Shown: positions 1 to 64,000, numbered from the stretch's first letter. The stretch is DNA of 64,000 bases from Gemmatimonadota bacterium (GCA_046484665.1 JAWOIN010000073.1:20918-84917); one strand, 5' to 3'. The notes: generated by a model from the sequence alone, not told the origin. Numbers and translations: made by a program.

Positions 1-368
1 TGTATCACCTGGGCTTCTACGGGGTGCTGGCCTGCGGTCCGGGCTCCTGTGACGTCGTGCAGGCCTCGAAGTGGGCCAGGTTCCTGGGGATCCCGGTCTC
101 GGCGTGGGGGCTCGCCTGGTACGGCGCCGTGCTCGTCCTCGCCCTCGTCCTCCAGGCGGGCCGGCCGGAGACGGGCGTCGCCGGGCGCCTGCTCGGCCTC
201 GCGGCGGTCGCGGGCCTGGCGTTCTCGGCGTACCTGACGGCGCTCGAGCTCTTCGTGATCCACGCCGTGTGCAGCTGGTGCGTGGTGAGCGCGGCGCTCG
301 CGGTGGCGATCTTCCTGCTCGCCGCGCCCTGGAGGGCGTTCGCCCGCCGGACCCCGGCGCCCTCCTGA
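1..368 (+). CDS. Vitamin K epoxide reductase (VKOR)-family thiol oxidoreductase, C-terminal part (5' end off-window)
   Basis: Loop motif GSCDVVQASKW...GIPVSAWGL resembles the VKOR Cys-pair loop; TM helix carries CSWC (CXXC) redox motif; ORF is open to window start. Confidence 0.65.
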   Translation, partial: YHLGFYGVLACGPGSCDVVQASKWARFLGIPVSAWGLAWYGAVLVLALVLQAGRPETGVAGRLLGLAAVAGLAFSAYLTALELFVIHAVCSWCVVSAALAVAIFLLAAPWRAFARRTPAPS

Positions 369-400
369 CGGCGCGCCGGGCCGGCGGGCCGTCAGGATGC

Positions 401-437
401 GGAAAGGGGCGACGGATCCGATTCCGTCGCCCCTTCC
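401..437. terminator. GC-rich hairpin between convergent VKOR-like and sigma-factor genes (candidate bidirectional terminator)
   Basis: Perfect 12-bp stem aaggggcgacgg / ccgtcgcccctt with 8-9 nt loop, read from sequence. Confidence 0.4.
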
Positions 438-474
438 GCGTCCTCTCTCCGCCGTCCGGCCCGCGGCGTCCCGC

Positions 475-1338
475 TCAGGCGCTTGCCCGCCAGAACCCTT
501 CCAGCGCGTCGCCGTGCGTCGAGCTGCGGAGCTTGTCGAACGCCCGGTTGCGGATCTGCCGGATCCGCTCGCGGGTCACGCCGAGGAGCTCGCCGATCTG
601 CTCCAGCGTCATCTCCTCGCCGTCGTCGAGCCCGTAGTAGAGCACGAGGATCTTCCGCTCGCGCTCGGTCAGGTACTTCTCGAACATCCGCTCGAGGAAC
701 TCCCGCCGCGCCTGCGCCTCGACGTCCTGCTCGATGTCGGTCTCGTCCGCCCCCGAGAACCGCTCCCCGAACGAGGCGCTGTCCCGGTCCGACTTGTCGA
801 GCGGCGCGTCGAGACTGAGCTCGGCGGACGCGACCCGCCGCAGGGCGCGCACCGTGTCCACCGGCTCCTTCATCTCCTCGGCGATCTCCCGGTCCGTCGG
901 CGTGCGGCCGAGCTTCTGGGTGAGCGCCGTCTCGGTGCGCGACAGCTTGACCAGGTTGGAGTTCTGGTTGAGCGGGATGCGCACCGAGCGGGTCTGCTCG
1001 GCCAGCGCCTGCAGGACCGTCTGCCGGATCCACCAGACGGCGTAGGAGATGAACTTCACGCCCTTGTCGGGATCGAACTTCTTGACCGCCTTGAGCAGAC
1101 CCTCGTTCCCGATGCAGACGAGCTCGGCCAGGTTGAGGCCGCGCCCCTGGTACTTCTTCACGTAGGAGATCACGAACCGAAGGTTCGCGGTGACCAGCCG
1201 CTCCGCCGCCTCGCGGTCGCCGGCGCGGGCACGCCGCGCGATCTCCCGCTCGGTCTCGGGGTCCTCGATGAGCGGATACCGCTCGACGTCCTGGAGATAC
1301 TGGTCGAAGGAATCCAGAGCGCGTGCGTCGAAGAACAT
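475..1338 (-). CDS. RNA polymerase sigma factor, sigma-70 family (287 aa, region 1.2-4 present, no region 1.1)
   Basis: FISYAVWWIRQ region 2.4-like motif; region 1.2-like LQDVERYPLI; region 4 HTH LEQIGELLGVTRERIRQI. Confidence 0.85.
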   Translation of the reverse strand: MFFDARALDSFDQYLQDVERYPLIEDPETEREIARRARAGDREAAERLVTANLRFVISYVKKYQGRGLNLAELVCIGNEGLLKAVKKFDPDKGVKFISYAVWWIRQTVLQALAEQTRSVRIPLNQNSNLVKLSRTETALTQKLGRTPTDREIAEEMKEPVDTVRALRRVASAELSLDAPLDKSDRDSASFGERFSGADETDIEQDVEAQARREFLERMFEKYLTERERKILVLYYGLDDGEEMTLEQIGELLGVTRERIRQIRNRAFDKLRSSTHGDALEGFWRASA

Positions 1339-1510
1339 GTCTCTCCCGTCGCTGTTCAGACGAGACGAAGGGAGCGGCCGCTCGGCGGTGGCGCTCCGAT
1401 CGAGATCTCGTGCGGTGAGACGGCGCCTCGCGATCTCCTCTCCCGGGGGCTCACGGACGCCCCGGGCAGGGATCGGGTGCGTGCGGCGCCAGCCCCGGCC
1501 TCCAAGCCCA

Positions 1511-1536
1511 CCTGATACCGGACGTACCGGGTCAGG
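1511..1536. terminator. Imperfect hairpin just downstream of ccmH stop (minus strand)
   Basis: cctga...tcagg outer stem with inner ccgg/ccgg pairing; weak. Confidence 0.25.
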
Positions 1537-1548
1537 TTCCGTTCCCCG

Positions 1549-2082
1549 TCAGCCCTCTCGCAGCGCCTCGCGGAGCCAGCGCTCGTTCTCCTCCGACAGC
1601 CCGGGTTCGTCCGTGGCCCCCGCCGCGGCGGGGACCGGGCGCGACCAGCGACGGAGCAGCCAGATGGCTACGGCGCCCCCGACCGCGAGGGCGGCGAACG
1701 GGAGCACCCACACGACCAGGTTGATTCCCCGGCGCTCGGGCTCGAGCAGGATCCACTCGCCGTACCGGCTGACGAAGTAGGTCTTCACCTGCTCGGGGGT
1801 CTCCCCGGCGGCCAGCCGCTCGCGGACCAGAGCCTGCATCTCCCGCGACAGCTCCGCGTTCGACTCGAGCACCGACTGGTTCCGGCAGACCGGGCACCGC
1901 AGCTCCGCCGCCAGTTCGGCCGACTCCGCGTCGAGCCGTTCCGCCTCCCGGTCCGTCAGCGCGGCCCCCGTCGAGGGGGCCGGCGTCGTGGAGACCGGCT
2001 CCTGCGCTCCAGCCGCGATGGGAAGCGCGAGGCAGAAGGCCGCGATCGCCAGTGCCCGGCGCAGGAAGGCCGCGCGGCTCAC
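1549..2082 (-). CDS. ccmH: Cytochrome c-type biogenesis protein CcmH
   Basis: LRCPVCRNQS motif (CcmH CXXC), signal peptide and C-terminal TM; GTG start at 2082 overlaps ccmG stop (GTGA); ORF-track 949-aa frame is read-through upstream of the true start. Confidence 0.85.
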   Translation of the reverse strand: MSRAAFLRRALAIAAFCLALPIAAGAQEPVSTTPAPSTGAALTDREAERLDAESAELAAELRCPVCRNQSVLESNAELSREMQALVRERLAAGETPEQVKTYFVSRYGEWILLEPERRGINLVVWVLPFAALAVGGAVAIWLLRRWSRPVPAAAGATDEPGLSEENERWLREALREG

Positions 2083-2630
2083 GGGCCGCCTCCCTCCGTC
2101 GGGGCCTGCGCGGTCGCGATCAGCGAGTCGACGGTCGGCTTCACGAGGTCCCACGTGACGGGCCCTACCTTCTTCCGGGCGATCTGCCCGTCCGGACCGA
2201 TGAAGAAGGTCTCCGGCACGCCGTACACCCCGAAGTCGATCGCCGTGCGCTGCGTCGGGTCGAGGAGGTGCGCCCAGTCCCCGCCGAGCTGGCGGAGGAA
2301 CCGGCGCGCGTTCTCCTCGGTGTCCTGGTAGACGACGCCGAGCACGACCACATCCTCCTCGTCGTACGTCGCCTCCGTCAGCTTCAGCACGTCGTGCTCC
2401 TGGCGGCAGGGAATGCACCAGGAGGCCCAGAAGTTCAGGACGACGGCCTTCCCGCGGAGGTCGGCGAGGTCGACCGTGTCCCCGTCCATCGTCGCGAGGC
2501 GGAACCCCGGGGCCTCGGCGCCCTCGAGCGGCGAGGGCAGGGTGAACTTGTCCGTACCCATCCCCCACAGCAGCAGCCCCAGCACGGGAAGCGCCAGGAG
2601 GGGAAGGACCCAGACCAGGTGCTTTCTCAT
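2079..2630 (-). CDS. ccmG: Thiol:disulfide interchange protein CcmG/DsbE (TlpA-like thioredoxin)
   Basis: WASWCIPC thioredoxin motif, N-terminal TM anchor, position between ccmF and ccmH. Confidence 0.85.
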   Translation of the reverse strand: MRKHLVWVLPLLALPVLGLLLWGMGTDKFTLPSPLEGAEAPGFRLATMDGDTVDLADLRGKAVVLNFWASWCIPCRQEHDVLKLTEATYDEEDVVVLGVVYQDTEENARRFLRQLGGDWAHLLDPTQRTAIDFGVYGVPETFFIGPDGQIARKKVGPVTWDLVKPTVDSLIATAQAPTEGGGP

Positions 2631-2639
2631 CGGGCCGCC

Positions 2640-4661
<2,022 letters not shown>

Positions 4662-4674
4662 TGCGCTCTCCCGC

Positions 4675-5130
4675 TCAGCCGGCGTCGTCGGTCTTGATCA
4701 GCGACTCGTACATCTTCTGCGGCGTCTGCCTCCCGTCGTGGGGCGGCTCGTACTCGTTCGAGTGCTTTACCATGAGGTTCGTCGACTCGAAAACCCCCTC
4801 CTCCCGGTAGCGGCCCTCGACGATGACGCCGATCCCCTCCTGGAACATCGCCGGCGGCGCGCCGGTGCTCCTCACCGGGACCTCCTGGAGGCTGTCCTGG
4901 ACCACGAACCGGAGGTCTCGGGCCTCGGCGTTCCACTCCACCGACCCCGGCTTGATCTGTCCGCCCAGCCTCATCGGCTGGTCGACGATCTCGGCGCCCC
5001 GCGCCATCAGCTCGCTCGGCGTCAGGAAGTAGACGACGTTCTCCCTGAGGCCGCCGGCGATCAGGAAGGCGAGGGCGCCCACGATGGCCAGCAGGCCGAC
5101 CCCCGCCCACAGCTTCTTCGATCCGGTCAT
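4675..5130 (-). CDS. ccmE: Cytochrome c-type biogenesis heme chaperone CcmE
   Basis: 151 aa from ATG at 5130; N-terminal TM, OB-fold region, C-terminal NEYEPPHDG-like heme-binding tail; ORF-track upstream extension is spurious. Confidence 0.85.
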   Translation of the reverse strand: MTGSKKLWAGVGLLAIVGALAFLIAGGLRENVVYFLTPSELMARGAEIVDQPMRLGGQIKPGSVEWNAEARDLRFVVQDSLQEVPVRSTGAPPAMFQEGIGVIVEGRYREEGVFESTNLMVKHSNEYEPPHDGRQTPQKMYESLIKTDDAG

Positions 5131-5147
5131 CGCGACGTCTCCACAGT

Positions 5148-5318
5148 TCAGGTGGACGGGACCGCGGCCGCGGAGTCGCGGGGCGCGTCGTCCGACTCGT
5201 TCCACTCCGACACGGCGCGCGCGGCGCTCTCGAGCCCCCGGTTCGTGCGCCACGCATACCAGCCCAGCACGAGCCAGGTCAGGCCGTACCCGGCCACGAT
5301 GTATCCGAGGTTATCCAT
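5148..5318 (-). CDS. ccmD: Heme exporter protein CcmD (56 aa, not in ORF track)
   Basis: Hand-translated MDNLGYIVAGYGLTWLVLGWYAWRTNRGLESAARAVSEWNESDDAPRDSAAAVPST; single TM helix; ATG overlaps the last codons of ccmC; lies between ccmC and ccmE as expected. Confidence 0.55.
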   Translation of the reverse strand: MDNLGYIVAGYGLTWLVLGWYAWRTNRGLESAARAVSEWNESDDAPRDSAAAVPST

Positions 5319-5988
5319 GATACGCCATACGCTGTTCGAGTTTCCCCTCCAGCCGCGCCAGCCGGATCCGCCGCATCATCAGATAGACGTAGACGAGCGT
5401 GAACGCCGCCAGGTTCAGCATCAGCGTCCACAGGATCTCGGGCGCCACCGAGCGGGGGCTCGACGGCGGCTGGTGCAGCGTCCGCCACCAGATCACCGAC
5501 AGGTAGACGATCGGGACGTTCGCGAACCCGATGATCCCCACGATCGCGGCCCAGCGTGCCCGCTTGTCCGGGTCGTCGGCGAAGCTGCGGATCGCCAGGT
5601 AGCCGACGTAGATCGCGAGCATGATCGCGGTCGTGGTGAGACGGGGATCCCACGTCCACCACACGCCCCAGGTCGGCTTTCCCCACATCGAGCCGAGCGC
5701 CAGGGTCAGCACCGTGAACACGACCCCGATCTCGGCCGAGCTCGACGCCACCCGGTCCCAGCGGAGGTCCCGCTGGATCAGGTAGAGGACGCTCATCAGG
5801 AAGACGATGAAGAACGACAGGAACGCGAGCCACGCGGCCGGCACGTGCACGTACATCAGTCGCTGGACGTCTCCCTGCGCGGCGTCGGCCCGCACGACGA
5901 AGAGGCCGACCACGCTCCCGGCGAGCAGCGCGGCGAGGGCGACGAGCCCGAGCAGGGTCGCCGGTTTCGACTTCGCGGTCACGCTCAT
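5311..5988 (-). CDS. ccmC: Heme exporter protein CcmC
   Basis: 225 aa from ATG at 5988 (GGAGG RBS upstream); WGKPTWGVWWTWDPRLT WWD motif. Confidence 0.9.
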   Translation of the reverse strand: MSVTAKSKPATLLGLVALAALLAGSVVGLFVVRADAAQGDVQRLMYVHVPAAWLAFLSFFIVFLMSVLYLIQRDLRWDRVASSSAEIGVVFTVLTLALGSMWGKPTWGVWWTWDPRLTTTAIMLAIYVGYLAIRSFADDPDKRARWAAIVGIIGFANVPIVYLSVIWWRTLHQPPSSPRSVAPEILWTLMLNLAAFTLVYVYLMMRRIRLARLEGKLEQRMAYHG

Positions 5989-6661
5989 TCCTCCAGGGCT
6001 ATCGGGAAGATCCATATGCAGATCACGAAGAAGATCACGTCGAAGGACGCGAGCAGGCGGATCCAGATGGCCGTGCCCTGCATCGCGTCTCCGACGAGCA
6101 CCAGGGTCGTGGCGTTCACCGCTCCCAGCAGCACCGGGACCAGGGCCGGGAACAGCAGGAGCGGCAGCATCACCTCCCTGGCCCTCAGGTTTACCGTGAG
6201 GGCCGCGTAGAAGGTCCCCACGACCGAGAAGCCGATCGTCCCGAGCAGCGCGATGCCGGCGAGCTCGAGCGCGTGCGGCCACATCTCGATCTGGAACAGG
6301 ATCGCCGCGGCGGGGAAGAGCACCGCCTCCACCGAGAGGAGCATGACGATGTTCCCGAGGAGCTTTCCGAGGAAGATCGCCCGGACGTCGCCCGGATACA
6401 TCCGCAGGCCCTCGATCCCGCCGCTCGTCTCCTCGCTCTGGTAGGTCCGGCTGAGCGAGAGGATCCCCGTGAAGGCGATCCCCACCCACAGCAGGCCGCC
6501 GGAGACCTGGCGCAGCAGCTCCGTGTCCGGGCCGATCGCGAAGCTGAAGATGAAGAGCACGAGGGCGGCGAAGAACACCATCGCGTTGAAGCTCTGCTTC
6601 GTGCGGGCCTCGATCAGGAGGTCCTTCCACACGATCGCCCAGGCGCGGTGCAGGACGCCCA

Positions 6662-6662
<1 letters not shown>
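5985..6662 (-). CDS. ccmB: Heme exporter permease CcmB
   Basis: 225 aa polytopic membrane protein from ATG at 6662; start/stop overlap with ccmA and ccmC. Confidence 0.85.
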
Positions 6663-7312
<650 letters not shown>

Positions 7313-7408
7313 GCGGTTCCACCCGAACCGCTTCGAGAACCCGACCAGTTCTACGGCGGCGCGCTCGTCAGACCGGGGGGGTATCGCTTCCTCCGCTGTC
7401 GCCGGTTC

Positions 7409-7924
7409 TCAGCCCTGCAGCCGGCGCGCCAGCTGGTCGGCCACGTACTGCACGTACTGCCAGGCCGGGTGCGCCGCGGGCAGCGTCCGCAGGCGTGACC
7501 AGTTCACGGGCTCCGTCGGCATCACGGCAGGCGAGTAGACCGGGTCGATGAACAGCACCGTCCCGCCACGATACGGCTGGGCCCAGAACAGGATCTTTAT
7601 GTACTTCTCGGGCTCGCTGAGCGACTGCAACGGCGCGACCGGATAGACGTTCGGGATGTAGATCCACTCGGACTCCAACTGCGCCACGTTCGCCGTGTCC
7701 CCGGCCATCCGCTGGAAGGAGCGCGGGGTGACGTTGTCGGCGCGCAGCGTCTCCCACGCCTTCTGGATCACGGTGTCCGGCGGCGCCGCCACCCGGGCCT
7801 CGATCGCCTGCGCGGAGGGGCCGCGGGCGAGCCCCGTCGAGCCTCCGCCGCTTCCGCAGGCCGCGGCGATCGGGGCCGTCAGCAGCGCCGCGAGCATCGT
7901 CACCTGCGCGTGAGCGTTCCGCAT
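7409..7924 (-). CDS. Hypothetical lipoprotein (171 aa)
   Basis: ATG at 7924; signal peptide with lipobox LTAPIAAAC; upstream of and co-oriented with ccmA. Confidence 0.5.
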   Translation of the reverse strand: MRNAHAQVTMLAALLTAPIAAACGSGGGSTGLARGPSAQAIEARVAAPPDTVIQKAWETLRADNVTPRSFQRMAGDTANVAQLESEWIYIPNVYPVAPLQSLSEPEKYIKILFWAQPYRGGTVLFIDPVYSPAVMPTEPVNWSRLRTLPAAHPAWQYVQYVADQLARRLQG

Positions 7925-8279
7925 GGGTCTCTCCTCGCAACGGGTCGGCCGCGCACCCGGGTCTCCGCCGTCCCCGGCGCCGCGCTCGCGGGCTCCGGAG
8001 AACGGGCGGTCGGTGCAAGCCGTGGACCGCAGGGCCGCGGATCCGGCCGGGAAGATACGGGACCGGGAGTTGGCGGGCCAACACGCCGTCGGCCGGGCTC
8101 GGATCCGCTCGACCCCTCCGGGACGATCCGGCTCTTCGGGGTCGAAACGACCCAGTCGGACGCGTCCGCCGCCGACTCGCCTTCGAAGCGTTCCCGGGGT
8201 ATCTTCGCCGGCCGGAAGTCCCTGCGGACCCGCGCCGGTGCGGTCGCAGGAGGGCGGAAGAGATGCGCCGGGAGGCAGC

Positions 8280-9488
8280 GTGGACCTGAACGACATCCGA
8301 GAGCTCGCGGCCCCGTCCGACGCGAAGGCCCTCCTGCTCGTGCTTGATGGCCTGGGCGGACTGCCGCGCGAGGCGGGCGGGCCGACGGAGCTGGAGGCGG
8401 CCCGGACCCCCCACCTCGACGCGCTCGCCGCGCGCGGCGGCATGGGGCTGCACGTGCCCGTGGCGCCCGGCGTGACGCCGGGCAGCGGACCGGGTCACCT
8501 GGCCCTGTTCGGCTTCGACCCGCTCCGCTACCGGATCGGGCGCGGCGTGCTCGAGGCGCTCGGGGTGGAGTTCGACCTGCGGCCGGGCGACGTCGCGGCC
8601 CGGGGAAACCTCTGCACGGTGGACGCGGAGGGCCGCGTGACGGACCGGCGGGCGGGACGGATCTCCACGGAGGACGCCGCCCCCGTGATCCGGGCCCTCG
8701 ACGGCATCGAGGTGGACGACGCAGAGCTGTTCGTGAGGCCGGTGAAGGAGCACCGGTTCCTGCTGGTCGTCCGGCCGGCGGAGCCCACGACGGCGGAGAT
8801 CGTCGACACCGACCCCGAGCGCACGGGAGCGGCCCCGCTCGCGGTGCGCGCGCAGGCCGCGTCGGCGGAGCCGGCGACCCGGGCGGTGCGGGAGTGGGTG
8901 GAGCGGGTGCCGGAGACGCTGTCGGGCCGGGACCGGGCGAACATGGTCCTGCTCCGCGGGTTCGCGCAGCTTCCCGACTGGCCCCGATTTCCGGAGGTGT
9001 TCGGCTGGCGCTCCGTCGCCATCGCCGCCTACCCGATGTACCGCGGCGTCGCGCGGCTCGTGGGCATGGAGGCGCTCGAGGTGGCCGACGAGCCCGAGGC
9101 GCTCATCCCCGCCCTGGACGGCGTCCGCGACGACTTCGACTTCTTCTTCCTGCACGTGAAGGGGACCGACAAGGCCGGGGAGGACGGCGACTTCGACCGG
9201 AAGGTCGCGATCATCGAGCGGGTCGACGCGCTGCTGCCGCGGCTGCTCGAGGCGGGACCCGAGATCGTGCTGGTGACCGGCGACCACTCGACGCCGTCGA
9301 CGCTGTGCGCCCACTCCTGGCACCCCGTCCCCTTCCTGATGGCGGGCGGCCCGGCGCGAGGCGAGCGCGGAGCGCCGGAGTTCGGCGAGACCGCCTGCCG
9401 GGCCGGCTCGATGGGAACGGTCCGGGGATGCGACCTGATGCCGCTCCTCGCCGCCCGCGCGGGCAGGCTGCAGAAGTTCGGGGCCTGA
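8280..9488 (+). CDS. apgM: 2,3-bisphosphoglycerate-independent phosphoglycerate mutase, archaeal-type (ApgM family)
   Basis: ~402 aa from in-frame GTG at 8280 preceded by GGGAGG; LLVLDGLGG and VTGDHSTPS motifs typical of ApgM/phosphopentomutase superfamily; upstream part of the 521-aa ORF is low-complexity R/P-rich and likely untranslated. Confidence 0.75.
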   Translation: MDLNDIRELAAPSDAKALLLVLDGLGGLPREAGGPTELEAARTPHLDALAARGGMGLHVPVAPGVTPGSGPGHLALFGFDPLRYRIGRGVLEALGVEFDLRPGDVAARGNLCTVDAEGRVTDRRAGRISTEDAAPVIRALDGIEVDDAELFVRPVKEHRFLLVVRPAEPTTAEIVDTDPERTGAAPLAVRAQAASAEPATRAVREWVERVPETLSGRDRANMVLLRGFAQLPDWPRFPEVFGWRSVAIAAYPMYRGVARLVGMEALEVADEPEALIPALDGVRDDFDFFFLHVKGTDKAGEDGDFDRKVAIIERVDALLPRLLEAGPEIVLVTGDHSTPSTLCAHSWHPVPFLMAGGPARGERGAPEFGETACRAGSMGTVRGCDLMPLLAARAGRLQKFGA

Positions 9489-9537
9489 CCGCGGAGGGAG
9501 GCGGAGCGCTCTCGAGACCGATCGAAAGGAAGCCGGC

Positions 9538-10341
9538 ATGCGGTGTCCGAAGTGCGGAAGCGAGGAGTCCGGGGCCTTCTGCTCCCGGTGCGGGGCGGAC
9601 CTCGGGCGGGAGGCGCCCGCCTGCGCGTCCTGCGGGGCCGGGATCGAGCTGGACGCGCTGTTCTGCGCCGAGTGCGGCGCCCCGACCGGCCGTCGCCCGG
9701 CGAAGCCGCTCCTCGCCTACCTTCCGTGGGCGCTCTCCGGCCTCGCGCTGGTCGCGTTCGCGGTCGCGATCGCCTTCTTCGTGCAGGCGCAGGCGCAGCC
9801 GCGGATCGGCGACATGCCGGTGACGGGGGGCCTTCCCGAGGCGCCGCGGGAGGAGGCGGGTGGCGCCGGGACCCAGGGCGCCGGGACGGGAATGGTCGAC
9901 CTGTCGCAGCTCTCCTCCCGCCAGGCGGCGGACCGCCTGTTCGAGCGCGCGATGCGGACGGACGAGGAGGGAGACGCCGAGCGCGCGAAGTTCTTCGCGA
10001 ACATGGCCGTGCAGGCCTACTCGGCGGTCCCGCCGGAGGAAATCGACGCCGACGCGCGGTTCCACGTCGGCCTCCTGCACCTGCTGCAGGGAGAGCCAGG
10101 CGCCGCCGCCGCGGAGGCGTCCTCGATCCTCTCCGCGCGGCCGGCCCATCTCCTCGGTCTCGCCCTGGCGGCCCGCGCCGCCGCGGCCCGCGGCGACGCG
10201 GCGGCGGAGCGGGAGGCGCACGAGCGCTTCCTCGACGCGCTGCCGACCGAGCGGGAGGCGGGGCTCCCCGAGTACCGGATGCACGACTCGCTGATCGAGA
10301 CGGAGGCCGCCCGCGCACGGGAGTCGACCGGCCGGAGCTGA
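9538..10341 (+). CDS. Double zinc-ribbon membrane protein (hypothetical)
   Basis: Four CxxC pairs at N-terminus (CPKCG, CSRCG, CASCG, CAECG), one TM helix, Ala-rich helical repeat C-terminus. Confidence 0.5.
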   Translation: MRCPKCGSEESGAFCSRCGADLGREAPACASCGAGIELDALFCAECGAPTGRRPAKPLLAYLPWALSGLALVAFAVAIAFFVQAQAQPRIGDMPVTGGLPEAPREEAGGAGTQGAGTGMVDLSQLSSRQAADRLFERAMRTDEEGDAERAKFFANMAVQAYSAVPPEEIDADARFHVGLLHLLQGEPGAAAAEASSILSARPAHLLGLALAARAAAARGDAAAEREAHERFLDALPTEREAGLPEYRMHDSLIETEAARARESTGRS

Positions 10342-10371
10342 CCCGAGGCCGGGGAAGCCCGCCCCCGGCGT

Positions 10372-12645
10372 TCAGCCGTCGATCCGGGCCTTGCGGAGGG
10401 AGTTCGCGTTCGCGACCACGGTGATCGAGCTGCCCGCCATCGCGGCCTCCGCGAGGATCGGGTGCAGGAGGCCGAGCACGGCGACCGGGATCGCTACCGT
10501 GTTGTAGAAGTAGGCCCAGAACAGGTTCTGGCGGATCTTCCGGAAGGTGGCGCGCGAGAGTCGTACCGCCCGCACCACGCCCATCAGGCTCCCGTGCACC
10601 AGGGTCATGTCGGCCGACTCGATCGCGATGTCGGTGCCGGTCCCGATCGCGATCCCGACGTCGGCCTGCGTGAGCGACGGCGCATCGTTGATCCCGTCCC
10701 CGACCATCGCCACGGTCGCCCCGGCGGCCTGGAGCCGCCTGATCTCCGCGACCTTCTCCTCGGGCAGCAGGCCCGCGCGCACCTCGTCGATGCCGACCTC
10801 GGCGGCCACCGCCGCCGCCGTCCGCGGGTTGTCGCCCGTGAGCATGAGGGTCCGGAGCCCCAGCTCGTGGAGGCGGCGGACCGCCTCCCGGCTGTCCTCC
10901 TTCACCCGGTCCGCGACGGCCAGAAGGCCCGCCTCCCGACCGTCGATCGCCACCAGCATCACCGTCCGGCCCCGCGCCTCGAGCGCGGAGGCGCGCTCCG
11001 CGAGGCCGGTCGCCGGGATTCCTTCCGACTCCAGGAGCCGGGCGCCGCCCACGACGACCCGGCGCCCGCCGACCGTCCCGACCACGCCCAGCCCGGTCCG
11101 TGCCTCGAACGCGTCGATGGGGAGTCCGGGGAGGCCCCGCTCGCGGCCCGCGGCCGCGACGGCGGCGCCGAGCGGGTGCTCGGAGGCCGCTTCCACGGCG
11201 GCCGCGAGCCGGAGGAGGCCGTCGGCGTCTCCGTCCACGGCCTCGATCTCGGTCAGTTCCGGGGCGCCCCGCGTGACGGTGCCCGTCTTGTCGAACACGA
11301 CGACGTCCGCTCCCTCGAGCGTCTGGATCGCGGCGCCGTCCCGGATCAGCACGCCGTGCTCGGCCCCCATCCCGGTCCCGACCATGAGCGCGGTCGGGGT
11401 GGCGAGCCCTAGCGCGCACGGGCAGGCGATCACGAGCACGGCGAGGGCGGCGAACACGGCGAGCGACACGCGGTCCAGGTCGGCGTGCACCCACGGGAGC
11501 AGCTCCGCAGCCCGCTCCGCGAGGGCGACGAACGGCCCCGGGACGAGGAGCCAGGCGAGCAGGGTCAGCGTCGCGATCGTCAGCACCACGGGGACGAACA
11601 CGGCCGTGACGCGGTCCGCGAACTCCTGGATCGGGACCTTGCTCCCCTGCGCCTGCTCCACCATCCGGACCACCCCGGCGAGGAACGTGTCCTCGCCGAC
11701 GCCCGTGGCGCGGACCCGCAGCACGCCCTGCCGGTTGAGCGTCGCGCCGATCACGTCGTCCCCCTCCTCCTTGTCCACGGGGATCGATTCCCCGGTGGCG
11801 AGGGACTCGTCGACCGCGCTGCTCCCGCCGACCACCACCCCGTCCGTCGGGATCTTCTCGCCCGGCCGGACGATCATCACGTCCCCGACCGCCACCTCGG
11901 CGACGGGTACCTCGACCTCGGCGTCCCCCCGCAGGACGCGGGCAGTCCGCGCCTCGAGGGAAAGCAGCTTCTGGATCGCCGCCGACGTCCGTCCCCGGGC
12001 GCGCGCCTCCACGTACCGACCCGTCAGGTGGATCGCCATGATCATCGCGCCGACCCCGGCGTAGTTCATGATCATCGGCCCCGCGCCGAGCCGGTGGGCC
12101 ACCGCGAACGGTCCGGTCAGCGCGGCGGCGCCGCTGCCGAGGGCGATGAGCGTGTCCATGTTCGGGCTCCGGCGCCGCAGGCCGGCGAAGCCGCTCCGCA
12201 GCGTCGGGCGGCCGGGGCCGAGCAGCACCGGGACGGCGAGGAGGAGCAGGCCGAGCTCGAAGGCGAGCGGGCTCGGCCACAGGATGCCGAAGCCCATCTC
12301 GGGCACCATCCAGACCATGATCGGGACGGTGAGCGCCCAGGCGACCCTCGTGCGTCGCCTGGCCAGCCGGACCTTCTCGTCGTCGCGGCGGAGCCGCTCC
12401 CGCTCCCGCTCGGCCCGGTCCCCCGTCTCGTCGCGCCGCTCCAGCCGGTAACCGGCGTCCTCCACGACGCCGGCCAGCTGCTCGAAGCCGACCGCATCGG
12501 GATCGAACCGCACGGTGGCCGACTCCGCCGGGAGGCTCACCGACGCCTCCACGCCCTCGATCCGGTTCAGGCTTCGCTCGACGGCCGCGCTGCAGGCGCC
12601 GCAGTGCATTCCCTCGACCCGGAACACCTCGACCTGTCGTGCCAA
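10372..12645 (-). CDS. copA: Copper-translocating P-type ATPase (CopA, P1B-type)
   Basis: HMA domain [11 protein letters not shown] transport motif, DKTGTVT phosphorylation site, GDGINDAP hinge; TTG start at 12645 with GGGAGGAGG RBS. Confidence 0.9.
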
Positions 12646-12803
12646 GAGCCTCCTCCCTCGGAGCTTCGGCCTGCGCTGCCCGGAATCGTGGTACACCCAG
12701 GGTTCCGGCCCGGGGCGGTAGCCGCAAGTCCAACGGGAGCGGGAGCCAGCGGCGCCGGGGCCGGATGTGGACGGGGCCGCCGGCGGACGGTTACACTTCC
12801 GAC

Positions 12804-13475
12804 ATGTTCCGAAAGCTGAGGGAGAAGATCGAGGTGGCCCTCGAAGCGCTCGAGGGACGGTCGCCCGGCGACCCCCGCGAGGAGGTCGACCGCCTCCTCG
12901 CGGGCATGCGGAACGAGCTGATCGAGGCCCGGGCCGCGCTGCCCGTGCTCGAGAAGCAGATCGTCGACTACCGCGCGCTGCGCGAGCGCGAGCTGCGCGA
13001 TGCGGAGAGCTGCGTCCGGCGCGCGGAGCAGGCGAAGAGGATCGGCGACGCGGAGACGGTCGAGGTCGCGATCCGGTTCGCCGAGAAGCACCGCGGCCGG
13101 GCGGATGTCGCCGCACAGAAGCTGGAGGCGGCCGAGACCGAGCTCGCGCTCCAGAGGCGGTCGGTCGCGGAGATGACGGAGCAGCTCAAGTCCGCGCTCG
13201 CGAGGCGCGACGCGATCGCGGCGCAGGCGCGACGGGCGGGTGCGACGGGCAGCCTCCGCGGGGGGCGCCCTTCCGCGGTCGACGACTTCGACAGGATCGT
13301 CGAGGGCATCGAGGATGCGGACCTCGCGGCGGCCGCCACGCGCGACGTCGAGCAGGCGTTCGAGGAGATGGAGGGAGGGACCGGGGCGGGCCGGGACCTC
13401 GACCCGGACGAGCTCGCCGAGCTCCGGCTGCAGGAGCTCAAGCGCCGGATGCGGGAGTCCGACCCCGGATCCTGA
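12804..13475 (+). CDS. pspA: PspA/IM30 (Vipp1) family protein
   Basis: 223 aa coiled-coil protein starting [16 protein letters not shown], typical PspA N-terminal helix; ATG at 12804. Confidence 0.8.
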
Positions 13476-13490
13476 TCGACCGCCGCCCGC

Positions 13491-15080
13491 TCAGCCCCCG
13501 CGGTCCAGGCGCACGCTGACGGGCTGGCCGCGGATCGTCACCCCCTGCATCCGCCGGATGACCTGGTCGACGGCCTGCGAGTCGATCTCCGCGACCGAGA
13601 AGCTCCCGCGGATCTCGATCTTGCCGATCTGTCCGCCGGCGATCCCGGCCTCGCCGGTCAGGGCCCCGACCAGGTCGGACGGCCGCACCTCGTCGCGGCG
13701 GCCGATTCCGATGAACAGGCGCGACCACGCCGGGCGCGCGCCCCGCGGCGCCGGGCGCGACTCCTCGCCGCCCGTCTTCTCCCGCCGCCGCGAGGGCGCC
13801 GGGCGCGAGCCGGGGAGCGACGCCGCCTCGACGTCGGGCCAGGAGAGGACGATTCCAGCCTCCTCGTCGTGGAGCCGCAGGCGCTCGGAGAGGGCCGCCG
13901 CCACCCGCATCGCGCCGAATTCCTCGAGCAGGGGCTCGAGCACGAGCAGCTCGGGGATGACATCCGCGGAGCGGACGGCCTCGCGCAGCCGTTGCCGGTA
14001 GAGCGCCACCGCGTCCAGCTCGTCCGGAACCGACGCCTGGGGAAGCAGCTCGGGCGACAGCCGCGCGCGCGCCGCGAGGAGCCGCAGCTGCGCGAAGTGT
14101 CGGGGCTCCACCACGGCGTACCGTCGCGCCGCCGCTCCCAGCGCACGCTCGAGCTCCGGGAGTCCCGACGGGAGCCCGTACAGGATCGCGGCCGCCTCCG
14201 CCGGGGCTGCTCCCGCGCCGTCGTCGTCTCCGATCCGGACCCGGTCGTCCTCCACCGAGGCCTCGTGACCCCGGACGCCGAGCTCGGCGACGATTCGGGG
14301 GACGTCCTCCGGCGACGCGCAGGCGATCCCGACCGCCCCGTCGTCCTCGCGCAGCGCCTCGGCGGCGCAGCGCGCCACGAGCTCGAGAGCCCGCTCGCCG
14401 CTCGCCAGTCCGATCCGGAGGGGAGCGCCGCCCGCCGGGGCCGGCGCTTTCTCCGCTCCCGCCGCCGGGAACAGCTCCTCGGGCCAGCGGCGGGCCCTCG
14501 GCAGGCGTCGCTCGACGAGCTCCGCGAACACGGCGTCCACGACCTCGGAGGCTGCGATCCGCTGGGTATCCGCGTCGAGGCCGTCGAGAAGAGGCTCCGC
14601 CGACGACCACTCGTCCAGCGAGACCATGGTCGAGACGCCGTCGAGGACGAGGAGCCGGAGCGACCCGAGCCCCAGGCGACCGGATCGGATCGCGGGAAGC
14701 AGTCGCGAGGGCCTGCCGGCCACGACACGGCTCCGCGCGGGGACGCCCTCGGCGTCGCTCCAGCCCCGACCGGGCACGAACACGGGAAGGCCCTCCGGAG
14801 CGCAGGCCAGGTGCAGGGCCCGTCCCAGCCGGTCCGCGCGCTCGTCCGTGGCCGTGAGGAGCAGGGCCTGCAGCCCCGCCTCCCCCGCGTCGCAGCGCTC
14901 GAGGACGGCGAGGGCATAGGCCGCCTCGCGTCCCGAGCCCTCCGCCGCGAGGACCGCCACGTGGTGTCCCCTCGCGATCGCAGTCGCCGTCGCGTCGAGG
15001 ATCTCCGGCGGCCGCGCGTGGCCCAGGCGGCCGGCGATCTCGCGCGGATCGAACCGATGCTGCTCGCTCACCTGGGACAC
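13491..15080 (-). CDS. DEAD-box helicase-like protein with degenerate ATPase motifs and C-terminal DbpA-type RNA-binding domain
   Basis: N-terminus follows Q-motif/motif I layout (F..L.L...GHARPPEIL..AIARGHHVAVLAAEGSGRE) but GKT is replaced by GRE and DEAD by DGVS; C-terminus RLFIGIGRRDEVRPSDLVGALTGEAGIAGGQIGKIEIRGSFSVAEID matches DbpA RBD. Confidence 0.6.
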   Translation of the reverse strand: MSQVSEQHRFDPREIAGRLGHARPPEILDATATAIARGHHVAVLAAEGSGREAAYALAVLERCDAGEAGLQALLLTATDERADRLGRALHLACAPEGLPVFVPGRGWSDAEGVPARSRVVAGRPSRLLPAIRSGRLGLGSLRLLVLDGVSTMVSLDEWSSAEPLLDGLDADTQRIAASEVVDAVFAELVERRLPRARRWPEELFPAAGAEKAPAPAGGAPLRIGLASGERALELVARCAAEALREDDGAVGIACASPEDVPRIVAELGVRGHEASVEDDRVRIGDDDGAGAAPAEAAAILYGLPSGLPELERALGAAARRYAVVEPRHFAQLRLLAARARLSPELLPQASVPDELDAVALYRQRLREAVRSADVIPELLVLEPLLEEFGAMRVAAALSERLRLHDEEAGIVLSWPDVEAASLPGSRPAPSRRREKTGGEESRPAPRGARPAWSRLFIGIGRRDEVRPSDLVGALTGEAGIAGGQIGKIEIRGSFSVAEIDSQAVDQVIRRMQGVTIRGQPVSVRLDRGG

Positions 15081-15165
15081 CTCTGCTGGTTTCGGGTCAC
15101 GGCCGTGCGGAACCTCGTGCGGGCGACCCCCCGCGTCTCCGGCGGAGGGGAGGCGCGCGCCCGGC

Positions 15166-15474
15166 TCAGCCCTCGAAGCGGCGGTAGTGCCCGAGGTCGT
15201 ACTTCCGGATCGCGAGCATCTCCCGGGGACGGAAGCCGATCTCGCCCAGGGTCATCCCCTCGTCCCGGACCCGGCGTTCCGCGTACTCGACGTAGTAGTC
15301 GTCCGGGTCGTCGGTGCCGCGGAGGAGCATCGCGCGGACGCCGATCGCCTTCGCCTCGGCGACCGGGATCGCGAGCGGCAGCTCTTCCACGTGCTCGAGC
15401 CACCGGTCGGGCATCGCGAGACGCACGGTGACCGTGTCCGCGCCGGTCGGGTCGGTCAGCCTCGGGTCGCTCAT
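15166..15474 (-). CDS. Hypothetical protein (102 aa)
   Basis: ATG at 15474 overlapping stop of upstream small ORF (ATGA); no recognised motif. Confidence 0.45.
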   Translation of the reverse strand: MSDPRLTDPTGADTVTVRLAMPDRWLEHVEELPLAIPVAEAKAIGVRAMLLRGTDDPDDYYVEYAERRVRDEGMTLGEIGFRPREMLAIRKYDLGHYRRFEG

Positions 15475-15731
15475 ACGTGCCCCAGGGTGTAGAGGAACCG
15501 CTTCGTGAGGTCCGTGATGTCGAGGCCGACGACGCGGTCCGTCGCGGCGTGGACGTTCGTGTGTCCGTGATGGCGGTCGACCCGGATGCGGGCCGTGCCG
15601 ATCTCGCCCGAGAAGCGGAGCCGGTCCGGCCCTTCCTCGGTCAGGTCCACCCTGGAATGCTCCGCGAAGAAGGCGCGGGCGCGCTCGAGGACCTGCTCCG
15701 GCGTCACATTCGTCATGACGTGATATCGCAT
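15471..15731 (-). CDS. Hypothetical protein (86 aa)
   Basis: First gene of an apparent three-gene minus-strand operon; no recognised motif. Confidence 0.4.
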   Translation of the reverse strand: MRYHVMTNVTPEQVLERARAFFAEHSRVDLTEEGPDRLRFSGEIGTARIRVDRHHGHTNVHAATDRVVGLDITDLTKRFLYTLGHV

Positions 15732-15947
15732 CCGTGTCGCCTGCTCGCTGGGCTCGGGACGGGCCCTCCCCGGCCGGGAGTGGACCGGCCACGACCCGCG
15801 GTGTCGCGGGGCCGCGGCGGTGGTGCAAGTTTCCTTCCGGCGGGGGCTCCGTCAACCTCCGCCGGGGCGCGCTTGCACGGACCGGCGGGGAGCGGGATCT
15901 TCCCGGCGGCGCGCGCCGTCCGTCACCCACGCAACGGGACCTCTCAC

Positions 15948-17093
15948 GTGACGACCCCGTACCCGCCGTTCGGACGCTTCTTCCTGCCGGGGCCCACCGA
16001 GGTGCGCCCGGAGGTGCTCGAGGCGATGCGGAGGCCCGTGGTCGGCCACCGCGGCGCGACGATGCGCGAGCTCCTCGCCGGCATCGACGGCGACCTGCGC
16101 GCGCTGTTCGGCACGAGCCGCCCCGTCTACCTGTCCACGAGCTCGGCAACCGGGCTGATGGAGGCGGCGATCACCGGGCTCTGCGGGAGGCGCGCGCTCG
16201 CGCTGGTCTGCGGAGCGTTCGGCGACCGGTTCCGCGCGATCGCGGAGCGCTGCGGCCGGCCGGTCGACGCGATCCGGGTCGAGGCAGGGGAGCCGAACCT
16301 CCCGGAGGCGCTCCGCGCGGCGCTGCGCGCGAGCCCCGGCCGGTGGGACCTGGTGACCGTCGTGCACTCGGAGACCTCGACGGGCGTGCTGAGCCCGGTC
16401 GCGGAGCTCGCGGCGGTCGTGCGGGAGCACGAGGACCTGCTGCTCGCCGTGGACGGCGTCACCTCCGTCGGCGGCGTCGAGATCCGGTTCGACGACTGGG
16501 GGGCGGACTTCCTCCTCACGGGTTCCCAGAAGGCGCTGGCGCTCCCTCCGGGTCTCGCGCTCGGGGTCGCGTCGGAGCGGGCCCTCGAGCGCGCCGCCCG
16601 GGTTCCGGCGGCCAGCTTCTACTTCGACATCCTCGAGTTCGAGCGGAGGGCGCGCGAGCACCAGACGACGAACACCCCGGCCGTCTCGCTGTTCTACGCG
16701 CTGGAGCGCCAGCTGGGACGGATCCGGGAGGAGGGGCTCGAGCGGCGCTGGGAGCGGCACCGGGCGATGGCGGAGCGGACGCGCGCCTGGACGGACGAGC
16801 TGCGGGCGGAGGTGGACCCGGGGTTCGGGGTGCTGGCCCGCGAGGGCTACCGGTCTCCCACCGTCACGGCGGTGACCCTTCCAGCCGGGGCGCGCGGCGG
16901 CGACGTGGTCCAGGCGCTCTCGAAGCGGGGGTACACGATCGCGACCGGCTACGGCGAGCTCAAGCAGCGGTGCATTCGGATCGGGCACATGGGAGATCAC
17001 ACGATCGACGAGCTGAACCGCCTGCTGGGGGAAGTGGAGGACGTGATCCGGGGGTTCCTGGCCGCCGTCCCGGTCGCGCGCGGGGAGGCCTGA
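15948..17093 (+). CDS. Class V PLP-dependent aminotransferase (serine-pyruvate/alanine-glyoxylate type; likely phosphoserine aminotransferase given serA downstream)
   Basis: 381 aa from in-frame GTG at 15948; FLLTGSQKAL PLP-lysine region; immediately followed by serA. Confidence 0.8.
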   Translation: MTTPYPPFGRFFLPGPTEVRPEVLEAMRRPVVGHRGATMRELLAGIDGDLRALFGTSRPVYLSTSSATGLMEAAITGLCGRRALALVCGAFGDRFRAIAERCGRPVDAIRVEAGEPNLPEALRAALRASPGRWDLVTVVHSETSTGVLSPVAELAAVVREHEDLLLAVDGVTSVGGVEIRFDDWGADFLLTGSQKALALPPGLALGVASERALERAARVPAASFYFDILEFERRAREHQTTNTPAVSLFYALERQLGRIREEGLERRWERHRAMAERTRAWTDELRAEVDPGFGVLAREGYRSPTVTAVTLPAGARGGDVVQALSKRGYTIATGYGELKQRCIRIGHMGDHTIDELNRLLGEVEDVIRGFLAAVPVARGEA

Positions 17094-17094
17094 G

Positions 17095-18690
17095 ATGGGC
17101 GTGAAGCGGGTCCTGGTGGCCGATGCGCTCACGCCCGAGGGGGTGAGCATCCTCCAGGAGGCGACCGGGCTCGCCGTCGAGGACCGGGTCGGCGTCTCCC
17201 GCGCCGAACTGCGGCAGGCCCTGCGGGGCGCCTCGGGCCTCGTCGTCCGGAGCGGGACCCGGGTCGACGCGGAGCTGCTCGGGGCCGCCGACGCGCTCGA
17301 GGTGATCGGGCGCGCGGGCGTCGGCCTCGACAACATCGACCTCGAGGCTGCGACGCGGCGCGGGGTCGCCGTGCTCAACGCCCCGGCCGGCAACACGATC
17401 TCCACGACCGAGCTGGCGTTCGGGCTGCTGCTGGCCGCCGCCCGGAAGATCGCCGCGGCCGACCGCTCGGTCCGGGGGGGCGAGTGGGACCGCCGCGGTC
17501 TCACGGGCGCGCAGCTGTGCGGGCGGACGCTCGGCGTGGTGGGCGTCGGGCGGATCGGAACGGAGATGACGAGGCGCGCCCGGGCGTTCGGGCTCGCGGT
17601 GCTCGCCTACGACCCGTACGTGGATCCCGACCGCGCGGAGGAGCTCGGGATCCGGATTGTCGAGCTTGACGAGCTCCTGTCCCGGGCGGACTTCGTGACG
17701 CTCCACCTGCCGCTCACGGACGAGACGAGGGGACTGCTCGACGCGGAGCGGATCGCGCGGATGCGGCCGGGCGCGATCCTGGTCAACACCGCCCGCGGCG
17801 GGCTGGTCGACGAGCAGGCGCTGGCGGCGGCGTTGCGCTCGGGGCGGCTCGCGGCGGCGGCCCTCGACGTGTTCGAGACGGAGCCGCTGCCCTCGGACCA
17901 CCCCCTTCGGAACGCGCCGAACCTGACCCTGACGCCCCACATCGGTGCCTCGACGCCGGAAGCGCAGGCGAAGGTGGCGACCGAGATCGCGCTCGCCGTG
18001 CGCGACGCGCTGCTCGAGGGAGACTTGCGCGCCGCCGTGAACGTGACCCCGATCGGCGTGGCGGAGCGACGGAGGCTGCAGCCGATCCTCGAGCTGGCCC
18101 GCCGGCTCGGTCGCGCGGCCGCGGGCCTCTCCGGGGGGACGGCGACGCGGCTCGAGGTCCGCCTGGCCGCGCCGGAGCAGAGGGGACTGCGGCTCGTCGC
18201 CTCGGCGGTCGTCGCGGGTTTCCTCCGGGACCTGGAGACGGGGCCGTTGAACTTCGTGAACGCCCTCGCCGTGGCGGCGGAGCGAGGGCTGGAGGTGGAG
18301 CGCTCGCGGCTGAAGCCGCAGGCCGGGCACGTGGCCTGGGTGGAGGTCGTGGCCGTCGGCGGTGCCCGTCCGGCCTCGCTCGCCGGCGCCCTCCGCGGCG
18401 ATCTCTCCGGCGGCATCGTGCGGGTCGACGGCTATCCGGTGAACGTGGCGCCCAGGGGTACCCTCCTGTTCGTGCGGAACCGCGACGTCCCGGGCGTGGT
18501 CGGGCAGGTCGGAACCCGGCTGGGGGACGCCGGGGTCAACATCGGCGAGTTCCACCAGGCGCGCGACACGAAGGGCGGAGAGGCCCTCGCCGTGATCGGA
18601 CTGGACGAGGAGCTTTCGCCGTCGAGCCTGCGCGAGCTGCGGGCGTTGCCGGAGGTGCTCGACGCCACGCAGGTCCGACTGGACGACTGA
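17095..18690 (+). CDS. serA: D-3-phosphoglycerate dehydrogenase (long form with ASB and ACT domains)
   Basis: GVVGVGRIGTEM NAD-binding fold, 2-hydroxyacid dehydrogenase catalytic region, 531 aa. Confidence 0.9.
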   Translation: MGVKRVLVADALTPEGVSILQEATGLAVEDRVGVSRAELRQALRGASGLVVRSGTRVDAELLGAADALEVIGRAGVGLDNIDLEAATRRGVAVLNAPAGNTISTTELAFGLLLAAARKIAAADRSVRGGEWDRRGLTGAQLCGRTLGVVGVGRIGTEMTRRARAFGLAVLAYDPYVDPDRAEELGIRIVELDELLSRADFVTLHLPLTDETRGLLDAERIARMRPGAILVNTARGGLVDEQALAAALRSGRLAAAALDVFETEPLPSDHPLRNAPNLTLTPHIGASTPEAQAKVATEIALAVRDALLEGDLRAAVNVTPIGVAERRRLQPILELARRLGRAAAGLSGGTATRLEVRLAAPEQRGLRLVASAVVAGFLRDLETGPLNFVNALAVAAERGLEVERSRLKPQAGHVAWVEVVAVGGARPASLAGALRGDLSGGIVRVDGYPVNVAPRGTLLFVRNRDVPGVVGQVGTRLGDAGVNIGEFHQARDTKGGEALAVIGLDEELSPSSLRELRALPEVLDATQVRLDD

Positions 18691-18702
18691 GACCGGCGGG
18701 AC

Positions 18703-19971
18703 TCAGTAGCGCGGAATCGAGGGGTCGACCCGCAGGGACCAGTCGTTGATCCCTCCCGCGAGGTTCCGGGCGCGCACGAAGCCGCGGGACCGGAGGAACT
18801 CCACCGCGAGCGCGCTGCGGCTCCCCGTCCGGCAGTAGACGACGAGATCGGCCTCCCGGTCGAGCTGCTCGAGGCTCTCGCCGAGCTCGCCGAGCGGGAT
18901 GAGCCTGGCGCCGGCCGGCCCCAGATTCCCGATCTCCCACTCGTACGCCTCACGCACGTCCAGGATCTGGGGGCGCTCGCCCCGCTCGAGCCGGTCGCGG
19001 AGCTCCTCGACGCCGATCTCGACCGGGGGCTCGGTCCCGGCGGAGCCCTCTTCTCGCGGCGGCGCCGGGCGGGCCACCGCCGGGGTCTCCGTCGGCGCCG
19101 GGACCGGCGTCCCGCCGCGGCAGAAGGCCTCGTAGTCGATGAGCCCCGTGATCGACGGCGCCTCGCCACAGACCGCGCACTCCGGGTCCCTCCGCACCTC
19201 CAGCTCCCGGAACTCCATGCTCGCCGCGTCGATCAGCAGCAGCCGCCCGATCAGCGAGCGGCCGGTCCCGAGCAGGAGCTTCAGCGCCTCCACGGCCTGG
19301 ATCGAACCGACCAGCCCGGGCAGGGCGCCGAGCACGCCGGCCTCGGCGCAGGTGGGGACGAGGCCCGGCGGGGGCGGGTCGCGGAACAGGCAGCGGTAGC
19401 AGGGGCCTCCCGGCGCCGCGAACACCGAAGCCTGGCCCTCCCACCGGAAGATCGCGCCGTACGCGAGCGGCAGCCCGAACAGCACGCAGGCGTCGTTCAC
19501 GAGGTACCTGGTGGGGAAATTGTCGCTCCCGTCGACCACGAGGTCCCACCCGCCGGAGAACACCTCGAGGGCGTTCGAGGCGTCGAGCCGGACGTCGTGC
19601 GCGACGACCTCCACGCCCGGGTTCAGCCGCGCGAGCCTCTCCCGCGCGGAATCCGTCTTGCGGCGGCCCACGGACGCCGAGTCGTGCAGGAGCTGCCGGT
19701 GGAGGTTCGTGAGGTCGACCAGGTCGGAGTCGACGATACCCAGGCGCCCCACCCCCGCGGCCGCGAGGTAGAGGGCCGCCGGCGAGCCGAGACCCCCGGC
19801 CCCGACGACCAGGACCGAGGACTGCCGCAGCCGACGCTGTCCTTCCGCGCCGACCTCCGGGAGGATCATCTGCCGGTGGTAGCGGAGCCGCTCGTCGGCG
19901 TCGAGCTCCGCCGGGCGCGCCGGGCGGACGCCGGGAGCGTCCCCCGGGCGCGCCTCAGACCCGGACGCCAA
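18703..19971 (-). CDS. moeZ: Molybdopterin/thiamine-synthase adenylyltransferase MoeB/ThiF fused to C-terminal rhodanese domain (MoeZ-type)
   Basis: VLVVGAGGLGSP nucleotide-binding motif, CxxC pairs, C-terminal rhodanese with active-site CRTGSRS. Confidence 0.85.
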   Translation of the reverse strand: MASGSEARPGDAPGVRPARPAELDADERLRYHRQMILPEVGAEGQRRLRQSSVLVVGAGGLGSPAALYLAAAGVGRLGIVDSDLVDLTNLHRQLLHDSASVGRRKTDSARERLARLNPGVEVVAHDVRLDASNALEVFSGGWDLVVDGSDNFPTRYLVNDACVLFGLPLAYGAIFRWEGQASVFAAPGGPCYRCLFRDPPPPGLVPTCAEAGVLGALPGLVGSIQAVEALKLLLGTGRSLIGRLLLIDAASMEFRELEVRRDPECAVCGEAPSITGLIDYEAFCRGGTPVPAPTETPAVARPAPPREEGSAGTEPPVEIGVEELRDRLERGERPQILDVREAYEWEIGNLGPAGARLIPLGELGESLEQLDREADLVVYCRTGSRSALAVEFLRSRGFVRARNLAGGINDWSLRVDPSIPRY

Positions 19972-20629
19972 GGGAGCTCCGGATCGCCTCGTAGTTCTCC
20001 CGGACCGTGCCGGGTCCCCGGAACACGTACGAGCCCGCCACCAGCACGTTCGCGCCCGAGCGGGCGGCGAGCGGCGCCGTGTCCGGCCCGATTCCCCCGT
20101 CCACCTGGACGTGGAGGCCGCCGAGGCCCCGGTCGGCTGCCATCGTCCTGACCCGCTCGCACTTGCGGAGCGCCGCGTGGATGAAGCTCTGTCCGCCGAA
20201 CCCGGGGTTCACGGTCATCACGAGCACGAGGTCGACGAAGGGCAGCGACTCCGACAGGGTTTCCGCCGGGGTGGAGGGATTCAGCGCGACCCCGACCTTC
20301 GGGCCGAGGCGGCGGATCTCGTGGAGATCCCGGTGGAGGTGGACCGCCGCCTCCTGGTGGATCGTGATCATGTCCGCTCCGGCGGCGGCGAACGGCTCGA
20401 GGAACGTCTCCGGGTTGTCGATCATCAGGTGGACGTCGATGAACGACTCCGTGACGGCGCGGAGCGACTCGAGGACCGGGATCCCGATGCTCAGGTTCGG
20501 GACGTAGTGCCCGTCCATCACGTCGAAGTGGAACCAGCTCGCGCCGGCCTCCTCCGCCTCGGCCACCTGCTCCCCGAGCCGGGCGAAGTCCGCCGCGAGC
20601 AGCGACGGCGCCAGGATGATCTGCCTCAT
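19955..20629 (-). CDS. rpe: Ribulose-phosphate 3-epimerase
   Basis: 224 aa from ATG at 20629 (GGAGG RBS); HFDVMDGHYVPN and VMTVNPGFGGQ motifs. Confidence 0.9.
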   Translation of the reverse strand: MRQIILAPSLLAADFARLGEQVAEAEEAGASWFHFDVMDGHYVPNLSIGIPVLESLRAVTESFIDVHLMIDNPETFLEPFAAAGADMITIHQEAAVHLHRDLHEIRRLGPKVGVALNPSTPAETLSESLPFVDLVLVMTVNPGFGGQSFIHAALRKCERVRTMAADRGLGGLHVQVDGGIGPDTAPLAARSGANVLVAGSYVFRGPGTVRENYEAIRSSLGVRV

Positions 20630-20685
20630 GTGCCTCCAATCAGTCCGTCGGTCCGTGCGCGCCGGCGGGCGGCGCGGCCGACGCC

Positions 20686-21912
20686 TCAGACGATTCCGAG
20701 CTCGGCGCCCACCCGCGCGAGCGCTTCCAGCGCCCGGTCGAGATGCTCCCTCGAGTGCGCGGCCGAGATCTGGCAGCGGATCCGCGCCTCCCCGTGCGGA
20801 ACGACCGGGAACCCGAAGCCGATCACGAACACGCCCTGGTCGAGCAGCCTCGTGCTGAGCGAGATCGCGTCGGAGGTCTCTCCGATGATCACCGGCACGA
20901 TCGGAGTCTCCCCCTCGATCGGACGGTACCCCAGCGCGGTGAGATGCTCCCGGAAATAGGCCGTGTTCTCGCGCAGCCGGGTGACGAGCTCCGGGTGCGC
21001 CTCCAGGTGGTCGATCGCGGCGAGCGCGCCGCACGCCGAGTGCGGCGGGATCGCGTTCGTGAACAGCAGGGTGCGGGAGCGCTGCACGAGGTACTCCACG
21101 ACCTCGCGGCTGCTCGCGACGAAGCCGCCCGCCATTCCGCCCAGCGCCTTTCCCAGCGTCGAAGTGATGATGTCGACCTCCCCGTGCATCCCGAAGTGCT
21201 CGGGCGTGCCGCGGCCGGTGTCGCCCAGCACACCGGTGGCGTGCGAGTCGTCGATCGCCATGATCGCGTCGTATCTGTCGCACAGCTCGCGGATCTCGGG
21301 AAGCGGGGCGATCTCCCCCTCCATCGAGAACACGCCGTCGGAGATCACGAGACGGTGCCGCGCGTCGCCCGACGCCTCGAGCGCCTCGCGCAGCGAGTCC
21401 ATGTCCAGGTGGCGGTAGATCCGCCGCTGCGCCTTGCACAGCCGGATCCCGTCGATGATCGACGCGTGGTTCAGCTCGTCGCTGATCAGCGCGTCGGTCT
21501 CGTCGAGCAGAGGCGCGAACAGGCCCTCGTTCGCGTTCCAGCAGGAGGTGAAGGTGATGGTCGCCTCCGTCTCGAGGAAGTCGGCGATCCGGTCCTCGAG
21601 CTCCCGGTGGATGTCGAACGTGCCGCAGATGAACCGGACCGAGGAGGTTCCGGCCCCGTACCGCGCGGCTCCTTCGCGCACCGCCTCCACCACCCCGGGG
21701 ACGTCGCACATCCCGAGGTAGTTGTTCGAGCAGAGGTTGACGGTCTCACCGTAGCCCTCGAGCTCCACCACCGGTCCCTGCGCCCCCAGGATGTGCTGGA
21801 GCCGCTTGAGCACGCCCTGCTCGCGCATCTCCGCCAGCTCTCCGGCGAGCCTGCGGTTGAGCCCCTCGTTGACCGGGCTCGTCGACACGTCTCCCTCTTC
21901 GTACAGCGTCAT
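20686..21912 (-). CDS. kbl: Glycine C-acetyltransferase / 2-amino-3-ketobutyrate CoA ligase (alpha-oxoamine synthase family)
   Basis: 408 aa from ATG at 21912; STLGKALGG PLP-lysine motif, Kbl-like N-terminus. Confidence 0.85.
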   Translation of the reverse strand: MTLYEEGDVSTSPVNEGLNRRLAGELAEMREQGVLKRLQHILGAQGPVVELEGYGETVNLCSNNYLGMCDVPGVVEAVREGAARYGAGTSSVRFICGTFDIHRELEDRIADFLETEATITFTSCWNANEGLFAPLLDETDALISDELNHASIIDGIRLCKAQRRIYRHLDMDSLREALEASGDARHRLVISDGVFSMEGEIAPLPEIRELCDRYDAIMAIDDSHATGVLGDTGRGTPEHFGMHGEVDIITSTLGKALGGMAGGFVASSREVVEYLVQRSRTLLFTNAIPPHSACGALAAIDHLEAHPELVTRLRENTAYFREHLTALGYRPIEGETPIVPVIIGETSDAISLSTRLLDQGVFVIGFGFPVVPHGEARIRCQISAAHSREHLDRALEALARVGAELGIV

Positions 21913-22637
21913 CGTCGCGCCTCCCTGGCCGCTCGTGTGGAATCCGGCCGCATTGCGCTCCCGTTCCCGTCCGCGCCTCGATCCCGGCCTTCGTAGTACT
22001 GCTCCGCCGTGCTGTCGGTGACGTGGCCCTCGTGGACCACGATCACCGGCCGCGACCCCCAGGCGCCGCACAGCGTGAAGCCGCCGAGCCGGCCCTCGAC
22101 CCGGACCCGCCGGTCGGTGCCGGCGTGCATCCGGAACTCGGTCGGGGCGCCCCGGAGCGCGAAGGGGCGCTGATTCCCGATCCTGCCGGGCGCGAACAGC
22201 ATGCAGCCGCCGGCCTCCACGACGGTGCCCTCGCCGACGGCCCGCATCCCGGAGAATCGACCCGAGTCCACGGCGACGAGCGAACCCAGCACGCGGCCCT
22301 CCCGCGTCCGCACGAGCCACTCGCCCGCCGTGGGGAGCCGAAGGGCTCGCGCCTCGTAGAACCCGACCGGGCTGTCCGAGCACATCGTGTCGTACACGCT
22401 GCGCCGGGCGCCGACGAGAATCTCCCCGCCCGCGACCTCGACCGTAACCGTATCGAGCCGTCCGCAGGCGTCGGACGCGACCGGGCCCGCGACCTCGAGC
22501 GGGAAGATCTCGCCCGCGACCACCGTGTCCGGGTAGGCCGCCCAGGTGATCAGCGCCGCGCTCTCGGTCGGCTCGCCGATCCGCCAGCAGGCGGCGACGG
22601 GGAGGCAGAGTGCGAGCAGCGCGAGGATCCGCGGCAA
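21909..22637 (-). CDS. Hypothetical secreted protein/lipoprotein
   Basis: Candidate TTG start at 22637 after GGGAG; signal peptide LALLALCLPVAAC; stop overlaps kbl start (ATGA); N-terminal extension in ORF track is probably spurious. Confidence 0.4.
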   Translation of the reverse strand: MPRILALLALCLPVAACWRIGEPTESAALITWAAYPDTVVAGEIFPLEVAGPVASDACGRLDTVTVEVAGGEILVGARRSVYDTMCSDSPVGFYEARALRLPTAGEWLVRTREGRVLGSLVAVDSGRFSGMRAVGEGTVVEAGGCMLFAPGRIGNQRPFALRGAPTEFRMHAGTDRRVRVEGRLGGFTLCGAWGSRPVIVVHEGHVTDSTAEQYYEGRDRGADGNGSAMRPDSTRAAREARR

Positions 22638-22872
22638 GATCGGGCTCCCGGGTGAACGGCCGACGGGGCTTGCTTCGATCGCGGCTCGCGCCCGGCCGGC
22701 GGGCCGCCGGACCCCGAATCTGCCCCGGGTCACCGGGACGGGCAAGCGGAACAAGAGGAAGGACGCGGCGATACAATCTACTCGGAGGACCGCGGCGCCA
22801 TCGGCGCGCCGGGTCGCGCCCGGGAGCGTGTCGCCGGGAAGGGCGTGAAGGGACGACGAGGAGCGGGGACCG

Positions 22873-23541
22873 GTGAAGCGGCTGGACAGGGCCATGGACC
22901 GGAACGACCGACGCCATCGGATCGCGGTGTGCGCGGGGCTGGCGCTGTCGCTGGCGCTGCACGCGGCGCTGGTCCTGGTATGGCGGGTCGAGGCGCCGGT
23001 CGCCGGGGCTTCGGTCGCCGCGGGCCCGCGGAGCGGCGACCCGGTCGCCGCCGCCGGGGGCGGCGCGATGCGGTCGATCGCGCTGGCGCCGCTCCGCCCG
23101 ATCGAGATCCCGGCTCCCCCTCGACCGATCCCCGCCCTCGACGCGCCGGAGGTGGTCGTTTCCGTTCCCACGGAACGGATCTCCTCCGCCGGATCCCTCG
23201 AGAGGCCCGGCACGGCGGGCGCCGGCACGGGAATCCCCGGGGGGACCGGCCGCGGCGACGGCGGGTCCGACGCCGAGGGTCGCTACCGGAACACGGTTCC
23301 GGAGCCGCGGGTGATCATCCCCGACTGGGACGCGCCGAAGGAGGTGAAGGGGCTCCAGGTCCGCCTGCGCGTGCTGGTGGACGAGCGCGGAAAGCCGGTG
23401 GACGTCGAGCTCGACCCCCGGACGCCCGACGAGGGATTCAACCGCAGGCTGATCCAGTCGGCGCTGGAGATGGAGTTCAAGCCGGCGCTCCGGAACGGCC
23501 GTCCCGTCCGTGATTGGGCGGTGATCACGCGCGTCTTCTAG
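22873..23541 (+). CDS. TonB-family energy transducer-like protein
   Basis: N-terminal TM anchor, Pro-rich linker, C-terminal TonB_C-like domain (GLQVRLRVLVDERGKPVDVEL...EFKPAL). Confidence 0.7.
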   Translation: MKRLDRAMDRNDRRHRIAVCAGLALSLALHAALVLVWRVEAPVAGASVAAGPRSGDPVAAAGGGAMRSIALAPLRPIEIPAPPRPIPALDAPEVVVSVPTERISSAGSLERPGTAGAGTGIPGGTGRGDGGSDAEGRYRNTVPEPRVIIPDWDAPKEVKGLQVRLRVLVDERGKPVDVELDPRTPDEGFNRRLIQSALEMEFKPALRNGRPVRDWAVITRVF

Positions 23542-23747
23542 CTTTCCGCCGGGCCGCGGCCGGGTCGTCGGCACGGCTCCGCCCCCTCACGTTTCCGGTC
23601 CCGGGGGGGCTCCCTATATTCCCGCCCCATGGCTTCTTCGCCCCGAGGCGCGAGCTCCTTCCGACCCGAGGTGGATGACGGCCCCGGCCGAGCGAGGCGG
23701 GGTCGCCGACGGCGTGCGGAGCGCCCGCCGCTGGGTCGTACGGCGGC

Positions 23748-26700
23748 TTGAGGGCGCGGTCGGAGTCGCGGCCCGGCGCCGCGACCGCCCGAGGCCCGGC
23801 GTCGCTTCGGGCCCGCATCGCCGCGCTCGCGCTGGCGGGCGCCGCGCTCGCATGGTCGGCGTTCGCGACGCCGCTCGAGGCCCAGGAGCCGGGGGCGGCG
23901 GACGCCGCCCCGGCCGGGGCGGCGCCCCAGGAGGCTCCGGCGGAGCTCCGCCTCGGCTGGCACCGCCTCCCCTTCCCGTGGGCGATCGATCTCCCGCCGG
24001 GACCCCGGCCCGGAGAGCCCGGGAGGTTCTGGCCGTGGACGACGGGGAACGAGTGGCTGCGTGCCGAGCTCCGGTCCGTCGAGTCCGGGCTCGCCGCGCG
24101 TCGCGACACGATGTGGTGGGTCAGCCTGAGTCTGGACAAGCTCCCGCCGGGCTTCGACCGTCGGGGCTTTTACCGGCAGACCGCCCCCCCCGAAGAGGCG
24201 TTCGACCGCGAGGAGCGCGAGGACCGCCAGCGGATCGACCTCATCCCGGACGCGCTCAGCGGGATCGCCGACCTCGAGCTCGAGGTGGACGGCCAGGGGC
24301 AGCTGGGGTCGCAGTGGCAGACCTACAGTCCCTGCACGGTCGGCACCGGTCAGCAGTGCAACGCCGGCGCGGTGCCCGACATCGCCCCGGAGTTCCAGCT
24401 GCGGGCGGTCGCGCGCGGGACGATCTCGGAGCGGGTCCACGTCGACGTCGACTTCGATCAGACGCGCGAGTTCGACGCGACGAACAACCTGAACGTCTAC
24501 TACGAGGGCAAGCCGGACGAGATCCTGAGGTTCGTCGAGCTCGGCCAGGTGTCGCTCCCTCTCCCGTCCTCGCGCTACATCTCGCAGGCGATTCCCGCGG
24601 GAAACTTCGGCGTTCGCGGCGACGCGCGGCTGGGGCCGCTCGACCTCCGCGGCGTGTTCGCCGAGCAGAAGGGGAGCGTCGAGAACCGCCGCGTCACGCT
24701 CGAAGTGGGCGGGCCGGAGCAGGGGATCCTGCAGGACGTCGAGACCGTGCTCGACGACGCTTCGTACGCGAGCGGACAGTTCTTCTTCGTCGTCGACCCC
24801 CGGGAGCTCGCGGACTACCCGGTCATCGACGTGATCAACCTGCAGGGCCCGGAGGCGCCGCCGGCCCTGCGCCCGACCTCGTCCCTCAAGCTCTACCGCC
24901 ACGAGGTCTCGGTCGGGCAGCCGCAGAACGTAGCGTCCGGCGTGATCCAGGCGCGCGCGGTCGCCATCCGCCCGGCGGGCGCCGACCCGACCCTCCCGGA
25001 CAGCGTGGAGTTCAACGGGTTCTTCCGCCCGCTGATCGAGGGGGAGGACTTCATCGTCCACAGGAGCGGGCTATGGGTCGTCATCCGCAACCGGGTCCTG
25101 AAGGACGAGGCGCTGGCGGCGGCGTACGTCTCGGCCACCGGCGAGGAGGTCGGCGACTTCGACGCCGAGAACAAGTTCCGCGAGTACGCGAACGCCGGCA
25201 GCGGTGAGCTCCCGCGGCTCGTGCTTCTCAAGGATGCGGCGACGCACCGGCCGGGAGGCGTGACGTGGGAGCGGGAGATGCACCAGATCTACCGCATCTC
25301 GAGCTCCGACGACGTCGAGCAGGGCAGCGTGCGGCTCGTGATCTCCCAGGGGCCGGTGGAGTCCGGTCCGGTGGTCCGCGAGGCCGAGGGTCAGGGGTTC
25401 AGCTTCCTCGAGATCTTCGGGCTCGACGACTCGCCGCGCGACGACGAGCTCGACGCCGCCCGGATCTGGCGTCCCGCCGCTTCGGGCGAGTTCGCGGGGA
25501 CGAACGTGGTGAGCGGGAGCTACCTCGTGTTCCCGACGCTCGAACCGTTCAGGAGCCCGCCGCCGCTCAAGGACGCCCGCGTCCCGGCGCTCCAGGGAGA
25601 GCCGTTCCCGCTCGCAGAGGGCGACCGGAACGCGGCGATCTACGTCGAGGAGACGGACCAGATCCGCAACACGAGCTTCCTGTACCGGCTGAACCTCGCG
25701 TTCCGGGCCAGGAGCTCCGGCGCGGCCCGCTCCTTCTCGCTCGGCGCGATCGGGATCCGGCAGGGCAGCGAGCGGGTCCAGCTGAACGGGCGCGACCTGG
25801 TGCGCGGACAGGACTACGGCATCGACTACGAGATCGGGCAGCTCACGCTGCTTCGACCGGAGGAGCTGCTGGCCGGAGCCCAGAACCCGGACCTCCAGGT
25901 GCGGTTCGAGCAGAAGCCGATCTTCCAGCTCGCCCGGCGCAGCATCTTCGGCCTGACCGGGAGCTGGTCGCTAGGCGAGGTCGGCGCGATCGACTTCGTC
26001 GGGCTCAGCCAGCGGGAGGGGACGGTTCTCACACGCCCGGAAGTGGGGCTCGAGCCCGGCAGCGTGCAGCTCGGGGGCGTCACCGCCCGCCTGAACTTCG
26101 GCGCCGCCGCCCTCGACCGTCTGGCCAACGCCCTGCCCGGGATCGACTCGGACGTGAAGTCGCGGATCTCGTTCGACGGGGAGGTCGCCGGATCGAGCCC
26201 GACCACGAACCGGTCCGGCGCGACCTACGTGGACGACTTCGAGGCGAGTTCGCGGTTCCGGATCGGGCTCGGCGGCCGTTCCTGGCGGTTCGGGTCCCTC
26301 GCGTCGAGCCCCGAGCTCGACGGGGACCTGGACTTCCTGCCCGACGTCCCCGACGCGACGAACCGGCTCGAGGTGGCGTGGCAGTCCCAGTGGCTGGACG
26401 GCGCGACCGTGCAGGGTCCGCTGTTCGTGCGGCAGATCGATCCGGCCCTCAACGTGCTCAACGCCGGGACCACGGAGACGGTCCTCTGGGTCAGCCTCGA
26501 CGGCGCCCCGACCGCGGAGCAGGGGTGGGCCTCGATCACGAGCCCGCTGTCGGAGTCGGGAATCGACCTCACGAACTCGGAGTTCCTCGAGTTCTACGCG
26601 AGCACGCTGGGGGACCCGAGCGACCGGCTCGCGATCATCCTCGACATCGGGACCGTCTCCGAGGACGCCTTCGTCCTCGACTCGCTCGGATTTCCGGCGG

Positions 26701-29700
26701 GCCAGGGTGTGCTCGACCTGGAGGCGGACCCGCTCGTCGGCGTGTGGGGGAACCCGGACGACACGGGAATCTGGAACCAGGGCTGCACGGCGACGCCCGA
26801 CGCGACCGCGTACCCGCTGGGCGACCCGCGGGCGGTGTGCACGCGCGGCAACGGTCTCGAGGACACGGAGGACCTCAACCGCGACGGCTTCCTGAACCGG
26901 GACGAGCGCTTCGTCCGGTTCGTGATTCCCCTGAACGCTGCCTCGCGTTACCTCGTCCGTCCGACCGGGGGGGAGTTCCAGTTCGGCCTCTACCGCGTTC
27001 CCCTGCGGCTTCCCGACTACTTCGTGAACGTCAGCGAGGCGAGCTCCCAGCAGAACGTCCGGCACGTGCGGATCACCTTCACGACGGACAGGAGCGCGAC
27101 GGTCCTGCTCAGCCGGATGGAGTTCACCGGGTCGCCGTGGCTGAAGCGCGGCGGCAGCGGGAGCGTCCAGGGATCGATCGGCGAGGTCCCGGGCACGGCG
27201 GGCCAGGTCGCCGTGGGCCCGATCTCGACGACCGACGCGCGGTACGTGTCGCCCCCCGGGATCACGGACCAGCGGACGCAGGCCACCGACGACCTGGCCC
27301 TGTCTACGCAGCCGATCAACGAGCAGTCCCTGCGTCTCAGCTACACCGACATTCCGGCGGGAGAGAGGATCGAGGTGTTCCGGCGCTTCAGCGAGCGGCC
27401 GCGCGACTTCCTCACCTACCGGCGGATGCGCGCGTGGGCGGTCGCCGCCGAGGGCGAGTGGGGGGCGGGGTCGTCGCTCCGTTTCTACGTGCGCATGGGC
27501 TTCGACTCCCGGAACTTCTACCTTTACCGGATTCCGCTGGAGCTCGCCTCGGATCCGGTCGCCCGCGGCGACTGGCTCCCGGAGCGGCTGATCGACATCG
27601 GGCGCTGGATCCAGCTGCGCACGGAGGCCGAGAAGCGCTTTGCCGCGGGAGAGGCCGGGACCTCCGCGGACACGGCGTTCGTCCTCTGGGACGTGGACGT
27701 GTTCCCGGACGGCGACAGCACGCTCGCCATCGTGATCAACGACCGCTCGCGCGCCCCGAACCTGGCGGCGATCCGGGAGCTCGCGCTCGGCGTGGAGAAC
27801 ACGGGAGCTGTCGCGGTCGGGCCGGGCGAGGTCTGGATCGACGACCTCAGGCTCGACGAGGCGGCCGACCGCGGCGGCGGCGCGATTCGGGGCAGCCTCA
27901 GCGTCGACCTCTCGGACCTCGTGTCCGTCGAAGGCGCGTACAGCCGCCGGAACCCGTTCTACCGGCAGCTCGGCGAGAGCCCGCCCTACGAGGCCGCCAC
28001 GGACTATTCGACCCGGGTCGCCGCGAAGCTCGGGCGGTTCCTGCCCGGCTCGCCGGGGCTGTCGGTGCCGTTCGAGATGCAGTACCGCCGGTCGAGCAGC
28101 GATCCGTTCTTCCTCGCGCAGAGCGACGTGCTCGGCGAGGAGATCGGCGGGCTGCGCACCCCGACCAGCTCGCTCACCCGCATCAACCTCGGGCTGTTCA
28201 AGGAGACGCGCTCGGGGAACGCCTTCGCCAGGAGCACGATCGACGGGCTCAGACTCGGGTATTCGTGGCGGTCATCGGAGGCAGTCTCGACCCAGACGAA
28301 GGCCGCCGGAAGCGGATGGAACGCCGTGGCGAACTGGAGCCGCCCGGTGGCCGACAAGTCGTTCCCGCTCCTTCCGGGCTTCCTGCGGAGCGCGATCGAC
28401 GCCCTTCCGGAGTTCCTGTCCGGGAGCGAAGTCTTCTCCAACCTCCGGGACACGCGCTTCCGGTGGACGCCGCGCGACCTGCGGATGGGCGCCGGACTGT
28501 CCCGCTCCGACGACCGCCGCTTTCGCTACCAGTCGAGCGTCGCGCGCGGGGACGACGCGCTCATCGAGCCCGCCGTGGACCTCCAGCGCGTCCTCACGCC
28601 GAACGCGGGGATCCAGCTCCAGCCGTTTCCTTCCCTCGTGGCGGGCGTCTCGTGGAACTCGGCCCGCGACCTGGTCGATCCCTCCTTCCGCGCGTCCGGC
28701 GAGCGGGGCCGGGCGGTCCTCGCCGCCGAGTCGGGCAGCCTGCTCGGGATGGGCACGGGCTGGGAAACGAGCAGGAGCGTAAGGTCGAGCCTGAGCTGGC
28801 AGCCGAGCCTTTCGTCCTGGTTCGAGCCCCGTCTCACCCTGGTCACGGCCTACCAGAGCGCCCGGAACGTCTCGTACCTCGAGCAGGTGGAGGCGGACAC
28901 GACGCTGCTGCGCGACGTCGCGATGAACCGGGACCTCGGGCTCAACGTGGACGTCTTCCCCGTCGACCTCGCGAGCGTGCTGCGGATCCCGGAACGGCGC
29001 TCCGCCACCGGGTTCTGGTCGGGCTTCCGGGCCGTGTGGGACCGGATGCGACCGGTCCGGCTGGACTGGCAGCGCAACGTGAACGCCAGCTTCGACCGGC
29101 GCGACATCGACCCGTCGTTCGGCGACCAGCTGGTACTCGGCGGCTTCTCCGGCCTCCGCATCATCGGCGCCGACACGGCCTCGGCGGCGGGAGACGTCCG
29201 GCGATGGTCGGCCCGGGGCGGGTACCAGCTCCCGTTCGACCTCGACGCCGAGGTCAACTACGCGGTCGTCGAGAATCGGACCCTCACGGCGCGGAGCCTG
29301 CGCGCATCCGAGGACGTGGACTGGCCGTGGATCAGCCTCCGGTGGCGGGAAGTCCCGATTCCCGGGGCGCTCGACGGCCTGCTCCGGAGCGTGAGCCTGA
29401 CGGGAACCTGGCGCGACCGCGACCGCCTCGTCACCACCACGACGGGACAGGACCAGGGGTCCGGGACCCTCACCAGGACCCTGAGCGTGCTGTTCCTGTT
29501 CCGCAACGGCTTCAACCTGAACTACCAGCTCGACGACGCCCGCACGGACCGGTCCGACCAGACGGGACGGAGCGAGTCCGACCGCGTGTCGCACTCGATC
29601 CGGGCGACGGGGACGCTCCCGCCGCCGGACTTTCTCCGGTTCGTCAGGCAGCCCCTGCGGGTCTCGGCCGAATACTCGCTGAACGGGAACTTCGACTGCC

Positions 29701-29957
29701 GGGAGCTCGGGGGGCCGGGCTTCGCCAGCGGAATTCCCGGACTGGGCGACGACTGCACCGCCCACGTGGACCAGTCGACGCAGCGCGCGGCGCTCACCAT
29801 CGACTCGGACTTCCAGGGCTACACGCTGGGACTCCAGCTCAGCTGGTCGAACCGGGGCAGCGCCGTGGGGCGGCGCCAGACCTCGAACCAGTTCAACCTG
29901 AACATCTTCGGACGCTTCTTCCTCCGTTCCGACTCGAGGAATCCGACCGACCGCTGA
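23748..29957 (+). CDS. Giant (2069 aa) secreted/outer-membrane beta-rich protein, possibly SprA-family (T9SS translocon-like) cell-surface protein
   Basis: Uninterrupted 6.2-kb ORF with N-terminal signal peptide (ALALAGAALAWSAFATPLEAQ), pervasive alternating hydrophobic beta-strand patterns, C-terminal aromatic-rich strand; family call is from size/composition only. Confidence 0.5.
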   Translation: MRARSESRPGAATARGPASLRARIAALALAGAALAWSAFATPLEAQEPGAADAAPAGAAPQEAPAELRLGWHRLPFPWAIDLPPGPRPGEPGRFWPWTTGNEWLRAELRSVESGLAARRDTMWWVSLSLDKLPPGFDRRGFYRQTAPPEEAFDREEREDRQRIDLIPDALSGIADLELEVDGQGQLGSQWQTYSPCTVGTGQQCNAGAVPDIAPEFQLRAVARGTISERVHVDVDFDQTREFDATNNLNVYYEGKPDEILRFVELGQVSLPLPSSRYISQAIPAGNFGVRGDARLGPLDLRGVFAEQKGSVENRRVTLEVGGPEQGILQDVETVLDDASYASGQFFFVVDPRELADYPVIDVINLQGPEAPPALRPTSSLKLYRHEVSVGQPQNVASGVIQARAVAIRPAGADPTLPDSVEFNGFFRPLIEGEDFIVHRSGLWVVIRNRVLKDEALAAAYVSATGEEVGDFDAENKFREYANAGSGELPRLVLLKDAATHRPGGVTWEREMHQIYRISSSDDVEQGSVRLVISQGPVESGPVVREAEGQGFSFLEIFGLDDSPRDDELDAARIWRPAASGEFAGTNVVSGSYLVFPTLEPFRSPPPLKDARVPALQGEPFPLAEGDRNAAIYVEETDQIRNTSFLYRLNLAFRARSSGAARSFSLGAIGIRQGSERVQLNGRDLVRGQDYGIDYEIGQLTLLRPEELLAGAQNPDLQVRFEQKPIFQLARRSIFGLTGSWSLGEVGAIDFVGLSQREGTVLTRPEVGLEPGSVQLGGVTARLNFGAAALDRLANALPGIDSDVKSRISFDGEVAGSSPTTNRSGATYVDDFEASSRFRIGLGGRSWRFGSLASSPELDGDLDFLPDVPDATNRLEVAWQSQWLDGATVQGPLFVRQIDPALNVLNAGTTETVLWVSLDGAPTAEQGWASITSPLSESGIDLTNSEFLEFYASTLGDPSDRLAIILDIGTVSEDAFVLDSLGFPAGQGVLDLEADPLVGVWGNPDDTGIWNQGCTATPDATAYPLGDPRAVCTRGNGLEDTEDLNRDGFLNRDERFVRFVIPLNAASRYLVRPTGGEFQFGLYRVPLRLPDYFVNVSEASSQQNVRHVRITFTTDRSATVLLSRMEFTGSPWLKRGGSGSVQGSIGEVPGTAGQVAVGPISTTDARYVSPPGITDQRTQATDDLALSTQPINEQSLRLSYTDIPAGERIEVFRRFSERPRDFLTYRRMRAWAVAAEGEWGAGSSLRFYVRMGFDSRNFYLYRIPLELASDPVARGDWLPERLIDIGRWIQLRTEAEKRFAAGEAGTSADTAFVLWDVDVFPDGDSTLAIVINDRSRAPNLAAIRELALGVENTGAVAVGPGEVWIDDLRLDEAADRGGGAIRGSLSVDLSDLVSVEGAYSRRNPFYRQLGESPPYEAATDYSTRVAAKLGRFLPGSPGLSVPFEMQYRRSSSDPFFLAQSDVLGEEIGGLRTPTSSLTRINLGLFKETRSGNAFARSTIDGLRLGYSWRSSEAVSTQTKAAGSGWNAVANWSRPVADKSFPLLPGFLRSAIDALPEFLSGSEVFSNLRDTRFRWTPRDLRMGAGLSRSDDRRFRYQSSVARGDDALIEPAVDLQRVLTPNAGIQLQPFPSLVAGVSWNSARDLVDPSFRASGERGRAVLAAESGSLLGMGTGWETSRSVRSSLSWQPSLSSWFEPRLTLVTAYQSARNVSYLEQVEADTTLLRDVAMNRDLGLNVDVFPVDLASVLRIPERRSATGFWSGFRAVWDRMRPVRLDWQRNVNASFDRRDIDPSFGDQLVLGGFSGLRIIGADTASAAGDVRRWSARGGYQLPFDLDAEVNYAVVENRTLTARSLRASEDVDWPWISLRWREVPIPGALDGLLRSVSLTGTWRDRDRLVTTTTGQDQGSGTLTRTLSVLFLFRNGFNLNYQLDDARTDRSDQTGRSESDRVSHSIRATGTLPPPDFLRFVRQPLRVSAEYSLNGNFDCRELGGPGFASGIPGLGDDCTAHVDQSTQRAALTIDSDFQGYTLGLQLSWSNRGSAVGRRQTSNQFNLNIFGRFFLRSDSRNPTDR

Positions 29958-30028
29958 GGGTCGCCGCCCGTCGCCGCCCGCGCGCGCGGTTGATCCACGG
30001 ATGATCGCGGCGCCGCAGGCTCGGCGCC

Positions 30029-30664
30029 GTGTTCCCTTCGCTGAACCGGACCGACCGGAAGTCGCTCTCCACCGTCACGGCGCTCGTCGTAGCCGGGACG
30101 GCTCTGCGCCTCGGGCTCGGGCCCGGTCCGAACGGCGCGGAGTGGTCCTCCGCCGGGTCAGGGGGAGGTCCGGTGCCCGCCTCCCTCCGCGCCGCGGTCG
30201 AGCAGGGGCTGTCCGCCGAGGAGCGGGCGGCGCTCCCCCTCGCGGCGGGGGAGCGGATCGACCCCAACTTCGCGGACGCGGCCGAGCTCCGGCGGCTTCC
30301 CGGCATCGGCCCCGCGAAGGCGGAGGCGATCGTCGTCCAGCGGCGGGAGGGTGGGCCCTTCCGGTCGCTCGAAGACCTGGAGCGCGTTCCGGGGCTCGGA
30401 GCCACGACGATCGCGCGGCTGGCCCCGCACCTCGCCCTCGCCCCCGGGATCGCCGGCCGCCTGCCCGCGGACCGGATCGACCTGAACCGAACCGATGCCG
30501 AGGCGCTGTCGCGGCTGCCCGGTATCGGCCCGGTCCTCGCGGAGCGGATCGTCGCGGAGCGGCTCTCCCGGGGCCGGTTCCGGACGGTGGACGAGCTGCT
30601 CGAGGTGCCCGGTATCGGTCCCGCGGTTCTGGAGAAAATCCGGACCCGGGTGCGGATCCAATGA
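30029..30664 (+). CDS. comEA: ComEA-family competence protein with tandem helix-hairpin-helix DNA-binding motifs
   Basis: Two LRRLPGIGPAKAEAIV / LSRLPGIGPVLAERIV HhH motifs; N-terminal TM anchor. Confidence 0.8.
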   Translation: MFPSLNRTDRKSLSTVTALVVAGTALRLGLGPGPNGAEWSSAGSGGGPVPASLRAAVEQGLSAEERAALPLAAGERIDPNFADAAELRRLPGIGPAKAEAIVVQRREGGPFRSLEDLERVPGLGATTIARLAPHLALAPGIAGRLPADRIDLNRTDAEALSRLPGIGPVLAERIVAERLSRGRFRTVDELLEVPGIGPAVLEKIRTRVRIQ

Positions 30665-30865
30665 CCCGGGATCGCCGGCGGGGAGTTCGGAAGTGTCCTG
30701 ACGGCGCGGAGTTCCGCGTCTTTCGCCCCGACCGATGCACCGGGCACGCCTCTTGCCCCCCACACGGCTCGCGGGACCCGGGTCGCGCCGCCGGCGGCGC
30801 GAGCGGGCGCCCGGGAGGCCGGACCGGCCGGCACCGGGCGTGAGACAGCGGAAGAAACGGCAGCC

Positions 30866-32578
30866 ATGGCGTCAGCAGCGCTCGGACACGACCAGCTCGG
30901 CGAGCTCCTGGTCAGGGAGAACCTGCTCAGTCGAGAGCAGCTCGACCGCGCCCTCAGCGAGCAGCGGCAGAACGGGGCGCGCCTCGGGTTCACGCTCGTC
31001 GCGAGCGGCGCCGTCTCCGAGACCGACCTCACCCGGGTGCTCAGCCGGCAGTTCCGGGTGCCCGCCGTCAACCTCGCGTCCGTGGAGGTCGACCCGAAGA
31101 TCCTGAAGCTCGTCCCCGCCGATTTCGCCAGCAAGCACCTCGTGCTTCCCCTCCGCCGCATCGGTCGGACCCTGACGGTCGCCATGGCGTCCCCCTCGGA
31201 CCTCGGCGTGATCGACGACCTCAAGTTCATCACCCGGTTCGACGTGGAGGCCGTCGTCGCGGGCGAGTACTCGCTCCGCCAGGCGATCGACCGGTACTAC
31301 GAGGTGTCGACGGACCGCCTCGGCGAGCTGCTGGAGGAGCTCGAGGAGCAGGACATCGAGGTCGTCGAGGACGAGGAGGAGCTCCTCTCGACGAGCCAGC
31401 TGCAGGCCCAGGTCGAGGAGGCGCCCGTCGTCCGGCTGATCAACGGGCTCCTGACGGACGCGGTCCGCCGCGGCGCGTCGGACATCCACATCGAGCCGTA
31501 CGAGAAGGAGCTGCGGGTCCGCTACCGGATCGACGGGGCGCTCCAGGAGATCATGACCCCGCCGTTCCGCATGAAGGCCGCCCTGATCTCCCGCGTGAAG
31601 ATCCTCGCCGACCTGAACATCGCCGAGCGCCGCGTGCCCCAGGACGGTCGGATCAAGCTGAAGATCGGCAACCGGGTCATCGACTTCCGCGTCTCCACGC
31701 TCCCGACCCTGTTCGGCGAGAAGATCGTGCTCCGGATCCTCGACAAGGGGAACCTGACGCTCGACCTGGAGAAGTTCGGCATGGAGCCGAAGGCCGAGCA
31801 GGACTTCCTGGAGGCGATCGCCCGGCCGTACGGAATGGTCCTGGTCACCGGCCCCACCGGATCCGGAAAGACGACGACCCTCTACAGCGCGCTGAGCCGG
31901 ATCAACAAGGAAGAAGTCAACATCATGACGGCCGAGGACCCCGTCGAGTACAATCTCAAGGGGGTCAACCAGGTCCACGTCCGGTCCGACATCGGCATGA
32001 CCTTCGCCGCCGCGCTCCGCGCGTTCCTTCGGCAGGACCCGAACATCATCATGGTCGGAGAGATCCGGGACCTGGAGACCGGCGGAATCGCCGTGAAGGC
32101 GGCCCTCACGGGTCACCTCGTCCTTTCCACGCTGCACACGAACGACGCCGCCTCCACGATCACCCGCATGATCGACATGGGGATCGAGACGTTCAACGTC
32201 GCCTCGGCGGTGAACATCATCACCGCGCAGCGGCTGGTCCGCCGGATCTGCAACAACTGCAAGGTCGAGGCGACCTATCTCCCCGAGGTGCTCGGGACCG
32301 CCGGCTTCGAGGAAGAGGACGTCCGCTCGGTCGCGTTCCAGCGCGGCGAGGGCTGCGACGCGTGCAACGGCTCGGGCTACTCCGGCCGGCAGGGGCTGTA
32401 CGAGGTGATGCCGATGACGGCAGAGCTCCGGCGCATGGTGCTCCAGGGCGCCTCGTCCGACGAGCTGAAGAGCGAGGCAGTCCGCTCGGGAATGATCACG
32501 CTCCGCAGGGACGGACTGCTGAAGGTGAAGCGGGGCGTGACGACGCTCGAGGAAGTCCTCAAGGAGACCGCGCTGTGA
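30866..32578 (+). CDS. pilB: Type IV pilus assembly ATPase PilB (GspE family)
   Basis: N-terminal GSPII_E_N domain, Walker A GPTGSGKTTT, CxxC tetracysteine motif (CNNC...CDAC). Confidence 0.9.
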   Translation: MASAALGHDQLGELLVRENLLSREQLDRALSEQRQNGARLGFTLVASGAVSETDLTRVLSRQFRVPAVNLASVEVDPKILKLVPADFASKHLVLPLRRIGRTLTVAMASPSDLGVIDDLKFITRFDVEAVVAGEYSLRQAIDRYYEVSTDRLGELLEELEEQDIEVVEDEEELLSTSQLQAQVEEAPVVRLINGLLTDAVRRGASDIHIEPYEKELRVRYRIDGALQEIMTPPFRMKAALISRVKILADLNIAERRVPQDGRIKLKIGNRVIDFRVSTLPTLFGEKIVLRILDKGNLTLDLEKFGMEPKAEQDFLEAIARPYGMVLVTGPTGSGKTTTLYSALSRINKEEVNIMTAEDPVEYNLKGVNQVHVRSDIGMTFAAALRAFLRQDPNIIMVGEIRDLETGGIAVKAALTGHLVLSTLHTNDAASTITRMIDMGIETFNVASAVNIITAQRLVRRICNNCKVEATYLPEVLGTAGFEEEDVRSVAFQRGEGCDACNGSGYSGRQGLYEVMPMTAELRRMVLQGASSDELKSEAVRSGMITLRRDGLLKVKRGVTTLEEVLKETAL

Positions 32579-32633
32579 GCCCGTCGGCCGGGGCCCGGTC
32601 CGATCGACACCCGAACGAACGGGGAACGTAGCG

Positions 32634-33740
32634 ATGCTGAACGAATCCGGGACTACGAACCTCCGCAGCCTTCTCGAGGAGATGATCGAGAAGGGGGCCT
32701 CCGACCTCCACATCTCCGCGGGCGAGGTGCCGAAGCTCCGGGTCGACGGCCGGCTCGTGGACAGCGCCTGCCGTCAGCAGCTCACGCCCCGCGACACGCA
32801 GTCGCTCGCCTACTCGGTGCTGACGGAGGTCCAGAAGAAGCGGTTCGAGCAGGACGACGAGCTCGACCTCTCGTTCGCCGTTCAGAACCTGTCGCGGTTC
32901 CGCGGGAACGTGTTCCGGCAGCGGGGAACCGTCGCGATGGCGATCCGCCAGATCCCGTTCGAGATCCTCAGCTTCCAGGAGCTGAACCTGCCGCCGGTCA
33001 TCGCGGCGCTCGCCGAGCGCCCGCGGGGGCTCGTCCTCGTCAGCGGCCCCACGGGCTCCGGGAAGTCGACCACCCTGGCGGCGATGATCGACAAGATCAA
33101 CCGGGAGAGGCACGGGCACATCGTCACGGTCGAAGATCCGATCGAGTTCGTGCACCGTCACAAGAACTGCCTGGTGAACCAGCGCGAGGTCGGAAGCGAC
33201 ACGGGCTCGTTCGCGAACGCCCTCAAGTACGTGCTCCGGCAGGATCCCGACGTCATCCTCGTCGGCGAGATGCGCGACCTCGAGACGGTCGGGGCGGCCC
33301 TGACGATCGCGGAGACCGGGCACCTCGCCCTCGCGACGCTGCACACGAACTCGGCGGCGGAGTCGATCAACCGGATCATAGACGTGTTCCCCTCCCACCA
33401 GCAGGACCAGGTGCGGGCGCAGCTCGCTTTCGTGCTCGAGGGCGTCGTGACCCAGACCCTGCTCCCGCGGCGCGGCGGACGGGGACGGATCGTCGCCTGC
33501 GAGATCATGGTGGCGACGCCCGCCATCCGCGCGCTGATCCGGGACGACAAGGTGCACCAGCTCTACTCGGCGATGCAGTCGGGGAAGAAGTTCGGAATGC
33601 AGACGCTGAACGACGCGCTCTACTCGCTCTACGTGCGCGACGAGGTCACGCTCGAGGAGTGCGTCCGGATCAGCTCGGACCCGGTCGAGCTCAAGCGCAT
33701 GGTCGGCGAGGTGGAGCCGCCGGTCGCGGCGGTCCGCTGA
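32634..33740 (+). CDS. pilT: Twitching motility retraction ATPase PilT
   Basis: Walker A GPTGSGKSTT, PilT signature AIRALIRDDKVHQ, 368 aa. Confidence 0.9.
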   Translation: MLNESGTTNLRSLLEEMIEKGASDLHISAGEVPKLRVDGRLVDSACRQQLTPRDTQSLAYSVLTEVQKKRFEQDDELDLSFAVQNLSRFRGNVFRQRGTVAMAIRQIPFEILSFQELNLPPVIAALAERPRGLVLVSGPTGSGKSTTLAAMIDKINRERHGHIVTVEDPIEFVHRHKNCLVNQREVGSDTGSFANALKYVLRQDPDVILVGEMRDLETVGAALTIAETGHLALATLHTNSAAESINRIIDVFPSHQQDQVRAQLAFVLEGVVTQTLLPRRGGRGRIVACEIMVATPAIRALIRDDKVHQLYSAMQSGKKFGMQTLNDALYSLYVRDEVTLEECVRISSDPVELKRMVGEVEPPVAAVR

Positions 33741-33776
33741 TCGGCCGGGAACACCGAGCCCGGGGAAAGGGACGTC

Positions 33777-34976
33777 ATGCCCGTCTACACGTACAGCGCC
33801 CGAACCGTCGGCGGAGAACTCAGGCGCGACCAGATCGAGGTTCCGAGCCGGGAAGACGTCGTCTCGTTCCTCCGGGCCCAGAAGCTCATCCCCGTGTCGA
33901 TCCGCGAGAAGCCGAAGGGGATCTCGATGCCGCTCGGCAAGCGGCTCAAGAACCGGGACCTGGTCATCGTGACGCGGCAGTTCGCCACGATGATCAACGC
34001 GGGGCTCCCGCTGGTCCAGGCGCTCGACATCCTCGTGAAGCAGACCGACAGCAAGATCCTGCAGTCGACGCTCGAGGGGGTCCTGCACGACGTCGAGTCC
34101 GGAAACACGCTCGCCGACGCGCTCCGCCAGCACCCGAAAGTGTTCTCCCCCCTCTACGTGAACATGGTGGCCGCCGGCGAGACGGGCGGCATCCTGGACA
34201 CGATCCTGCTTCGTCTCTCCGTCTTCCTCGAGAAGAACGAGGCGCTGGCCCGCAAGGTGAAGGGGGCCATGATCTACCCGGGCGTGATCAGCTTCGTCGC
34301 GGTCTCGGCGATCGTGGTGCTCCTCCTGTTCGTGATTCCGACCTTCCAGTCGATGTTCGCGAGCTTCAACCAGCAGCTGCCGCTGCCGACGCGAGTCGTC
34401 ATCGGGATGTCGGCCATCCTGCAGGCGTGGTGGTGGGCGATGCTGGCCGGGGCGGGCGGCGCGGCGTTCGTGTTCCGCCGCTGGCTGGCGACCCCGGGTG
34501 GACGGCTGACGTTCGACCGCCTCATGCTGCGGGTGCCGATCCTCGGGAACCTGGCGCGCAAGTCGGCGGTCGCCCGCTTCACCCGCACGCTCGGGACCCT
34601 GCTCAGCTCCGGCGTCGCGATCCTGGACGGACTCGAGATCACGGCACGGACGTCCGGCAACCGGGTCATCCACGACGCGATCATGAAGAGCCGGAGCTCG
34701 ATCGCGGGCGGCGAGTCGATCTCGCAGCCGTTGCGCCAGTCCGGCGTGTTCCCGCCGATGGTCACGCAGATGATCAACGTCGGCGAGGAGACCGGAGACC
34801 TCGACGGCATGCTGACGAAGGTCGCAGACTTCTACGATGACGAGGTCGACGTCGCCGTCGAGTCGCTGCTGAAGGCGATGGAGCCCGCGATGATCGTGAT
34901 CCTCGGGACCGTGGTCGGCGGGATGATCGTGGCGATGTACCTTCCGATCTTCGGGATGATCAACACGATCCAGTGA
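33777..34976 (+). CDS. pilC: Type IV pilus inner-membrane platform protein PilC (GspF family)
   Basis: 399 aa, two GspF repeats, three TM segments. Confidence 0.9.
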   Translation: MPVYTYSARTVGGELRRDQIEVPSREDVVSFLRAQKLIPVSIREKPKGISMPLGKRLKNRDLVIVTRQFATMINAGLPLVQALDILVKQTDSKILQSTLEGVLHDVESGNTLADALRQHPKVFSPLYVNMVAAGETGGILDTILLRLSVFLEKNEALARKVKGAMIYPGVISFVAVSAIVVLLLFVIPTFQSMFASFNQQLPLPTRVVIGMSAILQAWWWAMLAGAGGAAFVFRRWLATPGGRLTFDRLMLRVPILGNLARKSAVARFTRTLGTLLSSGVAILDGLEITARTSGNRVIHDAIMKSRSSIAGGESISQPLRQSGVFPPMVTQMINVGEETGDLDGMLTKVADFYDDEVDVAVESLLKAMEPAMIVILGTVVGGMIVAMYLPIFGMINTIQ

Positions 34977-35017
34977 GGAGGTGGCCGGCGGTCCGGACAC
35001 GGCCCCCCGCGACCGGA

Positions 35018-35428
35018 ATGGCAGACTGCATCGGACTTCTCGGCCTCGACGAGGACGAGCTCGGATCGCGGCTCGGCGAGGCCACCTCGCGACGGGCGGC
35101 GGCCGGCGACGTCTGGCTCGTCTACGTATCGGACCGGCTCTCGCTCAGGGTCCGGTGCGCGCGGCGCGCCCCGGGAGAGCGCCCCCGCGTGGCCTCCTGG
35201 ACGGCGAGCTTCGCTCGCGGTCACGAGACCCTCTCGGACGCGGCGCGGTCGGTCGGCCTGTGGCCGCTGGCGGCGCCCGACCAGGAGGCCCGGACGGTCC
35301 GGGCTCCCCTCATCCGCCGGCCGCTGCCCTGTCCCGCCTCGGGCGATGTGCTCTCCCTGACCGCGACGGTCCGGAACGGGCGGATCACGCAGATCTCGGT
35401 GTTCGACGAGCCGCCCGACTGGATCTGA
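35018..35428 (+). CDS. Hypothetical protein (136 aa), weak call
   Basis: Protein-like composition where pilD would be expected; weak RBS; competing frame 34981..35496 is Arg-rich junk. Confidence 0.3.
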   Translation: MADCIGLLGLDEDELGSRLGEATSRRAAAGDVWLVYVSDRLSLRVRCARRAPGERPRVASWTASFARGHETLSDAARSVGLWPLAAPDQEARTVRAPLIRRPLPCPASGDVLSLTATVRNGRITQISVFDEPPDWI

Positions 35429-35587
35429 GCGCGAGGGGCCCACGCCGGGCCCCGGGGTGCCGGCTCTTGCATCCTGCAAGGCCACGGCTATCATAGCTCC
35501 GACCTGCGTGGCGTTTCGCCGGGCCGTCCCGGAGGGGGAGCCGGTGGAGCGCGTTCCGGACTCCCCAGAGCGGAGACCGACCCCGGG

Positions 35588-37423
35588 GTGCTGCGGACCC
35601 TGAAGTCCGAGAGAAGGCTCGCCGCGGCGCTCGAGCCGCGTCAGGTCCTGTACTGGATCTACGCGGCCCGCCTGCTGATCGCGCTCTCCGTGTTCGGGGC
35701 GGCGCTCGTCGTCTCCGACCTGCCGTCCGGCCTGTCCCTCGCCGCCGACGCGACGGCGGGACTCGCGGCGCTCGGGCTCGGCGCGGCGGCCGTCCTGACG
35801 CCGGTCGCGTACCTGATGAGCCACCGCAGGCGCCGCCTCCCGGGCCTGCCGTTCCTGCTCTCGCAGGCCTTGCTCGACATCTTCCTTGTGAACGCCGCGG
35901 TGTTCATCACCGGCGGCTACCAGAGCCCGTTCGTCTCGCTGTTCATCGCGCTCGCCGCGGCGTACGCGCTCGTGCTGCCGCTCTCTGTGGCGCTCCCCGT
36001 CACGCTGGCGACGGGCCTCGTCTACGTCCTCGCGAGCGTGATCGGGCAGCCGGCGGGCGCCAGCGTGCCGCTGCTCCTCGCGCAGGTCGCGATGTTCACG
36101 CTGGTGGCGATCGTCGCGAGCACGATCGGGGCCCGCCTGCGCGTCGTCCGGCAGCAGCTCCGGAGCATCGAGGGCGAGCTGCGGCGGCTCGAGATCGACA
36201 CCGCGGACGTGCTCCGGATCATCCCCACGGGCGTGGTGACCGTCGACGCCACGGGCCGCCTCGTATACATGAACCTCGCGGCAGCCGAGCTTCTCGGTCT
36301 CGACGTGGAGCAGGCGCTCGGGAAGGACGTTCGTCCGTTCCTCGAGCGGCTCTCCCACGACCTCGCGGCGGCCGTGGACGAGACCGTCGACCGACGCCGG
36401 CGGATCCGGAACCGGGAGCTCGAGATCCGATCGCCGTCGGCGGCCGCCCCGGCCGCGGACGGGACGCCCCCGGGGGGCGTCCAGGGGGTCGGACCGGGCG
36501 GGGTCGAGACGCCGGTGCCGGTCTCCCTGAGCTCCACCGTCCTGCAGGGATCCGGCGGCGACAGCTCCAGCGTGCTGCTGCTCCAGGACCTGCGGCCGGC
36601 GCGCCAGCTGGAGGACCTGCGCCTGCGGGCCGGGCGGCTGGAAGCGGTGGCGGAGCTCTCCGCGTCCCTCGCGCACGAGCTGAAGAACCCGCTCGCGTCG
36701 GTCCGGAGCGCCGCCGAGCAGCTCGCGAGGAGCGCGTTCGAGGACGCGGACGACCGCACGCTGAGCCGCCTCATCGTTCGCGAGAGCGACCGGCTCGACG
36801 GGATCCTGAAGGAGTTCAGCGACTTCGCGCGGGTCGACGTCGCGGCGCGCCGGCAGATCGACGTGGCGCGGCTGATCCGGGAGGTGCTCGAGACGGTGGG
36901 GAGCCACCCGGCGGCCGACGGGCGGGCCACCCTCGAGGCCGACGTCGCGGACGAGCTCGGCGGCCTGTGGGGCGATCCCGAGCTCCTCCACCGGACCCTG
37001 CTGAACCTGGTGCTCAACGCGGTGCAGGTCGGCGACCCGGCCCGTCCGGTCCGGATCCGCGTCGTGGCCGACGCCCTCCGGCCCGATCTCGTCCCGGGCG
37101 GGATCTCGATCGGCAACCCGGTGCGGATCCGGGTGATCGACGACGGTCCGGGCATCGAGGCCCAGGACCTCCCCCGGATCTTCGACCCCTTCTACACGCG
37201 GCGGTCCGGGGGGAGCGGGCTCGGGCTCGCGATCGCCCACCGGGCGGTCCAGGCCCACGGCGGAGCGCTGCTCGTCAGCTCCGTGCCGGGGCAGGGGGCG
37301 ACGTTCGCGATCGTGCTGCCGCGGCGCGTCGCTCGGAGCCGGGAACTGTTCGATGAGCGCATGGGATCGCCGGCGGGATCGGATCCCGCGGCCGCGGTCG
37401 CCTCGGAGGCGAGCGGAACCTGA
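35588..37423 (+). CDS. pilS: Sensor histidine kinase, PilS-like
   Basis: Six N-terminal TM helices, H-box SLAHELKNPLASV, HATPase_c N, G1 (DDGPGI) and G2 (GGSGLGLAI) boxes; followed by pilR. Confidence 0.8.
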   Translation: MLRTLKSERRLAAALEPRQVLYWIYAARLLIALSVFGAALVVSDLPSGLSLAADATAGLAALGLGAAAVLTPVAYLMSHRRRRLPGLPFLLSQALLDIFLVNAAVFITGGYQSPFVSLFIALAAAYALVLPLSVALPVTLATGLVYVLASVIGQPAGASVPLLLAQVAMFTLVAIVASTIGARLRVVRQQLRSIEGELRRLEIDTADVLRIIPTGVVTVDATGRLVYMNLAAAELLGLDVEQALGKDVRPFLERLSHDLAAAVDETVDRRRRIRNRELEIRSPSAAAPAADGTPPGGVQGVGPGGVETPVPVSLSSTVLQGSGGDSSSVLLLQDLRPARQLEDLRLRAGRLEAVAELSASLAHELKNPLASVRSAAEQLARSAFEDADDRTLSRLIVRESDRLDGILKEFSDFARVDVAARRQIDVARLIREVLETVGSHPAADGRATLEADVADELGGLWGDPELLHRTLLNLVLNAVQVGDPARPVRIRVVADALRPDLVPGGISIGNPVRIRVIDDGPGIEAQDLPRIFDPFYTRRSGGSGLGLAIAHRAVQAHGGALLVSSVPGQGATFAIVLPRRVARSRELFDERMGSPAGSDPAAAVASEASGT

Positions 37424-37466
37424 ACGTGGAGCGCCGCCGGGCGCTCCCACCCGACAGGGGAAACCG

Positions 37467-38831
37467 ATGCGAGACAAGCCCGTCCTCCTGCTGATCGACG
37501 ACGAGCAGCACCTGGTCGAGACCGTGACCGTGCTCCTCAAGCGCGAGGGCTTCGAGGTGATCGCGGAGTTCTCGGGCGCCGACGGACTGCGACGCTTCAA
37601 GGAGGAGCAGCCCGACATCGTGCTCTGCGACGTCCGGATGCCGAAGGTCAGCGGCATCGACGTGCTCGAGGAGATCCGGAAGAGCAGCCCCGAGACGCCC
37701 GTCGTGCTGATGACGGCGCAGGCCTCGCTCCAGTCGGCGATCCAGGCCGTGAACCTGGGAGCCACGCACTACGTCCAGAAGCCGTTCAAGAACGACGAGC
37801 TGATCGCGATCCTCAACCGCTCCCTCGACTGGGGCGCGCTCAAGAAGGAGAACGTCGGGCTCAAGCGCGAGCTGAAGAAGCAGCAGACCCTCAAGGTCGG
37901 CAAGCCGATCGGCGTCAGTCCCTCGTTCCGGGCCGCGCTCGACCTGGCGGAGAGCGTGGCGGACAGCGAGTCGACGATCCTGATCGGAGGCGAGAGCGGG
38001 ACCGGGAAGGAGGTGTTCGCGCGCTACATCCACGACCTGTCGCCTCGCTCGAGCCGCCGGTTCCTGTCGCTGAACTGCGGGGCGCTGCCGGAGGGGCTCC
38101 TCGAGTCGGAGCTGTTCGGCCACGTGAAGGGGAGCTTCACCGGGGCGGTCAAGGACAAGGAGGGGCTGTTCGTCGCCGCCTCCGGCGGGACCTTCTTCCT
38201 GGACGAGGTAGGGGAGATGGCTCCCTCCACGCAGGTGAAGCTGCTCCGCGTCCTCCAGCAGCGCGAGGTGATCCCGGTCGGGTCGACGGACCCGATCCCG
38301 GTGGACGTGCGCCTGATCGCGGCCACGAACCGGAACCTCGAGCGCGACATCGAGGAGGGCCGGTTCCGGCGCGACCTCTACTATCGGCTGAACGTGATCT
38401 CGCTCGAGCTCCCGCCCCTCAGGGAGCGGGCGGAGGACGTGCCGCTGCTCGCCCAGCACTTTCTGGCGCTCCAGACGGCGGACGGAGAGGAGCCGCGGAA
38501 GCTGTCCCCGAAGGCGCTCCAGGTGCTGCAGGAGTATCACTGGCCGGGCAACGTCCGGGAGCTGGAGAACGTGATCGAACGGGCGGTCGTCCTCACCGCC
38601 GGACCGACGATCAAGCCGGACGCCCTGCCGGAGCGGCTGCACGAGGCGCCGTCGGAGCCGCTCGTCCAGGACCGGCCGCCCGCCAACCCGGCGCTCGAGA
38701 TCATCGAGCGGGCCTACATCGAGCACGTGCTCCGGGCGGAGGGCGGCAACAAGACGAAGGCCGCGGAGGTCCTCGGGATCGATCCCAGCACGCTCTATCG
38801 CAAGATCAAGCGGTACGATCTGGAGGGTTGA
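37467..38831 (+). CDS. pilR: Sigma-54-dependent response regulator PilR (NtrC family)
   Basis: Receiver domain (LLIDDE...DVRMP), AAA+ sigma-54 interaction domain with GESGTGKE and GAFTGA-like GSFTGA, C-terminal Fis HTH. Confidence 0.9.
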   Translation: MRDKPVLLLIDDEQHLVETVTVLLKREGFEVIAEFSGADGLRRFKEEQPDIVLCDVRMPKVSGIDVLEEIRKSSPETPVVLMTAQASLQSAIQAVNLGATHYVQKPFKNDELIAILNRSLDWGALKKENVGLKRELKKQQTLKVGKPIGVSPSFRAALDLAESVADSESTILIGGESGTGKEVFARYIHDLSPRSSRRFLSLNCGALPEGLLESELFGHVKGSFTGAVKDKEGLFVAASGGTFFLDEVGEMAPSTQVKLLRVLQQREVIPVGSTDPIPVDVRLIAATNRNLERDIEEGRFRRDLYYRLNVISLELPPLRERAEDVPLLAQHFLALQTADGEEPRKLSPKALQVLQEYHWPGNVRELENVIERAVVLTAGPTIKPDALPERLHEAPSEPLVQDRPPANPALEIIERAYIEHVLRAEGGNKTKAAEVLGIDPSTLYRKIKRYDLEG

Positions 38832-38868
38832 CGGTCGCTCGACACTTGTTGCATACGGGAGAAAGGTC

Positions 38869-38881
38869 TTGCACAGTGCAA
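38869..38881. promoter_or_regulatory. Perfect palindrome TTGCAC-A-GTGCAA, candidate PilR/EBP binding site (UAS)
   Basis: Read from sequence; ~100 bp upstream of the sigma-54 promoter. Confidence 0.35.
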
Positions 38882-38967
38882 CGGAGCGTCTCTCCGGGTC
38901 GGACGGAGACGGCTCCGGCCGGGTTCACAACCTGTTGACGTACAGATGCTTAACGGTTCGATGAGGG

Positions 38968-38985
38968 TGGGGCACGAGGGTTGCT
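38968..38985 (+). promoter_or_regulatory. Sigma-54 (RpoN) promoter of pilA: GGGCACG-N4-TTGCT
   Basis: Matches -24/-12 consensus TGGCACG-N4-TTGCW at 6/7 + 4/4 positions; ~95 bp upstream of pilA ATG; downstream of pilSR. Confidence 0.6.
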
Positions 38986-39078
38986 CTCCCCCCGCGTCAG
39001 GAGGAAGCGCCTCCATCGCCGATCGTCGCACACACAGGGACAGGACAGGATCCGGACCCGCGAACCCAGGGAGGGACT

Positions 39079-39459
39079 ATGCTCCGCGACACCAAGGGCT
39101 TCACCCTGATCGAGCTGCTCATCGTGGTCGTGATCATCGGCATTCTCGCCGCGATCGCGATCCCGCAGTTCGCCAGCACCAAGGAGAAGGCGTTCGACGC
39201 CGCCGCGAAGAGCGACCTTCGCAATCTGATGGCCGCGCAGGAGGGCTACTACGCGGACAACCAGACCTACGCCGCCGCCGTCGCAGATTTCGGGACGGCG
39301 TTCGTCGAGAGCGAGCAGGTCACCGTGACGATCACCAGCGGCGACGCCATGAGCTACGAGGCGACCTCGAAGCACGCGGGAAGCTCGGAGACCTGGTGCG
39401 TGAACACGAACGAGGCCGCCGGCGACCCGGGCAAGATCGTCAAGAGCGCCGACTGCTGA
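39079..39459 (+). CDS. pilA: Type IV major pilin PilA
   Basis: Prepilin leader MLRDTKG|FTLIELLIVVVIIGILAAIAIPQF (class III signal, Glu+5), C-terminal disulfide loop C...C; strong GGGAGGGA RBS. Confidence 0.9.
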   Translation: MLRDTKGFTLIELLIVVVIIGILAAIAIPQFASTKEKAFDAAAKSDLRNLMAAQEGYYADNQTYAAAVADFGTAFVESEQVTVTITSGDAMSYEATSKHAGSSETWCVNTNEAAGDPGKIVKSADC

Positions 39460-39540
39460 GCGGACTCCGTCCGGCGGCTCGCGGCGGGATCGGCGGGAGC
39501 CCGACGTTCCGGATGGAGATGCTTCGAACGCGGTTCGATC

Positions 39541-39575
39541 GCGACACGGGGCGACCTTAGGCCGCCCCGTGTCGC
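39541..39575 (+). terminator. Strong GC hairpin downstream of pilA (intrinsic terminator / attenuator)
   Basis: gcgacacggggcg(acc) ttag (ggc)cgccccgtgtcgc, 13-16 bp stem, no U-tract. Confidence 0.5.
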
Positions 39576-39639
39576 ATCCGCGCATCCCGCCGCGGCCCGC
39601 ACGGCCGTTCCAGTCGGCCCTGGACCCGGAGCCCGAAGC

Positions 39640-41256
39640 GTGAAGCGGCTCGTGGCGGTGATGATCCCGGCTTGCCTGGCGGGCCTGGCGCTCGCCTGGA
39701 TCGTTCCCGGGCTGGACGATGTGGGGGTCACGGTCGACGAGCCCCAGTACTTCTTCTCCGTCGAGCGGATCCAGGAATGGTACGGTCTCCTCTCGACCGC
39801 CCCGCGATCCGCGCTCCGGGATTCGGCGATCGTAGCGGCGTGGGACCCGCCGGAGACACGCTACTGGAATCCGCACCCACCGGCGTACAAGCAGCTGATG
39901 GCTCTGACGGAAGCACTCGCGGGCGAGACGCTCGGACGAATCGCCGGCTACCGAGTCGCGCCGGCCGTGCAGTTCGCCCTGCTCGTCGCGGGGGTTTCGA
40001 TCACGGGTTCCGTCCTCGCGGGGCCGATCGCGGGAGCGGGTGCCGGACTCGCCCTGCTCGCGATGCCGAGGGTGGTCGGTCACGCGCACATCGCGGCGAC
40101 GGACATGCCGCTGACGCTGTTCTGGTTCGTTGCGGCGATCGGGCTCGGACTTCACATGCTCCGGGGTGGACGAGCGATCCTGCTCCTGGCGGCCGGGGCG
40201 CTCGGTTGCGCCATGGCGACGAAGTTCACGGGATGGCTGATTCCGGTCGCGGTCCTGCCGTGGTGTCTGATCGAGCGGAAGGGGAGGGGATTCCTGGCGT
40301 GGGTCGTGCTCGGGTTCCTGGTCGCGTGGGTTCTCACCCCGCCGGCCTGGACGCACCCGTTCGGGCAGATGGAGGCGCTGTTCCGCGAGAGCATCACGCG
40401 GGAGACCCACACGGAGGTCAGCACGCGGTATTTCGGCCTCACATACGGTTACATCGTTCCGTGGCATCACCCGTTCGTCATGACGCTGATCACGGTGCCG
40501 GTCGGAGTGCTGGCGTTGGCGACGGCAGGCCTCTTCGGCTTCGTCCGCGACAAGCGCGCCGCCGGGCGGGAAGACGAGGCGACGACGCCGAGCGCCTCTG
40601 TGGCGGGGCTCGCCGTGCTCCAGATCGTCTTCTTCCTGGCCCTCGTCGCTCTGCCGCACTCTCCGAACCACGACGGTGTCAGGCAGTGGCTCCCGATGTT
40701 CCCCTTCGTGGCTCTCCTCGCGGGTCTTGGCTTCTCCCGACTCGCTCGTCTGGCGGACCTGCGCCGGGCAGGAAGGGGACGGGCGCCGCTCGTCCTGGCC
40801 CTTGGAGCGGTGTTCCTTCTCCCCGGAATCTGGCAGACGGCGCGGGTGGCGCCATTCTACCTATCCTTCTACAACGGGCTGATCGGGGGACTTCCGGGTG
40901 CACGGGACCGCGGGATGGAGATCAGCTACTGGAACGACGCGATCACTCCGACCTTCCTGAGGGAGGCCGAGCGAGCGCTTCCCCCGGGGAGCGTGGTGGT
41001 CGGGCATCCGAGCCCGGCCTACTTCCGGGAGCTTCAAGCACTCGGGCTCGTCCGCGGCGACCTGCGGTTCGAGGCTGTCTGGCCTCCCCGGTACCTGCTG
41101 CTGATCGGGCGGATGAGCTACATGCCCGACCCCCTCCTCCCTGACATCTACTCGCAGATCAGGCCCGTCGTGCGGACCGAGCTGGATGACGTCACCTTGG
41201 CCGGGCTCTACGTTCTCGAAGGAGAGCCGAAGACGGGGAGCATGGGCGGGCCCTGA
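39640..41256 (+). CDS. GT-C fold membrane glycosyltransferase (ArnT/PMT-like, GT83/GT39 family); candidate pilin glycosyltransferase
   Basis: 538 aa, ~11 TM helices, first periplasmic loop motif VDEPQYFF (DEx(R/Q)Y of ArnT/PMT family); immediately downstream of pilA. Confidence 0.7.
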   Translation: MKRLVAVMIPACLAGLALAWIVPGLDDVGVTVDEPQYFFSVERIQEWYGLLSTAPRSALRDSAIVAAWDPPETRYWNPHPPAYKQLMALTEALAGETLGRIAGYRVAPAVQFALLVAGVSITGSVLAGPIAGAGAGLALLAMPRVVGHAHIAATDMPLTLFWFVAAIGLGLHMLRGGRAILLLAAGALGCAMATKFTGWLIPVAVLPWCLIERKGRGFLAWVVLGFLVAWVLTPPAWTHPFGQMEALFRESITRETHTEVSTRYFGLTYGYIVPWHHPFVMTLITVPVGVLALATAGLFGFVRDKRAAGREDEATTPSASVAGLAVLQIVFFLALVALPHSPNHDGVRQWLPMFPFVALLAGLGFSRLARLADLRRAGRGRAPLVLALGAVFLLPGIWQTARVAPFYLSFYNGLIGGLPGARDRGMEISYWNDAITPTFLREAERALPPGSVVVGHPSPAYFRELQALGLVRGDLRFEAVWPPRYLLLIGRMSYMPDPLLPDIYSQIRPVVRTELDDVTLAGLYVLEGEPKTGSMGGP

Positions 41257-41267
41257 CAGGAGCGGCG

Positions 41268-42251
41268 ATGAAGACCCTCGACCTGGTCGTCCCGGTCAAC
41301 AACGAGGAAGAGATCTTGCCGGACCTCCACCGCCGCCTGGAGCAGGTCTGTGGATCGCTTCCTTACGACTGGCGGATCATCTATGTCGACGATGGAAGCG
41401 ATGATGCCTCCCCCGCGCTGCTCACCGGCCTCGCCGACGGGAACGGACGCGTCGGTGTGGTCACGCTCTCGCGCAACTTCGGACAACAGCCCGCGATCGC
41501 CGCGGGTCTCGCGGTCGCGGACGCCGACGCGGTCGTCCTGATGGACGGCGACCTGCAGGATCCTCCCGAGTTGATTCCAGAGCTCTGCCGTCGTTGGGAG
41601 TCCGGGTGCGACGTGGTTTACGCCGTGAAGCAGAAGCGGAAGGAGTCGGTCCTCAAGCGCGGTCTGTTCGCCGGGTTCTACGCCTTGCTGAGACGGCTGA
41701 GCTCGGTGGAGATGCCGGCCAACGCGGGCAACTTCTCGCTGATGGACCGCACGGTGGTCGAGGCCGTGAACGCGATGCCGGAATACCACAGGTACGTCAG
41801 CGGGCTTCGAGCCTACGCCGGTGGTCGTCAGACGGGGGTGGTGTACGAGCGCGCCGCCCGGCACGCGGGCGAGCCCCGGCAATCTCCCCGCAAGCTGTTC
41901 CGAATGGCGTTCGACGCGCTCTTCGCCTTCTCCGAGGTCCCGCTCAGGCTCGCCACGATCGCGGGGTTCTCCGTGTCGGGGGTCGCCTTCATCGTGCTGC
42001 TCCGGGTCCTCTGGAAGAAGCTCGTCACCGGCGAGGCGATCCTCGGCTGGGCCTCCGTGATGACGTCGGTCCTCTTTCTCGGCGGGATCCAGCTCATCGC
42101 GATCGGCATCATCGGCGAGTACGTGGGCCGGATCTACAACGAGTCGAAGCGTCGGCCGGCCTGGATCGTGGCATCGACCCGGAACCTGGACGGGGGCGCT
42201 GGAGCGAGCCCGGCCCGACAAGTCCGACAGACAGATCCGGTGGACCTTTGA
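41268..42251 (+). CDS. GT2 polyprenyl-phosphate glycosyltransferase (ArnC/GtrB/Ppm1-DPM1 family)
   Basis: VVPVNNEEE...YVDDGSDD...DGDLQDPPE (DXD) catalytic motifs, two C-terminal TM helices. Confidence 0.85.
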   Translation: MKTLDLVVPVNNEEEILPDLHRRLEQVCGSLPYDWRIIYVDDGSDDASPALLTGLADGNGRVGVVTLSRNFGQQPAIAAGLAVADADAVVLMDGDLQDPPELIPELCRRWESGCDVVYAVKQKRKESVLKRGLFAGFYALLRRLSSVEMPANAGNFSLMDRTVVEAVNAMPEYHRYVSGLRAYAGGRQTGVVYERAARHAGEPRQSPRKLFRMAFDALFAFSEVPLRLATIAGFSVSGVAFIVLLRVLWKKLVTGEAILGWASVMTSVLFLGGIQLIAIGIIGEYVGRIYNESKRRPAWIVASTRNLDGGAGASPARQVRQTDPVDL

Positions 42252-42317
42252 ACTGGCGTTGACGCGACCGCCCCACCCTTCGTCCCTCGGACGAAAGGGA
42301 CTCAGAAGGGGGCGGAC

Positions 42318-42749
42318 GTGCGTGCTTCGGGCTTCACCCTCGTCGAGCTTCTGATCGCGACGGTCATCGCGGCGACGCTCGTGTCGATCGGGGTCGGGTC
42401 GCTCTCCGGCGCGCGGGAACGGGCGGCTCTGAACGGGGCGGCCGACGCGGTGACGCGGCAGCTCGCGCTCGGCCGGGCCGTCGCGGTGGCCCGGAGGGAG
42501 ACCGTCCGGCTGACCCGGCGCGACCGGGAGCTCGCGCTGCTCGACTCCCGCGGCGCCGTTCTCTCCGTCCTCGCGCTCGGCCGGGGCGACGACCTGCCGC
42601 TCGACTCGGTCGTGGTCCGACCCTCGTCCATCCGCTTCAATGCGCGCGGGCACGCCGGAGCCGGGAGCATCTACCTCTGGCGTGGGGGCCGCGGGGTCCG
42701 CCTCGTGACGAACTTCCTCGGTCGGGTCCGCCGCGAGCCGGTGCCGTGA
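42318..42749 (+). CDS. Type IV pilus minor pilin (FimT/GspH-like pseudopilin)
   Basis: GTG start; prepilin motif MRASG|FTLVELLIATVIAA. Confidence 0.7.
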   Translation: MRASGFTLVELLIATVIAATLVSIGVGSLSGARERAALNGAADAVTRQLALGRAVAVARRETVRLTRRDRELALLDSRGAVLSVLALGRGDDLPLDSVVVRPSSIRFNARGHAGAGSIYLWRGGRGVRLVTNFLGRVRREPVP

Positions 42750-43201
42750 CGATGCGCCTGCGCCGCAACGGGTCCGGCGTTCTGCACGACCCGCGGAGGG
42801 GATTCCGGTCCCGCGCCGGAACCGCGTGGCGGCGCGGTCCCGGAAGCGGCGCGGAGTCCGGGCGCGGAAGCGCGCTCATTGAGATTCTCATCTCCTTGTC
42901 GATTCTTACGATAGGGGTCTTCGCCATCGTCGGTATGCTCGGGTCGGCCCGGAGGAGCGCCGAGGCTGCGGCCGGGAGTGCCGCCGCGGCGCTGGCGGCA
43001 CAGCAGGTGCTCGAAACGAGCCTGGCGGGTCGCGGCCCTGGTGCTCCGTACGCGGGGGACGTGCCCGTGGGCGTGCGCCGGGTCCGCGTCACGCTGGTGG
43101 CGGAGCACGCCGCGAGCGGGCTGATCCGACTCCGGGCGCACGCGGTGGATCGGGGATCGCGGCGGGCGTGGGACGTGGAGACGCTGCGGGCCGGTCCCTG
43201 A
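42746..43201 (+). CDS. Type IV pilus minor pilin, PilV-like, with unusually long (~40 aa) leader
   Basis: Prepilin-type motif G|SALIEILISLSILTIGVFAIVG; no alternative in-frame start nearer the cleavage site. Confidence 0.55.
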   Translation: MTMRLRRNGSGVLHDPRRGFRSRAGTAWRRGPGSGAESGRGSALIEILISLSILTIGVFAIVGMLGSARRSAEAAAGSAAAALAAQQVLETSLAGRGPGAPYAGDVPVGVRRVRVTLVAEHAASGLIRLRAHAVDRGSRRAWDVETLRAGP

Positions 43202-43382
43202 GCGGCGTTGCGGGACGCGCGCCGACCGGCTCTCTTCCAGGGATGTCGTCCGGAATGCGGGCCGCTCGTCCCGGGCCGGGGAGAGGCATCGGGGGACGTT
43301 TGACAGCTTTCGGGAGCGCGCCTATCATGTGGCTCACCCGCCACACGCAGCCCAACTTCAACCGGCCGAGCGGCTTGCCGTC

Positions 43383-44429
43383 ATGACTTCTTTCGGTCTG
43401 CGTCGCAGGAAGCGCTCGATCGGTCTGGACATCGGCAGCGGCTTCCTCAAGGTCGCCGTGGTCGATCATTCCGGCGGCGAGCCGCTGGTCGAGCGGCTCG
43501 TCCTTCGTCCGCTCGGCGCCGACGCGATCGTGGAGGGCGAGATCATGGATCCGGGCCTCGTCGCCCGGACCCTGGACGCCCTGTTCGTCGAGGAGGGGAT
43601 CCACGAGCGGGACGTGGTCGTGAGCGTCGGCGGCCGCGACGTCATCATCAAGCCGATCCAGATGGACCGGATGAAGAAGTCGGACGCCCGCGAGGTGATC
43701 CGCTGGGAGGCGGAGCAGCACGTGCCGTTCGACATGGACGACGTCCAGCTCGACTTCGAGATCACGGACCCCGAGGGCGAGGGGCTCCAGATGGGCGTGC
43801 TGCTCGTCGCCGCCAAGCGGGAGCTCGTGGAGAACAAGGTCGCCCTCCTCGAGGAGGCGAACCTCGACGCGCGGATCATAGACGTCGACGCGTTCGCGCT
43901 CCACAACGCGCTCGAGGTGAACTATCCCGAGGCGATGCGCGGGCTCGCGAGCCTCGTCAGCATCGGCCACGAGACGACGAACGTGAACATCCTCGAGGAC
44001 GGGGTGCCCGTCCTGACTCGCGACCTCAGCTTCGGGACCCGGCGTCTCTCGCTGGACCTCCAGCGCGAACGGGGCATGCTGGCCGACGAGGCGGAGGCGG
44101 TGCTCCGGGGCGAGTCCGTCGACGAGAGGCTCCGCTCGTTCCTGTTCGAGCGCGCGCAGGAGGTCGGCCGCGGGATCGAGCGGGCCACGGCCTTCCTCGA
44201 GACGCAGGAAGTGGGGGCGAGCCTCGGGCGCCTGTACCTGTGCGGAGGAGGGGTCCGGGTGCCCGGTCTCGCGGAGGCGCTGTCCGAGCGACTCGGGGTC
44301 GAGACCCGGATCGCCAGCCCGATCGAGCGCCTCGGGGTGAAGCCCGGCGCGCTGGACCCGGACCAGGCCCGGGGCATCGCTCCCCTGATGATGCTGTCGG
44401 TGGGCCTCGCCCTGCGGAAAGCGGCATGA
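43383..44429 (+). CDS. pilM: Type IV pilus assembly protein PilM (actin-like ATPase fold)
   Basis: ATG at 43383; IGLDIGSGFLKVAVV N-terminal motif. Confidence 0.9.
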   Translation: MTSFGLRRRKRSIGLDIGSGFLKVAVVDHSGGEPLVERLVLRPLGADAIVEGEIMDPGLVARTLDALFVEEGIHERDVVVSVGGRDVIIKPIQMDRMKKSDAREVIRWEAEQHVPFDMDDVQLDFEITDPEGEGLQMGVLLVAAKRELVENKVALLEEANLDARIIDVDAFALHNALEVNYPEAMRGLASLVSIGHETTNVNILEDGVPVLTRDLSFGTRRLSLDLQRERGMLADEAEAVLRGESVDERLRSFLFERAQEVGRGIERATAFLETQEVGASLGRLYLCGGGVRVPGLAEALSERLGVETRIASPIERLGVKPGALDPDQARGIAPLMMLSVGLALRKAA

Positions 44430-45082
44430 TCGAGGTCAACCTCCACCCGGCGGGCCCGAAGGGCCGCAGGAAGAGGGCTTCGGCTCCGTCCCTGCCGGCC
44501 TGGCTGCGTCCGCCCGTCGGCGGTGGGGGGGAGCGGGACCGCTGGACGATCGTCGGCCTCGTGGTCCCGGCGATCGCGGTCCTCGCGATCGCGGGCATGT
44601 GGCTCACGCAGCGCTCCCGGACCGCCGACCTGGAGGAGTCGATCGCCGCCGCGGTCGCCGACTCGACGCGGCTCGCGGACCTGCGGACGCTCAGCGACAG
44701 CCTCGTGACGCGGGAGAGGACGATCCGCCAGCGGCTCGAGCTGGTCCGCGGCCTCGACGGGGGGCGCTTCGTCTGGCCTCACATCCTGGACGAGCTGAGC
44801 GCTGCGCTTCCCGAGTACACGTGGCTGACCGCGATTCGAGTCAGCACGCCGCTGCCGGACCTCGGCGTGCAGGTGGACGGGCTCGCCGCGAACCCGCTCG
44901 CGATCACCCGGTTCGTGCGGAATCTCCAGGAGTCCCCGTTCGTCGCGCGGGTGACGATCATCGGGACCCAGCAGCAGCTCGTGCAGAACGTGGCGGCCCA
45001 GGCGTTCAAGCTCGTCGTTCACTACGCGGATCCGCCGGACGACCACGTCCAGAGGGTGCCTGTCGTGCCAGGGGACGCGTGA
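44426..45082 (+). CDS. pilN: Type IV pilus assembly protein PilN
   Basis: ATGA overlap with pilM stop; single TM then periplasmic coiled coil. Confidence 0.8.
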   Translation: MIEVNLHPAGPKGRRKRASAPSLPAWLRPPVGGGGERDRWTIVGLVVPAIAVLAIAGMWLTQRSRTADLEESIAAAVADSTRLADLRTLSDSLVTRERTIRQRLELVRGLDGGRFVWPHILDELSAALPEYTWLTAIRVSTPLPDLGVQVDGLAANPLAITRFVRNLQESPFVARVTIIGTQQQLVQNVAAQAFKLVVHYADPPDDHVQRVPVVPGDA

Positions 45083-45084
45083 CG

Positions 45085-45684
45085 ATGGCGCTCCTTCCGA
45101 AGGACCAGGGCCAGCAGCTGAAGCTGCTCGCGGCCATCCTCGCGATCGCGGGGGCGGCCCTGTTCTTCGTCTACGTCTACCGCCCGAGGGGCGATGAGCT
45201 GCTCGAGCAGCGGGAACGCCTCGAGGCGCTCGAGACGCAGAACCGGCTCGCCGAGGCCCGGATCGGCGACCTGCAGCGGCTCCGAGATCGCCTCTCCACG
45301 TCGGAGCGCCAGCTCGACGCCCTGCGGCGCCTTGTCCCGTCGAGCGGCGAGGTGCCGGCGATCTACGAGGCGATCGCGACCGAGACCCAGTCGCTCAACC
45401 TGCGGCTGATCAGCGTGGAACCGGCCTCGCCGGTGCCCGCGGACAGCGCCGGCACGCTGCTCCGGCAGGAATGGCAGATGCAGGTCGAGGGCGAGTATCA
45501 CACGGTGGCGGAATTCCTGGCGCGGGTGGCGTCGTTCGAGCGGATCGTGCGGCCGCGCATCACGGAGATGATCCCGACGGGCACGAGCTCGTCCGGCCGG
45601 CAGCTCGTCACGGCGACGTTCGGACTCGAGACGTTCGTGCTCGGGTCCCCGGAAGCGGACGCGTCCGCCCGGGAGGAGAGCTGA
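45085..45684 (+). CDS. pilO: Type IV pilus assembly protein PilO
   Basis: TM helix LKLLAAILAIAGAALFFVYVY followed by coiled coil; position in pilMNOPQ. Confidence 0.8.
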   Translation: MALLPKDQGQQLKLLAAILAIAGAALFFVYVYRPRGDELLEQRERLEALETQNRLAEARIGDLQRLRDRLSTSERQLDALRRLVPSSGEVPAIYEAIATETQSLNLRLISVEPASPVPADSAGTLLRQEWQMQVEGEYHTVAEFLARVASFERIVRPRITEMIPTGTSSSGRQLVTATFGLETFVLGSPEADASAREES

Positions 45685-45685
45685 G

Positions 45686-46153
45686 ATGCGGATCGCCGCG
45701 CTGGCACCCGGGTTCCTGCTTCTCGCGGCGCTTGCCGGACTCCCGGCGCCGCTGGCGGCGCAGGCCGGGGACGCGGCTCGGGCGACGACGGACTCCGTCG
45801 CGCCGCACGACGCGGTTCCGGACGATGCGGTGCTCAAGCGGGAGGTGTTCCGCTACCGTTCCGAGGGCCGTCGCGACCCGTTCGAGCCGCTCTCGGCGGG
45901 CACGGACCTCGGGCCTCGCTTCGAGGACCTCGAGCTGGCCGGCATCGTCTACAGTCCCGGGACCGGCAGCATCGCGATCATGGTCGACAGGGCGACCCGA
46001 CGGCGGTACCGGGTCTGGGAAGGGGACGTGGTCGGCGGCGCGAAGCTGGTCCGCGTCCAGCCGTCGGAGGTGGACTTCGTGGTCACGGCCTTCGGCGTGA
46101 GCCGGCAGGAGACGCTGCGCCTCAAGGACCAGGACAAGGAGCAGGGAGGATGA
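45686..46153 (+). CDS. pilP: Type IV pilus assembly protein PilP
   Basis: Signal peptide, ~155 aa, position between pilO and pilQ. Confidence 0.7.
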   Translation: MRIAALAPGFLLLAALAGLPAPLAAQAGDAARATTDSVAPHDAVPDDAVLKREVFRYRSEGRRDPFEPLSAGTDLGPRFEDLELAGIVYSPGTGSIAIMVDRATRRRYRVWEGDVVGGAKLVRVQPSEVDFVVTAFGVSRQETLRLKDQDKEQGG

Positions 46154-47853
46154 TCGTCAAAGCGATCCTCGCGGCCGCGCTGATCGCGGGGCCTGGCGAC
46201 GGTCCGGGAGCGATCCGGGAGGTGCGGATCGTGCCCGCCGGCGCGGAAACGGAGATCGTCGTGGTCACCTCCGGCGCGATCGAGGTCAGGGACTTCACGC
46301 TCGCGGAACCGCCGCGACTGGTCCTCGATCTGGCGGGCGTCGACTCGGGCCTGCCCAGGGAGAGCTACGACGCGATCGGTCGAGGCGGCGTGATGCGCCT
46401 CCGGAGCAGCTGGTTCCGTTCCGGCGTGCTGCGGCTCGTGTTCGACCTCGCGGAGGTCCCCGACTACCAGAAGTCCGTGGGGGCGGACGAGGTACGGGTG
46501 CGGTTCACGAATCCGGGCGCCGCGTTCGAGGCCTGGTCCACGGGCTCCTCGGTCTCCGGCGAGACGGCGGCGCGCTCCGCCGGCATGGCTCCCGTGGCGG
46601 CGCGGGTCCAGGAGGAGCCGGCGCGGATCACGGTGGCCTTCGACAGCGCCAGCATGCTCGACGTGCTCGCGGGGTTCTCGGAGTTCGCGGGCGTCTCGAT
46701 CGTGCCGAGCTCCGATGCCGCCGACATGACGGTGCGCGGCGTGGACATCCGCGACCAGCGCTGGGACGTGGCGCTCGACGCGATCCTCGCTGCACAGGGA
46801 CTCGGCTGGCGTCTCCAGTCCGAGGGAATCCTCATCGTCGACAAGCTGGAGGGGCTGCGGACGCGGGACACGCTCCAGACGGAGACGCGGATCTTCCGGA
46901 TCAACTACGCGGGCGCGGACTCCGTCGCGAAGACGCTGACGCAGCTCGCGACGCCGAACCGGGGCCAGGTGGTCGCGTACCAGGGCGCGAACTCCGTGAT
47001 CGTGACCGACGTGCCCTCGGTCGTGGCCCGCATGGACACGCTGATCCGGAGCCTCGACCGGCAGACGCCGCAGGTCGCGATCGACGCGAAGATCATCTTC
47101 GTCGATCGCACTGACGTGATGGAGCTCGGGATCGTCTACGACCTGAAGGACGTGAACGGGACCGAATTCGGGAACTCGATCAACGACGTGATCGCGGTAC
47201 CCGACCCGTTCAACCCGGGCGAGTTCACGAACGAGACCCTCGTGGACCTCGGCGGCGAGTCCATCGCGGCGCTGGCGAACGCGAACGACCGCGTGCTGGG
47301 ACCGTCGCTCCAGATCCTCGCCTCGACCGCGTTCGGCGACTTCTCGCTCTCCGCGTTCATCGAGGCGCTCGAGCGCCACCGGCTGTCCGACGTCCAGGCC
47401 GCTCCGTCGATCCAGGTCGTCGACAACCACAACGCGCGGATCCAGGTCGGCGAGCGGACCCCGCTGCGGGTCCTCGAGCAGGGAGCCCAGACCGAGAACG
47501 CGCGGATCAACGTGCAGTTCGAGGACACCGGGATCATCCTCGACGTGACGCCCCACATCACGAACAACAACCAGATCCTGCTCGACGTCTCGGCCGAACG
47601 GTCCGGGATCCAGACCGACGTGCCGGACCTCGGCTTCGTGTTCCGGAAGCAGATCGGACAGACGCGGCTGCTGCTGAACGACGGCGAGACGATGGTGATC
47701 GGCGGGCTGACGCTGAGCGAGGTCGAGCGCTCCGAGTCCGGGATCCCCCTACTCATGGACCTCCCCGTGATCGGGGCCCTGTTCCGCACCACGAAGAGCC
47801 GGGAGACGAAGCAGGACCTGATCATCCTCGTGACGCCGCGCATCGTGAAATGA
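46150..47853 (+). CDS. pilQ: Type IV pilus secretin PilQ
   Basis: AMIN-like N-terminal domains, C-terminal secretin domain (ETMVIGGL...PLLMDLPVIGALF). Confidence 0.9.
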   Translation: MIVKAILAAALIAGPGDGPGAIREVRIVPAGAETEIVVVTSGAIEVRDFTLAEPPRLVLDLAGVDSGLPRESYDAIGRGGVMRLRSSWFRSGVLRLVFDLAEVPDYQKSVGADEVRVRFTNPGAAFEAWSTGSSVSGETAARSAGMAPVAARVQEEPARITVAFDSASMLDVLAGFSEFAGVSIVPSSDAADMTVRGVDIRDQRWDVALDAILAAQGLGWRLQSEGILIVDKLEGLRTRDTLQTETRIFRINYAGADSVAKTLTQLATPNRGQVVAYQGANSVIVTDVPSVVARMDTLIRSLDRQTPQVAIDAKIIFVDRTDVMELGIVYDLKDVNGTEFGNSINDVIAVPDPFNPGEFTNETLVDLGGESIAALANANDRVLGPSLQILASTAFGDFSLSAFIEALERHRLSDVQAAPSIQVVDNHNARIQVGERTPLRVLEQGAQTENARINVQFEDTGIILDVTPHITNNNQILLDVSAERSGIQTDVPDLGFVFRKQIGQTRLLLNDGETMVIGGLTLSEVERSESGIPLLMDLPVIGALFRTTKSRETKQDLIILVTPRIVK

Positions 47854-48000
47854 CCCTCGCCGCCGCGCGTCGAGCCCCGAGGCGGAGACCGGGGCCCGGA
47901 GCAGTCCGGGCCCCGCTTTCGTTCGCGGTCTCTGCGGCCGACGTGGGGGAGGCGCGCCGCGCGGCGTTCCGACCGGCCGCGACCCGGGAGGAGTGACGGG

Positions 48001-49209
48001 ATGCTGACGAGAATCCGGTTCACGACGGCGGGCGAGTCGCACGGGCGGGGCATGCTCGTGATCGTGGAGGGGGTCCCGGCCGGCGTGCCGTTCACGCCGG
48101 ATGACCTCGCCCGGGATCTCGCGCGCCGGCAGCTCGGCCACGGTCGGGGCGACCGGGTGCGAATCGAGCGGGATGCAGGCGAGATCCTGGCCGGCGTCCG
48201 GCTCGGGGAGACGCTCGGGTCGCCGGTCGCGATCTGGATCGTGAACCGGGATCACGCGAGCTGGCGGGTCGCGATGAGCATAGAGCCCCGGCCCGGGGCG
48301 GGCGATGAGGAGCTCCGGCGGGTGTCGCTTCCGCGCCCCGGCCACGCCGACCTCGTCGGGCTTCTCAAGTACGACCGTTCCGACGCGCGCGACATCCTGG
48401 AGCGCGGCAGCGCGCGCGAGACGGCGGCGCGCGTCGCCGGCGGGGCACTCGCCCGGCGCCTGCTCGCGGAGCTCGGGGTCGAGGTGGGCAGCCACGTCGT
48501 CCGGATCGGTCCCGTGGCGGCCGCGTCGTCCGACCCCCTTCCGGCCCCCCTGAACGAAGCCGCCGACGCGTCCGACGTGCGCTGTCTCGATCCGGAAGCC
48601 GGGGAGGGGATGCGCGCCGCGATCGACGCCGCCGGGGCCGAAGGCGACACGCTCGGCGGCGTGTTCGAGGTCGTGGCGCGCGGGCTTCCGGTCGGTCTGG
48701 GGAGCCACGTCTCCTGGGACCGGCGACTCGACGCCCGCCTCGGCGCCGCGATGCTCTCGATCCAGGCGATGAAGGGGGTGGAGGTCGGGCTCGGCTTCCG
48801 GGCGGCTGCCCTGCGGGGCTCCGCCGTGCACGACGAGCTCGAGGCCGACCCGGAGCGCCTCCGCTCGGGCGGCGTCCGCCGGCGACGTAACCACGCGGGC
48901 GGACTGGAGGGCGGGATGACGACGGGCGAGCCGCTCGTCGTGCGCGTCGCGATGAAGCCGCTAAGCTCCCTGGCGCGGCCGCTCGACAGCGTGGACCTGC
49001 GAACCGGGGCCCCGGCCAGGGCGGTCAGGGAGCGCAGCGACGTCTGCGCGGTCCCGGCGGCGGCCGTGGTCGGCGAGGCGATGGTCGCGCTCGTCCTCGC
49101 GGATGCGCTCGCGGAGAAGCTCGGCGGCGACTCCCTGTCGGAGATGCGGCGCAACCTCGAGGGCTATCTGGAGCGGGTGGGCGCCGTCGTCCCACGGCCT
49201 CCGTCTTGA
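48001..49209 (+). CDS. aroC: Chorismate synthase
   Basis: MLTRIRFTTAGESHG N-terminal signature. Confidence 0.9.
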   Translation: MLTRIRFTTAGESHGRGMLVIVEGVPAGVPFTPDDLARDLARRQLGHGRGDRVRIERDAGEILAGVRLGETLGSPVAIWIVNRDHASWRVAMSIEPRPGAGDEELRRVSLPRPGHADLVGLLKYDRSDARDILERGSARETAARVAGGALARRLLAELGVEVGSHVVRIGPVAAASSDPLPAPLNEAADASDVRCLDPEAGEGMRAAIDAAGAEGDTLGGVFEVVARGLPVGLGSHVSWDRRLDARLGAAMLSIQAMKGVEVGLGFRAAALRGSAVHDELEADPERLRSGGVRRRRNHAGGLEGGMTTGEPLVVRVAMKPLSSLARPLDSVDLRTGAPARAVRERSDVCAVPAAAVVGEAMVALVLADALAEKLGGDSLSEMRRNLEGYLERVGAVVPRPPS

Positions 49210-49820
49210 CGCCAGCCGGACGGATCGGTCCCGGACCCGAGGCGACGCCGGAAGCGGTGGTCGTGCTCGTCGGGCTGATGGGCTCGGGAAAGAGCACGGT
49301 CGGCCGCCTCGTCGCGGAGCGCTGGGGCTGTCCCTTCGTCGACCTCGACCGCGAGATCGAGCGCCTCTCCGGCCTCTCGATCGCGGAGATCTTCCGGACC
49401 GAGGGCGAGGCCGGGTTCCGCCGGCGCGAGGCCGCCGCGACCCTGGGTCTCCTGCCGAATCCTCCCCTGGTGATCGCCGTCGGGGGCGGCTGGATGGCCT
49501 GCCCCGAGCTCCGGGGCGCGTGGCCGGGCGCCGTGCGGGTCTGGCTGCGGGTCCCTCCGGCGGAAGCCGCGCGGCGCCTCGCCGGAGCGGACTCCGATCG
49601 TCCGCTTCTCGCGGAGGGAGCGGTGGAGGAGAGGCTCGCGTCGCTCCTCGCCGCCAGGTTGCCCGCCTACGGTCTCGCCGACTATACCGTAGACGCCTCG
49701 GACCGGACCCCGGAGGAGGTGGCCCGGGTAGTGGCGGGCCTGTTCGAGGGGGGACGGGCACGGCCGGCCGGGCCGGCCGGACCCGACGACAACGACCAGG
49801 CGGACCACGTGGAGACATAG
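49206..49820 (+). CDS. aroK: Shikimate kinase
   Basis: Walker A GLMGSGKST; TTG start overlapping aroC stop. Confidence 0.85.
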   Translation: MTPAGRIGPGPEATPEAVVVLVGLMGSGKSTVGRLVAERWGCPFVDLDREIERLSGLSIAEIFRTEGEAGFRRREAAATLGLLPNPPLVIAVGGGWMACPELRGAWPGAVRVWLRVPPAEAARRLAGADSDRPLLAEGAVEERLASLLAARLPAYGLADYTVDASDRTPEEVARVVAGLFEGGRARPAGPAGPDDNDQADHVET

Positions 49821-49826
49821 CACGGA

Positions 49827-52421
49827 ATGGCGCGAAGGAAACCGAAGCACCTCGTGATCGTGGAATCGCCGACCAAGGCGGACACCCTGAGCCACGTGCT
49901 CGGGCAGGACTACGTCGTCGAGGCGACGGGCGGCCACGTCGTCGACCTTCCGAAGAAGGGCCTCGCCGTGGACGTGGATCACGGCTTTGAGCCCGAGTAC
50001 GAGACGGTCCGCGGAAAGGGCGGGATGATCCAGGCCCTGAAGAAGCGGGCGAAGGAGGTCGACGACATCCTGATCGCGACCGACCCGGACCGCGAAGGGG
50101 AGGCGATCGGGTTCCACATCGCGCGGAAGCTGGGGTACGACAAGGAGGACGGGAGACGGTTCCGGCGCGTCCGCTTCAACGAGTTCACGAAGGAGGCGGT
50201 GCTCGCCGCCCTCGCGGCGCCGGGGGAGATCGACCGATGCCAGGTCGATGCGCAGCAGGCCCGCCGGATCCTCGACCGCCTGGTCGGCTACGGGCTGTCG
50301 CCGCTGCTCTGGAAGAAGATCTCGCCCGTGGACCCGGTGAGCCGCAAACCGCTCTCCGCCGGGCGCGTGCAGTCGGTGGCGGTGCGGCTCGTGGTCGAGC
50401 GGGAGCGGGAGCGCCGGCGCTTCCGATCCGGCTCGTGGTGGGACCTCGTCGCGACGCTGGCGGCCGGCGGCCGCGAGTTTCCGGCACGCCTCGTGGCGCT
50501 GGACGGGCGAAAAATCGCGACCGGCGACGACTTCGACTCCGCGACGGGCCGGCTCTCGGACCCGGACGCGGTGGTCCGACTCGACGAGGCGGCGGCGGTC
50601 CGGCTGGTCGAGAAGCTCGCCGACGAGCCGTTCCGCGTCGAGGCGGTCCAGGCGCGGGACTTCAAGCAGTCGCCTTACGCGCCGTTCCGGACCTCGACCC
50701 TGCAACAGGAGGCGAACCGGAAGCTCGGACTGACCGCGCGCGACACGATGAAGGTCGCGCAGCGGCTCTACGAGGCGGGGCACATCACGTACATGCGGAC
50801 CGACTCGATCCGGCTCTCGGGGCAGGCGATCGGTGGGGCGCGGGACCGGGTGCGAGCGCTGTACGGCGAGGAGTACCTGAGCGGCGGCCCCCGGAACTTC
50901 GGGACGCAGTCGAAGGGCGCACAGGAAGCGCACGAGGCGATCCGTCCGGCGGGGAGCGCGATGCGGACCGCCGAGGAGCTGGGACTTTCCGGCCGGGAAG
51001 CGGCGCTCTACGACCTGATCTGGAAGCGCACGATGGCGACCCAGATGGCGGACGCCCGCAAGCGGAGCGTGGTCGCGACGATCGGGGCGAACGGCGGCCG
51101 CTTTCAGGCGACCGGGAAGACCACTCTCTTTCCAGGCTTCCTGCGGGTCTACGTGGAGGGCGCGGACGACCCGGAGGCGGCGCTCGACGACCGCGAGGAG
51201 TACCTCCCGGCGATGGAGGAGGGCGATGTGCTCGAGCGTCGCGAGCTCCGGGCGGTGGCACACGAGACGCGCCCGCCGGCCCGGTACAACGAGGCGGCGC
51301 TGATCAAGGCGCTCGAGGACGACGGAATCGGGCGTCCGAGCACCTACGCGCCGACCATCGCGACGATCATCGAGCGCGGCTACGTGGAGATCCGGAACAA
51401 GCAGCTCGTCCCGACCTTTCTCGCCTTCGCCGTGACGCGGATGCTGGAGCAGCACTTCGAGGACCTCGTGGACATCGGGTTCACCTCCCGGATGGAGGCC
51501 GACCTCGACCGGATCGCCGACGGCGACGTGGAGTGGCGGGAGTTTCTGGAGAAGTTCTATCGCGGCCCCGACGGGTTCGAGAAGCGACTGTCCGATCGGG
51601 AGGAGGCGATCGACCCCCGCGAGGCGTCGACGCTCTCCGAGTTCGAAGACCTGCGGCCGGTAGTCCGAATCGGGCGGTACGGCCCCTTCCTCGAAGTGGA
51701 GGCGAACGGGGAGCCGCTCCGCGTCACGCTCCCCGCAGACCTCGCGCCTGCGGACCTGACGCCGGAGAAGGCCGAGGCCCTGCTCGACGCGAAGGAGAAG
51801 GCCGACGAGCCGCTGGGGCGGGACCCCGAGACCGGGGAGCCCGTGCTCCTGCTGGTCGGCCGCTACGGACCGTACGTGCAGCTCGGCGAGCTGCGCGACG
51901 AGGGGACGAAGCCGAAGCGAGCCTCGCTTCCGAAGGGCATGGAGGTCGGGGACGTCACGCTCGAGGCGGCGCTCGGCCTCCTGGGGCTGCCGCGCACGCT
52001 CGGCGCGCACCCCGAGAAGGGGGGCGAGGTGAAGGCGGGGCTCGGTCGGTACGGGGCCTACGTCGTGCACGAGGGCGAGTTCCGCTCGCTCGAGAAGGGC
52101 GACGACGTCCTCACGGTCGACCTCGATCGGGCGCTCGCGCTGCTGGCGAGACCGAAGGCCGGTCGGCGGCGCTCGGCTCCGAAGGTCCTGCGCGCGCTCG
52201 GCGCGCACCCCGCCGACGGCGAGCCGGTCGAGCTGCTCGAGGGCCGATACGGGCCCTATGTCCGACACGGGAAGACGAACGCCTCGCTTCCCAAGGGCGA
52301 GGCGGCGGACGCGGTGACCCTCGACCGGGCGCTCGCGCTCCTGGCCGAGAGGCAGGCGCGCGGCGGGAGCCGGCGCGGGAGGCGGAGTCGCGCGCGGGGC
52401 GGCGGGACCGGCGCCGGATGA
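49827..52421 (+). CDS. topA: DNA topoisomerase I
   Basis: TOPRIM N-terminus (VIVESPTKA...DPDREGEAI), 864 aa, C-terminal repeats. Confidence 0.9.
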   Translation: MARRKPKHLVIVESPTKADTLSHVLGQDYVVEATGGHVVDLPKKGLAVDVDHGFEPEYETVRGKGGMIQALKKRAKEVDDILIATDPDREGEAIGFHIARKLGYDKEDGRRFRRVRFNEFTKEAVLAALAAPGEIDRCQVDAQQARRILDRLVGYGLSPLLWKKISPVDPVSRKPLSAGRVQSVAVRLVVERERERRRFRSGSWWDLVATLAAGGREFPARLVALDGRKIATGDDFDSATGRLSDPDAVVRLDEAAAVRLVEKLADEPFRVEAVQARDFKQSPYAPFRTSTLQQEANRKLGLTARDTMKVAQRLYEAGHITYMRTDSIRLSGQAIGGARDRVRALYGEEYLSGGPRNFGTQSKGAQEAHEAIRPAGSAMRTAEELGLSGREAALYDLIWKRTMATQMADARKRSVVATIGANGGRFQATGKTTLFPGFLRVYVEGADDPEAALDDREEYLPAMEEGDVLERRELRAVAHETRPPARYNEAALIKALEDDGIGRPSTYAPTIATIIERGYVEIRNKQLVPTFLAFAVTRMLEQHFEDLVDIGFTSRMEADLDRIADGDVEWREFLEKFYRGPDGFEKRLSDREEAIDPREASTLSEFEDLRPVVRIGRYGPFLEVEANGEPLRVTLPADLAPADLTPEKAEALLDAKEKADEPLGRDPETGEPVLLLVGRYGPYVQLGELRDEGTKPKRASLPKGMEVGDVTLEAALGLLGLPRTLGAHPEKGGEVKAGLGRYGAYVVHEGEFRSLEKGDDVLTVDLDRALALLARPKAGRRRSAPKVLRALGAHPADGEPVELLEGRYGPYVRHGKTNASLPKGEAADAVTLDRALALLAERQARGGSRRGRRSRARGGGTGAG

Positions 52422-53772
52422 GCGGGCGCCGCGTCCCGGTCGTCGGCGGCGGACTCGCCGGCGCGGAGGCCGCCTGGCAGCTGGCAGAGCTCGGCCACGA
52501 CGTGCTGCTGTTCGAGATGCGCCCCTCCCGGGGGACTCCGGCCCACCGGACGGGGGATCTCGCCGAGGTGGTGTGTACGAACTCGTTCAAGTCGGAGGCG
52601 CTGGACACGCCGCACGGGCTCCTCAAGGCCGAGATGCGGACGCTCGGCTGCATGCTGCTCGAGGTCGCGGATGCGACCCGCGTCCCGGCCGGCTCGGCGC
52701 TCGCGGTGGACCGGGACCTGTTCTCGGCGGAGGTCACGCGGCGCGTGCGGGCCCACCCCCGGATCGAGGTGCGGGAGGAGGAGGTCGAGAAGCTTCCCCG
52801 CGGCCCGGCGGTCGTCGCGACGGGCCCGCTCACGTCCGACGCGCTGTCGTCGTCGATCCGCGATCGCTTCGGCGAGAGGCACCTCGCCTTCTTCGACGCG
52901 ATCGCACCGATCGTGTCGGGAGAGTCCATCCGCGTGGACCTCGCGTTCCGGGCTTCCCGGTACGGAAAGGGGGCGGACGACTACCTCAACTGCCCGATGG
53001 ACGAGGAGCGATACGAGGCGTTCGTCGACGCCTTGCTCGGGGCGGAGGTGTACGAGGGCCACGACTGGGAGTCCGTTCCGTACTTCGAGGCCTGCCTTCC
53101 GATCGAGGTGATGGCCCGGCGGGGACGCGACACGCTCCGGCACGGCCCGATGCGGCCCGTGGGCCTGCGCGACCCGCGCTCGGGTCGGAGGCCCCACGCC
53201 GTGGTCCAGCTGAGGATGGAGGACCGCGGGGGCCGGATGTGGAACCTGGTCGGCTTCCAGACCCGGCTCCGGGTCGGGGAGCAGGACCGCGTGTTCCGGC
53301 TGATTCCCGGACTCGAGGACGCCGAGTTCCTGCGCTGGGGGTCGATCCACCGGAACTCGTACCTGAACTTCCCCGGGCGGCTCGCGCCGCACGGCGGCGT
53401 TCCCGACGAGCCGGAGCTCATCTTCGCGGGGCAGCTGACGGGCGTCGAGGGATACACGGAATCGGTCGCGAGCGGGCTGGTCGCGGCGCTGAATCTCGAT
53501 CGCCTGATCCGGGGGCTGCCGCCCGCGATCCCGCCGGAGGAGACGATGCTGGGCGGGCTGTTCCGCTACCTGCGCGAAGCGGATCCGGAGCACTTCCAGC
53601 CGATGAACGCGAACTTCGGCCTGCTGGAGCCGCCGCCAGGCCGGACGCGCGGCCGCCGGGCGCGGCGCTCCATCCAGGGCGCGCGCGCTCTCGCCGCGAT
53701 CCGGGCCTGGTGCGTCGGGGTGGGGCGCGAGCCGCGGCCCCTACCCGGCGGACTGGTCGAGTCGCCGGTCCC

Positions 53773-53776
<4 letters not shown>
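52418..53776 (+). CDS. trmFO: Methylenetetrahydrofolate--tRNA-(uracil54-C5)-methyltransferase TrmFO
   Basis: ATG at 52418 overlapping topA stop; FAD-binding VVGGGLAGAEAAWQLA; TrmFO-specific middle region. Confidence 0.9.
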
Positions 53777-54759
<983 letters not shown>

Positions 54760-54818
54760 CTCCGTCGTCCCGGCGGTCCGGGTCGAGCGGCGGGACCGCA
54801 GGAGCAAGGAGTGCGGAC

Positions 54819-55382
54819 ATGGCTCCCGGAGGAGCGAGCATGCACGGAACCACGATCGTCTGCGTCCGTCGGGACGGACGCACCGCGATCGGCGGCGACG
54901 GCCAGGTCACGATGCAGGATGCCGTCGTGAAGGCGCGCGCCCAGAAGGTCCGTCGGATGAAGGGAGGCGCGATCCTCGCCGGGTTCGCGGGCGGCGTCGC
55001 CGACGCCCTCACCCTGTTCGAGAAGTTCGAGTCCCAGCTCGAGCGGCACCCGGCCAGCCTGACGCGGGCGGCGGTCGAGCTCGCGAAGGACTGGCGGAGC
55101 GACCGCTACCTGCGGCGACTCGAGGCGGTCCTCGTGGTGGCCGACCGGGAGCGGAGTCTACTCGTGTCCGGCAACGGGGAGGTCATCGAGCCCGACGACG
55201 GGATTCTCGCGGTCGGTTCCGGCGGCTCGTATGCGCTCGCCGCCGCGCGGGCGCTCGTCGCGCACTCCGGGCTCCCGGCCCCGCGGGTCGTCGAGGAAGC
55301 GCTCAAGATCGCGGCCGAGATCTGCGTGTACACGAACGCGTACACCACGGTCCTCGAGATCGAGGGGCCGGCGGCATCATGA
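54819..55382 (+). CDS. hslV: ATP-dependent protease subunit HslV (CodW/ClpQ-like; start probably Met8 at 54840)
   Basis: [11 protein letters not shown]...GDGQVT...GSGG motifs; N-terminal residues precede the TT nucleophile as in B. subtilis CodW. Confidence 0.85.
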
Positions 55383-56836
55383 CGAACGGAGGCGAGGCGG
55401 CCGCACGGCCCGGGGCCGCGGCGTTCGCGTCGCTCACCCCCCGCCAGGTGGTGGCAGAGCTGGACCGCTACATCATCGGACAGGACGCCGCGAAACGGGC
55501 GGTGGCGATCGCGCTCCGCAACCGCTGGCGCCGCCAGAACGTGCCCGGGGACCTCCGGAACGAGATCCTTCCGAACAACATCGTCATGATCGGTCCCACG
55601 GGGGTCGGAAAGACGGAGATCGCGCGGCGGCTCGCGCGGCTCGCGGGAGCTCCGTTCGTCAAGGTGGAGGCCTCCAAGTTCACGGAGGTCGGGTACGTCG
55701 GCCGGGACGTCGAGTCCCTCGTCCGGGACCTCGTCGACGTGGCCGTGAACCTGGTCCGCACGGAGAGGGAGGAGGAGTGCAGGGACACGGCGGCCGGACG
55801 GGTGGAGGAGCGCCTGCTCGGCCTCCTGCTCCCGCCGCCGGCCCCCGAGGGCGCCGGCGAGGGAATGGACGCCGACGGCGAGCCGCGGACCTTCGTGGTC
55901 GGGCAGGCCGGTACCGAGGTGGCGCCGCGGTCGGAGGACCCGGGGGAGGCTCGGCTCCTGCGGACGCGGGAGAAGCTCCGCGGCCTCCTGCGCGACGGAA
56001 GTCTCGACGCTCGCGAGGTCGAGGTCGACGTCACGGAGAGCTCCGTCCCGGCGCTGGACGTGGGCGCCGTCGGGGCGGAAGGGCTCGACTGGAACCTGTC
56101 GGAGATGCTGCAGGACATCTTTCCGAAGCGGATGCGGCGCCGACGGGTCACGGTGGCGGAGGCGCGCCGGATCCTGCTGTCGGAGGAGCTCGACCGGCTC
56201 GTCGACATGGACGAGGTGGTCGAGGATGCCGTCGAGCGCGCCGAGACGATGGGGATCGTCTTCCTGGACGAGATCGACAAGATCGCCTCGAGGGGCGGAC
56301 CGGTCGGTCCCGACGTCTCCCGCGAGGGAGTGCAGAGGGACCTGCTTCCGGTCGTCGAGGGCTCGACCGTGCAGACGAAGTACGGGCTCGTGCGCACGGA
56401 CCACGTGCTGTTCATCGCGGCGGGGGCCTTCCACGTCAGCAAGCCGTCGGACCTCATCCCGGAGCTGCAGGGACGGTTCCCGATCCGGGTCGAGCTCGAC
56501 AGTCTCGACGAGGGCGACTTCGTGCGGATCCTGCTCGAGCCCGAGAACGCCCTCATCACGCAATACCAGGCCCTGGTCGCCACCGAGGGAGCGACCCTCG
56601 AGTTCACGCGGGACGCGATCGAAGAGGTGGCCCGGATCGCCGCGGAGGTGAATCGGCGGGTCGAGAACATAGGAGCGCGGCGCCTGCACACGGTGCTGAC
56701 GACGCTGCTCGACGACGTGATGTATGGACTGCCCGAGGAGGGGGCAGGCGAGAAGATCCGGCTCGACGGCGAGGCGGTCCGGGCCCGGCTGGCCCGGATC
56801 GTCGAGGACGACGATCTTCGACGGTACATCCTGTGA
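55379..56836 (+). CDS. hslU: ATP-dependent protease ATPase subunit HslU
   Basis: Walker [17 protein letters not shown]-domain, sensor motifs; ATGA overlap with hslV. Confidence 0.9.
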
Positions 56837-56888
56837 CTTCCCCGTTCCGACGGGGGAAGGCCGACCCGAGAACCGAGAGGTCCCACTG

Positions 56889-57995
56889 ATGAGCGACCTT
56901 GCGCATACGCCGCTGCACGACGAGCACGTCCGTTTCGGCGCGAAGATGGTGCCGTTCGCCGGATTCGAGATGCCCGTCCAGTACCCGTCCGGGATCCGGG
57001 CCGAGCACGAGGCGGTCCGCCGCGCCGCCGGCCTGTTCGACGTCTGCCACATGGGGGAGTTCCTCGTCACCGGGCCCGAGGCGCTCGCCTTCGTGTCGTG
57101 GGCGACGAGCAACGATCCCGCCCGGCTTTCCGAGGGCCAGGCCCAGTACAGCGTGTTCTGCCGGGAGGACGGCGGAATCGTCGACGACCTGATCGTCTAC
57201 CGGCTCGGGGAGCAGCGCTTCCGTCTCGTCGTCAACGCGGCCAACCTCGCGAAGGACTGGGAGCACCTGAGCGCGCTGTCGCCCCGGTTCGACGTGGAGC
57301 TGCGGGACGAGAGCGACGCGATCGGCCTGATCGCGCTCCAGGGGCCGAGGGCGCAGGAGATCCTGGCCCCGCTCGCGTCGATCGACCTCGAGCGGATCGG
57401 CTTCTACGAGTTCGACCAGGGACTGGTGGCGGGCATCCCGGGCGTGATCAGCCGCACCGGCTACACCGGCGAGGACGGGTTCGAGCTCTACGTCCCGGCC
57501 GAACGGACGGTCGCCCTGTGGGGCTCGCTGCTCGGAGCGGGCGAGCCGCACGGGATCGTCCCGGCCGGCCTCGGGGCGCGGGACTCGCTGCGCCTCGAGA
57601 TGGGATACGCCCTTTACGGGAACGACATCGACGACGGCACGAGCCCGCTCGAGGCGGGACTCGGGTGGCTCGTGAAGCTGGGGAAGGAGGACTTCCTCGG
57701 AAAGGCCGCCCTGCAGCGCCAGAAGAAGGAGGGACTTCGTCGCCGGCTCCGGGGATTCCGCCTCGCGGAGCGGGGCTTCCCCCGCCCCGGGTATGACGTG
57801 GTATTCCGCGGCGAAGTCGTGGGCCCGGTGCGGTCCGGGACGCTGAGTCCCACGCTGGACGCGGGGATCGGCACGGCCTACCTGCCGCCGGATGCGGAGG
57901 AGGGCGAGGCCGTCCAGGTCAGGATCCGGGGCAGGGACCTGGACGCGAGGGTGGAGCGGATGCCGTTCTACCGGGAGGGATCGGTCCGCAAGTGA
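56889..57995 (+). CDS. gcvT: Glycine cleavage system T protein (aminomethyltransferase)
   Basis: 368 aa; TPLHDEHVRFGAKMVPFAGFEMPVQY N-terminal signature. Confidence 0.9.
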   Translation: MSDLAHTPLHDEHVRFGAKMVPFAGFEMPVQYPSGIRAEHEAVRRAAGLFDVCHMGEFLVTGPEALAFVSWATSNDPARLSEGQAQYSVFCREDGGIVDDLIVYRLGEQRFRLVVNAANLAKDWEHLSALSPRFDVELRDESDAIGLIALQGPRAQEILAPLASIDLERIGFYEFDQGLVAGIPGVISRTGYTGEDGFELYVPAERTVALWGSLLGAGEPHGIVPAGLGARDSLRLEMGYALYGNDIDDGTSPLEAGLGWLVKLGKEDFLGKAALQRQKKEGLRRRLRGFRLAERGFPRPGYDVVFRGEVVGPVRSGTLSPTLDAGIGTAYLPPDAEEGEAVQVRIRGRDLDARVERMPFYREGSVRK

Positions 57996-58004
57996 GGCCG
58001 CCGC

Positions 58005-58505
58005 GTGACTGAGGGAGGGTCGATCAGGGTCGGGATCCTGACGGTCTCGGACAGCGTGTCGGCCGGCGAGAGGGAGGACGTGTCGGGCGGCCGGATCGCC
58101 GAGTGGGTGGACGCCGCCGGCTGGCGGACCGCGGCGCGCGCCAGCGTGCCGGACGAGACCGTGCCGATCTCATCGGCGCTGCTGGACTGGTGCGACCGGG
58201 ATCTGTGCGACCTGTTGATCACCACGGGAGGCACGGGTCTCACCGCTCGCGACGTCACCCCGGAAGCGACGCGGGCCGTCGCGGAGCGCGAGGTGCCGGG
58301 CCTCGCGGAGGCGCTCCGTGCGGCCGGTCGCTCCCGGACGGCCTTCGCCGCCATCGGACGGGGCCTCGCGGCGGTCCGCGGCCGGACGCTGATCGTGAAT
58401 CTCCCGGGCAGCCCCTCGGCGGTCGCGGAGGGGCTCGCGGTGATCGCCGAGGTGGTTCCGCACGCGGTCGAGCTGCTCCGCGGCGACGCCGCGCGACACG
58501 ACTGA
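58005..58505 (+). CDS. Molybdenum cofactor biosynthesis protein MogA/MoaB (molybdopterin adenylyltransferase)
   Basis: MoCF_biosynth fold with GGTGLTARD motif. Confidence 0.8.
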   Translation: MTEGGSIRVGILTVSDSVSAGEREDVSGGRIAEWVDAAGWRTAARASVPDETVPISSALLDWCDRDLCDLLITTGGTGLTARDVTPEATRAVAEREVPGLAEALRAAGRSRTAFAAIGRGLAAVRGRTLIVNLPGSPSAVAEGLAVIAEVVPHAVELLRGDAARHD

Positions 58506-58513
58506 GGGATTCC

Positions 58514-60130
58514 ATGGCGCTCGTGCTCATCGACGATCGGAACGTGGCCACGGCCTTCGCCGTCCGGAAGGCGGCGGAGGCCGACGGCCACGCGACGGTC
58601 ATGGTCCCCTCGGCGGACCACGTCGACCCGAAGCTCGACGGCGAGGAGACGGTCGCCCTCGTCATCACGGGCGACCTGGCGTCGGACCGCACGGCGGCGC
58701 TGCTGCGCTCCGTCGACGGCCTGATCCCAAGACCGCCGGTCATCGCCGTGGTCGCGCCGGAGCAGCTCGAGGACGTGCGCGCGGCACCCGGCAGCGCGGT
58801 GTACGACGAGGTCATCGGCGGCCCGCCCGAGCCCGAGGAGATCCAGGTCGCGCTGACGCAGCAGGTGGACCGCTACGAGCTGCAGCTCAGCACCGGGATC
58901 GTCGGACGCACGGAGGGCATCCGCGAAGTGCTCGAGCGGATCCACATGCTGGCCCCCGTCAACTCGACGGTGCTGATCACGGGGGAGAGCGGGACCGGCA
59001 AGGAGCTGGCCGCCCGGGGGATCCACCGCCTCTCTCCGCGCCGTGCCCGTCCGTTCATCGCCGTCAACTGCGCGGCGATGCCGGAGTCGCTCCTCGAGTC
59101 CGAGCTGTTCGGCCACGAGAAGGGGGCGTTCACGGGCGCCACGTCGCGTCGACGGGGGTTGTTCGAGCTGGCGGACGCGGGCACCCTGTTCCTCGACGAG
59201 ATCGGAGAGATGCCCCCGTCTCTCCAGACCCGCCTGCTCCGCGTCCTCGAGACCCAGCGGTTCATGCGCGTGGGCGGCGACGTCGAAATCGAGGTGAACG
59301 TGCGGGTGATCGCCGCCACCAACCGGAACCTGCGTGACGCCGTGCAGGAGGGGGCATTCCGGCGCGACCTCTATTACCGCCTCAACGTCCTCCACCTCGA
59401 CATGCCGGCGCTGCGCGAGCGGAAGTCCGACATCGCGGTGCTCGTGCGCCGGTTCATCACCGAGTTCAGCCTCGAGCACGATCGCGAGTTCAAGGGGCTC
59501 GACGCGGAGGCCATGAAGATCCTCCTCGACTACGAGTGGCCGGGCAACGTCCGCGAGCTCCGGAACCTCGTGGAGTCGATGGTCGTGCTCGCGCCGGGTG
59601 CCGTGATCCGGGCCGCCGACATCCCGCCCGAGATCCGCTCGTCCAGCGGTCGCGCCCTGCTTCCGATGCGCTCGATCGGCGCCCTTCCGGTCGGCGTGGA
59701 AGCCGACGGTGCGGCGGCGCCCGCCGTGCGGCTTCCGCAGATGGAGTTCCTCTTCCGCACCCTGGTCGAGATGAAGATCGATCTGGAGGACCTGCGATCG
59801 GAGTTCGAGCGCTTCCGGTCCCGGTACACGAGCGCGGGAACGGTGCCCGCGCCGGCGTCGCCGGGGACGGACCGTCCCGCGATCGAGCTGCGGGGAGGGG
59901 AGTGGGTCGAGGAGCGGATCCGAGGTCCGGCGCCGCACGACGGTGCCCAGGAAGCCGGAGGCGCGGCGATCCCGATGACCGCCGAAACCACGATGTCGGA
60001 CGTGGAGCGGGAGGCGATCGCGATCGCGCTCCGGGACGTCGGTGGCAACCGGCGGAAGGCCGCGGAGCGGCTCGGGATCGGTGAGCGGACCCTCTACCGC
60101 AAGATCAAGGAGTTCGGAATCGAGTCGTGA
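58514..60130 (+). CDS. Sigma-54-dependent Fis-family transcriptional regulator (enhancer-binding protein) with divergent receiver-like N-terminus
   Basis: AAA+ domain GESGTGKE, GAFTGA sigma-54 contact motif, C-terminal Fis-type HTH. Confidence 0.85.
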   Translation: MALVLIDDRNVATAFAVRKAAEADGHATVMVPSADHVDPKLDGEETVALVITGDLASDRTAALLRSVDGLIPRPPVIAVVAPEQLEDVRAAPGSAVYDEVIGGPPEPEEIQVALTQQVDRYELQLSTGIVGRTEGIREVLERIHMLAPVNSTVLITGESGTGKELAARGIHRLSPRRARPFIAVNCAAMPESLLESELFGHEKGAFTGATSRRRGLFELADAGTLFLDEIGEMPPSLQTRLLRVLETQRFMRVGGDVEIEVNVRVIAATNRNLRDAVQEGAFRRDLYYRLNVLHLDMPALRERKSDIAVLVRRFITEFSLEHDREFKGLDAEAMKILLDYEWPGNVRELRNLVESMVVLAPGAVIRAADIPPEIRSSSGRALLPMRSIGALPVGVEADGAAAPAVRLPQMEFLFRTLVEMKIDLEDLRSEFERFRSRYTSAGTVPAPASPGTDRPAIELRGGEWVEERIRGPAPHDGAQEAGGAAIPMTAETTMSDVEREAIAIALRDVGGNRRKAAERLGIGERTLYRKIKEFGIES

Positions 60131-60134
60131 CCCG

Positions 60135-60866
60135 TCACCGCTCCGCGCCGGCCCGCGACCGCACGAGCGCCAGCTCCTGGTCGAGCCGCGAGCGAATCCC
60201 CGACCACCTCGTGCTCTCCGCGTCCTGGTAGACGAGCCCGAGCGGAAGGTCCAGGTCGATCCCGGCCTCGAAGATGTACAGGGCCATCTGGACTTCCTGC
60301 TGGCGGAGCTGGTTTCGCGTGAACTCGGGCGTCACGGGAAGGATGTCGACCGGGCGGTAGATGAAGCTCTGGTTCCGGACCTGGAGATCGTGGGGCTCGT
60401 AGCTGTCCTGGTAGGCGCGCGTGAAGAACGTGACGAGCATCACGAGCGGCCACTCCCTCTCTCCGGCGCGCCGGGCGGTGCGGAGAATCTCCTCGCCGCG
60501 GCTCACCTTGTATCCGCTCAGGCGCCGGTACGTGTCCGGGGCCGTGAGGCGGATCACCCACTCGGACAGCGGCACCACCTTGATCAGGAGCGTCTCCGAG
60601 TCGAGCGGGACCGTGATGTCGTCCTGGGAGAGCGTTCCGAACCCCGCCGGCGGGAGCGGCCGGCCGTCGGACACCTCCAGCTCCGCCGACCAGCCGTCCT
60701 GCTGCGCGGCTGCGGGGCGGGCTCCGACCGGGACCTCTCCCGATCCGGGACCGCCGCAGGCCGAGCCCGCGGCGAGCAGTGCGAATGCGCCGAAGGCCCT
60801 CCGGATCCGGCGAGCGGAGCGACGGGGGGACCGTCGCGGGGCGTCCGTCCGGTCGTCTCCGTTCAC
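60135..60866 (-). CDS. Hypothetical lipoprotein (243 aa)
   Basis: GTG start at 60866 after GGGAGGAG; signal peptide with lipobox LLAAGSAC. Confidence 0.5.
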   Translation of the reverse strand: MNGDDRTDAPRRSPRRSARRIRRAFGAFALLAAGSACGGPGSGEVPVGARPAAAQQDGWSAELEVSDGRPLPPAGFGTLSQDDITVPLDSETLLIKVVPLSEWVIRLTAPDTYRRLSGYKVSRGEEILRTARRAGEREWPLVMLVTFFTRAYQDSYEPHDLQVRNQSFIYRPVDILPVTPEFTRNQLRQQEVQMALYIFEAGIDLDLPLGLVYQDAESTRWSGIRSRLDQELALVRSRAGAER

Positions 60867-61474
60867 TCGTCTCCTCCCGATCTCGCGTCGACGAAGGCGT
60901 AGAGACTCCCCACGAGAGTGGCGACGCCCTCTCCGGTCCTCGCCGACGTGGCGAGGACCTGGTCCTCCGGAAGCCCCAGCTCGAGCCGGACTTCCTGCAC
61001 GGCCCGAGTCCGGCCCGCGCGGTTGAGCTTGTCGATCTTGGTGAGGACGAACAGCACCGGAATCTGTCCCCCGGTCACGTACCCGAGCAACTGGCGATCG
61101 ACTTCCATCACCCCGCGGCGGGCGTCCAGGAGCAGGATCAGGCCCTCGAGCCGCTCGTTCCGCGCGAGGTAATCGGCCATCAGCGCCTGCCATGCGTCGC
61201 GGAGGCTTTCGGGCGCCCGCGCGTAGCCGTACCCCGGAAGGTCCACCAGGAAGAAGCGGTCGTCGATCCGGTAGAAGTTGATCTCGCGCGTCTTCCCCGG
61301 CGTGCCCGAGACGCGCGCGAGGCTCTTTCGACCGACGAGGGCGTTGATGAGGCTCGACTTGCCGACGTTGGAGCGCCCGGCGACGGCCACCTCGGGCAGG
61401 CGGTCGGGCGGGGGCTGCCCGGGCCGGCCGATCGCCCCGGCGAACTCCACCGTCCTGATGCGGACCGGGGGCAC
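60863..61474 (-). CDS. engB: Ribosome biogenesis GTP-binding protein EngB (YihA/YsxC)
   Basis: G1 GRSNVGKSSLIN, G3 DLPGYG, G4 TKIDK; start taken as first in-frame GTG after clpX stop (ORF-track ATG at 61549 would overlap clpX by 53 nt). Confidence 0.75.
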   Translation of the reverse strand: MPPVRIRTVEFAGAIGRPGQPPPDRLPEVAVAGRSNVGKSSLINALVGRKSLARVSGTPGKTREINFYRIDDRFFLVDLPGYGYARAPESLRDAWQALMADYLARNERLEGLILLLDARRGVMEVDRQLLGYVTGGQIPVLFVLTKIDKLNRAGRTRAVQEVRLELGLPEDQVLATSARTGEGVATLVGSLYAFVDARSGGDE

Positions 61475-61496
61475 GGAGGGCGACGGGCGCCGGCGC

Positions 61497-62735
<1,239 letters not shown>

Positions 62736-62763
62736 GCGCCTCTCCTCTCCCTCGCCTGACGCC

Positions 62764-63420
62764 TCAGGAGCCGTCGTCCGGGACGGCCACGGGCTCGGTC
62801 GGCTTCGGCGACGCCGACGGCACCACGTGAGGCCGCCCGGTCGGCTCGATGATCCGATCGATGATGCCGTAGTCCTTCGCCTCGCCCGGGGACATGTAGC
62901 GGTCCCGGTCCACGTCCTCCGCCACCCGCTCGACCGACTGTCCCGTGTGCTTCGCCATCAGCTCGTTGAGCCGCCCGCGGGCGAACAGCACCTCGCGGGC
63001 CTGGATCTCGATGTCCGACGCCGTCCCCTGGGAGCCGCCGGACGGCTGGTGGATCATGATCCGGGAGTTCGGCAGCGCCGACCGCTTGCCGGGCGCGCCG
63101 GCGGCGAGGAGGAAGGCGCCCATCGACGCGGCCATTCCCATGCAGATCGTCGCCACGGGCGCGGACATGTACTGGATCGTGTCGTAGATCGCGAGACCGG
63201 CGTAGACGCTCCCGCCCGGACTGTTGATGTAGATGTTGATGTCGCGCTCGGCGTTCTCGGCCTGGAGGAACAGCAGCTGCGCGATCACGACGTTCGCCAC
63301 GTCGTCGCTGATCGGCGTCCCGAGGAACACGATCCGGTCCATCAGCAGCCGGGAGAAGATGTCGTAGCTGCGCTCTCCGCGGCTCGAGCGCTCGATGACG
63401 TACGGGGCGTAGATGGTCAT
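62764..63420 (-). CDS. clpP: ATP-dependent Clp protease proteolytic subunit ClpP
   Basis: Catalytic Ser (GMAASMG) and His (IMIHQP) motifs. Confidence 0.9.
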
Positions 63421-63496
63421 TGCATCCGTTCTCCGGTGGCGCGTCCAGCCCGCTCCGATCCTGATACCCTCCGCCGGGGTCGGGTTCCGGGCCGGA

Positions 63497-64000
63497 TCAC
63501 TCGATCTCGGATCGGGACTTCAGGTACTCGAACGCCTTTTCCACTGCAAGATTCCTGCGAAGCGACGCGAGCTGGTCCTCCTTCTCGAGCTTTCGCCGGA
63601 GGGCCGTCGGAGACAGGCCCCTGCGCTCGGCGTGCTCCGCCACCTTCGCGGCGACCTCGTCCTCTCCCGGCTCGAGCGCCTCGCGTTCGATCAGGCGGTC
63701 CAGGATCAGCTCCTCCTTGATCTGCCGCTCGGCGTGCGGGCGCAGCGACTCCTTCGCCTGGCGGAGCTCCTCGCGGTCCGCGTCCTCCGGCGCGCGCAGC
63801 ATCCCGTCCAGGTAGCGGTCGACCAGCGAGCCGGGAAGCGAGAAGGGGTTCGCCTCCATCAGGGCCTCGAGCAGCTGGCCTCGCAGGCGGCCCTCCGCTT
63901 CCGCCTCGTGGTGACGGGCGAGATCGGCCCGGATCGCCTCCTCCATCTCCGTCACCGTCCGGCGGTCGCCGCCGGTGGCCTTCGCGGCGAGATCGTCGTC
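63497..64000 (-). CDS. tig: Trigger factor (C-terminal portion; 5' end off-window)
   Basis: Frame open to window end; C-terminal chaperone-domain-like sequence; conserved tig-clpP-clpX order. Confidence 0.75.

Follow-up and report, generated by a model that had tools for sequence, protein, structure and literature searches.

Why do two genes for membrane glycosyltransferases stand between the major pilin gene pilA and the minor pilin genes of a Gemmatimonadota bacterium? An initial annotation of the 64,000-nucleotide stretch of DNA that we analysed (the window) read the pair as an inserted module for pilin glycosylation. Our analysis suggests that the two enzymes most likely couple a sugar to a lipid carrier and then transfer it to a pilus protein on the extracytoplasmic side of the membrane.

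Gene order and regulation around pilA

On the plus strand, pilA is followed by the gene for a GT-C protein (GTCa), a GT2 gene, the minor pilin genes and pilMNOPQ (Table 1), and each of the elements that the initial annotation had placed here (pilA, GT-C, GT2 and minor pilins) was found in its place. The gap between pilA and the GT-C gene is 180 nt and contains a hairpin, and the two glycosyltransferase genes are only 11 nt apart and co-directional with the minor pilin gene behind them. Exact matches to the -24/-12 box were found at just two places in the window, one 5' of pilA and the other 5' of pilB.

Table 1. Features of the pilA region, in window coordinates
Feature	Position	Strand	Remarks
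pilS-like kinase gene	35588-37423		With pilR, likely regulator of pilA
pilR-type sigma-54 activator gene	37467-38831	+	Pfam Response_reg, Sigma54_activat, HTH_8; identical gene call in the 97% relative
Sigma-54 type -24/-12 promoter box GGCACGAGGGTTGC	38971-38984	+	About 95 nt 5' of pilA
pilA, major type IVa pilin, 126 aa	39079-39459	+	Proposed acceptor; PF07963, TIGR02532
13-bp GC-rich hairpin (GCGACACGGGGCG...CGCCCCGTGTCGC)	39541-39575	+	3' of pilA; putative terminator/attenuator
GTCa, GT-C fold membrane glycosyltransferase, 538 aa	39640-41256	+	Proposed transferase from polyprenyl-P-sugar to acceptor
GT2 polyprenyl-phosphate glycosyltransferase, GtrB/ArnC/PgfS-like, 327 aa	41268-42251	+	Proposed maker of the lipid-P-monosaccharide donor
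fimT/gspH-like minor pilin gene	42318-42749	+	PF07963, PF12019; 66 nt 3' of GT2
pilV-like minor pilin gene	42752-43201	+	Abuts the fimT-like gene; TIGR02523 E 1e-7; called in the 97% relative

The GT-C and GT2 genes are genuine genes and not chance ORFs, because their GC3 is 0.85-0.86, because there are 171 homologues (best E = 0), and because their pN/pS ratios against a 97%-identical relative are 0.29 for GT-C and 0.03 for GT2. The word 'inserted' did not survive. We ruled out a foreign insertion, as the GC content at 39-42 kb (0.67-0.685) resembles that of the flanks (0.68-0.72) and other members of the phylum all have genes at this site; instead of a locus-specific insertion, the pair is the core to which a larger island has here been reduced.

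A GT-C enzyme and a polyprenyl-phosphate glycosyltransferase

GTCa has 11 predicted transmembrane helices, a cytoplasmic N terminus and a periplasmic C-terminal alpha/beta domain, and its multi-spanning fold places it in the GT-C superfamily (GT-C_A class). The initial annotation had predicted a GT-C protein of about 11 helices directly after pilA with a periplasmic-loop motif VDEPQYFF, and had allowed that homology searches might move it out of the GT-C families; by fold it stays there. The acidic first-loop site typical of such enzymes is present as D33, E34 and P35, each of them invariant or kept in no less than 90% of 24 homologues; the three lie right after TM1 (helix 2-24), where a loop helix begins (34-53). 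Judged by position rather than by residue-level superposition, D33 and E34 may be equivalent to the catalytic Asp of ArnT and PMT enzymes.

The best structural match of GTCa is ArnT, a lipid-modifying enzyme, and Pmt4 and Pmt1/2 also match strongly. Curated families gave less: no NCBIfam family was matched even at E 0.01, the ArnT model included, and PDB sequence searches with either the single sequence or a 24-sequence profile returned no match. Pfam assignments expected at the outset held for GT2 (PF00535, E 5.5e-25) but not for GTCa, which scored 25.7 bits on PF13231 (PMT_2) against a gathering threshold of 26.1, falling 0.4 bits short, and had no Pfam match to PF02366, MIR or PMT_4TMC, the latter two being domains of eukaryotic-type PMTs; some of its orthologues do pass PF13231 and PF02366. 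With these three models absent and PMT_2 below threshold, bona fide membership of the GT39 PMT family was ruled out. Since GTCa exceeds the threshold of no curated family and its best structural match is ArnT, the type of acceptor cannot be read from its family. Its donor would be a polyprenyl-phosphate sugar, an indirect reading from the adjacent and co-conserved GT2 gene. The 15 amino acid differences between GTCa and its counterpart in the 97% relative show no concentration in periplasmic parts but are dispersed, most of them within transmembrane helices.

GT2 consists of a cytoplasmic GT-A domain, juxtamembrane helices and two C-terminal transmembrane helices, which together with a DxD motif are the hallmarks of polyprenyl-phosphate glycosyltransferases. 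Residues 4-304 align without large gaps to residues 28-329 of Synechocystis GtrB (5ekp; E 7e-72), the nearest relative of solved structure, which uses UDP-glucose, and the alignment to ArnC is likewise end to end (E 4e-45). This bears out the earlier description of a GT2 enzyme with DXD motifs and two C-terminal helices: the motif DGDLQDPPE, which includes D93-G-D95 as well as Q97 and D98, is kept in 47 of 47 orthologues. Among NCBIfam models the best match was PgfS (1.4e-66, 225 bits against a cut-off of 500), followed by ArnC (3.5e-49, 167.5 bits against 529), and because GT2 lies below both equivalog cut-offs we assign it no sugar specificity. Two positions depart from GtrB: that of R122 is Lys in 47/47 orthologues, and that of D157 is Asn in 39/47 and Leu, Val or Ile in the others. 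In GtrB, the 'universally conserved' R122 and D157 are needed as judged by mutagenesis, and D157N abolishes activity (PMC4728340), although D157 has also been reported to be non-conserved among membrane GT-A enzymes, with D94 favoured as the base (PMC12698845). The family carrying these substitutions is under strong purifying selection. The substitutions argue against orthology with GtrB and not against activity of GT2.

The island and its pilins across Gemmatimonadota

The arrangement recurs in about 40 related uncultured Gemmatimonadota species, from which we conclude that the link to pili is real. We counted a locus as informative if it had enough flanking DNA, and in all 43 such loci the pair sits between pilA (or pilS-pilR-pilA) and a fimT-like minor pilin gene, the downstream edge of the island in relatives, or pilM; seven further loci, on contigs of at most 5.7 kb, hold island genes alone. 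The initial annotation had considered that relatives might carry the pair as a lipid A or cell-wall unit away from pil genes, which is not what these loci have. The position in the pil operon is kept over deep divergence, with PilM identity down to 45-48%, and in one related locus (L033) genes overlap by 4 nt. Such clustering supports a link to pili but would fit more than one acceptor. Near homologues from Planctomycetota and Chloroflexota (approximately 30% identity) we found no prepilin ORF or pilus-assembly gene, so the linkage belongs to this clade and not to GT-C genes generally. Matches to sigma-54 activators were seen near several of these outside homologues.

GTCa is present in every island, whereas other GT-C paralogues come and go, and GT2 accompanies it in all loci that reach downstream of GTCa, with one exception (L035). 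The window contains this near-universal core of GT-C and GT2 only. In relatives the island is usually larger, encoding as many as four or five GT-C-like proteins and, in some cases, a methyltransferase; their islands also include a 509-aa multi-transmembrane protein, at most a possible further GT-C (hhalign against the GTCa profile, E 0.085), and a YfhO-like protein, for which the window has no gene. Pilin type co-varies with island content. Pilins beside full islands have no Cys and approximately 30% Ser/Thr in the C-terminal half, whereas those beside reduced islands, the window included, have a disulfide loop; all tabulated pilins have H-x-x-S-S as a common motif.

This co-variation bears on whether the pair serves the pilin in particular. 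A general PMT-like system that O-glycosylates many exported proteins, such as PilQ, minor pilins and envelope proteins, with the pilin as one or a lesser substrate, would account for the Pmt4 and Pmt1/2 matches, for the minor pilin genes directly downstream of the pair and for PgfS as the closest curated GT2 model, PgfS being part of a streptococcal system with several surface proteins as its targets (10.1101/2022.10.10.511621). We nevertheless consider it unlikely, given that one would not expect the genes of a housekeeping system to keep to a single site, flanked by pilA and the minor pilins, in all species, or their number and kind to follow the pilin type, and that the MIR and PMT_4TMC domains are missing from the Pfam results.

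It is similarly improbable that the pair modifies a non-protein glycoconjugate co-regulated with pili (lipid A, LPS core, O-antigen or exopolysaccharide), as ArnC/ArnT, GtrB/GtrV or CsbB/YfhO do. GtrB and ArnC are the best matches of GT2, relatives encode the YfhO-like protein, and several GT-Cs per island are reminiscent of polysaccharide building, but neither enzyme reaches an Arn model, the window lacks arnA/B/D/E/F, O-antigen and EPS genes, and the invariant pil-operon position, the co-variation with pilin type and the pil-unlinked homologues beyond the phylum all speak against it. GTCa shows neither the curated model match nor the arn operon context of an ArnT (GT83) enzyme, and the lipid A/Arn pathway itself was ruled out, with no ArnT or ArnC equivalog match, no arn genes and an invariant pil context. 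We give very little credence to a non-catalytic role, in which the proteins would be TfpY-like chaperones or adaptors for pilus assembly with enzyme motifs as relics: certain pilin accessory proteins are indeed not glycosyltransferases (PMC11841053) and GT2 has no counterpart of the GtrB D157 acid, but D-E-P, DxD and many polar residues of the loops do not vary among 24-47 orthologues, the pN/pS ratios given above indicate constraint, and keeping a donor synthase beside a transferase makes sense only with chemistry.

The proposed acceptor is the pilin itself. PilA carries a class III signal and N-methylation motif (PF07963 E 2.4e-9; TIGR02532), its N terminus is similar to that of Myxococcus PilA, and orthologues occupy the equivalent position in relatives. 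Its C-terminal half is Ser/Thr-rich and ends in a Cys107...Cys126 loop, preceded by the Ser/Thr stretch that the initial annotation had pointed out (VTVTITSGDAMSYEATSKHAGSSETWC...C), and no other protein of the locus diverges as much at nonsynonymous sites (pN 0.031 against the 97% relative). The region between pilA and the GT-C gene folds strongly (-110 kcal/mol, z -3.8). Relatives have a hairpin of 13-18 bp 3' of the island-proximal pilA, with stem sequences that vary by locus; here and in most relatives it has no U-tract, and a short T run follows the stem in a few loci. A consensus scan of the plus strand between pilA and GT-C found no intrinsic terminators and no sigma-70 promoters. In P. 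aeruginosa, a pilin-accessory cassette comprises a major pilin gene, a terminator-like hairpin between it and the next gene, and one or more co-directional accessory genes that vary with pilin type (PMC11841053), and the locus agrees with this definition in layout, hairpin and pilin-type co-variation. By analogy, the hairpin may be a terminator or attenuator and may thereby reduce expression of the accessory genes downstream. We regard it as probable that the locus is a pilin-accessory O-glycosylation cassette of a 'lipid-phosphate monosaccharide plus GT-C' type. The first proposal of pilin glycosylation is thus supported by the GT-C fold, the pil linkage, the co-variation, the hairpin and the lack of Arn matches, with the pilin as the presumed acceptor.

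A proposed route and related systems

In the pathway that we propose, pilA would be driven by PilSR from its sigma-54 promoter, and the hairpin would let only a fraction of transcripts reach both enzyme genes and the minor pilins. GT2 would make a lipid-P-monosaccharide, which a flippase encoded elsewhere would take to the periplasmic face. GTCa, with its invariant Asp-Glu at the start of the first periplasmic loop, would then transfer the sugar to Ser/Thr of PilA while the pilin is in the inner membrane, ahead of its entry into the fibre; the minor pilins may be further acceptors. The additional GT-C-like enzymes and methyltransferase of relatives would probably extend or decorate the glycan, leaving the window with the priming core only. 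The dedicated flippase of three-component periplasmic glycosylation systems is missing from the locus. As had been noticed at the outset, no flippase ORF lies between GT-C and GT2, for which the 11-nt gap leaves no room, and there is none beside the two genes either; no GtrA-like flippase was found within the 64 kb, where multi-transmembrane ORFs of at least 85 aa encode only known proteins, and none was recognised in the islands of relatives, which include the unassigned 509-aa protein.

The closest precedent is TfpW of P. aeruginosa group IV strains (Pa5196/PA7), likewise a GT-C membrane enzyme encoded immediately 3' of pilA. With a polyprenyl-phosphate monosaccharide as donor, TfpW acts in the periplasm, where it places an O-linked sugar on Ser/Thr of the major pilin (10.1101/2020.04.19.049825). 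As compared by description, TfpW has 646 aa, a C-terminal TPR and a DDx motif, whereas GTCa has 538 aa, a DEP motif and no Pfam TPR; its donor, lipid-P-D-Araf, comes from an unlinked PRPP-transferase/DprE1/E2 pathway, whereas here a GtrB-type GT2 is part of the cassette. No Pseudomonas protein was among the 120 listed of the 171 homologues.

Pairs of a GtrB-type enzyme and a GT-C are a well-known class (PMC11127046, PMC5836110). The GtrA/GtrB/GtrV systems of Shigella and Salmonella phages (Mann and Whitfield class) follow the same scheme, from GT2 Und-P-sugar to extracytoplasmic GT-C, but act on O-antigen and not on protein, and have in their operon the GtrA flippase that is absent here. CsbB/YfhO and GtlA/GtlB, also GtrB-like GT2 and GT-C pairs, glycosylate lipoteichoic acid in Bacillus and Listeria (PMC5836110), which makes the acceptor a teichoic acid and the host a monoderm, unlike the pilin proposed here. 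In the Pgf system of Streptococcus mutans (PgfS, PgfM1, PgfE and PgfM2), a GtrB-like GT2 and GT-C-type proteins O-glycosylate surface adhesins (PMC5856776); those targets are sortase-anchored adhesins rather than pilins, and the window locus has no epimerase gene. The same logic of a polyprenyl-P-monosaccharide synthase with a GT-C acting on exported Ser/Thr is found in actinobacterial Ppm1/Pmt and eukaryotic Dpm1/PMT (GT39), whose GT-C shares the loop 1 DE motif with GTCa, but whose genes have no pilus linkage in those organisms. ArnC/ArnT stand in an LPS context, whereas the context here is pili, and the remaining arn genes were not found. Type IV pilins or related filament subunits are also glycosylated by PglL/TfpO/PilO, cyanobacterial Ogt (GT41) and archaeal AglB. 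PglL and TfpO belong to a different family and hand over a glycan already assembled on Und-PP, Ogt works in the cytoplasm and falls in family GT41 (PMC9306852), and AglB is a GT-C like GTCa but N-glycosylates from a lipid-linked oligosaccharide.

The claim that this arrangement had not been described stands in part: a GT-C gene beside pilA is known from TfpW, but we found no report of a GtrB-type GT2 with a GT-C inside a type IV pilus operon. Nor did the literature yield anything on Gemmatimonadota pili or their glycosylation, or anything relevant on GtrB with pilins, GT39/ArnT-like genes with pilA, or Thermus PilA4. The chemistry would be a variant of that of known systems, and as the underlying chemistry is already known the surprise is limited.

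More broadly, we see an even chance that the locus belongs to a phylum-wide, modular glycan-assembly island at a fixed type IV pilus site, with one GtrB-type synthase, one to five GT-C-like enzymes and, in some species, a methyltransferase, building O-glycans on the pilin in the periplasm and co-evolving in content with pilin type; the window would then hold the smallest natural form, in which a Ser/Thr glycosyltransferase for priming is joined by its donor synthase, a two-gene PMT-like system of protein O-glycosylation dedicated to the pilin in a diderm host. As the simplest member, this two-gene version would be a natural start for reconstitution, with about 40 species-level loci now at hand for comparative work, and it may be of use in glyco-engineering, to equip a small secreted protein with a defined monosaccharide on Ser/Thr. 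If the proposal is true, stepwise periplasmic glycosylation, supplied by a GtrB-type Und-P-sugar synthase whose gene lies within the pilus operon, would be a route of pilin glycosylation distinct from en-bloc transfer by PglL/TfpO, arabinosylation by TfpW and cytoplasmic modification by Ogt, in a phylum that is widespread and poorly studied. The island looks like a hot spot of variation that shifts along with the pilin, as would be expected if pilus-binding phages or predators drive the change.

Enzymes encoded in the pilus locus

The window, from a high-GC genome (~70%), carries a complete type IVa pilus locus, which runs on the + strand throughout in the order comEA, pilB, pilT, pilC, a conserved 136-aa open reading frame, a pilS-like kinase, the sigma-54 activator pilR, pilA, a 538-aa membrane protein (the GT-C), a 327-aa GT2 enzyme, fimT/gspH-like and pilV-like minor pilins and pilMNOPQ, then aroC, aroK and topA. 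A metagenomic contig whose GT-C is 97% identical (the 97% relative) shares this gene order, and all homologues of the 538-aa protein with a named source, among the matches listed, come from Gemmatimonadota metagenome-assembled genomes. pilA and both enzyme genes lie where the initial annotation had placed them. A Pfam search with the 136-aa frame gave no match; its gene call recurs in the 97% relative, with four synonymous and no nonsynonymous differences, so the frame is probably a genuine, conserved gene of the pilus locus.

Features of the window and of homologous loci (L numbers) in other genomes
Locus	Feature	Position	Strand	Remark
Window	CcmF with redoxin	2079-4661	-	cytochrome c maturation
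Window	Heavy-metal P-type ATPase	10372-13116	-	
Window	SprA-like protein	23748-29957	+	2069 aa; type IX secretion component; directly upstream of comEA and pilus genes
Window	Sigma-54 box	30743-30756	+	~110 nt upstream of pilB
Window	136-aa ORF	35018-35428	+	between pilC and pilS
Window	Sigma-54 box	38971-38984	+	~95 nt upstream of pilA, downstream of pilSR
Window	pilA	39079-39459	+	
Window	Perfect 13-bp GC hairpin	39541-39575	+	core of pilA-GT-C spacer fold
Window	GT-C	39640-41256	+	538 aa
Window	GT2	41268-42251	+	327 aa
Window	Sigma-70-like promoter	43300-43328	+	TTGACA, 17 nt, TATCAT; 11/12 matches; just upstream of pilM
Window	pilM start	43383	+	as called in 97% relative
Window	Second sigma-54 activator	58103-60130	+	675 aa
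L003	Full island (example)	5863-16024		
L033	Full island (example)	5812-12566		
L013	Methyltransferase	7220-8101		
L026	Methyltransferase	14027-14914		
L037	Methyltransferase	9081-9962		
L078	Methyltransferase	2676-3488		
L030	Four tandem pilA-like matches	1928-4705		upstream of island
L013	Second pilin gene with Cys	14326		downstream of island
L019	Second pilin gene with Cys	10143		downstream of island
L022	Second pilin gene with Cys	16483		downstream of island
L036-L040	Second pilin gene with Cys	~14570		downstream of island

The proposed ArnC/GtrB-like character of the GT2 was borne out: residues 4-304, including the juxtamembrane and C-terminal TM helices, align with GtrB of Synechocystis (E 7e-72) and ArnC (E 4e-45), and the DXD-containing motif D93-G-D95-L-Q97-D98-P-P-E is kept in all 47 orthologues examined. 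Two GtrB residues required by mutagenesis, R122 and D157 (PMC4728340), are replaced. The first is lysine in the window enzyme (K121) and in 47/47 orthologues; the second is asparagine (N155), as in 39 of the 47, with a hydrophobic residue in the remainder. GtrB loses its activity on mutation D157N (PMC4728340). According to a later time-resolved cryo-EM study, which favoured the first aspartate of the DxD motif as the base, membrane GT-A enzymes do not conserve D157 (PMC12698845); we therefore read the substitutions as suggesting non-orthology to GtrB rather than inactivity. Scores on the PgfS and ArnC equivalog models were far under the cut-offs, so they name no sugar.

The GT-C assignment of the 538-aa protein is borderline from sequence alone: the Pfam search came close with PMT_2 at 25.7 bits, just short of the 26.1 gathering score, and NCBIfam and PDB sequence searches returned no match, in the PDB even with a 24-sequence profile. 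Combining the model's helices, hydrophobicity and the positive-inside rule, we predict 11 TM helices, matching the initial annotation, with the N-terminus inside, a periplasmic C-terminal alpha/beta domain of ~125 residues and cytoplasmic turns KR (N-terminus), ERKGRG, RDKRAAGR and RRAGRGR. Every invariant polar residue of the family falls in a predicted periplasmic loop. The invariant residues are D33-E34-P35 directly after TM1, N77-P-H-P-P81, R144/H148/H150/D155, K195, R254 and H344-D-G-V-R348; the VDEPQYFF noted initially is the local form of a family motif, WDEPxY. Codon statistics of both enzyme genes are gene-like (GC3 0.85-0.86), and against the 97% relative the GT-C has a pN/pS of 0.29 and the GT2 one of 0.03.

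A variable island between pilA and the minor pilins

Scanning one genome per species yielded 75 loci, onto which the window proteins were mapped by tblastn; 50 belong to the Gemmatimonadota clade, where identity to the window GT-C is 34-53%. In all 43 of these with usable flanks, pilS-pilR-pilA lies upstream of the GT-C orthologue, and a fimT-like pilin with pilMNOPQ lies downstream; the seven remaining loci are contigs of ≤5.7 kb with island genes only. This linkage is kept in a deep branch whose PilM is only 45-48% identical to that of the window. By its gene neighbourhood, the pair is not the pil-unlinked envelope-modification unit that would have refuted the initial annotation. Homologues in Planctomycetota and Chloroflexota (~30% identity) had neither a prepilin ORF nor a pilus-assembly gene nearby, and several lie near sigma-54 activator matches. 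In eight Planctomycetota loci (L047, L065, L066, L069, L070 and L072-L074), distant GT-C homologues form tandem arrays of 3-5 paralogues, near which no pilin genes were found.

The same site holds more genes in most relatives than in the window. Their islands contain a YfhO-like protein of 800 aa, a second protein of PMT_2/PMT type, 28-38% identical to the window GT-C (GTCb), the orthologue of that GT-C (GTCa) and the GT2; a multi-TM protein of 509 aa and unassigned family and another PMT_2 protein (GTCd) are often present too. In the islands of L001-L050, PMT_2/YfhO-type GT-C proteins number up to four, beside the 509-aa protein; the window has one GT-C only. Several islands also embed a class I SAM methyltransferase (~270-295 aa, Methyltransf_11/23/25), which hints at methylated sugars. 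GTCa is the only gene shared by every island, and GT2 accompanies it in every locus reaching downstream of GTCa except L035, where none was found within 17 kb. Among the Gemmatimonadota loci GT2 directly follows GTCa, except in L035 and in L030, where a further GT-C gene intervenes. The window and its two 97% relatives carry this core of GTCa and GT2 alone. As larger islands occupy the same site in relatives, the module, initially described as an insertion at this locus, is on comparative grounds not genome-specific and represents a variable island in its minimal form. Since every GT-C but GTCa is missing from some islands, we infer that GTCa would attach the first sugar to the acceptor, leaving the other GT-Cs to extend or branch the glycan.

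Pilin type and expression of the island

PilA carries the N-terminal motif of prepilins (PF07963, TIGR02532) and, as first reported, a Ser/Thr-rich stretch ahead of its C-terminal disulfide loop (Cys107...Cys126). Three observations, on pilin type, on sequence divergence and on the hairpin after pilA, speak for a link to the major pilin itself rather than to pili at large. Beside full islands the pilins are free of Cys, with 15-22 Ser/Thr among the last 60-62 residues (for example, FTTSTGI...SASHSSSGN), whereas those beside reduced islands (the window and the L036-L040 branch, in which GTCb is absent) have a C-terminal disulfide loop and fewer Ser/Thr. An H-x-x-S-S motif is common to the pilins tabulated. 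PilA also shows the highest nonsynonymous divergence of the locus against the 97% relative (pN 0.031, pN/pS 0.89), with nine changes, all within residues 66-116 and four touching Ser/Thr, while the assembly machinery is almost invariant; as the numbers are small, this third observation is only suggestive.

Second pilin genes with Cys occur downstream of some islands. Their C-termini in L037, L039 and L040 (...SSETWC / ...SLETFC ...C) are closer to window PilA than are the Cys-free pilins upstream of full islands (L002-L034), and on this resemblance the window pilin may derive from the downstream type. In L030, three of the four tandem pilA-like matches are full-length pilin ORFs, nearly identical to one another and each with a hairpin behind it; the array is a candidate pilin-variation locus.

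Strong secondary structure is predicted for the spacer between pilA and GT-C (MFE -110 kcal/mol, z -3.8). In almost every relative a hairpin of 13-18 bp lies ~40 nt past the stop codon of the pilA next to the island, with a stem that varies from locus to locus; the secondary pilin genes downstream have none. For Pseudomonas pilin-accessory cassettes, a terminator between the pilin gene and the accessory genes is described as characteristic (PMC11841053). The only two exact sigma-54 -24/-12 boxes (GGCAC-N5-TTGC) in 64 kb precede pilB and pilA, which suggests that both pilus operons may depend on the PilSR/sigma-54 system. As the stretch between pilA and GT-C yielded no promoter-like site, the enzyme genes probably owe their expression to transcripts that read through the hairpin, as do the minor pilins (GT-C and GT2 are 11 nt apart, GT2 and minor pilins 66 nt). 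The sigma-70-like site is a possible separate promoter for pilMNOPQ.

Proposed mechanism, alternatives and precedents

We consider it reasonably probable that the pair glycosylates PilA in three steps. GT2 would load one sugar onto undecaprenyl phosphate on the cytoplasmic side, an unlinked flippase would bring the lipid-phosphate-linked sugar to the periplasm, and D33/E34 of the GT-C would move it to Ser/Thr of membrane-embedded PilA before assembly. The predicted sites are in the Ser/Thr-rich C-terminal stretch, possibly at the H-x-x-S-S motif. The main weaknesses of the pilin reading are that no flippase gene was found in the cassette or the 64-kb window, that the best structural match of the GT-C is ArnT, a lipid-modifying enzyme, and that the acceptor is inferred. 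We regard a broader PMT-like protein glycosylation system as unlikely beside the constant pil flanks and the covariation with pilin type. Equally improbable in our view is modification of a non-protein glycoconjugate merely co-regulated with pili, against which the same covariation speaks. A non-catalytic accessory role, for which the missing GtrB D157 acid might speak, is very improbable alongside the invariant DXD motif and periplasmic residues. Pilin glycosylation, the initial interpretation, is supported as far as sequence analysis reaches.

The closest precedent is TfpW of Pseudomonas aeruginosa group IV strains, a GT-C encoded directly after pilA that O-glycosylates pilin from a polyprenyl-phosphate pentofuranose donor (10.1101/2020.04.19.049825; PMC11127046). 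It differs from the window GT-C in size, in its loop motif (DDx rather than DEP) and in a TPR domain, which Pfam did not find in the window GT-C, and its donor pathway is unlinked and unrelated, whereas the window cassette has its own GtrB-type synthase. The pairing of a GT2 with a GT-C follows the logic of three-component systems (GtrABV, CsbB/YfhO, GtlAB), Pgf and Ppm1/Pmt. PglL/TfpO, which transfer en bloc to pilin, are different enzymes, as is the cytoplasmic Ogt of cyanobacterial pilin glycosylation (PMC9306852). A search outside subscription journals, which is not proof, found no paper on such an arrangement or on glycosylated Gemmatimonadota pili; the initial view that the arrangement is undescribed stands to that extent, with TfpW as a close precedent against it. 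The arrangement varies a known kind of system and introduces no new principle. The interest of the locus is raised by its phylum-wide conservation, by modular variation tied to pilin type and by the window holding its simplest form.
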